Shown: positions 1 through 64,000 of the stretch, piece after piece
Position numbering within the stretch: the first letter of the stretch is position 1
Layout of the letters: every line of letters begins with the position of its first letter
From: Lophium mytilinum
Taxonomy: Eukaryota
Assembly: GCA_010093605.1 (NCBI GenBank)
Contig: MU004185.1
Coordinates: 1,323,334-1,387,333 of the forward strand
Length of the DNA: 64,000 nt
Direction of reading: 5' to 3'
Made by a program: the position numbers and the translations under genes
The notes under the pieces: generated by a model
The model's input: only the letters and a program-made list of their open reading frames with translations
What the model was told of the DNA's origin: nothing
Databases searched by the model: none

Positions 1-243
1 GATGCGTACTTTCCGTTCGACCCGTATCTTCTACCTGGGAGTCGGAAGTGGTTGGCAGGAGACTATATCGAGTGGAAAGACATCGACGCTTTCAAAGGAG
101 CTAACGACGATGAAGATGATGATGACGACGACACGGAGGACGGAGAAGACTCGGGAAGCGATTCCGATTCCAATCCTGGTGACAAGGAAGACGAGGATGT
201 CGCAGAGGCGTACGAAGAGACGGCTACTGAGGCCAGCACTTGA
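1..243 (+). CDS. RRN3: RNA polymerase I transcription initiation factor RRN3, 3' end (partial)
   Basis: Frame 1 reads DAYFPFDPYLLPGSRKWLAGDYIEW then an acidic tail to TGA at 241-243. The (Y/F)FPFDP.L..S motif followed by an acidic tail is typical of the RRN3 C-terminus. Confidence 0.8.
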   Translation, partial: DAYFPFDPYLLPGSRKWLAGDYIEWKDIDAFKGANDDEDDDDDDTEDGEDSGSDSDSNPGDKEDEDVAEAYEETATEAST

Positions 244-883
244 TTGCGCTGTTTTTTTCCGTTATATGGTGGCATCAAGAGCATGTAGGTGGTGTTTGTG
301 CTTGGAACGACGATCTGGCTGTGGTTTCTTGCGAACATTGGTGTTGCTCATACACGGCGGTCACGACATTATGGTGCATTTGCAAGTTTCCAGCATAGGA
401 CATGGCGTTGGCGCCCGCTTGAGCTAGCGAGGAGTTTATATAGCGAGGGGCCTGGTCAGGCAGCTGGTTGGGAGACTGGGAAAAGCAAAGTCAATGATTG
501 AAAGATTGATTACTACTGCACTTTACGTATTTTGTGGTGATTAGGCTTGTATATGCCAACGCGCGGATTCGGCATGCGTGAGGCGTGTTCCTTGCGTCTG
601 GGTGATTGTTCCATATATCTAAGGCTACCACCTGTCTTTTACTCAATTCGCTGGCATTGTGAGCGGGTGCTACCTTTCTACCCGCCATTGAGAGAGTGTG
701 TTCTCATCCCTAATTGTTGTGCTAGTGAAACTAGTCTTATTATTGGCTAGCCTAGCTACTCTAACTCGATGTCCAGATAGGTTTGAATACCGCATCTCAT
801 CAAGTAAACACCCCACATATCTAAAACTGTAGGTATCCTACAAAAAGGCTATGCCAAAGCATGTAGGTTCCTCATAGCCCACA

Positions 884-2386
884 ATGCCTCACGTAACCGC
901 AGTCGGCGCATGCTATCTCGATACCATCCTCACGTGAGCTAACCTATTTCCTATCTATCTTATTTTCATCACCATAAGAGTTCGAACTCAAATTTGAATG
1001 CCAAATGCTTCATCTCCGTAACGTTACTTTCTCCCATCATCTCAACGCCTATTGCATATTTATCTCCTTTGCACCATCATTGCATTCCAAACTCAAACTC
1101 TATCTCGGAATTTCTCTCTCCCCTGAATTCAGTACCCATTCCCAATCTGTTCCCTTCCCATCACCACAACAATCCAAAAACAAACCGAAGTCCGAACTCT
1201 CTCATTTGCCTAACCCCATCTCCCGCATCCCCCAATCTAACCCACCCACCCAGCCTCCCCCACTACCCCCCCGAAGACGCCAAACTCCGCAGCACCGCCC
1301 TGACCCGCCGCCGCGGCGGCAACGGCCCCAACACCCTCGAAGTCCTCTCCCAGCTCTCCTCGGGTGGGGTGGGTGGGTCCCCCTCTCCCCTCACCCTCTC
1401 CCTCATCACCACCCTCCCCTCCCGCACCTCCCCCGCAACCCAGACCATCCTCGACTCCCTCCCTACCATCGACCTCTCCCACTCCCTCTTCCGCTCCGCG
1501 CACCAGGAGCCCGCGAGCTGCTACGTCCTCCGCAGCGCGGCGACGGGGAGTCGCACGATTGTGAATTTCAACGAGTTGCCGGAGATGACGGCGGGGGAGT
1601 TGCGGGAGAAGGTGAGGGAGGTCGGCGGGGCGGGGGATGGGGAGCGGGGGTGGTGGCATTTTGAGGTGAGTGGCTAATGCATAGTCGGTTGACAGGGGAA
1701 AGGGGGCTAAGGGTAGTAGGGCCGTATTCCGGACGTCACGCTCGCGTGCGTGCAGGATCTACGGGAGCGGTTTCCGCGGGCGAAGGTTAGTGTTGAGGCG
1801 GAGAATCCGGCGCGGGAGGGGCTGGAGGGGGTGGCTGGGTTGGCGGATGTGGTGTTTTATTCGAAGGGGTGGGCGGTGGTGAGTTGGAGAGGTTGTGTGG
1901 TTGGTGGGAGAGTGCTGACGCGGGTTGTGGTAGAGCAAGGGGTTTACGGGAGTGGAGAGTATGCGGGCGTTCCTTGAGACGCAAGCTTTGGGGGCGAGGA
2001 AAGGGTGGGTATGGGACTACGTTTGTGAGGAGGTTTGGCTGATTGGGATGTAGGGCGCTGCTTTGCTTGACCTGGGGCTCGCGCGGAGCTGCGGCTCTTG
2101 AGTGTGGAAGTGGCCGGTTTGAGTATGTTGATGGTTGGGGGCATGAGGGTCAAGTTGTTGTTGAGTGTGTCTCAAGCCTTTGGCTGTTGAGTTCGAGATA
2201 CTGATGCCGCACAGCACGATTGGAGCAGGCGATACATTCATCGCTGGTATGCTATATTGCGAAAACGTGCGAGGTAGCGATTGGTCTTTGAGGGAAAAGC
2301 TGGCATTCTCTAATGAGCTTGCTGGTCGGAAGGTTCTACAGGAGGGCTTTGATGGGCTTGGAGATGCTTTGAAAGATCTTTTATAG
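884..2386 (+). CDS. pfkB/ribokinase-family sugar kinase (ketohexokinase-like), multi-exon
   Basis: ATG 884 MPHVTAVGACYLDTILT; intron 934-1253; exon with RRRGGNGPNTLEVL, SRTIVN and WWHFE; then GRIP, SVEAENPAREGL, ADVVFYSKGWA and LTWG; last exon carries the pfkB signature TIGAGDTFIAG and stops at 2386. Confidence 0.88.
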
Positions 2387-2503
2387 AGAAAAGGCAGGCG
2401 CATCAAGCAGTACAGCGTGTCAGAATGGTGGGTAGTATTATTCCAACTAATTCGAGGGCCTAATAGCGTATGCTATAGGCGGGGTATACTCTCTAGTTCA
2501 TAT

Positions 2504-3982
2504 CTACGAACTAATATACATCTGCCATAGCATGGAACGGAAGGCTTTTGCTTGCTCTAGTCTGACACCCGGACATTTTCGACATCGATACTCAATTTCT
2601 GCGCCCGAGAGATTGAATAGCTGGGCTCCTGATTCGCGCGGAGCTACAACACTGTCTAGAATCGCAGGAGTACCACACTGAGGCGGATTTCCGGTTAGTT
2701 TCCAGTTCAGGATGGTAATGCGTCATGTGAGCTCAACTTACGTTCGCCCTGATCCATTCCCTCAATTGCGTGTTCGTCCACTGTATAGCGCTCTTTCGGT
2801 CTGCACTCGTCTCGTTCGTTGCCGGCCCTGGCACGCGCAACATTTCCGCAAACCGCAGCGTATTTTTAGTCGGACCCACATCCGCGAGACTTGGGTTGAC
2901 GCAAGCTATCACGACCGTCCTGCAAGCGCGGGCGCCGGCTGGATCGAATACGTGTTTCAAGACTCTCGTGAGCGCACTTTGCCTGAAGGGAACATGTGGT
3001 AATTTCTGGCCCAGCTTCTCTCCCTTCAGGGATGTCGCAGTATCTGCCTCGGCTTTTCCACGAATGCAATCCTTGAGCACCGAGAGACTGATATTGATCT
3101 GCCGTGCCTCGCGCATGCGGTCTGCCCCATGAGCTGCAACATCGCGAGCACCTTCGGATCCTGCGAGGTCGATCAGGTACAACAAACCGTCTGAGCCATC
3201 TGCCCTATTCCAGATCCTGATACGGCAAATAGCATGTGAACGCGATGAGGCAGGGTTCTTGAGGGTTGGTGCCGTGCGTCTGAATGAGGTCGCCCGCTCG
3301 ATCAGCGCCCTCATGTCTTCCATGTCGAGTACCGGATGTTCCACAGCGCCTACCATCTGCGTAATGCCTAAGGAATCTTCAAGGAGTGAAATTGGCTTTC
3401 GATCGCTCAAAAGATCGAATGCAGCGTTTCCAGCAAGATCGATGATGGTCATGTAGATCTCTCTCTCTCCTTCGAGATTTCCGTTCATTAGCGTGTCTGC
3501 CACGAGTTCCTCCAGCCTGTTGACGGTGAACGTCTTGCCTGAGCCTGTCTGACCGTACGCAAATAAGGTCCCGATACCGCCGTTCCAGGCAAATGGAACT
3601 AGGTCAGCAACAAGGTCCTCGTAGATCTCCTCAGTAGTTGACTTTGGGTGGAAAAGCCGGTCGACTTGGTAATCGTTGGACTGCAAATATTTAGAGATTA
3701 GTGAATCTGTGTCTCGCTACGTAGGTCGATGCTTCATACCCGGAGTATGGGAGCGCCCCTCGGATGATTGCAGAGATCGTGAACATCCACCACATTTTTC
3801 TGGCTCGATCGGGGGAAAGTGGCGGAAGGTAAACGTTCATTTTCGGAAAGAGGTCTGATTCTGGCACTGACAACCATGTTGGGACCTGGCATCCCTTTTG
3901 ATATCCGCGGCTTTGGGCAAGGATCAAGCGCATCAACGAGTGAGTGGTATTTGGAAATGTTCTTGAGATAGAATTGTTCCAT
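2504..3982 (-). CDS. Kinesin motor-domain protein (divergent kinesin-13-like), 3 exons
   Basis: Contains the kinesin motifs VSARIRP, P-loop FAYGQTGSGKT, switch I NPASSRSHAI and switch II LIDLAGSE, plus HVPFRQSALT. Introns are near 3740-3682 and 2741-2678. The last exon CGTPAILD...QMYISS* ends at 2504. Confidence 0.85.
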
Positions 3983-4300
3983 AATGCCAGCGGAGAGGTG
4001 GGGAAACCTTTGAATAATTTGTTGTCTGTAGACAAGCGATGTGTGGAGTTCTTGTTTGATGAAGTTGGCTGCGTTGAAATAGTGCAATAGAAAACGATAC
4101 AGCATTCACTCAGGAGGCGAACCTCGCTAGTCTTTAGGCAACCACTTTCTGTGTCTCGCCAATGAAATGTAAACATAGCTCGTGCACCTTGAATTTGTAA
4201 AGCACATTGCTGGCACCGACAAACTCCGAACCAATCACAAACCGATCAACACCTAGCAAGTCCTGTGTGGCATCTGAGGCGGGAATCGATACCGTGGACC

Positions 4301-4693
4301 ATGTCTTCCGAACAGGGCCCACAGATTGAAGGGACATCTGAACAGGGCGAACGGATTGAAGCGTCAACCGAACAGGGCCAACGGATTGTAGCACACAGCA
4401 AAATTATCTGGGGCGATGGCGAGTACCATTTCGACATCGGGACCATCCACGATAAGGGGTTCTATATGGCCTATGTGTACAAGGGAGACACCATCGGCCA
4501 AGATGGATGTCCTGCCCTGCCATGCGACTCACCGGAACAGGCCTGGGGCGAACTGGATAGGATGCTTGGTGTTTGGGCTAGGCAGGTGCAGACTGGACTT
4601 CCTATGACGAGGGAGGACAGGCTGGACATCCTCGGTGGAGCTGGCGGTCGTAATTGGCTTGCAGAGAAGATCCTGAAAATCTTAGTGAAGTAG
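4301..4693 (+). CDS. Hypothetical protein (130 aa) with three N-terminal 10-aa repeats
   Basis: ATG 4301 in good context (ACCATGT). Protein-like composition (SPEQAWGELDRMLGVWARQV). A 30-bp unit occurs three times in frame at ~4307-4396. Confidence 0.55.
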   Translation: MSSEQGPQIEGTSEQGERIEASTEQGQRIVAHSKIIWGDGEYHFDIGTIHDKGFYMAYVYKGDTIGQDGCPALPCDSPEQAWGELDRMLGVWARQVQTGLPMTREDRLDILGGAGGRNWLAEKILKILVK

Positions 4694-5292
4694 TCAAGGT
4701 ACGTCTTATAAAACCCAGGATTACATGCGATCCATTAAAATCGAACCCAGGCCGTCATACTGAGAAGATAATGTTGCATGTAAGCAACATGATGCTTGCT
4801 TGCAGCGAAACGACTAGGTATGGCTCAGCACTGAGAAAAGGCGGTTTACTCCGAGGGATTTCGACGAGGAGGCGGTTTCATATACAGCTAGGCATGATAC
4901 CAATCGGCTGAAGACGACTCTCATAATGTTATTATTGCAAGGGGTGCCCAAGTGAACGACTAGTAATGGATAGAAGAAGCCTAGACACGGCCCGCTAGTT
5001 TATCGCAAAACTACCGTATGCAGAAGCATTTTGGCCATAAGCGAAAAGCTTCTCGAACTTGAACATTGGTAAGAGCCTCTCGGTGCCTCCGGAGCTGACA
5101 ATTATCAAAAAGTTGCAATTTCACGATGCAATATGATACCCCGCTGTCGTCATCACCAGAATCTAGAGCTGGCCGCGGGGCTTCGGTGTTTATCAAAGCA
5201 TAGCTCTCAACTTCATACAAAGCTACCCTCAATTCCTCAACTCAGCACGACCAACTCCTCCAACAACTCCTCAGACATCCACATCATAAGCA

Positions 5293-5976
5293 ATGGCTCT
5301 CGCCCCCAAATTCGCCGGCCAAAAGCTTGCTGGTAGCGGTATCGCGCCCAAAGCCGTCCACACCCTCGAGCTCTGTACGTAAACTACCCTGAAACCTCTC
5401 CTGCCCAAGCTAATTGACCTCACAGACCTCGACTATGTCTGTCCCTTTAGCGCCAAGATGTTCAAAACGGTCTTCGGCCCCCTCAAATCCACCCTGACAT
5501 CTTCGCCCTACGACTCCAAAGTCGTCACTATCTTCCGCCAGCAGATTCAGCCCTGGCATCCGTCCTCCACCCTCACACACGAAGCCGGCGCCGCCGTCCT
5601 CCGTCTGTCACCGGACCTGTTTCTCCCCTTCAGCGCTGTCCTTTTCGAGCAACAAACCGCTTTCTTCGATGTTAATGTCGTCAATGAGACGCGCAATCAG
5701 ACGTACGCTCGCCTTGCTAAAATCGCTGGCAGCGTCGGGGTCAACGAGAAGGAAGTGTATGATTTGCTCGTCATTAGTGACAAGCCGGGCAAGGATGGGG
5801 CGTTGAACACGGGAAACAAAGTCACTGACGATGTTAAGCTGATGGTGAAGGCGAACCGGTTGACGGGAGTGCACGTCACACCGACGGTGTTGTTCAATGG
5901 GATTGTGGAGAACAGTATCTCAAGTGGGTGGACGAAGGAGCAGTGGGAGGAGTGGTTGGAGAAGAATGTGGTGTGA
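5293..5976 (+). CDS. Thioredoxin-fold DsbA-like protein (CPFS motif)
   Basis: MALAPKFAGQKL...HTLEL, intron 5375-5425, then YLDYVCPFSAKMF...QIQPWHPSS...GVHVTPTVLFNG. This matches a conserved fungal thioredoxin-like family. Confidence 0.85.
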
Positions 5977-6299
5977 CTAGGGACGTCGAAGCTGTGAGCT
6001 GTTCGATACGATGGCCCAGTGTCTAGCATATGGTAATTGAAGTAGAGATTTGGCGGTAAATTCTAAACACTGTATAGACTCCCGCCTATGCTTCTCGACG
6101 ATGTCAACCAGATCTCATTCCTGACAGAATTTAGTGTATGAAGCATTATGGTGCCCAACAGGAACCACGGATGGCGTTGACTTGCTTCGCCCCAAACAAC
6201 TAGTCATCTTGAAACAAGCTTTGAATTGGACCTCAGGGGACACGATGTCGATCGGAGGACACAATGTTGACCTACCGCCATGACCCTAACCGATTCTTG

Positions 6300-6672
6300 T
6301 TCATGCATCTGACCCCCTACCCAACTCACCACAATCCAGGAGTCTGATTCAAAGTGCGCTGCAATAATATGCCAAAAACGACTCCAAATCGGACGGACTG
6401 GCTCCACCTCATACATCTCACATCACCCAAATTATCCCGAGTTCCACAATCTGATCTGAAGTGCGATACAATAGTATGCCAAAAACGACTCAAGATTGCA
6501 CAGACTGGCTCCACTTCATACATCTCTCAGCACCAAGACTCCCGAATTCTGGGGTCTGATTTAGGCTGTGAGACAATAACATGCCAAAATCGACTTCAAA
6601 TCGCACGGACTGGCTCCACTTTATACATCTCACAGCACCAAAATCATCCCTTTTTCCAAGCTCTGATTTAGG
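6300..6672. repeat. Degenerate tandem repeat, ~106-bp unit, ~3.3 copies
   Basis: TCTGAT recurs at 6343, 6450, 6555 and 6662. ATGCCAAAAWCGACT...GACTGGCTCCACYTYATACATCTC recurs at ~6369, 6476 and 6582. Confidence 0.9.
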
Positions 6673-7056
6673 GCGCCCGGTGGCTTGCATCCTGGAAGCA
6701 AGTAGAAATTGGGTGTGAAGAGGATATGAAAGCCGACATCGCTGAATACAAGTCTTGAGGAATTGACAAAAACATAACTGTGCAACTTACTAGTGTGTCT
6801 GAAGGACTGTTCAGGGGTTGATAATAGGAAACAGGTGGAGTTTGATTGTAGGATGATGCTAAATCTTCTTGCCCGCATCAAATAATCTCAAAATACGAAG
6901 AGATTGATGTTCGACAACCTCTAGATTCACGCCTCCATATATTCAGATTTCCCAGCTCGGTGCGTCTTAAGATACATCATGAAGACTGAGCTTTTATGAC
7001 TGAAAAATGTAAATGAACCACCTAACTCCGACGGCCTATGCTACATAGTATAGGAA

Positions 7057-8650
7057 TCATCCCTGGTGCAGCTTCTTCACCCTTTGCACACCTTCATACA
7101 GCGCGCGATCCACAGCCGCAGCAACGGTAAGAGTACCGCCGATGACGGCGCACAAGCCGACGAGGAAGCCGGAGAAGGTCTTACGGCGGGCTTCGCGGTT
7201 GATGACCTTCATTGGGGAGATATCATAGGAGAAGAAGACACCTAGATCAATCATTAGCTTAAGATAGTCCCATAGACTATTTTTCTATCTATCTTACCTG
7301 GTATCCCACCCCGCGCATGGATCCGCTCCTTATGCCCACTCTGCGCGTCATTGCCGCCGCCCAGATTCCGCTGGTGCGATGTCACGCTGTACTGATGCGT
7401 CTCAATGCTGCCCTTATAGCCCGCGTCAATACCAGCACCTAGGACTTCGTTCTTGCCCGATGGCGTTTCCTTCTCCCATCCAATAGGGAGATAGGCCGTG
7501 CTAACGACTTTGACGAAGTACATGAAGTTGAACGCCTTCTCGCCCGTCTTCTGCTCCGTCCCATCCAAGGGGTTCAGGTGGTGGTTCGTCCATGCTCCAG
7601 CGCCCGACGCGGATCCCCTCGTCGCCATGCGCGCAATGACTGCGTCAGGGAGTTGCGGGCCAAAGCGGAGCGTGTGGATGGTATGCGAGAATGAGTGATC
7701 GGCTTCATCCTTGAAGTAGTTTTCGAGGTCGTGCACATGCATGTTGCCGTTGGAGTATGACTTTCCGGGGGCAATGTGGAAGTTGCCGATAACCTTGTTG
7801 ACGCGGATTTCGCCTTCGATGCGGCAGCCTTCTCTGCGCTGCTCGTCGAGATGCTCGGCGTAGTGTTCGCGCTCACACTGCTCAACGCCCTCGCCGCGCC
7901 CGAAGGACCATGATATACTGGCATATGCGTCGCGCACTTCGTCGCAGGTGTTGCAGCAGCCGGCCTTGCGACCGTTGGCTGGGGGAGGTGCGCCGTAACA
8001 TTGCCCGCAGTACTCGGGGTCGAGGTGGGTTGCTGGGTCGTCGGGATGGCTGTTGGAGCGTCAGCGGCGGATCGAAGCGGGAATATCAAGCTTCATAGTC
8101 TACGAATTGACTGTCGACATTCCTCTAATCAGAACAAACATGGAGAGTATTCCACTTACAGATCCAGCGCTTTGCTCTCAATATCATGGCTTCCCTCTGA
8201 CACAGGCGCCAACCTCACTTTATTCACTCCATGCTGCACCCCGCTCTGTAAATCCCCCGACACATCCATAACATCCAGCGTCAGCAGCTCGCACGGCATC
8301 AGCGGGAACGTAATGTTCATGTGGATCTCCATCTTCTCTCCTGCGCAGATTGTTAGCCCAGCTCTTGATCAAATCAACCCATTCCCTTTCCAGTGTCTCA
8401 ACTCCGAAACAGTCTCTGTTCCCAATTCTTCCATGGATTCAAGAATCAAGAACTAACCTCTCCCCTTATCGACCACAAGCTCCGGCCTCACAACCACCCT
8501 CCTGTAATCTGCCCACTCGCCCCACACCAGCCATAGTATCACCAGCAGACTCGTTATCGTGACTATGCCACCCGACGTCGTCCGCACTCTCGCATCCTCC
8601 ACAGTCTTCGTAAACGCATCGAGGCGCGTAAAGCGCGATTTCGCCGGCAT
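7057..8650 (-). CDS. ERV46: COPII vesicle / ERGIC protein Erv46 (ERGIC3 family)
   Basis: MPAKSRFTRLDAFTKTVEDARVRTTSGG; YCGQCYGA...CCNTCDEVRDAY; EGCRIEGEIRVNKVIGNFHIAPG; GVFFSYDISPMKVI...LCAVIGG. Introns are near 8457-8341, 8159-8051 and 7297-7241. Confidence 0.95.
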
Positions 8651-9232
8651 GGTGAAAGCCACGGAACCAGATCCGAAGTCGAAGTCGAAGTCGGTAGTGA
8701 AGCAGACCGAGGAGCCTCTTCAGGCTTGAATATAGCCTCGCGGTTGTCGCAATGCGCCCAGTGTCGTATACGCAGTGTTCGAGGGTGGATTACGGGGTCC
8801 TGGACAAATTCGGGTATGGAGGGCAAGCAGCTGCAGCTCTCCGCAAATGCTGGGGCTGAGGTTCGAAGAAAGGAAGGAAAGGAGCGTCGAAGAGAAACAA
8901 TTCCCCCGGAAGTGTGTACTGCGATTACATACACGGGAAGAGAAGGGAAGTGAACAGCAGGGCAAGCCGGGCGAGTGGTGAGGCTGATGGGGCAGAATAA
9001 AGGACAGCTAGCATTCTGATGTCGCGCGCCGCCGCGAATCGCTAGGGTCCAGCGTTCCTGGCAGGGGTACGTTGGCTTAGGCTTATGTAATGTTATCACG
9101 TGCCAGAGGTTTCAACGGTGCGTTACACGGTATATAGGCGAAGTAATCGATCAGAAACCATTAATTAGTCAAATCACATGGTAGCTACAAGGTATCTCCC
9201 AAGTCTCTCTCGAAACAAGAATAATACACCGT

Positions 9233-11915
9233 CTAATGCGACTTCCTCTGCGAGTTTGCCAATGCACTCTCCATCGCCGCCGTGATATCAATATGGAAAA
9301 GCGGCCTGTTTAGACCTTGCACAACTGCGATCCTCTGCGACTTTCCGCCTCCGATCGTGCCGTATGCCTTGGAATGACTGAGCTGCTTGTTCAGGCTGTC
9401 GGCGTCTTCCGATGAGTCTGGACCTTCCTCGATGTCATCGCTGACCGTCTTGCCCTCTGCTTGGGCCGCAGCCCTGCGTTGCGCCTTATTTTGATGCGCC
9501 TCAGCTGCTGCAGCGGCGCTAGATTTTCCTCCGAGTTCGGCGACGCTAAAAATTGGCTTCCAGCGTTCCAGGCCAGATTCGGCATCAGATTCGGGGGTGT
9601 AGTATCCAAATCCAGCCGCGGCAAGCGCACGTTTGGTCCACCGGTTGTTGATGCAGGCAAAGTGCCAATCAACAGTATCAGGAGCGGCATAGCGATCAAG
9701 TTGGTTACGGACATCAATGAGATTCTGGATAGAGGTGACATCGACGTTGTTGACGGATGAGAAATCGAGGATGATAGCCTTGAGAGTAGGCCGGTGGTCA
9801 GTCGGATCTGCTTCTTTACCACGGCGGGGTCCAGGGTTGTTCCATGGGCGGTCCTAAGAACTATTAGTCAATTGATTCGGAAACGAAGGGTGCGAGTTAG
9901 CTTACTCCTAATTTTCCATACGTAGCAGGGTTGGTGCGACGAGTCTTCTCAAAGATTACGTGAACGAGGTTGTCCAAATAATGGTTGGCGTTGGGGTAGT
10001 TGAATCCTTCGGAAAATCGGTAGATGAAGATACCCGGGTATGGGTCTTCGACTTCGATCGTGGGGTTGGATCCATCGTGATGATCAACCGGCAAGAAGAT
10101 ATTCCTGGAGTTCGAGTCTGGGTCGTCTGGGATCCCCTTGGAAGCCTTCGGGGTCCTGCCTTCTTTGCTTTCCTCTTGGTTCAACAAGTGATCACCAACG
10201 ACGGAGTGAACCTTGACTCTTCCGACGAATCGGCCACGGGCCTTGAAAACCCTAAAAATGAACAAGGCGAACGAGACACAAACTGTCGTGTAGATACCAT
10301 TCTCAATGCTGCTGAAGACGGTCACCAACACACCGGCGAAGAAAATCGGCACCTCGAGCGGCGAAATTCGCCAGAATTGGTACAGAGTGTTAGGCGGTGT
10401 GATGAGATCTCCGACAGCATGAATGATAACTGCAGATAGCGCAGCATTCGGAATGTAGAAGAACATGGCCGGAAGAGCGTAGATAGCCAAAAGAACGATA
10501 ATGGCAGTGATAACACCAGCGAAAGGAGTACGGACACCGGCCTTTGACTTGATGGCAGTCCGAGAGAACGATCCAGTGGCAGGGTAGGCACCTAGGAACG
10601 GGCCGAGCAGGTTGGTGACTCCAATGGCTACAAGTTCCTGCGAAGGATCGATGGTGTAATTGTTCACTCTACCAAAGGATTTCGAGATGGAAATATGTTC
10701 AATCAACAACACGATGACGGTGGACGGAAGCTCGGACGCGAATGCGGAGATGATATCTGTAGTGATATGGGGGACACGGGCGTGTTTGAAACCTGATAAC
10801 GGTGAGATGAGTTCATTCAATGGGCGTTCGAAACAGCTTACCTCGAGGAACCTTGCCGAGAAGAGTGAACTTTGGCTTCTTGCGGTGATGTCTGTTGACA
10901 AGATAACTGATGAGAATGTAGAGTAAAATAACGAAAGCCGTTCTCAGAGTCGAGATGAAGAAAAACGTCTTCTGTCGGTTTGGATATCTCTTCGCAAGCT
11001 TGGTACATATAAATCGAATGAGGTAGAGCATGGTAAGTGCAGTCAATCCGATGGCGGCGTTCAAGTTCGATCGTCCAAGATGCTTCAGAATGTTTATCAC
11101 CACTTTGTAGGTCGAGTCTCGAGTGGAGAATCCAGTAATGCCCATCATAGCTGGTACTTGGCCTACGCCAATGTTGATCGCAGAACCGGTCATGAAGGCG
11201 GCGATTGAGGTGAGCGAAATGAACTCAACCAGCCATCCAAGACGCGCAAGACCGAGGAAGCATACAATGGAGCCTGCAATGATCGCTAAGGACGAAGCAA
11301 TTATATCCTTGGGGACATCAGGGCCAAGTTTTTTGGAAGCGCTGATAACGACATTTCCGGTGACAGTTGACAAGACAGCTACAGGCTATACGAACGTCAG
11401 CTGGAGATCAGACGTAAAACTCATTTCACTTACACCAATGGTAATGTCTTTGGATGTAGCAAAGAACCAGTAGATCAGGACGCCCATGAAAGACGAATAA
11501 AGTCCAAATTCAGGGTCAAGATTTGCAAGTTTGGCATAAGCCATGCTCTGTGGGACAACCACAGCGCCGACAGTGATACCTGCCAAATGTCAGAAAGCTT
11601 ACGGGTTGAGAACGACACGAGGGACTCACCTGCAACGAGATCTCCGATAAGCCATTGAGAGTTGTATCTTGTGATCCACTGAAGGAATGGGAACAGCCGG
11701 ATAAAGTAATGCTGAATGTCGCGGCCAGAAGGAGTGACCTGCTGTAGCCATTCGAGAGTCGTGGGCTCCTCTTCAACATAGGTATCGGCGCTGCCCACTG
11801 AGAAGACAGACTCGCCTCTCGTGATTCTCTCAGAGCCAGTCTCGTTGCGGTAGTGCAGCTTGATACCAAGGACCTTGGCCAGGCCGTGGCCAATCTTGGT
11901 GCTGGTAGATGCCAT
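9233..11915 (-). CDS. SulP/SLC26 sulfate permease (sB/CYS-14-like)
   Basis: WLIGDLVAGITVGAVVVPQSMAYAKLA...GLYSSFMG, ATGSFSRTAIKSKAGVRTP and a STAS domain KAIILDFSSVNNVDVTS. Four introns; stop TAG at 9233-9235. Confidence 0.95.
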
Positions 11916-13828
11916 GAAGCCGGGTGTTTTTGAAAAGAGCTTGAAGGGATCCAAGGAGCAGGGTGGAGCTTAACTATGAACAAACCCAGGCTCAAGATCT
12001 CGGCACAGGGTGCCGCTGCAACTAGTAGCTGGCCCGAAAGCGCCCTGGTGGCCGGGATTTATATCGATGCAGCAGAAGCTCTGGGCCTGGAAAAGATTTC
12101 TTTTGGGGTGTGTGATGAGCAATAGTGCAATATGGGGGCTTGATGGCCCGCGGGGTCCCAGGATAGAGTTAGGCTGCAAGCCACAGGACAGGAGCTTGTT
12201 GTGGGGGGATTGGTCTAAAGCTCTGCTACAGTCCGCAATGGGCGTCGATCTGCCTGTGAAAAATTGGTGTTGAAGTTGTCAAAAGGCAAGAGAATGGCGT
12301 GACAGCCTAGGGCAGCCACAATTCGCAAGAGGCGCAAAGGACTGGTGTTCTGCGAAGGGGAGACAGCGGAGATGCAGAATGGGAGCCAGGTGGACAGGGC
12401 CCAGGTCAAGACGTCAAATAAGTTTTAGATCGGATCTGTCCCAGAGATGACGGGAGTACGCGCAGGGTCGAGCGCAGAATTTGACTAAGTGACACCATCG
12501 GGAAAAGTCCGGACAGCGGCGGTCGAGGTCTTGACTGGTGATGGTACAGCTGGGATAGCGCACGGAGCATGGAGGTGATGGAGGAGAACACCCCTAGCGT
12601 GGGAGAAGCACACCAGCGCGGGTGAGGCGACAGGGATGGTGCATGCGATGGTGACCGACAGCTTGCCGGGGTCAGGGCTCGGCATGGCTCTCGGTGAATG
12701 CGTAGGCCTTCTGCACCAATTGCGGGCGCGGAAGCGCCGCAGCGCAGTCGGCCCGGATCCCACGCGAATGGCGTGCTCGAGCACAAAGATGTCGAATCTA
12801 CCTTTTATGGGGTCGCTAGCCGTACCTTGGACCGCGATGTCTTGGCATGAGCAGTATCACCACGCCTGCGGGACAAAGAGCAACGCCCAGCACGGCGAAG
12901 AGCGACTTGGGCAACCTAGGCATGAAGAGAGCCGCAGCGTGCAAACGCCCAGAATCACACCACGACGACGTCTCTGCGGGCTGCGGAATTACGATGTCGC
13001 TCAACTGCCTACTGCCAAAGCGAAAATGCTCGACGCGGATCTAATGACGTGCCGTGAGGCTGCCAGATTCTGGAGTCGGCTGTTGCCAGCACCGTCATCA
13101 TTCGGACTTGGTCGCCTGCGGACTTTGTTAGCAGTCAGTAGTATGACCGCGTGCCCGGGACCTGACGGTTTTGGCGCACCAACCGCGGTATTGAAGGGTC
13201 CAGAGACCCTGCACACATCCTTCACTGTTTGCCTGCCACGCCTGCATGCTTTGACAGCAGCCATCCACGCGTGGGTGTGTTCGACAAGGCAGATCGGATA
13301 AGAGAAACGCATAAACGAGTACGAGGACGAGATGGGGAGCTCGCTCCCTGCAGCTGCAGCTTCCCGCATGACCGAGCAGGATCGGCCATGTGAGCCTGGC
13401 AGGTGGAGCTGCAGGTGTAACGAGGCATCTTGGTAACACTTGTACCCGTCGACAGTTCGTCCAAGGTTCGCTGACGAGATTGGGCCTTGTGTGGATCCTG
13501 TGCTCCTCATTCATCTTTTCTATAAGTCCTATACATGAAGTTATCATAAAGCTCCTGCGAAACACGGCTGGCGGGCGCCTTTTCAGACGCACCGTGCTTC
13601 CTTAGAGTGTTCGACATAGAACAGTGAGTACATAGATTGAACGTAGGTGAGGCGAGGATGTTGTGTCGGTCGCACCATTCACCATTTGGGGTTGTCAGCG
13701 CGGTTGAAAGTAAGTTGGCGGGCCAATCGAGCTGCCACGTGACTGGCCGCAAGCGGCAGGCGCATCGCGAGCTTCTTCATTTCTGGGGAAACTCAAACCA
13801 TCCTCGCGGCTCGCCTTTCCACCACGCC

Positions 13829-14991
13829 ATGACTAATCTTGACCTCCTTCTTCTCAAAGGGCCTCCGACTGGAGACCTCGCAGGAGGCCTCAATGACCTG
13901 CGCTTCACCATTCTGACCAAGGGCATGCCAGCAAACGGCGATGGCATGGTGAGCATCGCCCAGCCTCTGACTGCGCTCTTAGGGGTTTGCGATTTCCCTT
14001 GCTAACAACGAATTGTGCAGTCCGACTTGCGCATATATATATGGCTCATACTCCTGAATGCGCCGCCCGTCCGCACCGACGTCTACCTCGACCTCGTCCG
14101 ACAGGGCGCATCGCCCGCATACACCAAGATCCGCAACGACACCTTTCGCACTCTTGCGACCGATCCTCTCTTTCGACGCCGCGTCACTGAGAACAGCCTG
14201 ACGCGCGTGCTAAATGCCGTGGCGTGGAAACTGAACGACGCGCACGAGGCACGCGTCAACGGATGGCAGTCCCCACCCACGTTGTCCGACTTTGGGGGTA
14301 GCCATGACAACACCTTCAATTCGCGACAGTCTTTTACAACCGGCACAAGGACAGAAGTTTCAAACTCGGATGCGGAGCAAGTGGGCTACGTGCAGGGCAT
14401 GAATGTCCTAGCAGCGCCGTTTCTGTACGCGGCCCGTAGCGAAGTCGAGGCCTTCGTCGCATTCGAGAGGCTTATTACGCAGGAGTGCCCTGCTTACGTA
14501 CGCGGACCCATGGATGGTGTTCACAAAGGCCTCAGGCTTGTGGACACTGTTCTCGAGATTGTAGACCCAAAACTGTACTCCCACCTCATGAGCAAGGGGA
14601 TGCACGCCGAGCTTTACGCGTTTGCTTCTGTTCTCACCATGTCCGCGTGCACGCCACCTCTACCAGAAGTTTTGCAGCTCTGGGACTTTCTCTTCGCATA
14701 TGGCCCGCATCTCAACATCCTCTGCATCGTAGCACAGCTGATCCTGATAAGAGACCAGATTCTGGGGAGTCCGAGGTAAGCGCTGATCATTTCCACTTTT
14801 GTATATGCTATTCAACGACATCCTACCGCCGACCGTCACTCCAAGTCACTGTGCTGACGTCTTGCAGTCCAAACCAGATACTCCGCTCCTTCCCTCCGCT
14901 ACAGGCCGCAAAGGTCATTCAGGTTGCGACATCGTTTGCCGCTAAGATTCCGGCGGACATCTATGAGCAGATCATCAATCACGCGAAATGA
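13829..14991 (+). CDS. BUB2: Mitotic exit/septation network GAP Bub2/Cdc16 (TBC domain)
   Basis: KIRNDTFRTL, YVQGMNVLAAPFLY, CTPPLPEVLQLWDFLFAYGPHLNILC and LRSFPPL. Introns 13949-14020 and 14776-14867. Confidence 0.93.
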
Positions 14992-17042
14992 TTGGCGTTT
15001 GTGTCATTGCGAACGACAAATGATTGGTTCGAATTCTTTTGATACCCTTTTTTGCGGAACGGTATTTAGAAAAAGTTGCGTGATTTCACCTGGGCATCGG
15101 CGTTGGCGTAGCACGATAGTTCCGGTATCTCGAGCGCTGGACCGCTCGAATGTTGGCTCACATCAAAAAAGTCTTCTTTATGGAAACTTGGGTTCGTATG
15201 GTAATGATTATGATGAAAGATGAGCATAAAAAGTAGCTCTGTTCGGAGTAAAACAATATAGATCTTCACAACCCGCAAGCTTGACTATACTGTCTCAACA
15301 TCGTGAAGTTCAAGCTTCACTTGCGCCTTCAATTTACTCCGTTACCATCCTACAGCCCGGAACATCGTCACGTCACCTGTGTTCATTCAACTATCAGCCT
15401 CTACATGCCCTCTTTCTCATTCCATTTCTTCTTCATATGAAATCACACCAGCATTTGTCTCTAGCTCGAAAAACTGTTTCACTGTTCACGGCCTTGACCA
15501 CACAAGCCACGTGCCCACGGCTCCTCGTTCCTCCGTTCCGGCCCAGATCTCTCGTTTTTGGGTATGAAACTTCTCGCGGGAACTCATCCTCGGCTTGGTC
15601 ATAGGAATCAGCCATGGGCTTGGGGGATCAAAAGTTATGGCCTGCGCCGCCATGGCATAAAAAGAACTTGGAACTCGACTGATGGGTTTGTGGGAGTAGA
15701 AGACGTAATCCTTCGCCTACATGATACTGTCGTGGATCGTCAATAAGTTCGGCATCCCATACTTACGATGGTTCGGTTGTGGGTGCTGGCTGTGGTGGAG
15801 GAGGGGCTCCTGTAGCTTGCTAGTGGTCACTGACGGGCGGCGATGGTGGTTGTTAGTAGCTATCTTCCTCGTTGCGATGTGTCTGTCTCTTAGAAAGTAG
15901 GTCGTCTTCGACTAGTTGTAGTGATTATAAGTATCATTGTGTAGAGGTATATTGCTGCAGACTATCGGAAGCTCTTCTCCCAACATGGAGGACTCCCACC
16001 TCTCCGCTTCCCAAACCCGTCCCATGAGAAGTCTCGCGAACGCAGGCTGAAACTCAATTCTGCCCATAGAAGAGGCCGAGAGAAACTTTCGACCCCGACA
16101 CCCACCCGGCGCCTATAGCTGTCATTGCAGCATCTATTTGAACGACAGCCCATGAGGCAATGGCTTCTCAATACTCAAAACCCGCCAACTTCCCATGCTC
16201 TCTTCACTGCGCAGCCACTTGGTAGGTTTTATACCCCTCAGAAATCCCCAAAATGGAATTCACGTGCTTCCTTCCTGAAAAGCGGTGAATACTAGGGCCC
16301 AATCAGATCTTCGTAGCGCTTCGGAAGCCCCTCCGGAGCACCCTTGCTCATCACGATCACCGTTAAATTTCAAAACGCAGTGAAATGTAGACCTTACCCG
16401 AAAAGAGGGTGGGAATTGAAGCTGGAGAAGCTCCGGAAGGTCGATGAATGATAATGACTCCACACTTCAGTTGTGCCAAGAGTTGCTATTTCGGAAGGGT
16501 GATAAAGCATATGGTGAATAAAAGGTACACTTCGTGTGAAGAAGATTGTGTGATCGGTGAAAGTTAGAGAGATCTTCATTCCAGGTAGTCCACACAATAA
16601 ATGCGTGCTAAGAGTTGCTGACTTGAGACATGCGCGGGTGTAAACACTTGGATCAGGTTTGCAAAAACAGGTACCTCGCAAGATATATCCCTTCAAGGTG
16701 CTTCGCAACACGTCTGAGGTGAGATCTCGACGATCGAGGATCGAAATGGCCAATCAAAAGGCCCCAAAAATAACCATACTCCATCAACCTAAGTTTTCCT
16801 CGAAAGCGAGGCGGATTTACTGTTTGGTTTCGGAGTTCGCAAAAGGCATATTGTGATAATTGGAAAATATGGAAGGCCTAGGTGAGGGGTGGTTGATCTT
16901 GCTGACTTCGCCCCATTACCCATAAAAAGCCTCTTCAGTAAGTCACTCATGTCTCCTTCAAAACGACGTTCTATCATCCTTTTCACCTTACAGAGTTCCC
17001 CCTATCAATTTCTCTGGATCGAACTTTCTATTTACTTCCATA

Positions 17043-17539
17043 ATGCCACACTCCGAGCAGGAATTCATTGAGAAACGGCAGGCGCCGTATACACAGGCCA
17101 TCCTAGACGGAGACCTCGAAAAGATGATGTCGTATTTCGTCGATCAGGGACTGGAATACACCGACTATGGTTCGTCCCTCTCAATTTTAAAGACCCATAT
17201 TCTTCGCACATTCGATAGCCTACCAGCAGGCACTGACATAGACCCTTTGCAGGTGTCATGGAACTCAACATGGACAAGGCTGCTCTACGCGGCTTCTTCG
17301 GTGGCCTCTGGGAGCACTGCGGCGACTGGGAATGCAAGACCCTTTCCGTTGAGGGTCACAAGACATTTACCGTGTGGGAGGCCGAGTCGAAGTTTACAGT
17401 AATCAAAGAGTCGCCGATGATGAAATATCAAGTCCTACAGCGAGTAACGTTGCTTACTGCGAGCTTACAATGGTGGGACCAGGAGGGGGAGAAGATAGTC
17501 AAGGAGAAGGATTATGCTGTTTGGAAGGATCCGGAGTGA
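17043..17539 (+). CDS. SnoaL/NTF2-like fold small protein, 2 exons
   Basis: GDLEKMMSYF..LEYTDYG, intron 17170-17252, then a beta-rich second exon ending GEKIVKEKDY, a typical SnoaL-like terminal strand. Confidence 0.7.
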
Positions 17540-17969
17540 GTCTAGATAATATGACGTTGGCTTGAGTCTGGAATCAGACATATATTTGGAATCAAAGGTT
17601 GATGTCATATAGTGTTCTGCTTGATTCATGAAACATATGCCTGAGTACGGACACGGAGGTGTTGTTCGGCCGCGGAAGCGTATCTTGGGTGGTGATGATT
17701 AAGCCATAAACCTAGGACAAGCAAAGCAAAGCAAAAGCCGAAATTGATCTGATTGGTGAAGAGCCTCATAGACGAGTTGTAAGCACTGCTTTCGGGAAAT
17801 GCGAGCTTAGAAACCACCAAAGCTGCAATAACGACATGCTCTCTCTCAAACGATATAAGAAGACACAGCATGGTGCCATTGATTCATCATTTTCAACAGG
17901 CGCATCAGCAATCTGATCATCATACCTCACAACTTCCTGCCAGATCAATCCTCCCTTGGAATCTACAAT

Positions 17970-18839
17970 ATGTCTCCAAGCATCACTTTCAATACCATCC
18001 CACTTCCTAGTGGTGAGAAAGTTTTCTATCGTAGCGCAGGACCCGATTCGGCGCCTACGATTCTCCTTCTCCACGGCTTTCCCTCCTCTTCCCATCAGTA
18101 CCGGAACCTTATTCCCTTGCTTGCTACCAAGTACCGAGTCATCGCGCCGGATTTGCCAGGTTTCGGCTTCACAGAGCTGCCCTCTACTTATGTATACAAC
18201 TTTAAAAACCTAGCGACTACTATTGGAATGTTCCTTGAAACAATCCCGAATCCGCCAGCGAAGTATAGCATCTACATATTCGACTACGGCGCTCCAGTAG
18301 GGTTAAGATTAGCTCTCTCGAAGACTTCGGCAATCCAAGCTATATTCACCCAGAACGGTAACGCATACGTCGAGGGCCTCGGCGATTTCTGGGAGCCGAT
18401 TAGGAAGTACTGGGCTACGGATAGCATCGAAGAACGAGATGCGCTTAGGCCCTTTTTAACCATCGACGGAACAAAATGGCAGTACACGAACGGTACTCGA
18501 GATCTCACTGCCCTTGCACCAGAGTCTTACTATTTGGATCAAGCGCTGTTAGACAGGCCGGGGAACAAGGAGATCCAGCTAGATTTATTCAAAGACTATG
18601 CGAACAATTTGCCGCTCTACCCAGAGTTTCAGAAGTTCTTCAGGGAGAGTCAGGTCCCGTTGCTGGCTTTTTGGGGGAAGAACGATACAATCTTCATACC
18701 GCCGGGTGCAGAGGCGTTTAAGAGGGATCTCCCTAACGCTGAGGTCAGACTTCTAGACGCGGGGCATTTCGCAGGAGAGACCGAGACAGGGGAGATTGGG
18801 AATTTGATGCTTGAATTCTTGGAGAAGAATGGCATCTAG
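17970..18839 (+). CDS. Alpha/beta hydrolase (epoxide hydrolase/haloalkane dehalogenase-like), intronless
   Basis: LLLHGFPSSSHQYR, APDLPGFG, nucleophile elbow FDYGAP and catalytic His in LDAGHFA. Confidence 0.92.
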   Translation: MSPSITFNTIPLPSGEKVFYRSAGPDSAPTILLLHGFPSSSHQYRNLIPLLATKYRVIAPDLPGFGFTELPSTYVYNFKNLATTIGMFLETIPNPPAKYSIYIFDYGAPVGLRLALSKTSAIQAIFTQNGNAYVEGLGDFWEPIRKYWATDSIEERDALRPFLTIDGTKWQYTNGTRDLTALAPESYYLDQALLDRPGNKEIQLDLFKDYANNLPLYPEFQKFFRESQVPLLAFWGKNDTIFIPPGAEAFKRDLPNAEVRLLDAGHFAGETETGEIGNLMLEFLEKNGI

Positions 18840-19539
18840 GAGATGCCAGACAATGGTCGCAAAGCTTGAAGATTGGATGCTTGGATTCAGTAGTACAAGC
18901 GCATATTATATCTCCTGCAGTAATTTAAAGATTCAATGGTCTTCTTATGATGAAACATGGCAAAAGTGATAATCTTAGAAGCGGGAAGAGGAAAAAGTGG
19001 ACACAGGGACGATCATGTGTTTAGCGCATCAGTCGCTTACATAACAACTTTAATGTCTTGGCAGTAAAGTCCAAGCGCGAATTCGAGGTTCCAACACCTT
19101 CAACCAGGTAGCTCAACAACAACACCTCGTAGCGCAGATCTGAAACCGGGAGGCGATTTGTCTGGTCGAGTAGTAATTTTGAAGAAGTTCTGGAGTATTA
19201 AATCTCCCGCTCCGTTGACCTAGCGGTGGGTGTGCAGGACTCAACACCCGTTTTGCACTTTTTGGCGTGCCAAGACCTGCCTATTGGAGATGTGCCACGT
19301 GACCTCGGCGAATGAGCCGCTAAACGCCGACAACTTTTTTACTGCGAATTTGTTCACCTCGAGAGCAGCTTTGCGCCAGAGAGTCTCAACACCCTTAAGC
19401 ACATAACAATACTTGCGTAGTTCCTCTTTGGACTATACCGATATCAGCCCTCTACCCCTCGGAACGACTGGCCATTTGAGAGCACTAATCCTCGATTTGA
19501 GCTGAATTGGAGGAGGCGGGGGAGCTTGGAGAGGACAAG

Positions 19540-22500
19540 ATGGTTAAAAAGGCCATGTAAGCTAGACTTGGGGATAGGAATACAAGCCGTATACTGATCT
19601 CCTTATGTAGTGACTCCCGGATTCCAGCATTGATCCGTAATGGAGCTCAAGTAAGTTCAAGAACCTACAATTGTCTTTCTCGCAGTCGCTAATATACCAA
19701 TTTTAGGAGAAGAAGCGGAGTTTCTTCGTGGTGGTCGGCGACAGGCAAAAGGATGTTATCGTCAACCTATACCACATCTTATTGAACGTGGATGTCAAGC
19801 TGAACAAGTCTGTGCTCTGGGCATACAAAAACAAGCTCTTGGGCTTCTCGAGGTACATTCAGTAACTTCAGTGGGAAGAACTGCGCTAATTGCTGTATCT
19901 CAGTCACCGGAAGAAGCGAGAAAAGAAAATCAAGAGCGACATCAAACGAGGAATCCGCGATGTCGACACCGACGATCCCTTCGAGCTTTTCATATCGACC
20001 CAAAACATACGATACGTCTACTATAAGGAGACCGAGAAGATACTGGGAAACACCTACGGCATATGTATATTACAAGATTTTGAAGCCATAACGCCAAATC
20101 TGCTGGCGCGGACAATAGAAACTGTGGAGGGTGGTGGAATGGTTATCCTGCTTCTCAAGGGCATGAACAGCTTGAAACAGCTATACACTTTGTCCATGGA
20201 CATTCATTCTCGATACCGGACAGAAGCGCATAACGACGTAGTTGCTCGTTTCAACGAGCGGTTTATCCTATCCTTGGGTAGCTGCGAATCTTGCCTCGTA
20301 GTGGATGATGAGCTCAATGTACTGCCCATCTCAGGCGGCAAGACCGTACAACAGCTGCCGCCGCCCGACCTCGAAGATGAAGGAAAATCGCCGAATGCAA
20401 AGGAGTTAGAGGAGATCAAGGAAAGCCTTGTAGATTCGCCTCCGGTGGGATCATTGATACCACTAGCAAAAACCGTCGATCAAGCAAGGGCACTTCTTAC
20501 CTTCGTCGATGCGATCGCAGAAAAGACGTTACAAAGCACCGTTACCTTGACTGCAGCACGTGGACGTGGTAAATCAGCGGCTCTGGGCGTAGCGATCGCA
20601 GCTGCGATTGCGCATGGATACAGCAATATCTTCATCACATCTCCCAGCCCGGAGAATTTGAAGACTTTATTTGAGTTTGTATTCAAGGGCTTCGATGCAT
20701 TGAACTACCTCGACCATGTAGATTACTCTATTATCCAGTCTACGAATCCGGACTTCAACAAAGCCATTGTCAGAGTCAACGTTCACCGGCAGCATCGCCA
20801 GACCATTCAGTACATTCGACCGGAAGATTCTTATACCTTGGGCCAAGCAGAGCTTTTGGTCATTGACGAGGCTGCGGCTATTCCGCTTCCCTTGGTAAGG
20901 AAGCTCATGGGACCTTACTTGGTCTTTATGGCTTCAACTATCAACGGTTACGAAGGGACGGGTCGGTCACTGTCACTCAAGCTGATACAGCAGCTCCGTG
21001 ACCAGTCGAGAGGAAAATCCAAATCCAACGGTGACGATCAAATAATCGACCGGAGCTCTGGCAAGGAGTCGAAGGACGCATCAGAAACCTCATCTGGAGG
21101 CCGATCATTAAGGGAGATCACCCTTTCGGAGCCCATTCGATACGCTCCCGGCGACGGCGTCGAGAAATGGCTCAACAAGCTTTTGTGCCTTGATGCCACA
21201 CTGCCAAAGTCCAGCCTCAAGACACTAGGCTGCCCCCATCCTTCAGAGTGCGAACTGTTCCAAATCAATCGAGATACCCTGTTTTCTTTCCATAAAGTTT
21301 CCGAAAAGTTCCTTCAGCAGATGATGGCATTATACGTTGCCAGTCATTACAAAAATTCTCCCAACGATCTCCAACTAATGTCAGACGCTCCCGCCCACCA
21401 ACTGTTCGTTTTGACTCCACCAGTGGACCCGAAGAGCGAGCGACTTCCTGAGCCACTTTGCGTGATTCAGGTTGCTTTAGAAGGCCAAATCAGCCGAGAA
21501 AGCGTCCTCAACAGTCTCAGCAGAGGTCAACGAGCTGGTGGAGACTTGATACCTTGGATCGTGAGCCAGCAATTCCAGGACGAGAACTTCGCAGGTCTTT
21601 CCGGTGCACGAGTGGTGAGGATTGCGACAAATCCTGACTACATCAGCATGGGCTACGGATCGCGAGCTCTGCAACTACTTCTGGACTTCTACGATGGGAA
21701 ATTTGCCAGCCTGTCGGAGGTGGAGCCGACCGCTGAGCTTGAGATGCAACGAGTCACCGAGGCAGAATTGGAAACCTCTACTCTCCTCCAAGATAACGTC
21801 AAGGTCCGAGATATCAACAAAATGCCCCCGTTGTTTTCAAGGCTTTCAGAGCGCAAAGCTCCAGGGCTCGACTACGTCGGTGTAAGCTACGGTCTGACAG
21901 CACCTCTCCACAAATTCTGGAAGCGATCGTCGTTTGTTCCGGTATACCTACGCCAAACACCGAATGATCTCACGGGAGAACATACCTGCGTCATGATACG
22001 AGCGTTAGAAACATCGAACGAAGAAAGCTCGTGGGTAGGCTCCTTTGCTCGCGATTTCCACCGAAGGTTTTTGTCACTCCTCTCATACCAGTTCCGAACC
22101 TTTCCCTCAGTCATGGCCCTTTCGATCGACGAGTCAGCGTCTGCTGGCAGCAAACTGGACATGGCATCGGCGCCACCTCCTCTGACCAAGTTGGAACTCG
22201 ACAAGTTCTTCTCGCCTTTCGACCTCAAGCGACTGGACAGCTACGCCAACAACATGCTGGATTATCATGTCATTCTCGATATGCTACCGACTATTGCCAC
22301 TCTCCACTTCACCGGACGCCTCAAGTCCGCAGTCAAGCTTTCTGGAGTTCAAACATCCCTATTAGTCGCGATCGGTCTACAGCGGAAAGGCTTCGAGGAT
22401 GTGGAGAAAGAACTAGGCTTGAACAATTTGCAGCTGCTCGCCATGTTCGTGAAAGTCGTTCGAAAAGTCTCGACACACTTCCGGAGTCTTGTCGAAGGGG

Positions 22501-23015
22501 CTGTCGCGGAGACTATGCCAGAGGCAATGGAGGTAGACGATGAAACTGGAGTTCATGGCGACAACGGTGTGAAGAGCGCGGAGCTACAAAGATTCAAACC
22601 GTTGGCTAAGAAGCTGGATGAAGAGCTTGCTGAAGGAGGCGAGGAAGTTGACCAAGCTGAGAGGGAGCGTGTGAGGAGTATGATTGATGCTCTCCCGTTG
22701 GATCAGTACGTTGATTCTTGCTCATATTGAGAGTAAATGTAGTAGCGCTAACGTATTTCCGACAGGTACACAATTGACAGCGAGAACGCCAACTGGGAGG
22801 ACGCCGAGCGCAAGGTCCGCGCCGCACAAGCTAAGGGCGGCAAAGAGATCACCGTCAGCATCAAAACAGGCAAGTCTTCAAAGAGGAAAGCGGGCGAAGC
22901 AGTCGAAGAAGCTTACAAGGAGGTGATGGGGACCTCGAAGGAAGGCAAGCCGAAGAAGTCTAAGGGTGATGAAAAGCCAAAGAAGTCGAAGAAGGAGGGC
23001 AAAAAGAGTCGATGA
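19540..23015 (+). CDS. KRE33: RNA cytidine acetyltransferase Kre33/NAT10
   Basis: MVKKAI|DSRIPALIRNG; LQDFEAITPNLLARTIETVEGGG; P-loop TAARGRGKSAALG; IDEAAAIPLP; GNAT motif RIATNPDYISMGYG; Lys-rich tail ending TGA at 23013-23015. Three 5' introns and one 3' intron. Confidence 0.97.
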
Positions 23016-23589
23016 GACGACACGGAGGCGTTCTGAGAATAGGAGCATTCAGGAGGTTCATTTGTGCATCAAAGGGCGGAGTTTGCAGAGGTCTCGTTTC
23101 AAATATGACAATCAGGTTGACGAAAGTAAAGAACAGTCACTGGTTCCAATATCTTGAGTATCTCTCATTGCATGGCTGCTAAGATGATATGATGATCTAG
23201 GACTCGCGCAACTAAGTATGCGCCATGCATTACTCCATCCACCAATAGCTCAAATCGAGGCGGATTCTAAATTGTGGAGAAGCGCATACACCTTGTAAAT
23301 GTTTTCTCCATGGCCAGAAACAACAAGCGAGACTCTCAAGGCGGCGGTAAGAAAGACCGCGCCGGTCCTTTCGTAGAAGCCAAAAGAGTCTGGTGGTAGG
23401 TATAGTGAAACTCCCTGACCTGCTGGACAGGTAAAATCCAGGACCTATACCGGCACGATTACACTACCTCAGCAGGATTGATTAAACGGACTAGCGCTGA
23501 TGAGTCATCAGTCCTAGCCAGCTCTTTTCCAACTATATCAAGCCGTCCACCCCCGCCCCAATGTCTTTCCTCAACCTGCTCCCGAGCCA

Positions 23590-23775
23590 ACTGCTAACTA
23601 GGTCTCGAGGTCGGTCGACCAGCTCGCTTCGCGCAGACGGTCACTAACTAGGGACGAGCGATCTTCGCGATCTTCATTCTTGACGATTCTACTGACTAGG
23701 CTAGGCTAGGTTGCGGTACTAACTAGGGATGAGCTTTCTCCATTCTTTGACGATTTTACTGACTAGGCTAGGGTG
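23590..23775. repeat. Imperfect ~75-bp direct repeat with recurring CTRACTAGG
   Basis: ACTAACTAGGGAYGAGC...CATTCTT(T)GACGATTYTACTGACTAGGCTAGG occurs at ~23643 and ~23718; CTRACTAGG occurs five times. Confidence 0.75.
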
Positions 23776-25895
23776 GGTTGTGGTGATGATGGTCATCACC
23801 TTTGGGGTTGATGAGTATCAGTATTATGTAGTATAATGTGATACTGTTCGTTATCTGCCTTTACTGCTTCGTGTCATTGCTTTCTTGAAAATATACCAAG
23901 GCGTGCGGCTTCTTAATCAATCGCTTGCAAGATTCCCAGACACCGCGCCCACCATCGTCTGTCTCGTGAGCGGGTTTTGCAGACCCACGAAACCTTCTTT
24001 GCCACTGAAGAAAGGAAGGCTCCGTCTGCGAAGGGAGGGCGAGATTTTATACCCAGCTCTCGCCGACGAGACACGTGACCACATGTCCCCTTACCCTGCG
24101 AGACGGCCTCAACAATAGATTCAACAACAAGTACATTCAAGGAGGTGATCTATCACGTGTCTGATGGCCGAGTTCGGCATCTCGCCTAAGACTTCTCTAG
24201 TATAAAGTAGCTCTTTAGGAGTACAGGTTCTTCACCAAGAAGGATTTAGGAGATGGAGATAAAATATCCAATTCGCAGGCACTATGACTCTCGCTGTGGG
24301 AGTCTCCCAGCGAAATAATCCGAGAGAAACCACTGGTACATGGAGTTGGCCGTTGCGCTAAACGTAACATGGGAGAGAGATGAATACGATGTTGGGAGCC
24401 CGGTCCAAGATATCTTGGGATGATGCTGGTCGCTAGCATGGAGTGGTCTCTATGCTTTCAATCCTTATCAAGATCTGATAGCATGAAATGTACATCCGCT
24501 TTAATGTCGCGCAATCTCCAAGGCTGCTGTTGGAGCTTATCATCATCTTTCTAGTGGTTGCTCACATTGGAACCAGACATGGTATTTTGCAACCACCAGA
24601 ACACCACCATCCATGGAAGAAATTAAAGGGTGTGTTTTTCCCGCACCCCCAAAGTCGTCCTCTCTGTCCTTGAAGAGAAGCCCTTCCCTCTACCAGCGAG
24701 CGGAAGATTTTATACCCCTAACCAGCTCGGCGCACGTGCTCCACGTGCCCGTCTTCTCTTCCGTCGGCACACCATTACTCCGAACCATACAGCAACTCAC
24801 AGAGGTCCTCTGCCATCACGGGGCCAGCGGCGAAGTCATGTGCTTCGAGATATCGCTGGGTATAAAACACCGTCCAGCTTCGCCAGCTTCTGGTTTTTTC
24901 ATCGGGGTGGAGGTTGGGTTTGGGAGGAGATGAAAATAACCGTCCGCAAACTACTATGGCTTTGCCGTGTGAGACTGGTGGTATCAAATCGTGGGGCTCA
25001 ACAATCCGCAATGGAGTCTGTGCGTGGTCGGTGGAGGTGCAAAAGCGGCGAGCTACCGGAACGATGAAGTTGCTATGCTGGGCGGGCGTGTAAAAAGTAG
25101 ATCCTTCACAAACTATGGAGTGGGTGGTGGGGATCTTGCGGGATATCATGCAAGACCATAGAGATGATGGTGGTGCGGCGGTTGGGTGTCTGGAGTTGCG
25201 TTGTCATTGTTCTGTTCTGGTGATCAGCATCTTTGAGCAAGATGGAGGCCTGTAGTTCTCTGTAATCGTGAAGTCGCGAATAGTTTGTAGGGGAGAGATG
25301 GAGGTTGGAACGATCGAGTGATGGTGGACGTTATTACTAGGTTTTGAGGGAGGAACGCCGCCAACTCCATAGACCTTTTCTCCATCTGTTTTGGACGTCC
25401 CTCCAAACTCTCCCCACTCCGGCCATTGAACCCCAGCTCTGCAGTTTTGCTTCAAGACATGCCCATAAGGTCGAAGATGTTTCCCAACTTGAGAAAAAAA
25501 GGCAAGGAGAGTTTCATACAGAGAAAGTTCTCGCCAAGGCGCTAGAAGACAGGGCACGTGAATTCATGACAGGCACGCGTATAGGAAGTGAAGTTGATGA
25601 GATGAGACGAGAAGATCGAATTTTCGATTGAGCACGTTGACTTGAGTCATGTGGTACATATCAAGCACATGACAGATCCAATTTCCGGCTGATGAGGTGG
25701 AGAAGTCATTTGATTGAGAGTGACGGCCACACAGGTATTACAGTTGAAGCAACGCTCAGATAACCACCTAACCGGCATCCCAGCTGATGCATGCTCCCAT
25801 GAGAATGAGAAAGCTTTTTTCTATACCCGTCTCTACCCTAAAACATAAGTCGTTAATACCTTCCATCGAGCATGTGGTAGTCCAGTGGTCCCCTC

Positions 25896-26693
25896 TCATG
25901 GTGGAGGTTTCTTAGACCCTCTCCGCGTCTGCATGGGATGCAGCTCGCCAATCTTATCCGTGAAAGGCGAGTAAGGCGCCGCAATAACATGGAGGGGCGC
26001 TCTCTGATCTCGAGACGGCTCGCCCGAGCTTGGTCGCTGCCGTTGCTCTTCATGCAGCTTGTCTAGCGATTCGCCAACGATGTGATATTTCGCCCAGTTG
26101 ACCGGCGGAGCGCGGAAGATATTCTGCGGGGCTGGCACTGGAGGGAATTTCGACTTCAGCTCTGGTGGCGACGTATCCGCAGAATCCTTCCGGGCGTCAA
26201 GCCGCTCCCCTTCGTTTCCACTCGAAGACCCCCCAGCATCCGGGTCGTCGAGGGTAGGCGCCAGGATATTCGAAGCCGGGTTCGCAGACTGCAGTCGCCC
26301 GGCTCGCAGCTCGCGCACAAAGGCCTCGGGCTCGGCCACAGCGGCGGTCTTCAGTTTCTCGAGCGTCAAGAGGTCGCGCTTGCTCTTTTCGCGCTGTAGT
26401 TGGAGTAGTGATATGGCGGACCGCATGGCAATGACATCGGGGTTCTCGCTCTCTGATATCGGCACCGGCGCGGGCTGCTTCATGAAGGTCGCGGGTTGCG
26501 GGGGGAGAATGCGCTCTTGGACATTGCTGTCTGCAGGCACCGTCGCTAGCTGGGCGAGGGTCGCAACGGGCGTGAGGGGCGAGACGGGCGGCCTCCGGGG
26601 CGAGCCTTCGCCATCGTTGTAGTAGTCATCGTAGCTTTCGTCGCGGGAGGGCGTTTCGTCGGGGGTGGGCGACGGAATCGTCACTGCGGGCAT
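25896..26693 (-). CDS. Conserved hypothetical protein resembling the N-terminal conserved segment of ZZZ3 (HAT-complex subunit-like)
   Basis: NPDVIAMRSAISLLQLQREKSKRDLLTLEKLKTAAVAEPEAFVREL...PAPQNIFRAPPVNWAKY resembles, from memory, the ZZZ3 segment. Intronless 265-aa ORF. Confidence 0.65.
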   Translation of the reverse strand: MPAVTIPSPTPDETPSRDESYDDYYNDGEGSPRRPPVSPLTPVATLAQLATVPADSNVQERILPPQPATFMKQPAPVPISESENPDVIAMRSAISLLQLQREKSKRDLLTLEKLKTAAVAEPEAFVRELRAGRLQSANPASNILAPTLDDPDAGGSSSGNEGERLDARKDSADTSPPELKSKFPPVPAPQNIFRAPPVNWAKYHIVGESLDKLHEEQRQRPSSGEPSRDQRAPLHVIAAPYSPFTDKIGELHPMQTRRGSKKPPP

Positions 26694-28509
26694 GGTGGAG
26701 GACGAGTGGCGGGCCTCAAGAGGCAGCGGGCCACAACGCGGAGGGACCAGGGCTTAGCGCAGCTCCTAGACGCCACGCGGTGAGGCTGGTGAAGACGAGG
26801 ACACGCGCGATGCTGGCCCGCAGCGCGAGATGAGTTGCTCACGGGCGTGTGGGCGCGATGGGATGGCGTTGCGAGGTTGGGACTGGCCTCGCCTGTGCGT
26901 GCAACGTTGGGCCAGCGTCCAGATCCCGAAGGTCGCTTTTGCAGGCAGTGGCGTCTGGCTGGGCGGGCAGGACGGGAATAGACAAGCGAGACGGAGCCCT
27001 GGAAATGTGACGCGTCTCTTCCAGCCCGAACAGTCGCCGTGTGCTACTGCAAAAGGCCTCTCTGCGCTCTGAGACAGAATCGGGAGTGCGGCAATCGTGA
27101 ATCTATCGGGATCATCCTAGGCGAACGGGCCGAGAAAGATGTCGCGCACGACCCGATGCTGTCCCTCCACAACTTCCCGACTACGTACTCGCGAACCTCA
27201 TGTCGACTCAATCATGATGTGCGGAGCCATCTTCCGCTAGCAACCCGAACTTCTGCGTTCCTGAACGGCTTCCCGGCGAATTCTCAATTGGTCAAGGTTG
27301 AATAAAAGCTCGCTGCCTGGGCGGCCCCTATTGGACTGCCCTGCAAAAGACGATTAATTACGGCCCACTCGCGCGGCACAAGCTTCCTAGCCAGCGGAAA
27401 AAGAAACGGCAATACGGGTCCACATTCGGGGCGCGCAGAAGCACTGCAGCAGGCGACTCCATGGTTGGGCTGCTGTGCCCAAAGTCCATGCTGCAATTGC
27501 GTGGAGAGCGGTGACGCAGCACGAGGAGCCTCATTCCCGCAGATCACCGATGCGGCCAAGTAACGAAGCAGCTTCCCCCGAGTCCCGGCTTCGGGCAGGC
27601 TTCGAAGCAGGCTCTGGGCGCGCCTCCAGCTCCACCATGTCGTGCCGTGCTGCCAGTCAGTGCCGTGTGGCTTGCTTCCCGCACAGCTGGACGCCCTCTC
27701 CACTTCCCTCTCCTGTGCAAGATCGCCGCATCCGCTATCAGCTCCCAAGCCATGAAAAGAATGACAGCGCGGGGGGCAGGGAGCAGCGTCCCTCGAGCCG
27801 ATGTCATCAAAGCAGGGCAACTTTGCCAGGCGTTTGCTCGTGAAATCTGGGGGGAAACCCATCAGCTTCCATATTCGACCTTCTCCGCAAGCACTGCGCC
27901 AGCACCCTGCAAGCTCTGTGATCCGACCATGTGCGGGTCCAGATCTCGTGCCTTCCTAGTCAGCCATCTGTATCGATCAAAGACGTAAGCTCCGTTGGCA
28001 GTCCTAGCAAGGAATGCGTCGCAGCTTGTGGGCGCTGGGCAAGAAACCGCCCAGCTTCCCGGAGCAGATCCCGCCTCAGAAGCTCTCATTCGTTCCACCA
28101 CCATGCCGGCGAGGAGACGGTAACGGACTGCTGGTAATCTAAACTGCCCAAACGCCAGGTGCCGTGGCAGGCTGAGGCCCTGCGAAGCATCTGCCAGCAG
28201 CCCGTCCGTATTCTTCCAAGCTACATCCTTGTTTATCATTCCCCCCGTTCCCCTCGACCCTTTCGCGTCCGTGTCCTTCGTGTCCTACTCGTCGTTTTCC
28301 GCAGCCTCTACCCCTCTGTCTCACTTTCCTGCTTGCGACTGCCATATTTCTGACTTTGCTTTGAATAATTCCAATGGTGCTGGCTGTGAATTGAGATTTC
28401 GGCATTTTTAGCCTAGTAAGAGATCAATGACTCTAGTCGGCCGCGCGCTAACTCACCGGCTGCTAGTCGATCTCGTCCATTCGTTGCAAGATTACTTCGT
28501 GCTTCCGCC

Positions 28510-30384
28510 ATGTCGCGCGTCGACGTCAATAGTCTCGCACCTGCGCGAATTCCAAAACTTCAAGTCAAAAATCGCACACCGCTAGACCAGATCTCGATAT
28601 CGACAACCTCGAGCGGAGAGCCGAGAGAGAGCGAAGACCCCGACGCCATCAGTTCAATTCCCCCACGAGACGAGAATCCTCTTCGCAATTCTACCGGGAG
28701 CTCATCTTCACGTGTAAACTTAGACCGCAAACTATCCGCCACCACCACTCTGGCTAGCAATGTCTCTGGCTCTGTATCGAAAAGCCCGAAGAAGGAGAAA
28801 AAAAAGGGGCCCTCTGTATTTGGCTTCTTGACCCTGAAAGAACCTTCACAGACAGCCCTCGAGCAATTCGCTGAGAGAACACGCCAGCAAGCCGCCGAAA
28901 AAGCTGGATCACAGAGTACGGGTCGAGTCAACGCCGTTGGCCTATCTGGCGTCTCTACCCAAAAACTGCCACCGAATGTCCCTAAAGTGAATTCAAAGTG
29001 GGATGGAATTCCAGAGTCTGTCAAGGCGAAAGAGGCGGCGCAGCGCAAAAGCATATCTGCATCGAAACGAGGTAGTCAATACCTAGAAGGTTCATACAGC
29101 ACGAGGTTCACGAACCATTCGAATGGCAGTTTCAACCCTCCCAACTCGCTCGCATCATCAAATAGCTCTCTCAAGAAAGCACAACGGCCGCCATCCCTCA
29201 GTCGCAGCGTTTCCAGTTCGGGAAGCGGGCCGAGAGACCTCGTACTGCGCTATGCAAACCGGCCTGTCGGTATATTTGACCCTGCAGCAGCCGGACTCAA
29301 AACTCGGGCGTCTCTAACATCGCCATCTATGTCTTCTTTGCCAGAGATTTCCTACTTCTTCCCAAGTGACGCCCATGGACCTACTATAGCTACCGAAGGA
29401 AGTCCACCCGATAATCAGCCAATGACACCAAAAGATCTGTCATTAGAAATAGCCTCTAAAAATTCGAAGGTCGAGTCCACCGGTGTCGAGGATGTCGCTT
29501 GGGTGGCCCGATCACCAACATTGGTCGACTTCAGTACCGACTCAAAGATCGTGGACACGCAAACCATTATGAAAAGAATATCATTGAATCAGGGCTTCCT
29601 TGCTGGGGAAGCACAAGAAGTGGTTTTACCAGACGAAGACGATGAATCAGTCCTCGAAGCGCCATCCGTGGCGGAAGATATGGCGGAAGATACAGCGAGC
29701 GAAGCGAACGCAGAGCCGCTGCTGAACCCTGAGTCTACCACCGGAATGGAGCCTACAGCAGGGTACATGCTGTTGACAAATGGACCGCAGCCAACAGGCG
29801 AACTAGAGACGGTTCCTGAAGCAGCAGAATCAGACCTGGAGGTACTTGAACCAAAGGATACTCGCCCAGAACCAGAAGACTCTCCGGTCGCAGATGTACC
29901 AGAAATCCCATCAAAGAACCCAAATCGCTATTCCCTTTCGCCCACATCGTCAGCAAGCACACGCACCAACTTCAGCCGCCCGCTCTCATACCAGCCTCCT
30001 CTAGAGACAAAGATTCCTTCGCGGCCTTCGAGTGCCAGAACTATCCTCCCAACCTCATCTCTAGATACCCCTACTATTCTAGAAGCCACTACAACGGATG
30101 AAGCTGTTGTTAACCTCGCCCCGTTGAACCAGAACAACCACTTCCGACAGTATAGCATGGATGACACGGCATCAATAGCGGGTTCCGTTGCCGCTAGCTC
30201 CATTGCGCCCTCTGAGATGAGCGCGCGATGGTTCCAGTCGCCGCGCGAGCGGCTAGGGCTTGGAGGTAGAATCAGGAAGAACGACGCGCTGCCCTGGGAG
30301 ATGGGACTGGGCGAACGGGATGCGGCAGACAAAAAGAACAGTAAAAGGAACAGGTTGAGTCTGTTTGGGAAGAGCGCGGCTTGA
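28510..30384 (+). CDS. Hypothetical Ser-rich, largely disordered protein (624 aa)
   Basis: Long ORF with GCCATG context and short conserved-looking islands (FGFLTLKEPS, KLPPNVPKVNSKWDGIP, GFLAGEA, WFQSPRERLGLGGRI..LPWE). Confidence 0.8.
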   Translation: MSRVDVNSLAPARIPKLQVKNRTPLDQISISTTSSGEPRESEDPDAISSIPPRDENPLRNSTGSSSSRVNLDRKLSATTTLASNVSGSVSKSPKKEKKKGPSVFGFLTLKEPSQTALEQFAERTRQQAAEKAGSQSTGRVNAVGLSGVSTQKLPPNVPKVNSKWDGIPESVKAKEAAQRKSISASKRGSQYLEGSYSTRFTNHSNGSFNPPNSLASSNSSLKKAQRPPSLSRSVSSSGSGPRDLVLRYANRPVGIFDPAAAGLKTRASLTSPSMSSLPEISYFFPSDAHGPTIATEGSPPDNQPMTPKDLSLEIASKNSKVESTGVEDVAWVARSPTLVDFSTDSKIVDTQTIMKRISLNQGFLAGEAQEVVLPDEDDESVLEAPSVAEDMAEDTASEANAEPLLNPESTTGMEPTAGYMLLTNGPQPTGELETVPEAAESDLEVLEPKDTRPEPEDSPVADVPEIPSKNPNRYSLSPTSSASTRTNFSRPLSYQPPLETKIPSRPSSARTILPTSSLDTPTILEATTTDEAVVNLAPLNQNNHFRQYSMDDTASIAGSVAASSIAPSEMSARWFQSPRERLGLGGRIRKNDALPWEMGLGERDAADKKNSKRNRLSLFGKSAA

Positions 30385-31252
30385 TTGATACATGCATGAG
30401 ACATGATGGAAACGAGCTCGGAGTTATGAATTTTACGCACAGCGCTTTGGAAGCGCGTCAGACCTACTGTAATAGATGAGCTGACAGGTAGCGATTCTAG
30501 CGCTCTTCGGGAGCCGGGTTGGGATTGAGTTTGACGAATTAGTCATGAATGGGAAAGGGGCTATGTTTGCAAGGTTTTTTCTCGCTGAGATTCCTATTTC
30601 TTGGGCTTGGTGTGGTTGGATATTCGGATACCCGGTGGCGCCAGTGGCAAGGCTTTTACCCCTGGGCTTGATTAAGTAAATGTCGGAGATAACATAATGT
30701 GGAATATCGCTTATACGAATATTGTTCTCCCATCTGCTGTTGACGGCTACTATACTTAGGAATCCTACAAATTGACATTTAACCTTGGCACGAGTGGCGA
30801 ATTTCAGGAGAGTAGTTTACATAACACTAGTGAAGATGGCAGCTGATGGAAGGAATATCTGCCTTGTAAAAGGCTATAGTGGTAGGCTGGAGCCTGATTT
30901 CTTGCTTTTAGTCCCAAAGGTTGCTGCGTGAGTGACGCTGTCCTGGCTGTCTTGACGGCCTAGCGTCTTCTGCCTGGTGAAGAAAGCGGGCCGAGCCAAT
31001 CGCCGATTTATCAACTTCACCAAACACGTCAAACACGGCCTCCATCCGAACCCGACTCGACTTCCAACCCTCAACCTCGCCATCTTACTCCTTGCCTCCC
31101 CCCCAATCCACACCACACCATGGCCACCGCCACTCCTGACTGCTGAGTAGACCTGTGCTGGTCTTCTGCAGTCTCGTACGCGTGCGTGTAGACTCGACCT
31201 CAACATTCGCTTCGAACGACAACCAGCACCGTCTCGCCGGAATCCTGCAGCC

Positions 31253-31990
31253 ATGTACATAACCTCGGAGCTGTTCACGACCGAACCGGCCTCTGCAAAC
31301 GAAACCAGTTCCACGGATTGGAACTCCATGTCAGACTGGCCTGAGAACTCTCTCTTCCCGGCCAATCTGGGCAAGCGGAAAAGGAACACAGATGGAGACA
31401 CCGAAAAAGCATCCTCTTCCTACGCGAACCAAGCCAGCGGAAGTCCCTACAATTTCAACCTCGAGGCAGCGTTCAATCCTCGCCAGAACCTCTTGCGAAC
31501 CCGCTCGTTGCCAGTCTCGCACAATGACATCCGCATCTTCCACACCTCCCAACTACCCAGTGGTCCGCGCTCGCTCTTCTCACACGATCTGCCACGCGCC
31601 GGCAGTAGCAGCTATCAGCCGCCACATCTAGACGTGGACGGCCCCCCACTTGCTAAGCATCGCCGCAAAATCCTGCCACCGAAACCCTCTCGCATCGCCG
31701 CCTTCGCCACTACGACGGCCAACCCCGCAGCCTCGAAACCATCTTCACAGGACCTTCGTTCCTGCAAGATCTGCCACAAAGCACCGACGCGGAATCGCGA
31801 TCTCGAGACCTACATCTCATGCCACGCGTGTGGAGAACGGGCGTGTCAGATCTGTACGCGAACATGCGAGGGAGGGTGCGCGAAGCTAGTGTGCAGCGCG
31901 TGCTGTAAGGAGGTTGGCAATGATGGCGACGCCTGGTGTGTTCGCTGTGTAGAGAGGAGGGAAGATGGAGCTGGAGATCAGATGGTCTGA
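31253..31990 (+). CDS. Hypothetical protein with C-terminal Cys-rich zinc-binding domain
   Basis: 245-aa ORF with CKICH...CHACGERACQICTRTC...VCSACC...WCVRC. Confidence 0.75.
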   Translation: MYITSELFTTEPASANETSSTDWNSMSDWPENSLFPANLGKRKRNTDGDTEKASSSYANQASGSPYNFNLEAAFNPRQNLLRTRSLPVSHNDIRIFHTSQLPSGPRSLFSHDLPRAGSSSYQPPHLDVDGPPLAKHRRKILPPKPSRIAAFATTTANPAASKPSSQDLRSCKICHKAPTRNRDLETYISCHACGERACQICTRTCEGGCAKLVCSACCKEVGNDGDAWCVRCVERREDGAGDQMV

Positions 31991-32823
31991 ATGTTTCGAC
32001 TCTCCGGGAACGGCTGGATATCATCGAGATCCCTACCCGCTTTTACAGCCAAGAGGACACGGGCGACCCGCTACATGCGATCTTTCCAGAGAAAGAGGGC
32101 TTTTCATACGGCTAGCCACCTGGAACTTTGTTTTGTCTTATTCCATTGGATTCAGCGAGCGGGTTTTGGAGACTTGGACGTAATATTTCAGCATCGGCGT
32201 TAGCATTGGTGGGATACCAGGACTCTTACGATTTCTTTAACTTCCTTTCGATCCCATTCTCGGCATTTTATACCCCAACCGCCCGCGGCAGGAGTTCGAT
32301 CTTGCTCTGGAGACTCTCACAGTACATGGAAGGCTGCCCTGACAACCTAGCGGAGAGTTTCGGGCTCGATTCTCATTGGTAAATTTAAAGGGCGTAGCAT
32401 CATATAGCACCACCATTTGTCCAACAGCATAACACAGGATAGCATAGCCAGTCATGGACTAGTCGGAGCGGCTGTGGTAGTAGAGATAATAATGTAGTCA
32501 TGTTTCCACTAGTCGCTTCGTTGTGTGATATCTGTCACGTCTTCTTATCTCTACCTCGTGTTTCCCAGAGTCACCTCCCCTAGTATTGGCATCACAGCCA
32601 GCTCACATCCTCATCATGAACACTTCCCTACGACCCTCTGCCCCTTTCAACGCCCACATCACTTCCCCATGGCCCATCACACCGCCAGAACACCCTCTCC
32701 TTTCCCCACCCTATATCTCACACCCCTCAACCCTCCTCCATCCCCACCACGCCATCTCCCCTACACCACAGCCCACAAAACCCGCCAACTAACCACCAAA
32801 AAACCCCAAATCAAGACTAACAC

Positions 32824-33240
32824 ATGACCAAAGTCTCCTTCCGCTGGAAATGCTGCCAATCCGGCCACTTCCAACCCCTCACGACGCCCTGCCCCTGCGC
32901 CCACAAGCGCTGCAAGAAATGCCAGTACGTCCACGTGCGCCCGCCGCTGCTGAAGCGCAAAGCCCCTCCTGCCCCTAATCCTGAGGCAGCGGGTATGGGC
33001 GGCCAGCCGGTTTTCACGCAGCCGCCGCAGGGAGGGTTCCAGGGCGGGTTTGGGGGACAGCAGCAGCCGCAGGGGCAGTTTCAGGGGCAGAATAACCAGG
33101 GCGGGTTTGGGGAGGGGGACTTTGAGGAGGGGGACGCGGCGACGGGGCAGGCGGATTCGATGATAGGGGAGGGGGCGTCGCGGGGTTCGAGGGGTGGAGG
33201 GGCGGGGACGGGGATGCAGTTTCGACGGGGCGGGCGGTAG
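32824..33240 (+). CDS. Small hypothetical protein with Cys-rich (zinc ribbon-like) N-terminus and Gly/Gln-rich tail
   Basis: WKCCQ...CPCAHKRCKKC motif. The true start may lie in an upstream exon (CTAAC...AAG at 32817-32833). Confidence 0.5.
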   Translation: MTKVSFRWKCCQSGHFQPLTTPCPCAHKRCKKCQYVHVRPPLLKRKAPPAPNPEAAGMGGQPVFTQPPQGGFQGGFGGQQQPQGQFQGQNNQGGFGEGDFEEGDAATGQADSMIGEGASRGSRGGGAGTGMQFRRGGR

Positions 33241-33451
33241 GGGTGGGCTGGGGTGTTGATGTGGGTGGAGGAGGAGGAGGTAGGTAGATAGGGGGATAGG
33301 GACGGTTTAGCGTACTGGTGTTATGATAGCTAATGTATTGGGAGTGCTTTGATGTCTTCTTTAGCATAATCCAGTCGACCGCGCTGGGTGAGACTGTAGC
33401 CAGTTCTTCCTATCGCACTTGTGTGTGCTAGATGCTCCAGTTTCTCTAGAA

Positions 33452-33545
33452 GCCAGTGTGGTTTAGTTGGCTATAACGTGTTCGATACGGTGGTAGCTCG
33501 CACCGCCCGTCGAGCAGGACCCGAGTTCGATCCTCGGCGCTGACC
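33452..33545 (+). tRNA. tRNA-Val(TAC)-like gene with non-canonical anticodon arm (possible pseudo-tRNA or tRNA-like ncRNA)
   Basis: Acceptor stem GCCAGTG/CGCTGAC; A-box TGGTTTAGTTGG; anticodon stem TGTTC/GAGCA with a 21-nt insert at 33490-33510; T arm CCGAG-TTCGATC-CTCGG; T-runs just downstream. Confidence 0.75.
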
Positions 33546-33751
33546 CTTGGGAGTCTTCTCTTTTGCTTTTTAGTTTTGCTATTCAAGTGAATGCTCCAAG
33601 TTTTGCGTCATGAGTGTAGCATTTAAGCAGAGTAGTTAGGCAGTAGAAGACGGATCACGCATCTGTGAAACTACAGGAAGCTTTGAACGTCAATGTACAA
33701 ATCGAGGACTTCTTTTATTTGGGTATAGAAGATATGAATACATTTGAGCTC

Positions 33752-35613
33752 TCACAATGTCTTTGGTTTGCTTCGTTCGCTGCTGATGGCTCTGAATTTG
33801 CTCCCAAATATGCCACTCTTGGTGGCTAGATTCCACAAGCACCAAAGATAACATATCCCGAAGCCTGCGGCACCGATAAGCACGTTCAACACGACCCATA
33901 AGTCTGGCAAGCGCTCTGGAGGGGGGACAAAGCCTTCTAACACATGCCATCCAATCATAGCGAGATAAATATTGAGATGAAGAATCTTCGTCCCCAGAGT
34001 CAAGCCTCCAGATGTCCCTTCGTAGTATGCGGAGAGCGAAACGGGCGGGAGGCCGAGGAGGTATGCCCATAGGAGTGTGATGACGAAGTACGGAACCCGC
34101 AGGTCATCCCTCTTGAGAAGAGGAAACATAGTCCATACTCCTAGCATATTTGCTAGACCGACCCACGCCCTGATTGAAGGTAGTAGCCCCCGTTTTCCAC
34201 TCAGTAAAACGGTCATCGGTAGAAGTGGCAGGAGCACATTCTTCTCGTGGACCTGATACGAGCAGAGGAAGAAGCCCCAGGAGGTGGCCGCGAGAGCTAG
34301 AGGGAGAAGGTCCTTGCGTGGTTTGATAAGGAGGATAAGGCATGGCGGAGCTATGGCAGCAGAGGTGGCAAGGAGAGCCGCACGTTGGACCAGCGCGCTG
34401 GGATATTGATTGAGTTTGTGCCAGGTGTGAATCGCGCACCAGACGTTGGCGACTTTATCTTCAAACAGGCCGCGCGCGAATGGGAAGATTCGGTGGACTG
34501 ATTGGAAGAATTGGAGCACTATGGGGTAGTACCACGCCTTTTCGTTGAGGTTAATAGGCAGGGATGCCAGAAGAGGAGGAACGGAGTAGTTGGACATGTC
34601 GATGCCCCTGTATGAATCGTATGCTACTCCTAGAAGGAATGGAGCATAGAGTAAAGCGAAGGATACCGCGGTAACCAGCGCGATAGCAATTAAGCGTAGT
34701 GTTTTTATGCGCGGGACAAAACAGATGCCCAAGAGGTAGACAAAAAAAGCCGGGGCGTAGAACAGAGCCATCTGTTTAAAACCAAGGGCTGCTACGAAGA
34801 ACACGCAGCCCCATAGTGGGCGACCTGCAATCATGCTTGACATGCTACCAAGCACTAAACCGAGCATTACGGTGTTGTATTGGAAGTGACCGTGGTCAAT
34901 GAGCATGGTTCCGGGTTGCATCAGAACAGCCACAAGCGCAATGGATGCTTCCCACAGGTTTACTCCTTCTAGCCGCGAGAACCGACGGAGGAAGATTATA
35001 GCGGCGGGTATGTAGATGAAGTATTCTGAGACGAAGACGGTGGCGCGCATGTATATCTTTAGGGACGGGTCATCGAGGCCACGGGAAGTGAACAGCGCAA
35101 ACCAGCCTGGGTTTATGAGCGTGCCACTGTAATGTGTAAGTTTTTAGTACGATGTTCGAAGATACAATCACGTACACCGCACCAAGCAGCCAGCTATGAT
35201 ACGCCGTGAGAGGGGGATAGTCTAATCCCCACCACTCTAGGTCATGAAAGTACCATTGGGAAACGGGCAGGCGCGTGGTAATCTCCATCCAGTGTCTTTG
35301 CGCTTCAAAGTCCCCGTGCATGGGTGGCGACTCATAGCCTGCTTGTATCAGCCTTGATTGATCCAGCAGAAGAACCATATGTACCAGAGTATCCCCAAAA
35401 TCCAGTCGTCCATCGAAACAGCCCAACTGCCATTAGAATTAAAGGGAGAGTGACCCATTGCGACACTGTCCCTTTGGCAGGCCAGAGAAAGGCAACGAGA
35501 GGAAAGGCAGGTTTTGGGGTGTTCGTATTATCAATTGTGCCATGGGTGACGTGTGCGAGGGAGCTCTCTTGGATGCGTCTCCTTCGAGGCTTGTGGGGTT
35601 GTGGGGAGGCCAT
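33752..35613 (-). CDS. ALG6: Dol-PP-Man9GlcNAc2 alpha-1,3-glucosyltransferase
   Basis: [67 protein letters not shown] and QVHEK. Two introns. Confidence 0.96.
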
Positions 35614-35974
35614 GACGAGTGTTCGCTGGATCAAAGGAGCGTGTGCGGTTGTCGAGTGGGCATTTCGGTTCCAGAGAGGTGTTTGGCTGGCGATTTCGAG
35701 TCTCCAGCCGATGTACTGGCGCGAACGATGCACGTTGCTCCCTTGGTGTTGAACTTCTGAAATCCATGCAGGGGTCTGCAGGTGCGGCAACCACCGTCTT
35801 GGCGTTCCTCACCGCCTTGGGTTTCGCCCCACCCAAAAGGCTAGCGCAGAAATTTCTACGTCAAATAGCTCCCGCCTCTCCATTTTCTTCTTCCTCCTCC
35901 ACCACCAACCTTTCGCATTCTTCTCCGCGACTCCATCTACTTTCCCCTTGAGCATCATCTCAAGGACTTCACTT

Positions 35975-36510
35975 GTGGGCTTTCTGAGGGTTTATCTGAG
36001 GGCATACCTGTGAGCGTTACCGTGGGCAGCGACATCATCGCAAATACAATTACCAGAGCTTAAGTCAGTGGGCACTCGAGACACAGTCTCTCTTCCTTTA
36101 CACACATCGTGGGTTGCATTATCTTTGTGGGCTTTCACCGCGCCATTGAGCGTGAGTGAGATACAGTTCCAGTGGGCTTTTGACTACTGTGGGTTTTTTT
36201 CGCACATTTTCTCGGCTTTTGTGGGAACACGATGCCTTGGAAGCGGACTTCTGTGGGCTCTGTGGGCTAGTGGGCTATTACACTTGTGGGCTTGAGGGAT
36301 TCCGTGTCACACGCGGTCTCTAAAGAATTCAGTGGGCTACTGCACGTTGAGGAAACCAGACCGAAAAGACGAACTTCTCCCAGTCCCTTGCGCTTGACCC
36401 GTCTAAGGTCGTTGACGCAAAGGCAAGCTACTGCTTGTCTAGACTACCCGCGACCTTTTTTGCGCCTTCGCATCTAGTCCGCTGGCGGCACAGTTACTGA
36501 CTCGTCCTAG
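35975..36510 (+). promoter_or_regulatory. NSR1 5' leader/leader intron with GTGGG motif cluster and one uORF
   Basis: 13 GTGGG and 3 GAGGG, all on the + strand in 35975-36336. Branch point and acceptor TTACTGACTCGTCCTAG end at 36510. Donor candidates lie at 36010, 36064 and 36152. Confidence 0.6.
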
Positions 36511-36538
36511 ATCAAGAAAACGCTTCAGCACCATCAAT

Positions 36539-38183
36539 ATGTCCAAAGTCAAGGCAGGCAAAGGCGATATCGCCAAGGTCTCGAAGAAGGATACCAAAAA
36601 GGTAGCTCCTGTCAAAGAAGGCCGCGTTACGAAACCCGCTCAGACCCCAAAGGCAAAGAGCAAGGAAGTTGCCAAGTCCGCCGCCGCCAAGGTCGAGAAG
36701 TCGTCGAAGAAGTCCAAGAAGGTAGCTACTCCTTCTCCTGAGCCCGAGTCTGAATCCGAGTCGGATTCCAGCGACGCCAGCGAGTCGAGTGCCTCCTCTT
36801 CCAGCAGCGAGAGCGATAGCGATAGCGACGCCGAAGTGGCTCCTAAGAAACTCAATGGTGTCAAGACTAATGGTGCCGTAAAGGCTCCAGCAACGGCCGA
36901 CTCTTCCGACGACGACTCGAGCGAGGCAGATAGCGATAGCAGCGACAGCGAGGCCGAGGCTGCCCCTACACCTGTGAAGGCAAACGGAGCCAAGGCCAAT
37001 GGCGCTGCTAAGGCGGCGGCTACTTCGGACTCTGATTCATCGGATGAGAGCGCGAGCAGCGAGGACGAGTCCGAGGATGAGAAGCCCGCTGCGACCAAGG
37101 CCAATGGAGCTGCGAAGGCCAAGAGCGCTGCTGTCAAGGCAGAGGACAGTGTAAGTAAAAGCAGGGCGTTCTTGGAGTAGCATGTCACTAACGAGAGCAG
37201 GATTCTTCTGATGACGACTCTGCCGACTCTGAGGCTGCTTCTGACGATTCCGACTCGAGCGAAGATGAGGCTCCTTCCAAGAAGCGCAAGGCTGAGACCG
37301 AGACCACTCCAGCTGCGAAGAAGACTAAGGTCGAGCCTGAAGCTGATGAGGGCATCAAGAACCTGTTTGTTGGCAACCTGAGCTGGAACATTGACGAGGA
37401 ATGGCTCACCCGTCACTTCGAGGAGTACGGAGAGATCACTGGGGCTCGTATCATTACGGACAAGGCCACTGGCAAGGCCAAGGGGTATGAAAATTTGCTT
37501 GTAACCTTACCTTGTCATCCGCTAACTGGGTTAGATTTGGATACGTCGAATTCGCATCTGGCGCCTCTGCCAAGGCCGCTCTCGAGGCGCTGAATGGCAC
37601 CGAACTTGATGGTCGCAACTTGAACGTTGACTACAGCACCCCTCGCTCCACCGAGAACAAGTCCTTTGCGGACCGCAGCAATGACCGTAGCAAGCGCTTC
37701 GGTGACCAGAAGGGCGCCCCTGCCAACACTCTGTTTGTTGGCAACATCTCATTCGAGGCCACTAACGACATGATCTCCGAATACTTCTCGGAGTACGGCA
37801 CAATCACCCGTGTGTCTCTCCCGACCGACCAGGAGACCGGCAACGCCAAGGGTTTCGGATACGTCGACTTCACTACCGTCGAGGAAGCTACGGCTGCCCT
37901 CGAGGCTCTCAACGGCGCCGACATTGCTGGCCGTGCCATTCGTCTTGACTACGCAACTCCTCGCCCAGATAACGGTGGAGGCGGACGTGGCGGCGGGTTC
38001 TCCCGTGGCGGCGGACGTGGTGGCGGACGCGGTGGCTTTGACCGCGGCGGACGTGGTGGTGGACGTGGCCGTGGTGGATTTGACCGTGGAGGCCGTGGCG
38101 GAGGACGCGGTGGAGGCCGTGGAGGCTCCTCGTACAACCGTGGTGGCTTCGGCGACTTCCAGGGCAAGAAGGTCACCTTCTAG
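36539..38183 (+). CDS. NSR1: Nucleolin homologue Nsr1/Gar2 (acidic Ser-rich N-terminus, 2 RRMs, RGG tail)
   Basis: RRMs NLFVGNLSWN..KGFGYVEF and TLFVGNISF..KGFGYVDF; RGG repeats ending FQGKKVTF*. Introns 37151-37200 and 37485-37534. Confidence 0.96.
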
Positions 38184-40141
38184 ATGCCTTCCATGTCAGC
38201 TTGCTGCATCTGGATCTCGTTTCGCAGAAATTGGGCACGAATGTCGACTGGTAGGTCATGATGTATCGGCGCCGATTCTGTATAGGAGGCTCCTAGCCTC
38301 AGGTATGATGGCATGACACGAGTATGAGTAGCTCCGATTTCCTAATATATTTTCTTTGGTTGGGCATAAAAGTTGTCTTGTTTTCACTCTTTCTGCACGA
38401 TACCCTTCTCTGTACCATACCTTCGTCACGCTGCTAGTGGTGTCTCTGCAAGGTTGTGGTTCGGCGAGGGGTGCGCCATGCACCGTTCAAGTGTGTGTCT
38501 GCTCTCCTTGGGTAGTAGTGTACGTAAACAATGAGTTTTGCTGAAGCCGGTATTCCATGATGCTTTTAGTGAGAATGACACAGATCAATATCTAACACCG
38601 CTTAAACGGACATGTATGTCTATCACATCACATGTCTCTGTTTCGCTATTACACGCAAATTCCTTAAATCTATAGAAAACTACCTTTTCTCCTCTCGCCG
38701 CTCAAGGATCAACAGCTACAATGCTCCGCCCCTAGCTTGGGATCCAAAGTATCGACCGCTCTTCCCCGTCGGCTTCTTTCCTCTAGAACTTCGCTCTCAA
38801 CATGTCAATTGGACAGATATCTCTTCTGCTCTTGAATAGATTGGTGTTTCTTTATGGGGTTATGTCGGCTTCGGAATGCATGAGCACCACGTGTTCACTC
38901 TAGATAGCACTCCTCCCGACACTCCAATCTCACCAAAGCTATTACACCATAGTCGACCCTCGGGCACACAAGGTACTACCAATATCTCTGGAGCGTCGAA
39001 CCCGCCTCCCTGGAAAAGTTACTTGTCAGCGTCGGATCCAGAGACGTGACAGGTGAGAACGTGACAGGCGTGACTCGGAGGACCGAGCGTCTAGGCCGTA
39101 TAAATACTGCGACTGCATCTCTGGACTCGATGTTTAGAGGACATGGGCAGGGGGGTTTGGAACGATCAAAAAACGAGGAGACTTATGTGTCCATGGAAAG
39201 TGGGGAGGAGAGCTCACCATCGGCTTCAAGGAAGAAGCATGGAGGTGTGTGGAGGATCAAAACGGGCAGATGATTGTTCACAATGGTGTAGGTAGCTTCG
39301 AAAAAGACAGCGTTGCCACCCTATGGAGCTATTGCGGATTTGTCGGTGGGGCAGTGGACGGGAGACGCCTAGGAGGGTGATTATCCCTAGGTCGTGATGA
39401 TGGTGTAGAGCGTTTCTTCAAACTGTAGGTTGATACCTATCTCGACTAGGCACACGTAGTGGAACCGAGCAGGTAAGGTTGAGAGTTGCAACGATTTGGG
39501 GAGATGCTCATTATCATCGCTGAAGACTTATAAACCTACGCGATATTCCACGCCATTGAACAGCGGTCCAACATGATAGCTTGGCTCCTGAGATGTTGCT
39601 CCTCTCCCACGCCGCACCATAGAGTGCGAAAACCCGCGTAGTTTCGTTGGTCGTTCGACACTCTTGAAGCTGAGAAGGCTGTCTGTTGGAAGGGACTCTA
39701 TGTGCACTCGCAAGAAAGGAAGAGCACACGTAGTTTACTCTTTCCCTTAGACCCACGTGATTCCAACCAACTGACACGTGACACAGCTCCCAGGTTTTTA
39801 CCCATCTCTCTCATTCACCCATCGAATCCTTCCTGCACCTTCTCGCCATGTACGCGTGAGGCATGCAAAAGGTGGTACTCTAATACTAGAACAAGCTGCC
39901 GTGGGTGTGTGAGTGTGTTCGCCACTTTTTAGGGTACTTTGACGCATTTTCATATATCTGAACAAGATAGAAGCTCTTCACCTAAAGCTGCACAGAAACC
40001 CCTACAGCACTTCAAACAGCGACAGACAGGTGTACACACTCGATCGTATGCTTAATTCGCATGTCTCTTTTCCCATTCACGCCCAACATACACACCCATC
40101 CACCAATCTCCTAGCACCCTTCCCTCTTCCACGCGACGTAG

Positions 40142-40180
40142 CATCCCATCCCATCCCCATCCCCATCCCCGTCCCATCCG
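40142..40180. repeat. (CCC(C)AT)n microsatellite
   Basis: catcccatcccatccccatccccatccccgtcccatcc. Confidence 0.7.
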
Positions 40181-42035
40181 CTCTCATCAATTCTCCATAG
40201 GTAGGCTCAAAGACGCCACCACTCCCCTCCCCCAGCCGATCCAAAAGACGTTCCTCGGCACCCCGCCCCCCCATGCTCCCCTCCCCAGCTCCCTCCCCTG
40301 CCCCATCCTTACCTCATCCCTACCCCATCATCCAACACCCACCCCTCTCCAGCTTACAACCAGCCCTACGGGTCCGCGCCCGGACAGCGATGACTGGCTG
40401 CGCGGCAGCGCGGTCGTTTTCCACGCGAGAGTGCCGCTGCCACATGCTCTTCCACGCGACGCGCGAGGCGACGTGACGAAGCTAGGGTCAGGGTCAGGAC
40501 CTAGTAACAAGCTAGGAGTGTCCGTCAACCGATCTCGAAACGGGCCGAGAGGAGATGAGAGTGAGACAGCCAGCAATATGCCGACGGCGATATAGGCACG
40601 ATGCTCGAGGTTGCGCCTCGCCTCCTATATGAAGAGAAAATAGAAAGAGGTCGGGTATTATGAACCGGTAAGCCGCCGCGCGCGTAGACGTTCTTAATCT
40701 TACATGTGTGCCGCGGTATCGGGTCGGGCAGGGACGCATATGCCCATGTGCGTGCCTGTGGCTATTTGCATCTGGATTTGGGTGGTATAGAGAGGCCTAA
40801 CGTCGGGTCGAGAATCTCGCACGGGCCTAGAACCTGGAAAGTGGACCGCACCCCCGCCAGCGCTATGCAAAACACGTGCCTTTACGTTCCGGCGATCTGA
40901 GAAGTTCTAGCTCTTGCTCAAGAACTCAATCGAGGAAACCAATTGGAGTGGTGAGAAGGTATTTGTCGTACGATGGTGGCGATGCATGACGATAGGGCTC
41001 GAAGTCGGGAACCGAGATGATTGGAAGAGACAGAACAGCTCCACATCTCTATCTCACGGAAACGCAGCAACGCGAGAAACGAGAAAAAACCCATCATTGA
41101 AAGCAATTCATGCATTCATAAGTTATGCAATTACCTAACGACATCCTCATTCTCGGTCTACTGTAAGAGGGTTAGGACACGTGTGCCTGACGACTCAGGT
41201 ACGGGCATCTCGCCTAACCCACTCCCGAGATTCCCCTCCCCCATGCCCAGTGCCAGCGCCACCAAAAGACGGACGTTTACCCAGTAGGATACAAGTCTGC
41301 AAACATACTTTTTTTCCGTAAGCCTGCCCCAGGGTATCCAGACTTTGATGTCAGAATTTTTCCACCCCGACGTATCCCGTCCCCAGCACCCCGCCTTTCC
41401 TACCCGATCCCCACATGTCCCAGCCAGTTGGTATAATTGAGCGCAACGCATAATGAGCTCTGGCCAGATAGCAGAGTTATGACCCTACAGTGTGACAAAT
41501 CTCAAGGAAAAAAAAACATGAAAGCAAAAAAAAGAGGAAATTAGAAGGGAAGACGGGATATCCATGTGCAAAGTGCAGGAAGCGAGTCCGGCCTCACGCA
41601 CGTGCGCCAGCTCTACCCCAGGTGCGCGCCGGCAGGGGTGTTGAAACAACCTTCAAAGCAAAATTACCTCCGTCATGCCAGCCCGAAGAGCGGTGACACT
41701 CAACGCGTGATGAAAACATGATGAAAACATAGAAGAAAAAAACGCAAAGCATCAGGCCATGCAGAAATGATCTCCAGGCATCCGGCTGAGATTATCTTCA
41801 GAAAGTTGCTAGCAACTCGTTTCGTGATACAAGGAAAATGATTAGACGCAGTGTCGAACATGTGAGATCTTTTTTCGCAGCAGGGTCCGGGATATGTATG
41901 TTAAAAGAACATGGATGCTGTAGGCTCCGTCAATCATGTGGAGGGTGCGAAGTCCGAAAATGCTAATATACAGGAGCAGAATCGCGGGTGGACCTCAAGA
42001 GATGCTCGGAATCGTCTCAGAGGTCGTCGGTACAT

Positions 42036-43756
42036 TTAGCGATGATCGTAGGGTCGTGCGCCGGCGAACTCGACGCCTTGCATCGCGGCCGAAGGAGGCG
42101 GCGGGCCCCATGGGGGAGCTTGTTGAAGTGGTGGTAGGATGGTGGTGCTGGCCGGGGCTTGTCCATGCTGTTGCGCTAACATGTTGGTCATGTTGCCGTA
42201 TATATGCGGATTGTTGGGATCGACGCGCCGCATGTGCTGCCACATGGTATGCAGCTCGGTGCGTAAATTCTCGCAATCCTCCTGCGCCCTTCTGCAGTAT
42301 TCGGCGTCCGGGCGTAGGCGAGCGTTTTCATTACGAGTCGCCTCGTGGGCTTTCGCCAGAGTTTTGATGTACTCGATCGCTGTGAGGGGTTAGATACAGC
42401 GGTTCAATGTTGGTTGCGTCAGACGTACATTTAGTGAGGATCTCCCACTTGCTTGACTTGCTGCCTGGCGAGTTGGGCAAGATCCCATTTAGTTCATCGA
42501 AGAGTCCTTTCATCTCACTTCGGCGCTTCCGCTCGGCCATTTTGTGACTGACACGGAGCTCTGGGGTACGGCTGTAATTACCGCTTCCGGGCGTCGAAGG
42601 ACTCTCACCGCTCTGCAGGCTGGTGACGTTACGGTGTTGCATGGAGTGGTGATGCGTCGTAGCGATGTCTCCTCGGCCATCAGGACCATATCCGTCTATG
42701 AGGTAGTCGGGGCGAGTGCCGTCGTCGAACCTCTTCTGCCCAGGCGGTAGGTTGGATTCGACCGTGAATACGCTGCTGTTGACTGACGTAGCGAAGCTAT
42801 TCTGGCGCGACAGTTTGTGGATATCGCCGCTCGAATCCCCACTGCTGGAACCTCGCCTGTCTTCGGGATCTATCTCGGCAGGGAAAGCCCACGCGTAACC
42901 TTTCGTCGGTGCAGCAGCCATAGGATCCGGCATGCCTGAAACGCTTCGGGGGTTTGGATTGATGACTGGAGCACGTCGAGGAGCCTGATTAGGCCGAGCT
43001 CCAGGGCGTGGGCCGAGTGGCGAGAGCGGCGACACTGCATTGGGGCGTGGGTCGTTGGTGATGCCGCGCTGCTGTTGGAGATTTGACACTAGAGAGACTC
43101 GGGACGCGTTTTGACTATCGTACGGTGACGAAGGGCTGATGGCCAGATGGCCCATGCCGACGTTCATCCGGCTGTCGACGCTGCTTCGTCGCGAGTCGAA
43201 GTGGGAGGTGTTGTTTTCGAAGCTGACACGGTTGTGGTCAAAGCCGTGATTGAGCGAAGGCAGGGCATTTCCCTGGCGGTGTTAGTTGGACGTGAGAACA
43301 CTGAGCTGCGGGGATAGTACCTGCTGATTGGCCTGCGGGTTGGAGTATCTCGCAGAGGAAGGAGTGTCAGGAACGGAGTTGCGTGTTGGCGAGTCCTCAG
43401 CGTTCAGGATGGTCTGAAGCTGGAGTCCCATGGTATTTGACACACCCGACGAGTCTGCTATAGAACTTAGTATATTGGTCAACGCCACAAGCTGAAGAGA
43501 CTCTTGGAATTGTACTTGTTACGTATCGCTCGGAGTTTTGCTTTTGCAGCGTGGCAGATAAGGGCGGATGCAGAGACTCACGTTTGCTCTGAGAAATTGA
43601 CCAATTGCCCGAGTCTCGAGCTTCGGAAGCGTGTCGTAGATGAGCAGGCGACTGCTCCGAGAGGGGATACTGGCCGGTCAACGAGGCAATGGACGGGAGT
43701 GCCTGGTTTTGAGACACGGGGACGGGCGCGCGGTGCTCTGCAGAAACAGCGTCCAT
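42036..43756 (-). CDS. bHLH transcription factor (SclR/UrdA/Hpa3-like)
   Basis: YSRTPELRVSHKMAERKRRSEMKGLFDELNGILP...KSSKWEILTK|SIEYIK is a bHLH domain; RDSGNWS near the N-terminus. Three clear GT-AG introns; stop at 42036. Confidence 0.9.
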
Positions 43757-46700
43757 GATGACGGCGGCGAAGAAGAGGCAATTGCGCGACGGGCTGGCCG
43801 ACAAGAAAGAAAAGGCGGTGCCGGGAAGAGGGAACTCGGCTTGAGGTGTGTGATGCAGACAAAGCCAGAAGGAGAGGGTGCACCAATGGCGTTCGGCGCT
43901 GAGCAGTCGACGCTAGGGCTCGTCTTGCGGGTCGAGACGACGACGTCAACACGGAGAAATAGAACGAAGAATAGACGAACAGAGGGCAGGACGCGACCGG
44001 AGAGGGCCGCGGTGGTTTAAGGTGGATGGAGGTTGGGAGAAGAACAAAGAGTCGAGTTGAGTTGCCTTTCTCGGGCAGAGCACGGGTTGGGATTGGGTTG
44101 GTGGTTGCTTCCTCCAGGGCACTCACGTTTTGGGCGGGGCACGAAATCTGCAACGCCAAGCACCGCCAACCTTCGACTTGCTCGCAAAGTACAGTACCTA
44201 CAACACGGCGCGAAGATCTCGGTAGCAGCGCCTTCGATCGGGAGAGCGTGGACGGGCAGCTCGCGCCAGCCGGCAGCAGAGGAGAGAGAGAGAAGCCAGG
44301 GACCTGTTCAGGACGCCGGCATCGAGTTCAGGACGTTTTCACAGCCAAAGCGGACGTGGCTGCAGTCGGTCCAGCACTGAAGACAGTCCAGACGGCCCAC
44401 ACGGAGCTCGCAGGCGGGGCGCTGGGACGGTCGAGGATTGACAGGCGCACAGCGGTGGTTAGGGCGTGGTGTCGTCGGACGGGCAGGCGGTGGACGTGGC
44501 CGCGGACAGAACGCTCCCTCGACGGACAAGGCGCAGAGTGAGGCGCGTCAGCAGGCGACGGCGCGAACTGCGAAGGACTCCAGGGCTCCAATGGGCTCGA
44601 AGAATTGCGAGCAGCAGCAGGCGGCGGGCTTGGAGTGGCGCTGGGGGTTGCACAAGAGAAGGGAGCCAGGACGGACGGGTGACGCGGGCGAGCACAAGAC
44701 ACGGCAGTCAAGACGCGAGCAGAGCAGCGGGTGCGAGTCCCGTGGGCGACGGGAGCAGAGGTCGGGCAGGTCGAATTGGCAGGCGGAGCTCAGCGCAGGA
44801 CTCAAGAGGGTGGAGGGGTGAGGTCGCGGAGTGGACGACGGCTGCTTGGGGCGATCGAGTCTTTCTTCAGCGTCGGCCGGCTGAATCGACCAGCGGGGCG
44901 GGCGTGCCTTGCATGGACTCTGGGACCCGGGGCAGCGGACGGTAGACAGTGCGCTCTGCTGGGGAGTCTCTGGTGGCACTCTGTTCGGCGTGCCGACGGC
45001 GGTGCAAAGTACAACCCGGGGTTTGCGGCGACGGACAGCAGAGGTGTTGGAGAGCAGGCCGGGGCGGAGCCAATTATTAGGGAGTATTGCCCCCAGGTCC
45101 CTTGGCCCAGACAAAGCATACCATCTCCCGCTGCTGCACGTGGGAATCGCCCGCCCAGTCGCTTTAGCCCGATCTCCCGCGTCATATCGGCCCGAGGGGT
45201 GTGTATCGCGGCCGTTGTCTCTGAGCCCATCCATCGCACTCGAGCAGGACAGAGGGAGCAGTGTTCGAAGCGGCCCGCGGAGCATCGAGCATCGAGCATC
45301 ACGCACCCGCACCAACAATCGGCAGCATGGGCGGCACGACCTGCCCGCGAGCTGGACGGGATCCCTCGACGCCTCGAAGCTGGGCGGGCCCGCAGCGAGG
45401 GCGCGATTGGGCGGCGTTGACAAGCCTCCAGGACAGCCTCGTGGCTCGCAGCGTGGGAGAACTAGCGCGGGCGGGATCTCCACACACGAGATTGCCGCTT
45501 AACGGGTGGTGCCAAAGACCTGCCTGTCTGAGAGGCGCCGAAAAGCAAACCTCCTGGACCTCGACACCGTGCGCATCTGCGCGCGAACCGTCGCGATCAA
45601 CCACAGTGCTTCTCAGCCTGAAGGCTCTCGGGGTCTCAGGGCCTCAGCAGGGTCAAGGCGCTGCTCCCTGGGCCGGCTTCCCTGCCTCAGGTCTCCACGC
45701 TCCTCCCCGACGCAGCCTGGGTTGATCTTCATCAAACCGCCAACGGCCTCGCTACCGCCTATCGCTGCACGCACTGGCCCGGGGAAAGCGGCCGTCCCTC
45801 GAGCTACGTCTCTGGTACCGTTCTCGAGCCATCCAACCATCCTCCAGCCATGTCCAACCACGCTGAAGCCATCATCGAGCCAGCGCCTTCAGGGCAGCTC
45901 GTAAGCAGGGCTGAAGACAGCGACGAGATCCCACGCCCCTGACTCCAGCGCCCGCGCGCATGGACGCCAACACCGGTATCGACTCCCACTCCAGCATCGA
46001 CTCCACCAGGCCATGACTTGCGACAGACGGGACAGACGCCCGAGCCCGCGGCCGGACTCTTGCCAAAAGGGCCTCAAGTTCTCAGCACAGCCTCTTTGCG
46101 CGCCCATGCCTCCCGTCGGCCCTGCACGCTCCTTGACCGCGGCCACTGGGCCGCTTTCGCCAGCCAAACACGGCCCGGACAGGCGCGCACATGTGCTGCT
46201 GGGCCTCGCACACTGCAACACCAGACCACCATCGCACCGTGGCCACGGCGCCCGCAGACCGAGTTTCACGCGCGCGCAAGCCTCTTCTTTGTCCTGACGA
46301 CCTGCTTGCTGCCCTCGCGTTGCACACCAAGCCCATGACTCGATCGCCCGCGCCGAAGATGCCCCAGCAGGCCTCACAGATCTCGTGCAACAGCGGCGTT
46401 GCAAGCTCCCCTCTGCACTCCCACGCACCCCGAGCTGACTGGCCGCCTGCAGCATGCCAGGGAGGAGCACGGCAGCGTTTCCGTCACGTTCGACCTGCCA
46501 CGGCAGCCGCAAACTCGCCCTGCCAGGCATTCACCATCGCCCTCTACGTCGACTCCACCCCTCTGCATCGTAGCCAGTCGGAACCCTCCAGCCCTGGGCC
46601 AGTGTCGTACAGAGGGGTACGGTAGCCATCGCTTGCCTGCATCGACTGCCTAGCTGCCGCTGCATGTCATTCCTAAATCTTCTCCACTGTCCGCTCTGCT

Positions 46701-49496
46701 CCATCTTGGTACGTACCTCCCCCCCCCGAATCTTGGTACAACGGCCGTATGCGCCGTCCCAGACTCACCCTCAGCTTGACACATTGTGGCTGCTTTCACG
46801 CGCTTGGCAGTGCCTCCACGCGCCGATCGCTGTCGGCGTCCGAGGCGTGAACTGAGAATGGACTCCGATGCCGCTCGGCGAGCTCCTGGCATCATGGGGT
46901 ATCATCCAGATGCCGCCCGTCCCAACAAAGGAATGAAAAGCAATCATCTGGCGTCCTCCTTCAACCTGCTGCCCCTCTGTTACACGCGCCAATAGGCCTC
47001 CTGACCACCGAGCAGGACCAGAATAGCATCGGTACGCTCATTCCTCCGCGGGCTGCAATCGCGAGCAAAAGCAACAGCAAGCTTCTTCATCTGGCACGTT
47101 GAGCGCCCTGATTGCCATCTGCTCTTCAGTTGTATCTGTTCCCGCGCCATGGCCGATCTCCGCCACCACAAGTGCCCAGCTCCCGAAACCACATGCTCAA
47201 CATGGCCAGATCCGTAGTGCAACTCGCACATGGCTTTGACGGCCACACCATCGACTTCGACGAAATGACCCGGGCCGAATGTGCGACCACACGCTCCCGA
47301 TAACCCGGGTTGCGACTAAAACGCCGTTGTGTCAGGTGCGAGAGCATGCCCTGTAGCCGGCGGCAGCGTGCAGTATGCCATTCTTCACGATCCACTGCAC
47401 CCGCCGATGTCAAATACAGCGTGATCTGCCACGTCGGCAAGGACGGCGTTCGAAGTTCTCCTATATCAATGGAACGTTGTCTGGCGCTATTGCGGTATAG
47501 TTCGTCATTGTCACTAACCCGTAGGCCAGAATTGATACTTGAGACCTCATGAAGTCATGAAAAGCCCCTTAGCAACCGTATTATTATACCAGCTTCTCGT
47601 GCGCTTCGTGGCGTTGCGGCGGGATCGTGTGCATACCGAGCCAATACGTTCTGCTCTCGCGTGGTAGGTCCCAAGTTCTAAGGGTGGCTATATCATAACA
47701 GCCATACTATTGCACAGGTGCGTTCTCGCGTTGCATTCGCGCCACGCCGGCATCTGGAGGCAAGCAGTATGATTGCTCCTGTCTCAGCGCTATCTCCTAT
47801 CCTCGCCGCATGGAATTCTTACGGGCGCCGAGAAATGCGTCGGGTTCGTTGATTGTCTTATTCCAATTTATCGAATTCATGCGGAAACCGTATTCAGATC
47901 TAGCTGCCGACGTCTTTGTCATTACCAACAATCCACTTTCCTAGTCGCTTGTGAATGCTTTGGAGATGTGGCCGCTAGATGAGACACACTCGTCAATAAA
48001 TCACAGCACATATTGCACGTTGCCGTCCCACCCTCTGTCCACGCTTCACAACCTGCGGGCCATTTTCATCCAACGAGGCAGCGTTTCCCCCTCTGTAGTC
48101 CGACCTTCGAAGCAAGAACAACACGTTGCAGTGTCACTCCTGGTTGGCATCAACGGCTTCGGAGTCTGTCGTGCGGCCCTTCAATCAAAGGGCGACATAT
48201 GCACTAAGGGACCTTGCTTTTCCCACGCGTGACACTACTTGGACGGGAGTGTAGCTAAACAATACAATATGGAAGCCAGCATGTTTATGTATACATGAGC
48301 TGTTCTTTGCATATCAATTCACAGAGTCGGCGCCATGAGAGTCTTAGAGCGACATGGAATAATCGTTGCTGCCGAGATGGCGTGGGTGTCAAACAATGCG
48401 GATACATACGATACGCTCTGTCTACTATATATGCCACTCCGCTGGAAATGCTTTCCTTTTGGGATCATGCCGAACCATGCCCAGCAGGATCACCCCCAGG
48501 ACGCCCCTGAGAAGCTGCAAAAACTCCGAATTGGCCACTCTGGAAATGCACTTTAGAGATACTCGGTCACACCGAAAGCTGCCAACCCCCTATTCACTCC
48601 CCCAACGCGTGCTGCTACACCAACCCCCAGCCCTCTCTCCCCTACACAGTCGTACGTTTACGTCGCAGACATCAGCATGCTGTTTGCTGGATGTTGGATG
48701 CTGGATGCATACTCCCCAAACCAACCCGCCCCGTAGCCCATGCCCCAGTGCAGACGCAGCCAAGTCCGCAATGCAAACTGTTCAACGGCCTCGCCGACAT
48801 GGCCTCAAACGGACAAACAAGTACAAAGGGGCTCACTCCGGCATCCCAATCCGCCAGGATCGATATCCCCGAGATCCCCCACACCCGCGCCGCGCCCTAG
48901 AGAGATATCGCTAGCAACGTGCAGCTCGCGAGGCGTGGCCCCCCGCCGGGAGACAGGGGCTCTATCTCTATTTTAGCAATGCTGGCATCGGCAGTGAGTG
49001 CAGGAGCGGTTGGAATCCGGGGGGCGGGTTATCGGGGATGCGTGATTGGGTGGGTGGAAGGCGAAGCGTGGGGATCTGGTTAAGGGGGATCTGAGGTGCG
49101 GCGGGCCTCTTCGTTCGATGGGGATGTTGCTGAAGGGGGGGCTGTGGGCGAAAGGGATGTAGATCTGTAGCTGAGGCTAGAAGTCTATGTACGACCTTTC
49201 TTGGAGTCTGGTATTAGCACTATGGTAGGGGCTGCTTGTGGTTTTGTGCTGGAGAGTGTTCGGTTCATCACGTGCTCGGCCCGTTGCATCCGGGCCGAGC
49301 TTGGAGGGGCAGCCTGGGCACGGGCCACTTGAGCTGCCTTTCTTCGAGGCGGCAACAACAAGATTTCTCCCTCCAACAACAGACAACACGCTGCCCGTCG
49401 GCACAACACGGCAGAGGACTACATACTGGCTAATCAAGGACTTATCGTACAGCATCTATTATAGTCCTTTCCAGCTTAGCCGTCACCTCGCTCGCT

Positions 49497-51020
49497 ATGG
49501 ATCTTGTCGCGTCGGATGCTGCGTCATTGCAGCAGACCGTTGATGGAGTCCTCGTCACCCCAATCGTCGACAGCGCCGAAGACAACGCCGAAAAACCCTT
49601 CCGTTTCTTTGCCCTGCCTCGCGAACTTCGAGATCAGGTCTACCATCATGTCTTCGAACTCCCGGACTCGCGATCCCCGCGCGCGCTCTGTATCGAACGT
49701 CGCCATTTGGCATTCTTCAAGCCTACCCCCGCATCGATTCTCTTGATCCTTCACCAAGAAGACTTACTCTGGAATCGACAAGTAGCGCGCGAGGCGCTGG
49801 AGGTGTTGTTCAAGAAGCATACGGTGTTCTTGTCAAGCGGGCCATTTGTGCTCACGAGGTTTCTGAAGATGATTCAGGAGCAAGTAGGCTGTCACAGAGG
49901 GCAGAAGGTTGACATCAACAAGGCTGACAATGAACAGGCTGGAGCCGATCTTGGATCTGCACTCCAGCACGTTGATGACCCAATGGGGCCAGTGGTGCTG
50001 AGCTGGTTGAAGCGAATCGAGCTTGACTGGATTACTTTTCCCAACCTGAGATTTTACCCTCCGTGGCGATGGGATGATGCCCCGTCGGTTCCATGGGTTG
50101 ATCCATGGGTTGATGAAGATCCTTCCAGCTTCAATTCACCTCCACGTCCTAAAGAACTTCGAACCGAGACCTCCTGGAACTACGCTGGAGAAAGCAGCGA
50201 ATACTATGACGACAACTACTACGATGACCGAAAAGGCTGGCCGGACTACTCCTGGGAAGAGTTCTACGAGGATGCTCAAGATGTACAAGACGCGCGAGAG
50301 GACGACGACCCGGAGGAGCAAGACTCGGGCGACCCATTCGGCTTCGACGGGCACTACCCTTTCTCCGATCCGACCTCGGAACCACGATGGGACGACTCTA
50401 CCCCTAGGGATGCGCGCACCGCACTCGACCGCCTTATATCACGCGAAGTGATGCCGTTGTTCGCATATCTCTCAACTCCGCCGATCGCCCTCACCAGCAT
50501 CACCATACCGCTCTTCTTCGTGTCGCGTCCAAAGCACCATAGCCGCGCCTCGCTACCAGAAGACATGAAACTGCCTCTACGCATCCGCTACTGGACCAAA
50601 GTCATCGCGTCTGCCCTGTACATGCTGCTCAACCGAACCGATAATCAACCACTGCAAGAGGTCCGCATCCGGTACGCGCCGTTCGATATCTGGGCGTCGC
50701 TAGAGCCTACAGACGACCTGTTGAAACTTGAGAGCGAGGGATTATGGAACACGGAGGGCGAATTTAACTTCAAGTCCGGTGACGGCGAGGGCCAAGCGTT
50801 CAAGGCTGTGCAGGCAGAATTGCGGGAATTAGGCGTGGAATGGGGCCCAAAAACGGTGGATGTAAAGGCACGCATCGTGAAGTGGACTCTAGAGACGGGT
50901 GGGGAGAAGCCGGGAGACGAGCTGGAGCTGGTGGTTACGAAGAAGGAGATTAGTGAGTTTGAGGAACTAGAGCGGGAGCTTGTGCCTCCCAATCGGCGTG
51001 GCTCACCGGTATACCAGTAG
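49497..51020 (+). CDS. Hypothetical protein with N-terminal F-box-like motif (507 aa)
   Basis: PFRFFALPRELRDQVYHHVF motif; intronless ORF with an acidic central region. Confidence 0.8.
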   Translation: MDLVASDAASLQQTVDGVLVTPIVDSAEDNAEKPFRFFALPRELRDQVYHHVFELPDSRSPRALCIERRHLAFFKPTPASILLILHQEDLLWNRQVAREALEVLFKKHTVFLSSGPFVLTRFLKMIQEQVGCHRGQKVDINKADNEQAGADLGSALQHVDDPMGPVVLSWLKRIELDWITFPNLRFYPPWRWDDAPSVPWVDPWVDEDPSSFNSPPRPKELRTETSWNYAGESSEYYDDNYYDDRKGWPDYSWEEFYEDAQDVQDAREDDDPEEQDSGDPFGFDGHYPFSDPTSEPRWDDSTPRDARTALDRLISREVMPLFAYLSTPPIALTSITIPLFFVSRPKHHSRASLPEDMKLPLRIRYWTKVIASALYMLLNRTDNQPLQEVRIRYAPFDIWASLEPTDDLLKLESEGLWNTEGEFNFKSGDGEGQAFKAVQAELRELGVEWGPKTVDVKARIVKWTLETGGEKPGDELELVVTKKEISEFEELERELVPPNRRGSPVYQ

Positions 51021-51117
51021 GGTGGAGAGGGGAGGAGACGGCGTGAGGAATTGTAGGATATTGTACGAATGTTGGTATAATGGCCGAACGAAATGGGGCG
51101 AGTTTGGGGTTGAACTG

Positions 51118-51243
51118 TAAGATATGAGAGTAATATGAGAATATTGAACAAGTACAGTAGTATGCTACACGCTTGGTGTTGATTTGAAAGATATGCGAGT
51201 AATACGAGAACATTGAACAACAAGTACAGTAGTAGGCCACCCG
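51118..51243. repeat. Tandem duplication of ~69-bp period (2 copies)
   Basis: AAGATATGMGAGTAATAYGAGAAYATTGAACAA..GTACAGTAGTA occurs at ~51119 and ~51188. Confidence 0.8.
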
Positions 51244-51254
51244 TTCAGCACTCA

Positions 51255-52320
51255 GATATAGCACTGTTCGAGGTTCAGTCTTGCTCACTCGATACCGCCG
51301 TAGGGAGTGGCTCAACTGGAAGGTTTCCAGTTAACAAAAAGACGGCCTAATATCCATTTCCTTGACCTGTACCACGAATCTAGGCCCCCAAATATTATCA
51401 CATCAATATAGCACTGTTCAACGTCTTTTCTTACTTGCTCCATACCACTGTAAGGAGTAGCTCAACTAGCAGGTTATTAGTTGACCAAAAGGCAGCCTGA
51501 TTTCCACATCCTTAAGCTTTGCACCGAGACCACGAATTTAGGTGTGAGCACGTCTAATACTGCTCGCTCGATGCCACTGTCGGGGGGTAGCTCTACTAGC
51601 AGGTTAAAGTTAGCTAATAGGCAGCCTGATCTCGACTGTATTAACCTCTACATCGTCATCACGAATCCAGGTCTACACGCCTCCGATACTGCTCACTCAG
51701 TGCCACCGTGAGGAGTGGCTCGACCAAACAGTACCTAATAGGACAAAAGGCAGCCTGGTTTCTACTTGTCAACCTCTACGTTCTCACAAGTGACTATGAA
51801 TCTAGGTCTGCATGCTTTTAGCACTGCTCGCTTGATGCCGCTGTACGTAGGGGCCCAAGTGGCAGGTTTTCAGTCGGTCAAAAGGTAGCATAGTTTCCAC
51901 TACATCGACCTTAACATCGCATTCATAATTCTGATAACACTTAGGGGCACCCCAAACAGTAGCGCGCAAGGGTTAGCGGGGGTTCGCAAACATATATCCA
52001 GTACTAGACCCTAACGTTTAGATCCACATGTCTCCGTTATTTCTCCCTTGATACCACTGTAAGGAGCACCCCAGTGAGCAGATCTTGTCTCCGCCAAGAG
52101 GCAACCCGGTTTCCTCTATATCGATTTTGATAGTGTATTCAGAACCTAGACAGCCCTTGGGGGCACCCCAAGCAGTAGCAAGGAAGGATACGCAATCCCA
52201 TTTCTGTGTACAGTCCCCTGAACTCAGAATTACAAGCTTCCGCTATTTCCCACCTGATACCACCGTCAGGAGCAGCCCAGCTCGCAGATCCTCACTCCGC
52301 CAAAACGCAACCTGGTTACC
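51255..52320. repeat. Degenerate satellite, 7 units of ~130-215 bp
   Basis: Core RTRCCRCYGT, usually followed by R(A/G)GGAG(T/C)R(G/C)C, at 51292, 51442, 51571, 51700, 51835, 52051 and 52257. AGGCAGCCTG and CGAATYYAGG also recur. Confidence 0.85.
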
Positions 52321-54395
52321 ATATCGTCCTCCAATCCTCCCTCGTAATCCGCTCCTCCCGCAACAAATCCATCTCCTCCCCCCACATCACCCTCCCCGTG
52401 CCCCTCCCCGCCGGCACCGCAAAAAACGCCGCTTTAAGCGCGGGCGCCGCATCCGAGTACACCGCGTCATGAATCCGCATCTCCTCCGCCGGCCACTCCC
52501 CCTCCTCCACACACCGCGTCTCCTCGCGCAGGATGATCCGCGCCACGCTCGCCGCGCTCGTCGACGTCGTCCAGAGCCCTTCGCGGCGCGGATACTGGCG
52601 CAGCAGGGACAGAGCGTCACGGCGGACGTGGGGGTGGCGGCAGCGGTGGGCGATGAAGTAGACGGGGGCGATGAGCTGGGGCTCGAAGGAGAAGACAGGG
52701 CAGGACGGTGTGTCGTCAGGGAGGCCGGCGCCAGACTCGAGGACCTGGGTAGAGAGGGCGAGGGCGAGTTTGAAGGCGGGGAGGTGGGTGTCGTAGGCCA
52801 TCTCGGTGGGGTCCATGCAGCAGGTTAGCCAGATGTGGGTGACGGTGTAGAGGATGCGCAGGACGGTGCTGGCTTCGTGTAGCGAGGGCGTCGTGCAGAT
52901 GGTGGCGGTCGAGGCGTCGAAGGCGGCAAGCCATTGTGGGATCACGGCGCAGAATTGGGCGTGCTCGTCCAGTTCGCCAGGGAAGAAGCCGCAGGGGTCG
53001 TATTTTTTGCGGTTGTATTTCATGATGGTCATTAAGGCGAGGTTCATGATGTCGAAGAGTGAGAGGCGGGCTTCGTGGAGGGTGGAGAATTTGTCTGGTA
53101 TATAGAGAACTAGCCCACCCGTGGTAGAGGATGGCGATAGGTAGAGTTGAGGTGCGCTGTGACCGAAAAGTAGGGCTGTCTAATGGTAGTAGTTCACATG
53201 TCAGCCGTTCTGCTATAGAGAAGGGGATTTTAGGATAGAATCTGGATCTTCGGACGTCCTGGGGTGCCACTTAAATCGTGTTCAAGACACCATTGGGGCT
53301 TAATCTGGTGCATAAAGGGACTGGACTGTGTGCTCAAACGCGAACTTAAGTAGGTGCTGAAACACGACCTGTGAAATAATGACACCAGAGGACTCTGGTA
53401 TATGTGATACGACCTTACATACCATTGTGAACCGTGCGAAAGCTGGCACCAGCTTGTCTTCTACAAAGGTAAGAGTAGTGCTCTCTGGTGAAGTAAGCAG
53501 CTTTTGCGAAGCTGAAGGTATACCAAGCCGTCTTCGAGCTCGAAGCGTCGCTAGTATGTCCAGACCACTCAAGAAGTGTGCCATGGCGAACTCGGTGTGC
53601 TCAGCGCGTAGTATTTCCATGCATACAAAAAGGATGCAGGTAACCAAAGATATCTCTAAAGCGTTCGATTCTATCTGCATACGAGCGATTAGACATCTAA
53701 TAGCCTCGTTATAGTGTTTCAAGTAGAACCTCTTTCCTTGAGCTGGCAGAACAAGCGGGCATGCTGTTTGCCGCTGTTCCATTCCCCTCTCGTACAGATA
53801 GCTTATGACCATAGTCGCATGTCGTATAGCTGGCTCTACGGAAGCGAACTGGAGCACTATCCGCATCCAAAGATCCGAATCGAGATTTCCAGATAGCCTA
53901 GGACCGGCGCGATGGAAGTAATAGTTTAGATACCGTGACTCTTCAGGGCTGCCAGCCAGGGAATGGAGGGACTTGTCCGCTCTGATAAAAGGTTTGATGG
54001 TACTTTGGTTGAAATTCACAAAGCTACGTCCGACCGGCGAGGTTGAGTACCCATCGCACTTTCTTCCTGTGCTTGTGCATCTGTGATATGTGAGTTAACA
54101 GCTTGCGTTATCACTGGAAAAATGATTACCTTAGGCAATGGGGTTTCGCCTCGTCACACTTGATTTTTCGAATTCTGGACGAGGGTTATTACGAATTCTA
54201 AGTAATGATAGAGTATAAGAATTGTGAATTCGGTCTTGCGATTGCGAACTGTGGATCGTGAATGGAGCGAAAGAAAAGTAAGAAATGGGTTTCAGAGTTC
54301 CGGCCTACATACTTGCAGGTTTCGCAGCCAGTCCTGACCTTCGCGTTCGGCCTCCGCGCCTTTATTCTGCAACTTGATTTGGTAGACCCTCCCAT
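52316..54395 (-). CDS. Zn(II)2Cys6 fungal transcription factor
   Basis: KVRTGCETCK|IRKIKCDEAKPHCLR|CTSTGRKCDGY across introns 54312-54175 and 54129-54081. The C-terminal fungal TF domain includes EPAIRHA, LVTCILFVCMEIL and CRHPHVRRDALSLL. A further intron lies near 53422-53180. Confidence 0.92.
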
Positions 54396-55257
54396 GACAA
54401 AGGATCTAGAACTGGAGGATGTCTTTTCTAGAATTGCGTACAGCTGTGTGCTGCTCTCTGAAGCGCCGTGATGCGCCGTCATGGATCTAAACGAGTTGGA
54501 AGCAATGAATTGTGAACGGCTGGTAAAGTAGCGGGGCCAATCTAGACGACGGTATTTCTCAATCTTTTCGCCAACGTCGGAGCGACAGTACTGTATTGGC
54601 TACAACTTTCTGAAAACATATCGGAGTACGGACGGTCGATTGCGGCCTGGCAAGAAGGAGGTGGCGGAGCTTCGGCTGCCCTAGTACGATTTGAGGATCC
54701 TTGTCACCCACGATACATCCTGGTGTGACTGGAAACTCAATTCACTCAACTATTCATAGCATACTGGCGAGCCTTAAGCAATCGCATACCAGTGCGTGAT
54801 AAAGAACCAAGATCTGAATTTGTGCGGTCTTTGCAACTAGATGACGTGCCTCGACAGGTTTTGGAAACTCCAAAAACGACGCCAAAGTCAGCGCAGTGGA
54901 GGTTAGGGTACCATTTAGCTAACTGAAGACAGTCTACCTAAGGCACTTCTCACAGTGGTGGCAAGAGAGCAAAAATTGAAGCCAGAGAAGTCGTATATCC
55001 TTATGTTCAAACTTACTACCCAGCCCTGCATCCGGGAGAGCCTTGAGGAGTTAGTCTTCGGACGATGTGAAGCACTTTATCAATCCCTGTTTAAGCCAAA
55101 AAGATGTATGAGACAATATGAGTGTATGGTACTGAAGCTAAGAAGCTCAAGAGCAATTCGAGGAACTACCAAATGTGTGAAGTAGGCTGGAAGCGTGATA
55201 TTTGGTAGAAGAAGCTGATTTTGCACCCTTTCGCTCCTAGCTCACACTTCCGATTGT

Positions 55258-56480
55258 TCAAAGCCCCAGCATGCCGTGGGAATCGTCTAGCTTTTTGGCC
55301 GGAGCTAGGGGCACCAAACTGACCGCATTCCCGATCTTGACCTTCACGCCCTCCAATCGCACCTTCATAGCCCTAACTTCCTTGTCTAGGAACGCCTCCA
55401 CGTCCGGACCTTGCAACAAGTCTGTATATGCAGTGCCCGGGTCTTCCAATGTCCACGCTATGCTGATATGGAAAGCTTCCGACCGATCCTGGGGAGCTTC
55501 GACCTTCGTTGAGCTAGTAGAGCGTCTCGAACGTCGCCTCTTCTTTCTATGCTTCCGCCCCTCTGCATTTTCGATCTCATCCTTGATGTTCTCACTGCTG
55601 CCAGATCCAGAGTACAGTTCCGGCTGCCTAAACTCGACGGCGGTCGCGTTGCAAGCATCCAACAGCTTGTTAAGCTCATCCCCCTCCGGCTGCGCGAGAC
55701 CAAGCACCAGGAACCACCGCGTGCGTTCGTAATTAGGGACCCATTTCAGGGCTGTAGCTTCGGTATCGAAGGGGCGGACAGCGGCTTTGCGGATGTTGGT
55801 GGTTAGAGTGGCGAGAAGTGATTCGCGTTGAGTTGCGACGAGGACGAGCGAGCGCGAGAGGGAGATGTGGAGAGGCAGAGGCGTGCCGAGGGGTGAGAGG
55901 AGGGACGAGTGGATCCCGGGGTCGCTATCTGACAGTTCTTGTGCATGTTCGGCCTTTTGGACGAGGCTGATGAGAGTGCTGAGGGTGGTGGATTCTGTGA
56001 GTGTGGGGTGCCCTCGGGGCGTAATTAGCTAGATTCGATACGTTGATGTGCATTGCAAGCATTTGTTCTGATGCCTCAGAATACGTATCCGGAGCTAGAT
56101 ACAGGGTCGACAATTCAATCATAGCTAAACTCGTGGGGCCACCTCAGAGTGGTATGTGTACACAGATGGGTGACGAGGCATTGTAGAAGCAGGTTGCGGA
56201 GTGAGGGCTTACACTCTAGATAGACGTGGGTTAACCAATTGCCTTCTTTATGCGGAATTGCGCGCTTCCGGCCGCCATGAAGACTCGAGTCGTCACGCGT
56301 GGAGCGACGCGTGTCAGTAGCGTAGAGGTCGTAGAAGGCTGAGGGAAGTGGAGGGAGCTCGGAGGGAGCTTCAGCCTCATCCCGCGTGCGCTTCAACGCA
56401 TTCGTGTCGTTTTGATGCTGAAGGTCTGCGGGGGTGCCATTGCTCTCGTCTTCAGAATCAGAGTAGTTGACCAGCGGCAT
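55258..56480 (-). CDS. USB1: U6 snRNA 3' phosphodiesterase Usb1/Mpn1 (2H family)
   Basis: MPLVNYSDSE, HGGRKRAIPHKEGNWLTHVYLEW, and two HxS motifs (PLHISLSR, FHISIAW). Intron 56212-56013. Confidence 0.93.
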
Positions 56481-56827
56481 CAAGTTGGAGTGGGTGGAGC
56501 TTGGTGGAGGAGTGCAGGCCGGCTCCGATCTGAGCTACCTTGTTAGCGGTTCAGCCTAAGTCGAGCCCTATCGACTGGTTCAGGGCCCTCTGCGACCCAA
56601 GCTCCTGGACGAAGCGGGCCCTGCGAGAGGTGACGTTTTCAGGATGACATACGCGTCCCTGCCAGGGCATGCCCAACCGTTTTCCTGTTCTCTCACGTTG
56701 CCTGAGACTCTTCTGCATATACACCCGCAAGCCACCTTGACTGAAACGCTTCTGCATATCACCCGCAGAGCCACCTCATTGCACGCTCTCACCAAAACAT
56801 CGCAACACTCCACCTCCGACACTCGAC

Positions 56828-58190
56828 ATGGCCGCCGAAAAGGATTGGGTGAGTACGAGAGACACTATTTCGCACTTCATGCTGACAATCACAGGCTACA
56901 CATGCCCTGATAGACCCGCTCATCGAGCCCGACCCCAGCGACGAGACTGGTCTCAACTCTCACTTCCGCTCGACCTTTGCGCCCCGGAAGAGCTCTCCTT
57001 CTTCTCCGCCGGCATCCGCGTCGTTGAAAGAGAGCCCTCAAGTCCATGTCCGCTCCCAAGATACGGGCAGCTCTGCCAACTCCAACAATCCCTTCCGCCG
57101 CAGCATGAACTCCCCGACGCCCAGGTCTCCTAATCTCAACCATTCCCGTGGAGCCAGCCTCAACAGCCACAATGGCTACCCGTCTCCGCCGCAATCCGCA
57201 AGCCCGCGCCGGGAGCGATTTCCTCGCTACGAAGAAAAGCATGCCTCGCACCGCGAGCAAGCATTCGGCGCGTATTCTGCAGGTCGACCTCGCGGAAGCA
57301 GCCAGCCAGATCCCCTCTCCACATCCAAGCAATTTGAAGGCAGAGGCAGCGGCATTGCTCGCAACAACTCCCTGAGTGAACGCTATCCTGGTGACCACTC
57401 GAACCGCCCTCTGGACCTCATCCGCAATGACGAGAAGCGAGCCCATCGCTCGCCCCATCTGCGCAAGAAGCACCATCCAGGCGCCGACTCGATTGATCGT
57501 CTTGACATGACCACTTCCGCGTACCATCATGAAGGACCATATGATGCTGCTCTGCTTGCGCGTAACACGAGCTATAAGAGTAGCCCTGTTGCTGCCATTG
57601 CTCGCACTAATGAGGAGGCCTTGAGAGCGACTCCCCGCGAAAACGTCATTGACGCCATCTCCCGACATCGCCCACTGGAGGGAGTAGCAAATATGCCTCC
57701 CGGAGTACCGGATAGGTTCGGACGAGTTTTGAATTATGAAGAGGGCGCCGATTTGCAGAGAGAGCCGGGTGGGGACTACAGGCGCTGGCCTGGTGTGGTA
57801 AGTTTTTTTGTTTCTATCACGTGACTTACACACTACCTCGGAGTCGCCTGGTCATACCTGAATATGCTAACAATCGATTAGACCTACCTTGATGGGGATC
57901 TCAAAGGCAAAGGCGAGCCCTCTTACTCAATCGAGAAGGCTCTGAAGGACCACAAGACCCACGGCGAAGATGGCATTGAATTGAAGACGCGCTCTCGCAA
58001 CAAGTCTCTTAGCCACGCCGACGACCCTGCCGTGGCAAGCGGAAGCAGCGCCGGCGTCAGTACCGGCAATGGTGATCAGAGCTATGCAGACTGGGAAGGC
58101 GATATGAAACGCAGCAATACCACAGGGCGCAAGCTCTCGGGTAATCTGAAGAAGAGGTTTGGAAGCCTGAGGAAGCGCAATGCGTCTTAA
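56828..58190 (+). CDS. PAL1: Pal1 cell morphology protein
   Basis: NPF motif, DSIDRLD...YHHEGPYDA...N...SPVAA and DLKGKGEPS. Introns 56849-56894 and 57798-57880. Confidence 0.85.
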
Positions 58191-59586
58191 ATTTGCTCTA
58201 GGGGTCTCTACACATGGTCTCTAAATTCGCACCTATGTAATTCCAGTACGACGTTCATCGAGAAACAGCTTTCTCTCCTTTGTGCGATTTCAGCCGCATA
58301 CAGCCTTAAGTTGGAAACCCTACCATCCAGGCTACAGAGAAGGGACGTATATATCTAAGCCTTACTTGGAAGTTGGCTCTTGTTGAAAGCAGCCACTTTT
58401 ATTTGTGACCTTTCCTACATATATACTATATAGACTTATGATACCAATTAACGATAGACGTGTGTATCACAGTCAAAACTCACATGCTAGATCAGAGTAT
58501 GCTAACATACCGTGGCTTATGGATTGCTAAATCAAGAGGTCAGATTGCAAAGGCATGTCAGTTTATTCTCGACTTTGCACTCGGCGAAAGGCTTGGTATA
58601 ACCATATGTCAGCGTGGTGGCGCACTTCCCGGACACTTCTCGGATTTCTCACCATCATCACGCTCGAGAGCTTCCCGCAGCCCTGCTGGCTGTGCAGCAT
58701 AGTTGTCGCGCACTCCGCGCAGAACTGTGGCGTTATTGTGACGCCTCTCAAGAATATGGGGTTTTGCATCTAGGTACAGCGAGTTGGTGCAGGATATGGA
58801 GGTCTATCAACCTCACTTGACGTAGCACATGCACGTTGATAATCCTGCATCTTGTACTATCATTCTATTCAGCTGGTTTCTATTACTTAAAAGTCGATCC
58901 TGTCCCATTTCAGCGAATCGGCGTCGTGCGATGGCCACGGTAAGCAAAGGTGTGATATACGAGGTGGGTGGGTTCTGGGGCTGACAATTACCAGGCTCAT
59001 ACTTGGATCGATCTTGGCCATCACGCACGATGCCCGCAGTTTGGACCAAGATCCAATTGACCCTCGCCGCTCTCTTTTTGCACCTTTATCTAAAGCCCAT
59101 TATCTCATTGCAACGATAGTGGAGGGTTGAGTTCACCGGACAATGCAATGAGTTCGCATCACTGTCTAATCAGCATCTTGCGTTACCCCAACTGGGCAAA
59201 TGAATTAGCACCCCCGTCTAATCAGCATCGTGCGTTACCCCAGAAGGGCAAAAGGTGTAAAGGCAATCTTCAGCCTTAAAAAAGGCAGACCGCTGTTGTT
59301 GGTCCTTGGCGCACCCGCGTTCGGTGTACAGCAGTTCTTCAGCTCGGGCGATCCAACGCTTGTGCTGGTCAGCCAATGGCACAGGGGGTTTTTCATGCAC
59401 CTCACCTTCTAGGGTAAGATCTGTCATGGTTGGCAAAATGTATTCGTAGTTGCATGCATGTATTAGCGACTTGGCCACCTAGTATAAACACAGCCTTGAA
59501 TCAGCAGCCACTTCTTCGCATCATATCCTTACTTTCATATATTGACTCACACCTTTGATATATTACTTAGAGAGTTGGGAAGTCAA

Positions 59587-61464
59587 ATGGACAATCGCAA
59601 TATCGTGGACTCAATCTCAGAAAGGGATGACGAGCTCGACTCCCTAATGGCTTCATACAAGAACCTCCAAGATGACACATGGTCCGACGTTGAAACAAAA
59701 CCTCGAAGGTCCAATCACATCCCAGAGAAGAAAATACCCACGGACGGCCTCCTGGAATTCAAAGAACCTTTGAGATGGCATCTTCGCGGCCTCTTATTCT
59801 ACTCAATTGGTATCCTCGCTCTTCTCGGGTGGGTCTACTCAGGGCCTTCTTATGACCGCTGGTCAAGACGGGTCCTACGCACCGGCAACCTAAAGGTCGA
59901 CCAGTTCTACTCCGGCGTCGCATCCGTCGCCATCTTCGTCCCCGTCGCCGCCCTCGTTGGCCAGATCTGCCTCGAGTTCGGCTTACTCCACCCCTTCTCA
60001 ATTGCCCACAGGACACCAGTATCAGCAGCGGACCTCGATAGGATGATCGACACCGGACCGTTCTCCCTACTCACCGTCTGGAAATACTCACGCGCACGCG
60101 CAGCCATGCTGGCGACCATCATGTTGATAGGCACCGCCATAGTCCCCGTCAGCTCCCTCCTCCTGAACGTGGACTGGTACTCGCCGCAAACGCACCAACA
60201 CGGCGTCGTTGGCCTGCCCGTGCTCCAGCCCGCCGAAGGTCTACTCAGCATGTCCAAGATGATGGGCTACTCCGGCTCCGGCCCACTCGTCAGCCACTTC
60301 GACGAGACCGACTTCGTGCTGGAGATGATAACCGACACACACAAAGGCGCCATCATCAGCCGGCGCGGCGGCCTCAGCACCGCGGACGCCCAACTGGGCC
60401 CCATCTCCACCATGAACATCTCCTTCTCCCAGGGCGTGCAATACACCGGCCTCGTATCTTTCACCTGGAGCTCCGCATGCGAAAACGCCAACGACGAGAT
60501 CCACTACACCGCCGCCCTCTCCGACGACAAGCCCAGCGTCAACTTCACCTGGCCCGACGGCACAACCAACACCACCACCCCGGGAAACATGCCCATCTTC
60601 ATGTGGAGCGCGTCGCCCAAAACCCCGAGCGGCATCCCCCTCGGCGGCACCACCTACATCGCGCAAGCCTCCCTCATGCGCAACTACACCCCCTCCGCCC
60701 TCAGCACCGCCGACGGCATCACCCCCGCGCCGCTCCCGGGTGTCTGGATCTCGCGCGTCAAATGCACGCCCGCGATGCGCTGGCACGTGAGCGCGTGCAC
60801 TGCCGACGGGCGCGCCATGCAGAACTGCAGCGACGCGGCGGGGGCGAACACGACGGCGCTGGACACGGTGGCGCTGGACACGTTGTCAGGCTACATGACC
60901 GCCGTGCCGTGGCTGCTGTACCTGCGCAACGATTACACGTTCCGCATGACGCTGGAGCCGTTCTACGTGATGCCGACGACGGGGCATTACGAGCGCATCT
61001 TAGGGGTGCTGGCGGAGTCCATCGCGGCGGTGGCGACGGCGGGGTATTTTGGCACGGCGACGGTGGCGACGGTGGGGGAGGAGCCGCGGTTGGTGTATGT
61101 GGTGCGGGTGTATGTGTTGTTTATTTTGCTGGGGCTGGTTTATGTGGTCGTGGGGTTGAGTGCGGCGGATTTGGGGTATAGTCGGGCGAAGCGGTTGCCG
61201 TTTCGCAAGGCGACGTTTTTGACGATTGCGTATGCGGTGCATGGGAGGGGTGTGGATTGGGACGATGGGTGTGGGTGTGTGATGAGTCGGGCGGAGTTGC
61301 GGAGGCGGAATCAGATGGAGCTGCGGTATGGGATTGATGTGAAGGATCGGCTGCATGTTGGGTTTGCGGGGGAGGTAAAGGGGTGGGGAGGGAGAGGGGA
61401 GGACGAGGAGAACGGGGCTGGGGATAGGGAAGAGGAGGGATATGAGCAGATTGAGATTTCTTGA
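59587..61464 (+). CDS. Hypothetical multi-pass membrane glycoprotein (~625 aa)
   Basis: Intronless ORF with ~3 N-terminal hydrophobic helices, a luminal region with N-glycosylation sequons and Cys residues, and a C-terminal TM helix. Confidence 0.8.
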   Translation: MDNRNIVDSISERDDELDSLMASYKNLQDDTWSDVETKPRRSNHIPEKKIPTDGLLEFKEPLRWHLRGLLFYSIGILALLGWVYSGPSYDRWSRRVLRTGNLKVDQFYSGVASVAIFVPVAALVGQICLEFGLLHPFSIAHRTPVSAADLDRMIDTGPFSLLTVWKYSRARAAMLATIMLIGTAIVPVSSLLLNVDWYSPQTHQHGVVGLPVLQPAEGLLSMSKMMGYSGSGPLVSHFDETDFVLEMITDTHKGAIISRRGGLSTADAQLGPISTMNISFSQGVQYTGLVSFTWSSACENANDEIHYTAALSDDKPSVNFTWPDGTTNTTTPGNMPIFMWSASPKTPSGIPLGGTTYIAQASLMRNYTPSALSTADGITPAPLPGVWISRVKCTPAMRWHVSACTADGRAMQNCSDAAGANTTALDTVALDTLSGYMTAVPWLLYLRNDYTFRMTLEPFYVMPTTGHYERILGVLAESIAAVATAGYFGTATVATVGEEPRLVYVVRVYVLFILLGLVYVVVGLSAADLGYSRAKRLPFRKATFLTIAYAVHGRGVDWDDGCGCVMSRAELRRRNQMELRYGIDVKDRLHVGFAGEVKGWGGRGEDEENGAGDREEEGYEQIEIS

Positions 61465-63319
61465 TGATGGAGGTTGGTAATGGTTTATGGTATATGATCT
61501 ACGATTGATGCTGGAATGACGGGAAGAGAGCTGTAGAATGGTGTATACACGCAAAGATGAATAGACGAGCTAAGCAATGTGAGAGATTGACCTACATACG
61601 TTACGGTTTCTATTGTGGAGGTGCCTTCGTAGCTTTTGATATATCTAGACAAGACATCGAGTCCCTACATTTGGAAACTTTTAAACACGCTCTGCGATCC
61701 GCTAGCAGGCGTTTTTCGTCCAGGCATTTCATCTCTCAGCCACGTGTCGGAAAACACGGATGAGACATGCTTATAGAAAATCGTAATATGAGACAGGGCC
61801 GGCACAGCGCCGAGTCAATGATGACGTCCACGAAGGATACGAGAGAGTGGAGTAGAGCTCTGCCACTGCTGACGCTGTACCCACCTTAGGGGGCTACGTA
61901 GTGATGAAGTTGATCGTTACAAGCTATTAATAGGGCTCTGATAGTCAACGACCACTTGAACAATGCGCGTTTGAACGGTCTGCAGAGACCGAGAGAGCGT
62001 GGCAGACGAGAGTCCGGCGAGTCGTCACTCACCAGCCGGGAAGAGCTCGTGTGTGCCCTGTTTGAGAGTCGGATGTGCCCGCAAGGGTGCTCAAGGTGAA
62101 ACACGCGCGCAAGGAATAGTGATGTCGGGAGCAAGGATGCAAGAAAAGCACATGACATCGGCCGATGGGAGGCAGTTGATACTGGGAAGAGCATTGTATT
62201 CCTGTACATAGAGAAGAGAAAGAATCTATGAATAGGAGAAACTTATCGAAACTAGTGATGCTGTTTGGGACGCATTATTTACAGTTTGGATCAAACGGTG
62301 AGGGTCTCGGGCCTGCAGGATGGGCAACCTTGTTGCCGCAGCGACTCCCTCACGGCTCGACACGTCAATGGTGAGGCATGGAGGCTGAGCATCGTGACGT
62401 TTGCAAGGCGATCCAACCAGCATAGTGCCGTCTACCCATTGGCGGCCGCAGGATATCGTGGATTCGTGAGGATGATAGCGGCCGTTGGCGGATGGACATG
62501 CGCAGAGCCCACCCCACATGCGGCGGAGTGCATGCCGTCTCTCGTGCCGCGCGTGGCATCCAACGGCGTGACGGGTGATTTGGATGGGCTGTCGTACCGA
62601 GCTTTGCCTGTGCAACTCTGGTGGCCCAGACGAGGCTGTCGCCGTGGTTTGCGCAACGGCAGACAGGCGGCCGGGTCGAGCGGCTCCATCGAATGGTTCG
62701 AACAGCGGGCCGTCTGGGCATTCCTATACGGCAACTGCTTCATATGTACGATCGGGGAGCGCGCAGTGGAGCGCGTCTTGTCAGCTCGCACGCAGCAGAT
62801 CTCATCTTAACGGCGGTGCGTTCGGCCAGCGAGAGGTCGCAGAGCGGGATCCCCTAGCAGGTCAAGCTTTTTAGCGTCCCTAAAGCAAATTAGCGACTTC
62901 GGTCTGCGTTCCAATAGTTGCCCAGGCAAAATCCACAGCTTCACCCGCCCGTGCGACAGCGAGCCCCGAGCAGCCCCTTCACCTCCTCAAACACTCTGCA
63001 GGAGGGCTTCACGATCCTCAAACACTCTCGCTCGCTGTCCTCACCCCAAGTCACTCGTTCTAGCATTGCATTAGCCTCGTCGATAGCGTTCCTGCGCCCG
63101 CTGCAGTGAGCTAGGTACCGGCTCCTCACATCCCGCGCCACCACCAATCACCACATTCGACCCGTCTGCAACACTCCGCATCCTTGGAAAGCGTCATGCC
63201 CGCCTGGGCTTCCTCCTGACCGTCGTCTCTGGCCTGGCTCTTATCCTCCGACATCACCACCAACACCCACACCTCTACGGAACCCCCTCCTCCCACATCG
63301 CCGTCGCCCGGCTCAGGCA

Positions 63320-64000
63320 ATGAGGATGCTCTCCTCGTCGCTGGCCTCCCGGGCGAGCACTATTGCGACCCTCATCGCGTCACTCTGCCTTCTCCGTGGA
63401 GCGACCGCGTTCAATTTTGCTCCCATAGCTTCGCCCGATCTCGACTTGAAGAATCTCGGCCGCGTCGCCCTCGCCGGCGACTTCGACTCAATCTCACTCT
63501 ACCAATTCGAAGGACAGAACGAAAATGCCGCATCGCCGAGCGCTGGCTCGCTGCTCACCCGATTCCCCAATGGCGTCTTCACGTCACTGCAGGAAACCGA
63601 CGGCGAGATCCGCGCAATGTGCCCGTTCATCTCCAATGGTACACTGCAGGGTATAGTCTTCGGAGGAAACTTCACCAGCGTCGGCGGCGTCGCTGCGCAA
63701 GGCATCGCCCTTCTCAACGTCGACAACGCCAAAATTACCGCTCTCCCTGGCCTCAATGGATCTGTCAACGCCCTCATGTGCGACAAAGATACTAGTAGAG
63801 TCTACGTTGGAGGATCTTTCACTGGCGGCGGTGCGCAGAACGCAATTGTGTGGATAACGGACTGGACAAACATGCCATTCTCAGGATTTAATGGACCGGT
63901 TACGTCTATCGCAAAGGCTTCCAATGGCAACGTTATCTTCGGCGGAACGTTTGATGGATTGGGAAACACCACGACGCCGAAAGAGAAGGATGTCCAGGTC
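63320..64000 (+). CDS. RAX2: Polarity/cell morphogenesis protein Rax2, 5' part (runs off window)
   Basis: Signal peptide then PDLDLKNLGRVALAGDFDSISLY, GGNFTSVGG, VYVGGSF, PFSGFNGPVTSI and IFGGTFDGLG. Open to the window end. Confidence 0.9.
   Translation, partial: MRMLSSSLASRASTIATLIASLCLLRGATAFNFAPIASPDLDLKNLGRVALAGDFDSISLYQFEGQNENAASPSAGSLLTRFPNGVFTSLQETDGEIRAMCPFISNGTLQGIVFGGNFTSVGGVAAQGIALLNVDNAKITALPGLNGSVNALMCDKDTSRVYVGGSFTGGGAQNAIVWITDWTNMPFSGFNGPVTSIAKASNGNVIFGGTFDGLGNTTTPKEKDVQV

Follow-up and report, generated by a model that had tools for sequence, protein, structure and literature searches.

A sense-strand array of YTGWGGGCTT words in transcripts of the fungal nucleolin gene NSR1 as a candidate platform for RNA-level control

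We know of no account of how fungi set the level of NSR1, which encodes the nucleolin-type protein Nsr1. In a 64,000-nt stretch of Lophium mytilinum DNA (the window, from whose first letter all positions are counted), a dense series of short G-rich words stands at the head of a candidate NSR1 gene, and the question is whether these words control the gene and, if so, whether they are read in DNA or in RNA. Translation of a three-exon model at 36539-38183 (+ strand) gives a 514-residue protein, with a Lys-rich start followed by long acidic/Ser-rich stretches in CDS exon 1 (36539-37150, +), the end of the acidic region and the first part of RRM1 in CDS exon 2 (37201-37485, +), and the rest of RRM1, RRM2, a C-terminal RGG (GAR) tail and the stop codon in CDS exon 3 (37536-38183, +). 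The joint 37150|37201, at which the first CDS intron is spliced out, is present in contigs of the RNA sets X1 and X3. Pfam RRM_1 matches CDS exon 2 at 1.4e-10 and CDS exon 3, over two stretches, at 1.1e-31. With exon 3 alone as the query, so that the match list reflects the RRM/RGG part, relatives annotated as nucleolin, Nsr1 or nuclear localization sequence binding protein came up in Pezizomycotina, Dothideomycetes among them, and matched 100% of the exon at 54-73% identity. The features of the Nsr1/gar2/nucleolin family (acidic/Ser-rich N-terminus, two RRMs, RGG tail, annotated relatives) are all present. Judged by its predicted protein and the relatives of exon 3, the host gene is therefore an Nsr1/nucleolin orthologue, and its domain layout, Pfam matches and named relatives agree with a first-pass annotation that had called it nucleolin (NSR1). 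An ALG6/ALG8-family gene lies upstream of NSR1 in divergent orientation.

The array occupies 35975-36336 on the + strand and consists of 16 copies of G[T/A]GGG, 11 of them GWGGGC, with no copy on the - strand. Thirteen copies read GTGGG (35975, 36022, 36068, 36109, 36127, 36172, 36189, 36221, 36253, 36262, 36270, 36286 and 36332), among them 10 GTGGGC and 8 GTGGGCT, and three read GAGGG (35986, 35998 and 36294). Neither CCCAC nor CCCTC occurs in 35900-36540, and each of the 16 GGG in that interval lies inside an array copy. The coordinates and the GTGGGC count of the first-pass annotation, as well as its claim that the copies are confined to the mRNA strand with no CCCAC, were reproduced at every position. 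Window-wide, GWGGGC is found near chance (92 matches vs 81.8 +/- 8.8 in shuffles); locally, 11 matches fall within 362 nt where the density in the remainder of the window predicts 0.23 (Poisson p ~2e-15), and the array is the sole cluster in the window, on either strand, of at least four GWGGGC with gaps of at most 120 nt. Its densest part (36253-36298, +) holds five copies in 46 nt, and the block from TGTGGGCT to GTGGGCTTGAGGGATT within it can be aligned in two of the orthologous loci described below, L001 and L002. Tandem Repeats Finder reported a short run at 36250-36298 with a period of 8-9 and nothing else, the remaining copies being dispersed. A tandem repeat or minisatellite of constant period was rejected, since only this run is tandem and start-to-start spacings range from 7 to 135 nt across arrays. 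Other G-rich clusters (window 26630-26870, 32620-32930 and 52600-52920, and clusters in L027, L011 and L012) proved to be GAGGG runs, coding or purine-rich, whose surroundings differ and which do not represent the array word; they were set aside. Rfam gave no match at gathering score across the window and one chance-level match in 35700-36700 (E 2.4, - strand); a known RNA family, such as an intron-hosted snoRNA, was rejected because no curated Rfam model matches.

Whether the words reach RNA at all can be read from the RNA contigs compared, which come from X1, identical to the window, from the relatives X2 and X8, and from X3, which is also spliced. Contigs of X1 (35950-36063) and X2 (36007-36063) join 36063 to 36511 with GT..AG ends, which places a 5'-UTR intron at 36064-36510 (+) and shows that X1 contains RNA-derived sequence. 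The first-pass annotation had proposed such an intron with one acceptor and three donors; of these, the joints use the acceptor, 36510, and one donor, GTCAGT at 36064, and the donors at 36010 and 36152 are unused in the contigs shown. At 447 nt the intron is long beside the CDS introns (50 and 50 nt); it ends with a branch-site-like ACTGAC and the acceptor TAG (36496-36510, +), the acceptor being fixed by the contig joints, and is followed by the 5'-UTR part of exon 2 (36511-36538, +), placed by the contigs and the CDS model. The X1 contig starts at 35950, 25 nt ahead of the first copy and directly after a pyrimidine-rich (CT) tract (35880-35949, +), whose position before 35950 suggests a core promoter. 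The proposed check on the transcript start thus shows that transcription reaches back to at least 35950, upstream of the array, and this start together with the intron joints means that all 16 copies are transcribed. Four of them (35975, 35986, 35998 and 36022) lie in exon 1, a 5'-UTR exon with a minimal extent of 35950-36063 (+) and no ATG, and the other 12 fall within 273 nt of the intron's 5' end.

The array also touches the splice signals of this intron. A GTGGGC copy at 36068-36073 overlaps the weak donor GTCAGT (36064-36069, +, located by contig joints) at positions +5 to +10 of the donor, and the same donor/copy overlap, ...A|GTCAGTGGGCA, is present in L001, L002 and L008. Unspliced contigs cross the splice sites in X1 (36194-36540) and in X8 (36034-36602), the latter carrying spliced NSR1 sequence as well. 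We read these as retained or slowly spliced intron, to which genomic DNA in the runs may contribute in part. Contig depths of unspliced vs spliced sequence (2723 vs 8414-16710 in X1; 43.7 vs ~134-161 in X8), which are not a measure of retention and cannot rank gene parts, suggest that unspliced RNA amounts to between roughly one sixth and one third of spliced RNA; leader stretches lacking contig cover (X1 36064-36193; X8 35722-36033) carry no information. The only ATG of the intron opens a 12-codon uORF (36232-36270, +) that exists only on intron retention and is not conserved, the other loci reading ACACAC or ACACAT there.

Comparison with other fungi tells how far the array belongs to the gene. 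One scan of metagenome contigs with alignment of orthologues supplied 79 loci, 17 of which are fungal NSR1 by tblastn, and their start and stop codons were placed by translation. Readable leaders of 500 nt or more are available for ten metagenome loci; L018 was excluded, as it has only 145 nt upstream. The first-pass annotation had suggested examining orthologous leaders, and these carry sense-only-type arrays in 10 of the 11 loci with a readable leader, namely the window and nine of the ten metagenome loci. Counted as GWGGG on the sense/antisense strand up to 650 nt upstream, the leaders hold 16/0 copies in the window, 13/0 in L001 and L002, 7/1 in L004, 7/0 in L005, 6/0 in L006, 13/1 in L008, 7/1 in L009 and L010, and 10/0 in L014. 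The exception, L012 (leader 1/2), has no array at either gene end.

Four loci, L018, L027, L028 and L042, carry the array behind the stop codon and not in the leader, within ~30-400 nt of the stop; in L018, L027 and L028 it begins within ~80 nt. The GWGGG counts (sense/antisense) are 10/0 in the 3' region and 1/2 in the leader of L027, 9/1 and 3/1 in L028, and 7/1 in the 3' region of L018, and L042 has 13 copies behind the stop codon. Their DNA position after the stop codon places these arrays in the putative 3' UTR; the next + strand ORF in L027 lies ~1 kb past the array. In L027 and L028 the ATG is immediately preceded by a short CT-rich leader in which no splice signals were seen. The gene end opposite the array is nearly empty in both 5'-type and 3'-type loci, the former having no more than two sense copies within 500 nt downstream of the stop codon. 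L003 and L007, whose leaders are absent from the contigs, have no 3' array. Strand bias is strong at both ends of the gene: the ten 5'-type leaders contain 99 sense vs 4 antisense copies and three 3' regions 26 vs 2, so that 125 of 131 GWGGG copies are sense (binomial p ~5e-30).

Taxa were placed by the nearest named protein and the NCBI lineages of those names, and the assignments are likenesses, not identifications. The leader type includes L001 (94% to Parastagonospora) and L002 (93% to Pyrenophora), both of which we take to be Pleosporales-like, L006 and L009 (Myriangiales-like or other Dothideomycetidae), L004, L014 and the window (other Dothideomycetes), the Chaetothyriales-like L010 (72% to Capronia) and the Candelariomycetes-like L008 (68% to Candelina). 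Helotiales-like loci make up the placed part of the 3' type: L027 (98% to Rhexocercosporidium), and L018 and L028 (~80% to Coleophoma). L005 (leader type) and L042 (3' type) are unplaced. Further nearest-protein identities were ~70% for Elsinoe and 64-68% for Lepidopterella.

Alignment of 137 copies from 14 arrays, with 6-16 copies per array, gave the consensus YTGWGGGCTT. The position at -2 is a pyrimidine in 125/137 copies and that at -1 is T in 91/137 and G in just 1/137; W is T in 92 and A in 45; C follows at +5 in 93/137, and T at +6 in 100/137 and at +7 in 77/137. A fourth G is avoided on either side of the GGG. The word thus extends beyond a G-triplet. In all four locus pairs compared, the motif columns are better kept than the spacers: identical columns amount to 121/139 (87%) in motifs vs 275/417 (66%) elsewhere for L001/L002, 95/140 (68%) vs 208/467 (45%) for L027/L028, 90/121 (74%) vs 229/462 (50%) for L027/L018, and 86/103 (83%) vs 299/440 (68%) for L028/L018. 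At closer range, X8 and the window differ by no substitution and one T-run indel in 36034-36385 (352 nt), by 7 substitutions in 36386-36510 (125 nt; Fisher p 7e-5 against the array part), and at ~2% of positions in the CDS. The predicted unpaired probability of the copies is not above that of other bases (0.14-0.31 vs 0.36-0.47).

Embedded in the leader arrays is an invariant block, TTGTGGGAACAC, which includes one copy of the word and is found in 8/10 leader-type loci but is absent from every 3'-type locus. The block is predicted to fold as UGUG-GGAA-CACA/CACG on a GGC/GCC helix plus an outer helix; in the window this three-helix hairpin spans 36208-36243 (+), with an MFE of -11.9 kcal/mol and z of -2.79. 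L008 has a variant with GAC/GUC instead of GGC/GCC and a UUAA loop. When eight segments were folded alone, 7/8 adopted the same architecture, L006 lacking the outer helix, with z from -1.2 to -3.4. In a hand alignment, whose outer helices were aligned by eye and which leans towards the structure, pairing of the outer helix is kept via changes on both sides in L004, L006, L009 and L014; RNAalifold on a MAFFT alignment, where the outer helices are misaligned, returned the invariant 4-bp inner helix only. Complementarity of the flanks exceeded that of shuffles in L009 (p 0.0005), L002 (p 0.009) and L014 (p 0.023), with a combined Fisher p of 6e-5; it did not do so singly in the window, L005 and L008.

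The array is also specific to one gene in the DNA scanned. A search of both strands of the window and the 79 loci (425 kb, ~181 kb of it fungal) for at least four GWGGGC with gaps of at most 120 nt returned 11 clusters, every one of them at NSR1 and in sense orientation; L005, L006 and L010, whose arrays are weaker, fall below this threshold. The window contains one other ribosome-biogenesis gene, KRE33/NAT10 (19890-22727), which is free of arrays at both its 5' and its 3' end. Within this sample of ~181 kb of fungal DNA and one control ribosome-biogenesis gene, the restriction of clusters to NSR1 and the lack of an array at KRE33/NAT10 argue against a regulon-wide element.

The strand is kept while the place shifts from leader to 3' UTR, which favours a gene-specific element acting at the RNA level. 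On this comparative evidence the array is probably an RNA-level cis element that serves as a platform for a putative RNA-binding protein. The first-pass annotation had spoken of a multivalent binding or G4 platform, and it is the RNA-level, gene-specific part of that idea that gains from the strand being kept across the leader/3' move, the G4 part losing ground. Which protein would bind is a more tentative matter; Nsr1 itself is a candidate to which we give somewhat less than an even chance. One word is clustered in the protein's own transcript and is kept in orthologues, as in autoregulatory clusters, and a platform limited to an RNA-binding protein's own gene is the usual signature of self-regulation. 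We know of no RNA sequence preference for Nsr1. The vertebrate nucleolin SELEX site, UCCCGA in a hairpin loop, bears no resemblance to the array word; the yeast telomeric G-strand contains TGTGGG. S. cerevisiae Nsr1 is described as a binder of single-strand telomeric G-strand DNA in work cited in the available text of PMC4650311, and binds G-run DNA via its RGG tail according to that of PMC7768239. By analogy, such G-strand and G-run binding, on sequences other than the array word, may lend plausibility to Nsr1 as the binder.

The best explanation we can offer, held tentatively and at slightly less than even confidence, is a multivalent RNA platform read by Nsr1 in negative feedback. The 6-16 copies of YUGWGGGCUU on the sense strand would form a multivalent landing platform for a sequence-specific single-strand RNA-binding protein, of which the small conserved hairpin among the copies would be a part in leader-type lineages. 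Nsr1, with its two RRMs and RGG tail, would when in excess bind its own transcript and so close a negative feedback loop. A coated platform could mask the weak, copy-overlapped donor GUCAGU and hold back splicing of the 447-nt intron, and RNA that retains it, its leader lengthened to ~590 nt and carrying one uORF, would be a poor substrate for export or translation. For Helotiales-like fungi, a platform placed in the 3' UTR would act on 3' processing, export or stability. A bolder version, which we regard as doubtful, makes the array an ancient nucleolin feedback element that was already present in the ancestor shared by Dothideomycetes, Eurotiomycetes, Candelariomycetes and Leotiomycetes, with RRMs that read the GGAA hairpin and the word YUGWGGGCUU, the word perhaps mimicking a pre-rRNA site. 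Nsr1 free of pre-rRNA would then coat its own pre-mRNA, masking the donor so that the intron is retained in leader lineages and blocking 3' processing or export in 3'-UTR lineages.

The chief rival keeps the same RNA platform and changes the reader to another G-tract RRM protein (Gbp2/Hrb1-like, Tcg1-like or of hnRNP type), which would couple NSR1 to growth, temperature or nuclear RNA surveillance. All of the RNA-level evidence fits such a binder equally. In the available text of PMC4650311, the Neurospora Gbp2 orthologue NCU02404 is confirmed as a single-strand G-strand binder, and NCU07735, the Tcg1 orthologue, was recovered in a pull-down with TTAGGG repeats, though its cloning failed. A general RNA-binding protein should, however, have many targets, and no second array was seen in the ~181 kb of fungal DNA, which is a small sample. 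It is generally known, too, that restriction to a single gene is usual for self-regulation, and we rate another G-tract binder as an unlikely, if serious, alternative to Nsr1.

A structural role has been given a small probability. An RNA G-quadruplex, or a DNA G-quadruplex or R-loop on the non-template strand, could modulate transcription, splicing or translation; the G-triplets do lie on the non-template strand, with CCC rare inside the arrays (0-2 each), the RGG tails of Nsr1 and nucleolin bind G4 as reported in the accessible text of PMC7768239 and PMC11789052, and human genes have first introns that are G-rich on the non-template strand, according to that of PMC2275096. Four G3 tracts with loops of at most 7 occur in 2/14 arrays and not in the window, loops of at most 12 raise this to 4/14, the G4Hunter maximum in arrays does not exceed 1.2, and the spacings of 7-135 nt speak against it as well. 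A G4 requires neither the conserved flanking Y, T, C, T and T nor the avoidance of a fourth G. The G-quadruplex platform of the first-pass annotation accordingly finds no canonical four-tract motif in the window array, and a G-quadruplex as a conserved feature of the arrays was rejected at 2/14.

Double-strand DNA sites for a transcription factor, forming an intragenic or downstream NSR1 enhancer, are likewise improbable. GNGGG-type cores are typical of C2H2 zinc-finger sites, and in 5'-type loci the array lies near the promoter. An enhancer needs no kept orientation, yet 125/131 copies remain sense even though the array sits in the leader of some lineages and in the 3' UTR of others, and the array encloses an RNA hairpin whose outer helix shows compensatory changes; for these two reasons the array is probably not a double-strand DNA enhancer. 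Nor does the window have copies upstream of the RNA-covered region, or at KRE33/NAT10.

Very slim, too, is the chance of a pure splicing aid, in which intronic G-triplets define a long intron or the copies act as decoy 5' splice sites for U1 snRNP. The contrast between the 447-nt intron and the 50-nt CDS introns would suit it, as would the fact that most copies are intronic both in the window and, going by predicted splice sites, in L005, L006 and L009; titles and abstracts also describe GTGGGC as a cryptic donor in human LMNA. Against this, the array of Helotiales-like loci lies in the 3' UTR, and their leaders show no intron signals. An element confined to introns was rejected on the 4/16 window copies in exon 1 and on the arrays of L018, L027, L028 and L042 after the stop codon, and a 5' splice-site-like (U1) array on the 45/137 copies that read GA and the G at -1 in 1/137, the opposite of a donor. 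A neutral, decaying minisatellite is scarcely credible: it has the short tandem run at 36250-36298 to recommend it, against the recurrence of the array at NSR1 in 14 loci from several classes, better conservation of motif columns than of spacers, no substitution relative to X8 in the array, and protein identities of 55-94% that exclude a single-species origin of the metagenome loci.

With the platform read by Nsr1 still preferred, known systems offer partial counterparts. One group is that of RNA-binding proteins that regulate themselves through site clusters in their own transcripts, with yeast NRD1 (Nrd1/Nab3 sites) and the RPL30 and RPL22 introns as examples. The NSR1 array resembles them in having word copies or a hairpin in the leader, intron or 3' UTR of an RNA-binding protein gene, on the sense strand only, kept in orthologues and with one site beside a splice donor; it differs in that its word is new, its platform shifts between leader intron and 3' UTR among classes, and the NSR1 feedback is a proposal. 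DSR elements of S. pombe meiotic mRNAs, with the word U(U/C)AAAC read by Mmi1, likewise use a dispersed hexamer-like word that works as a cluster, in flexible places and with nuclear action on splicing and decay, but word and binder family are different, and the DSR regulon has many genes whereas NSR1 alone was seen here. The nucleolin recognition element of pre-rRNA is a hairpin with a UCCCGA loop read by RRMs, and shares with the array the combination of a small hairpin and single-stranded words for nucleolin-type RRMs; its loop is unlike the UGUG-GGAA-CACA hairpin of NSR1. Vertebrate intronic G-triplet enhancers and hnRNP F/H G-tracts, as presented in the available text of PMC3575826, share GGG runs near a donor on the RNA strand, whereas the NSR1 word has ten bases, is also exonic or in the 3' UTR, and is gene-specific and fungal; for fungi, the literature searched yielded no account of such G-triplet enhancers. 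G4-prone elements of human first introns, in the available text of PMC2275096, also place G-runs downstream of the transcription start on the non-template strand, with a four-tract motif that is not conserved in the NSR1 arrays. In the system covered by the accessible text of PMC11789052, RGG proteins act on rG4 of their own RGG-coding sequence, a parallel to the RGG protein proposed here to bind its own G-rich mRNA; the G-rich RNA there is coding, whereas the NSR1 array is separate, non-coding and built of a defined word.

No 7-8-base form of the word was found in literature outside subscription journals and supplements, and the 23 papers with 6-7-base forms were unrelated to fungi. Two screens for conserved fungal RNA motifs make no mention of NSR1 or gar2 in their accessible text, and the literature searched on nucleolin autoregulation, intron retention and G-triplets in fungi holds nothing on this array. 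The array is hence undescribed in the literature searched, while its kind, a cluster of sites on the mRNA of an RNA-binding protein, is known; the unusual trait is the switch between leader intron and 3' UTR.

One gene and one strand across several classes, with a move from leader intron to 3' UTR, amount to a natural experiment in which control through RNA can be told apart from control through DNA. Nsr1/nucleolin is abundant and belongs to the core factors of ribosome biogenesis, and the array points to control of NSR1 at the RNA level. With its ten bases, the array word is a definite candidate for the sequence that a nucleolin-type protein prefers in RNA. If the doubtful reading as an ancient nucleolin feedback element were true, this word would be the first defined RNA recognition code of a fungal Nsr1, and NSR1 output would be tied to the demand of ribosome assembly.

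The leader intron that carries the GWGGG-type array appears to be bounded by one of two conserved donor types. Five metagenome loci with the array in the NSR1 5' leader or intron share a donor-like (T/C)(C/G)G-GTTCGT before the array (the hyphen marking the boundary; L004, 115; L005, 3710; L006, 3904; L014, 439; L009, 3827). In the window and in loci L001, L002 and L008, an A followed across the boundary by GTCAGTGGGCA takes the place of the GTTCGT-type donor. The two types seemingly serve the same intron.

NSR1 shares an upstream region of about 500 nt, up to its first RNA-covered base, with a divergent ALG6/ALG8-family glycosyltransferase gene on the minus strand (33752-35143, extending towards 35426). 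The window also holds a plus-strand ribosome-biogenesis gene, a KRE33/NAT10-type RNA cytidine acetyltransferase (19890-22727). No copy cluster was found at either end of this gene, which is the sole negative control (n=1 ribosome-biogenesis gene besides NSR1).

Within the acidic/Ser-rich coding region of NSR1, 51 nt (36598-36648) are absent from the RNA contigs of runs X8 and X2, both from relatives, and 162 nt (36719-36880) are absent from that of X8. Both stretches have lengths divisible by three and GT..AG-compatible ends; they could be length variants of the repeat region or in-frame introns within an exon.

The NSR1 orthologue at locus L012 (2900-4640), whose RRM region shows about 50% identity, lacks the array both in the leader and after the stop codon; it may represent a lineage that does not have the element. 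Both strands of locus L027 carry purine-rich clusters of GAGGG/GTGGG, several in all (580-650, 2480-2860 and 10590-10796; minus strand, 1600-1800 and 8130-8270); their sequence context is unlike that of the NSR1 word, and they probably represent coding or low-complexity sequence.

Two Helotiales-like loci with the array behind the stop codon have 3' UTRs (L028, 5816-6320; L018, 1704-2200) that share 68% identity even in the sequence outside the motif copies and contain the degenerate word relatives GTTGGCT and TGTGGTT. The platform may be bigger than the strict word implies.
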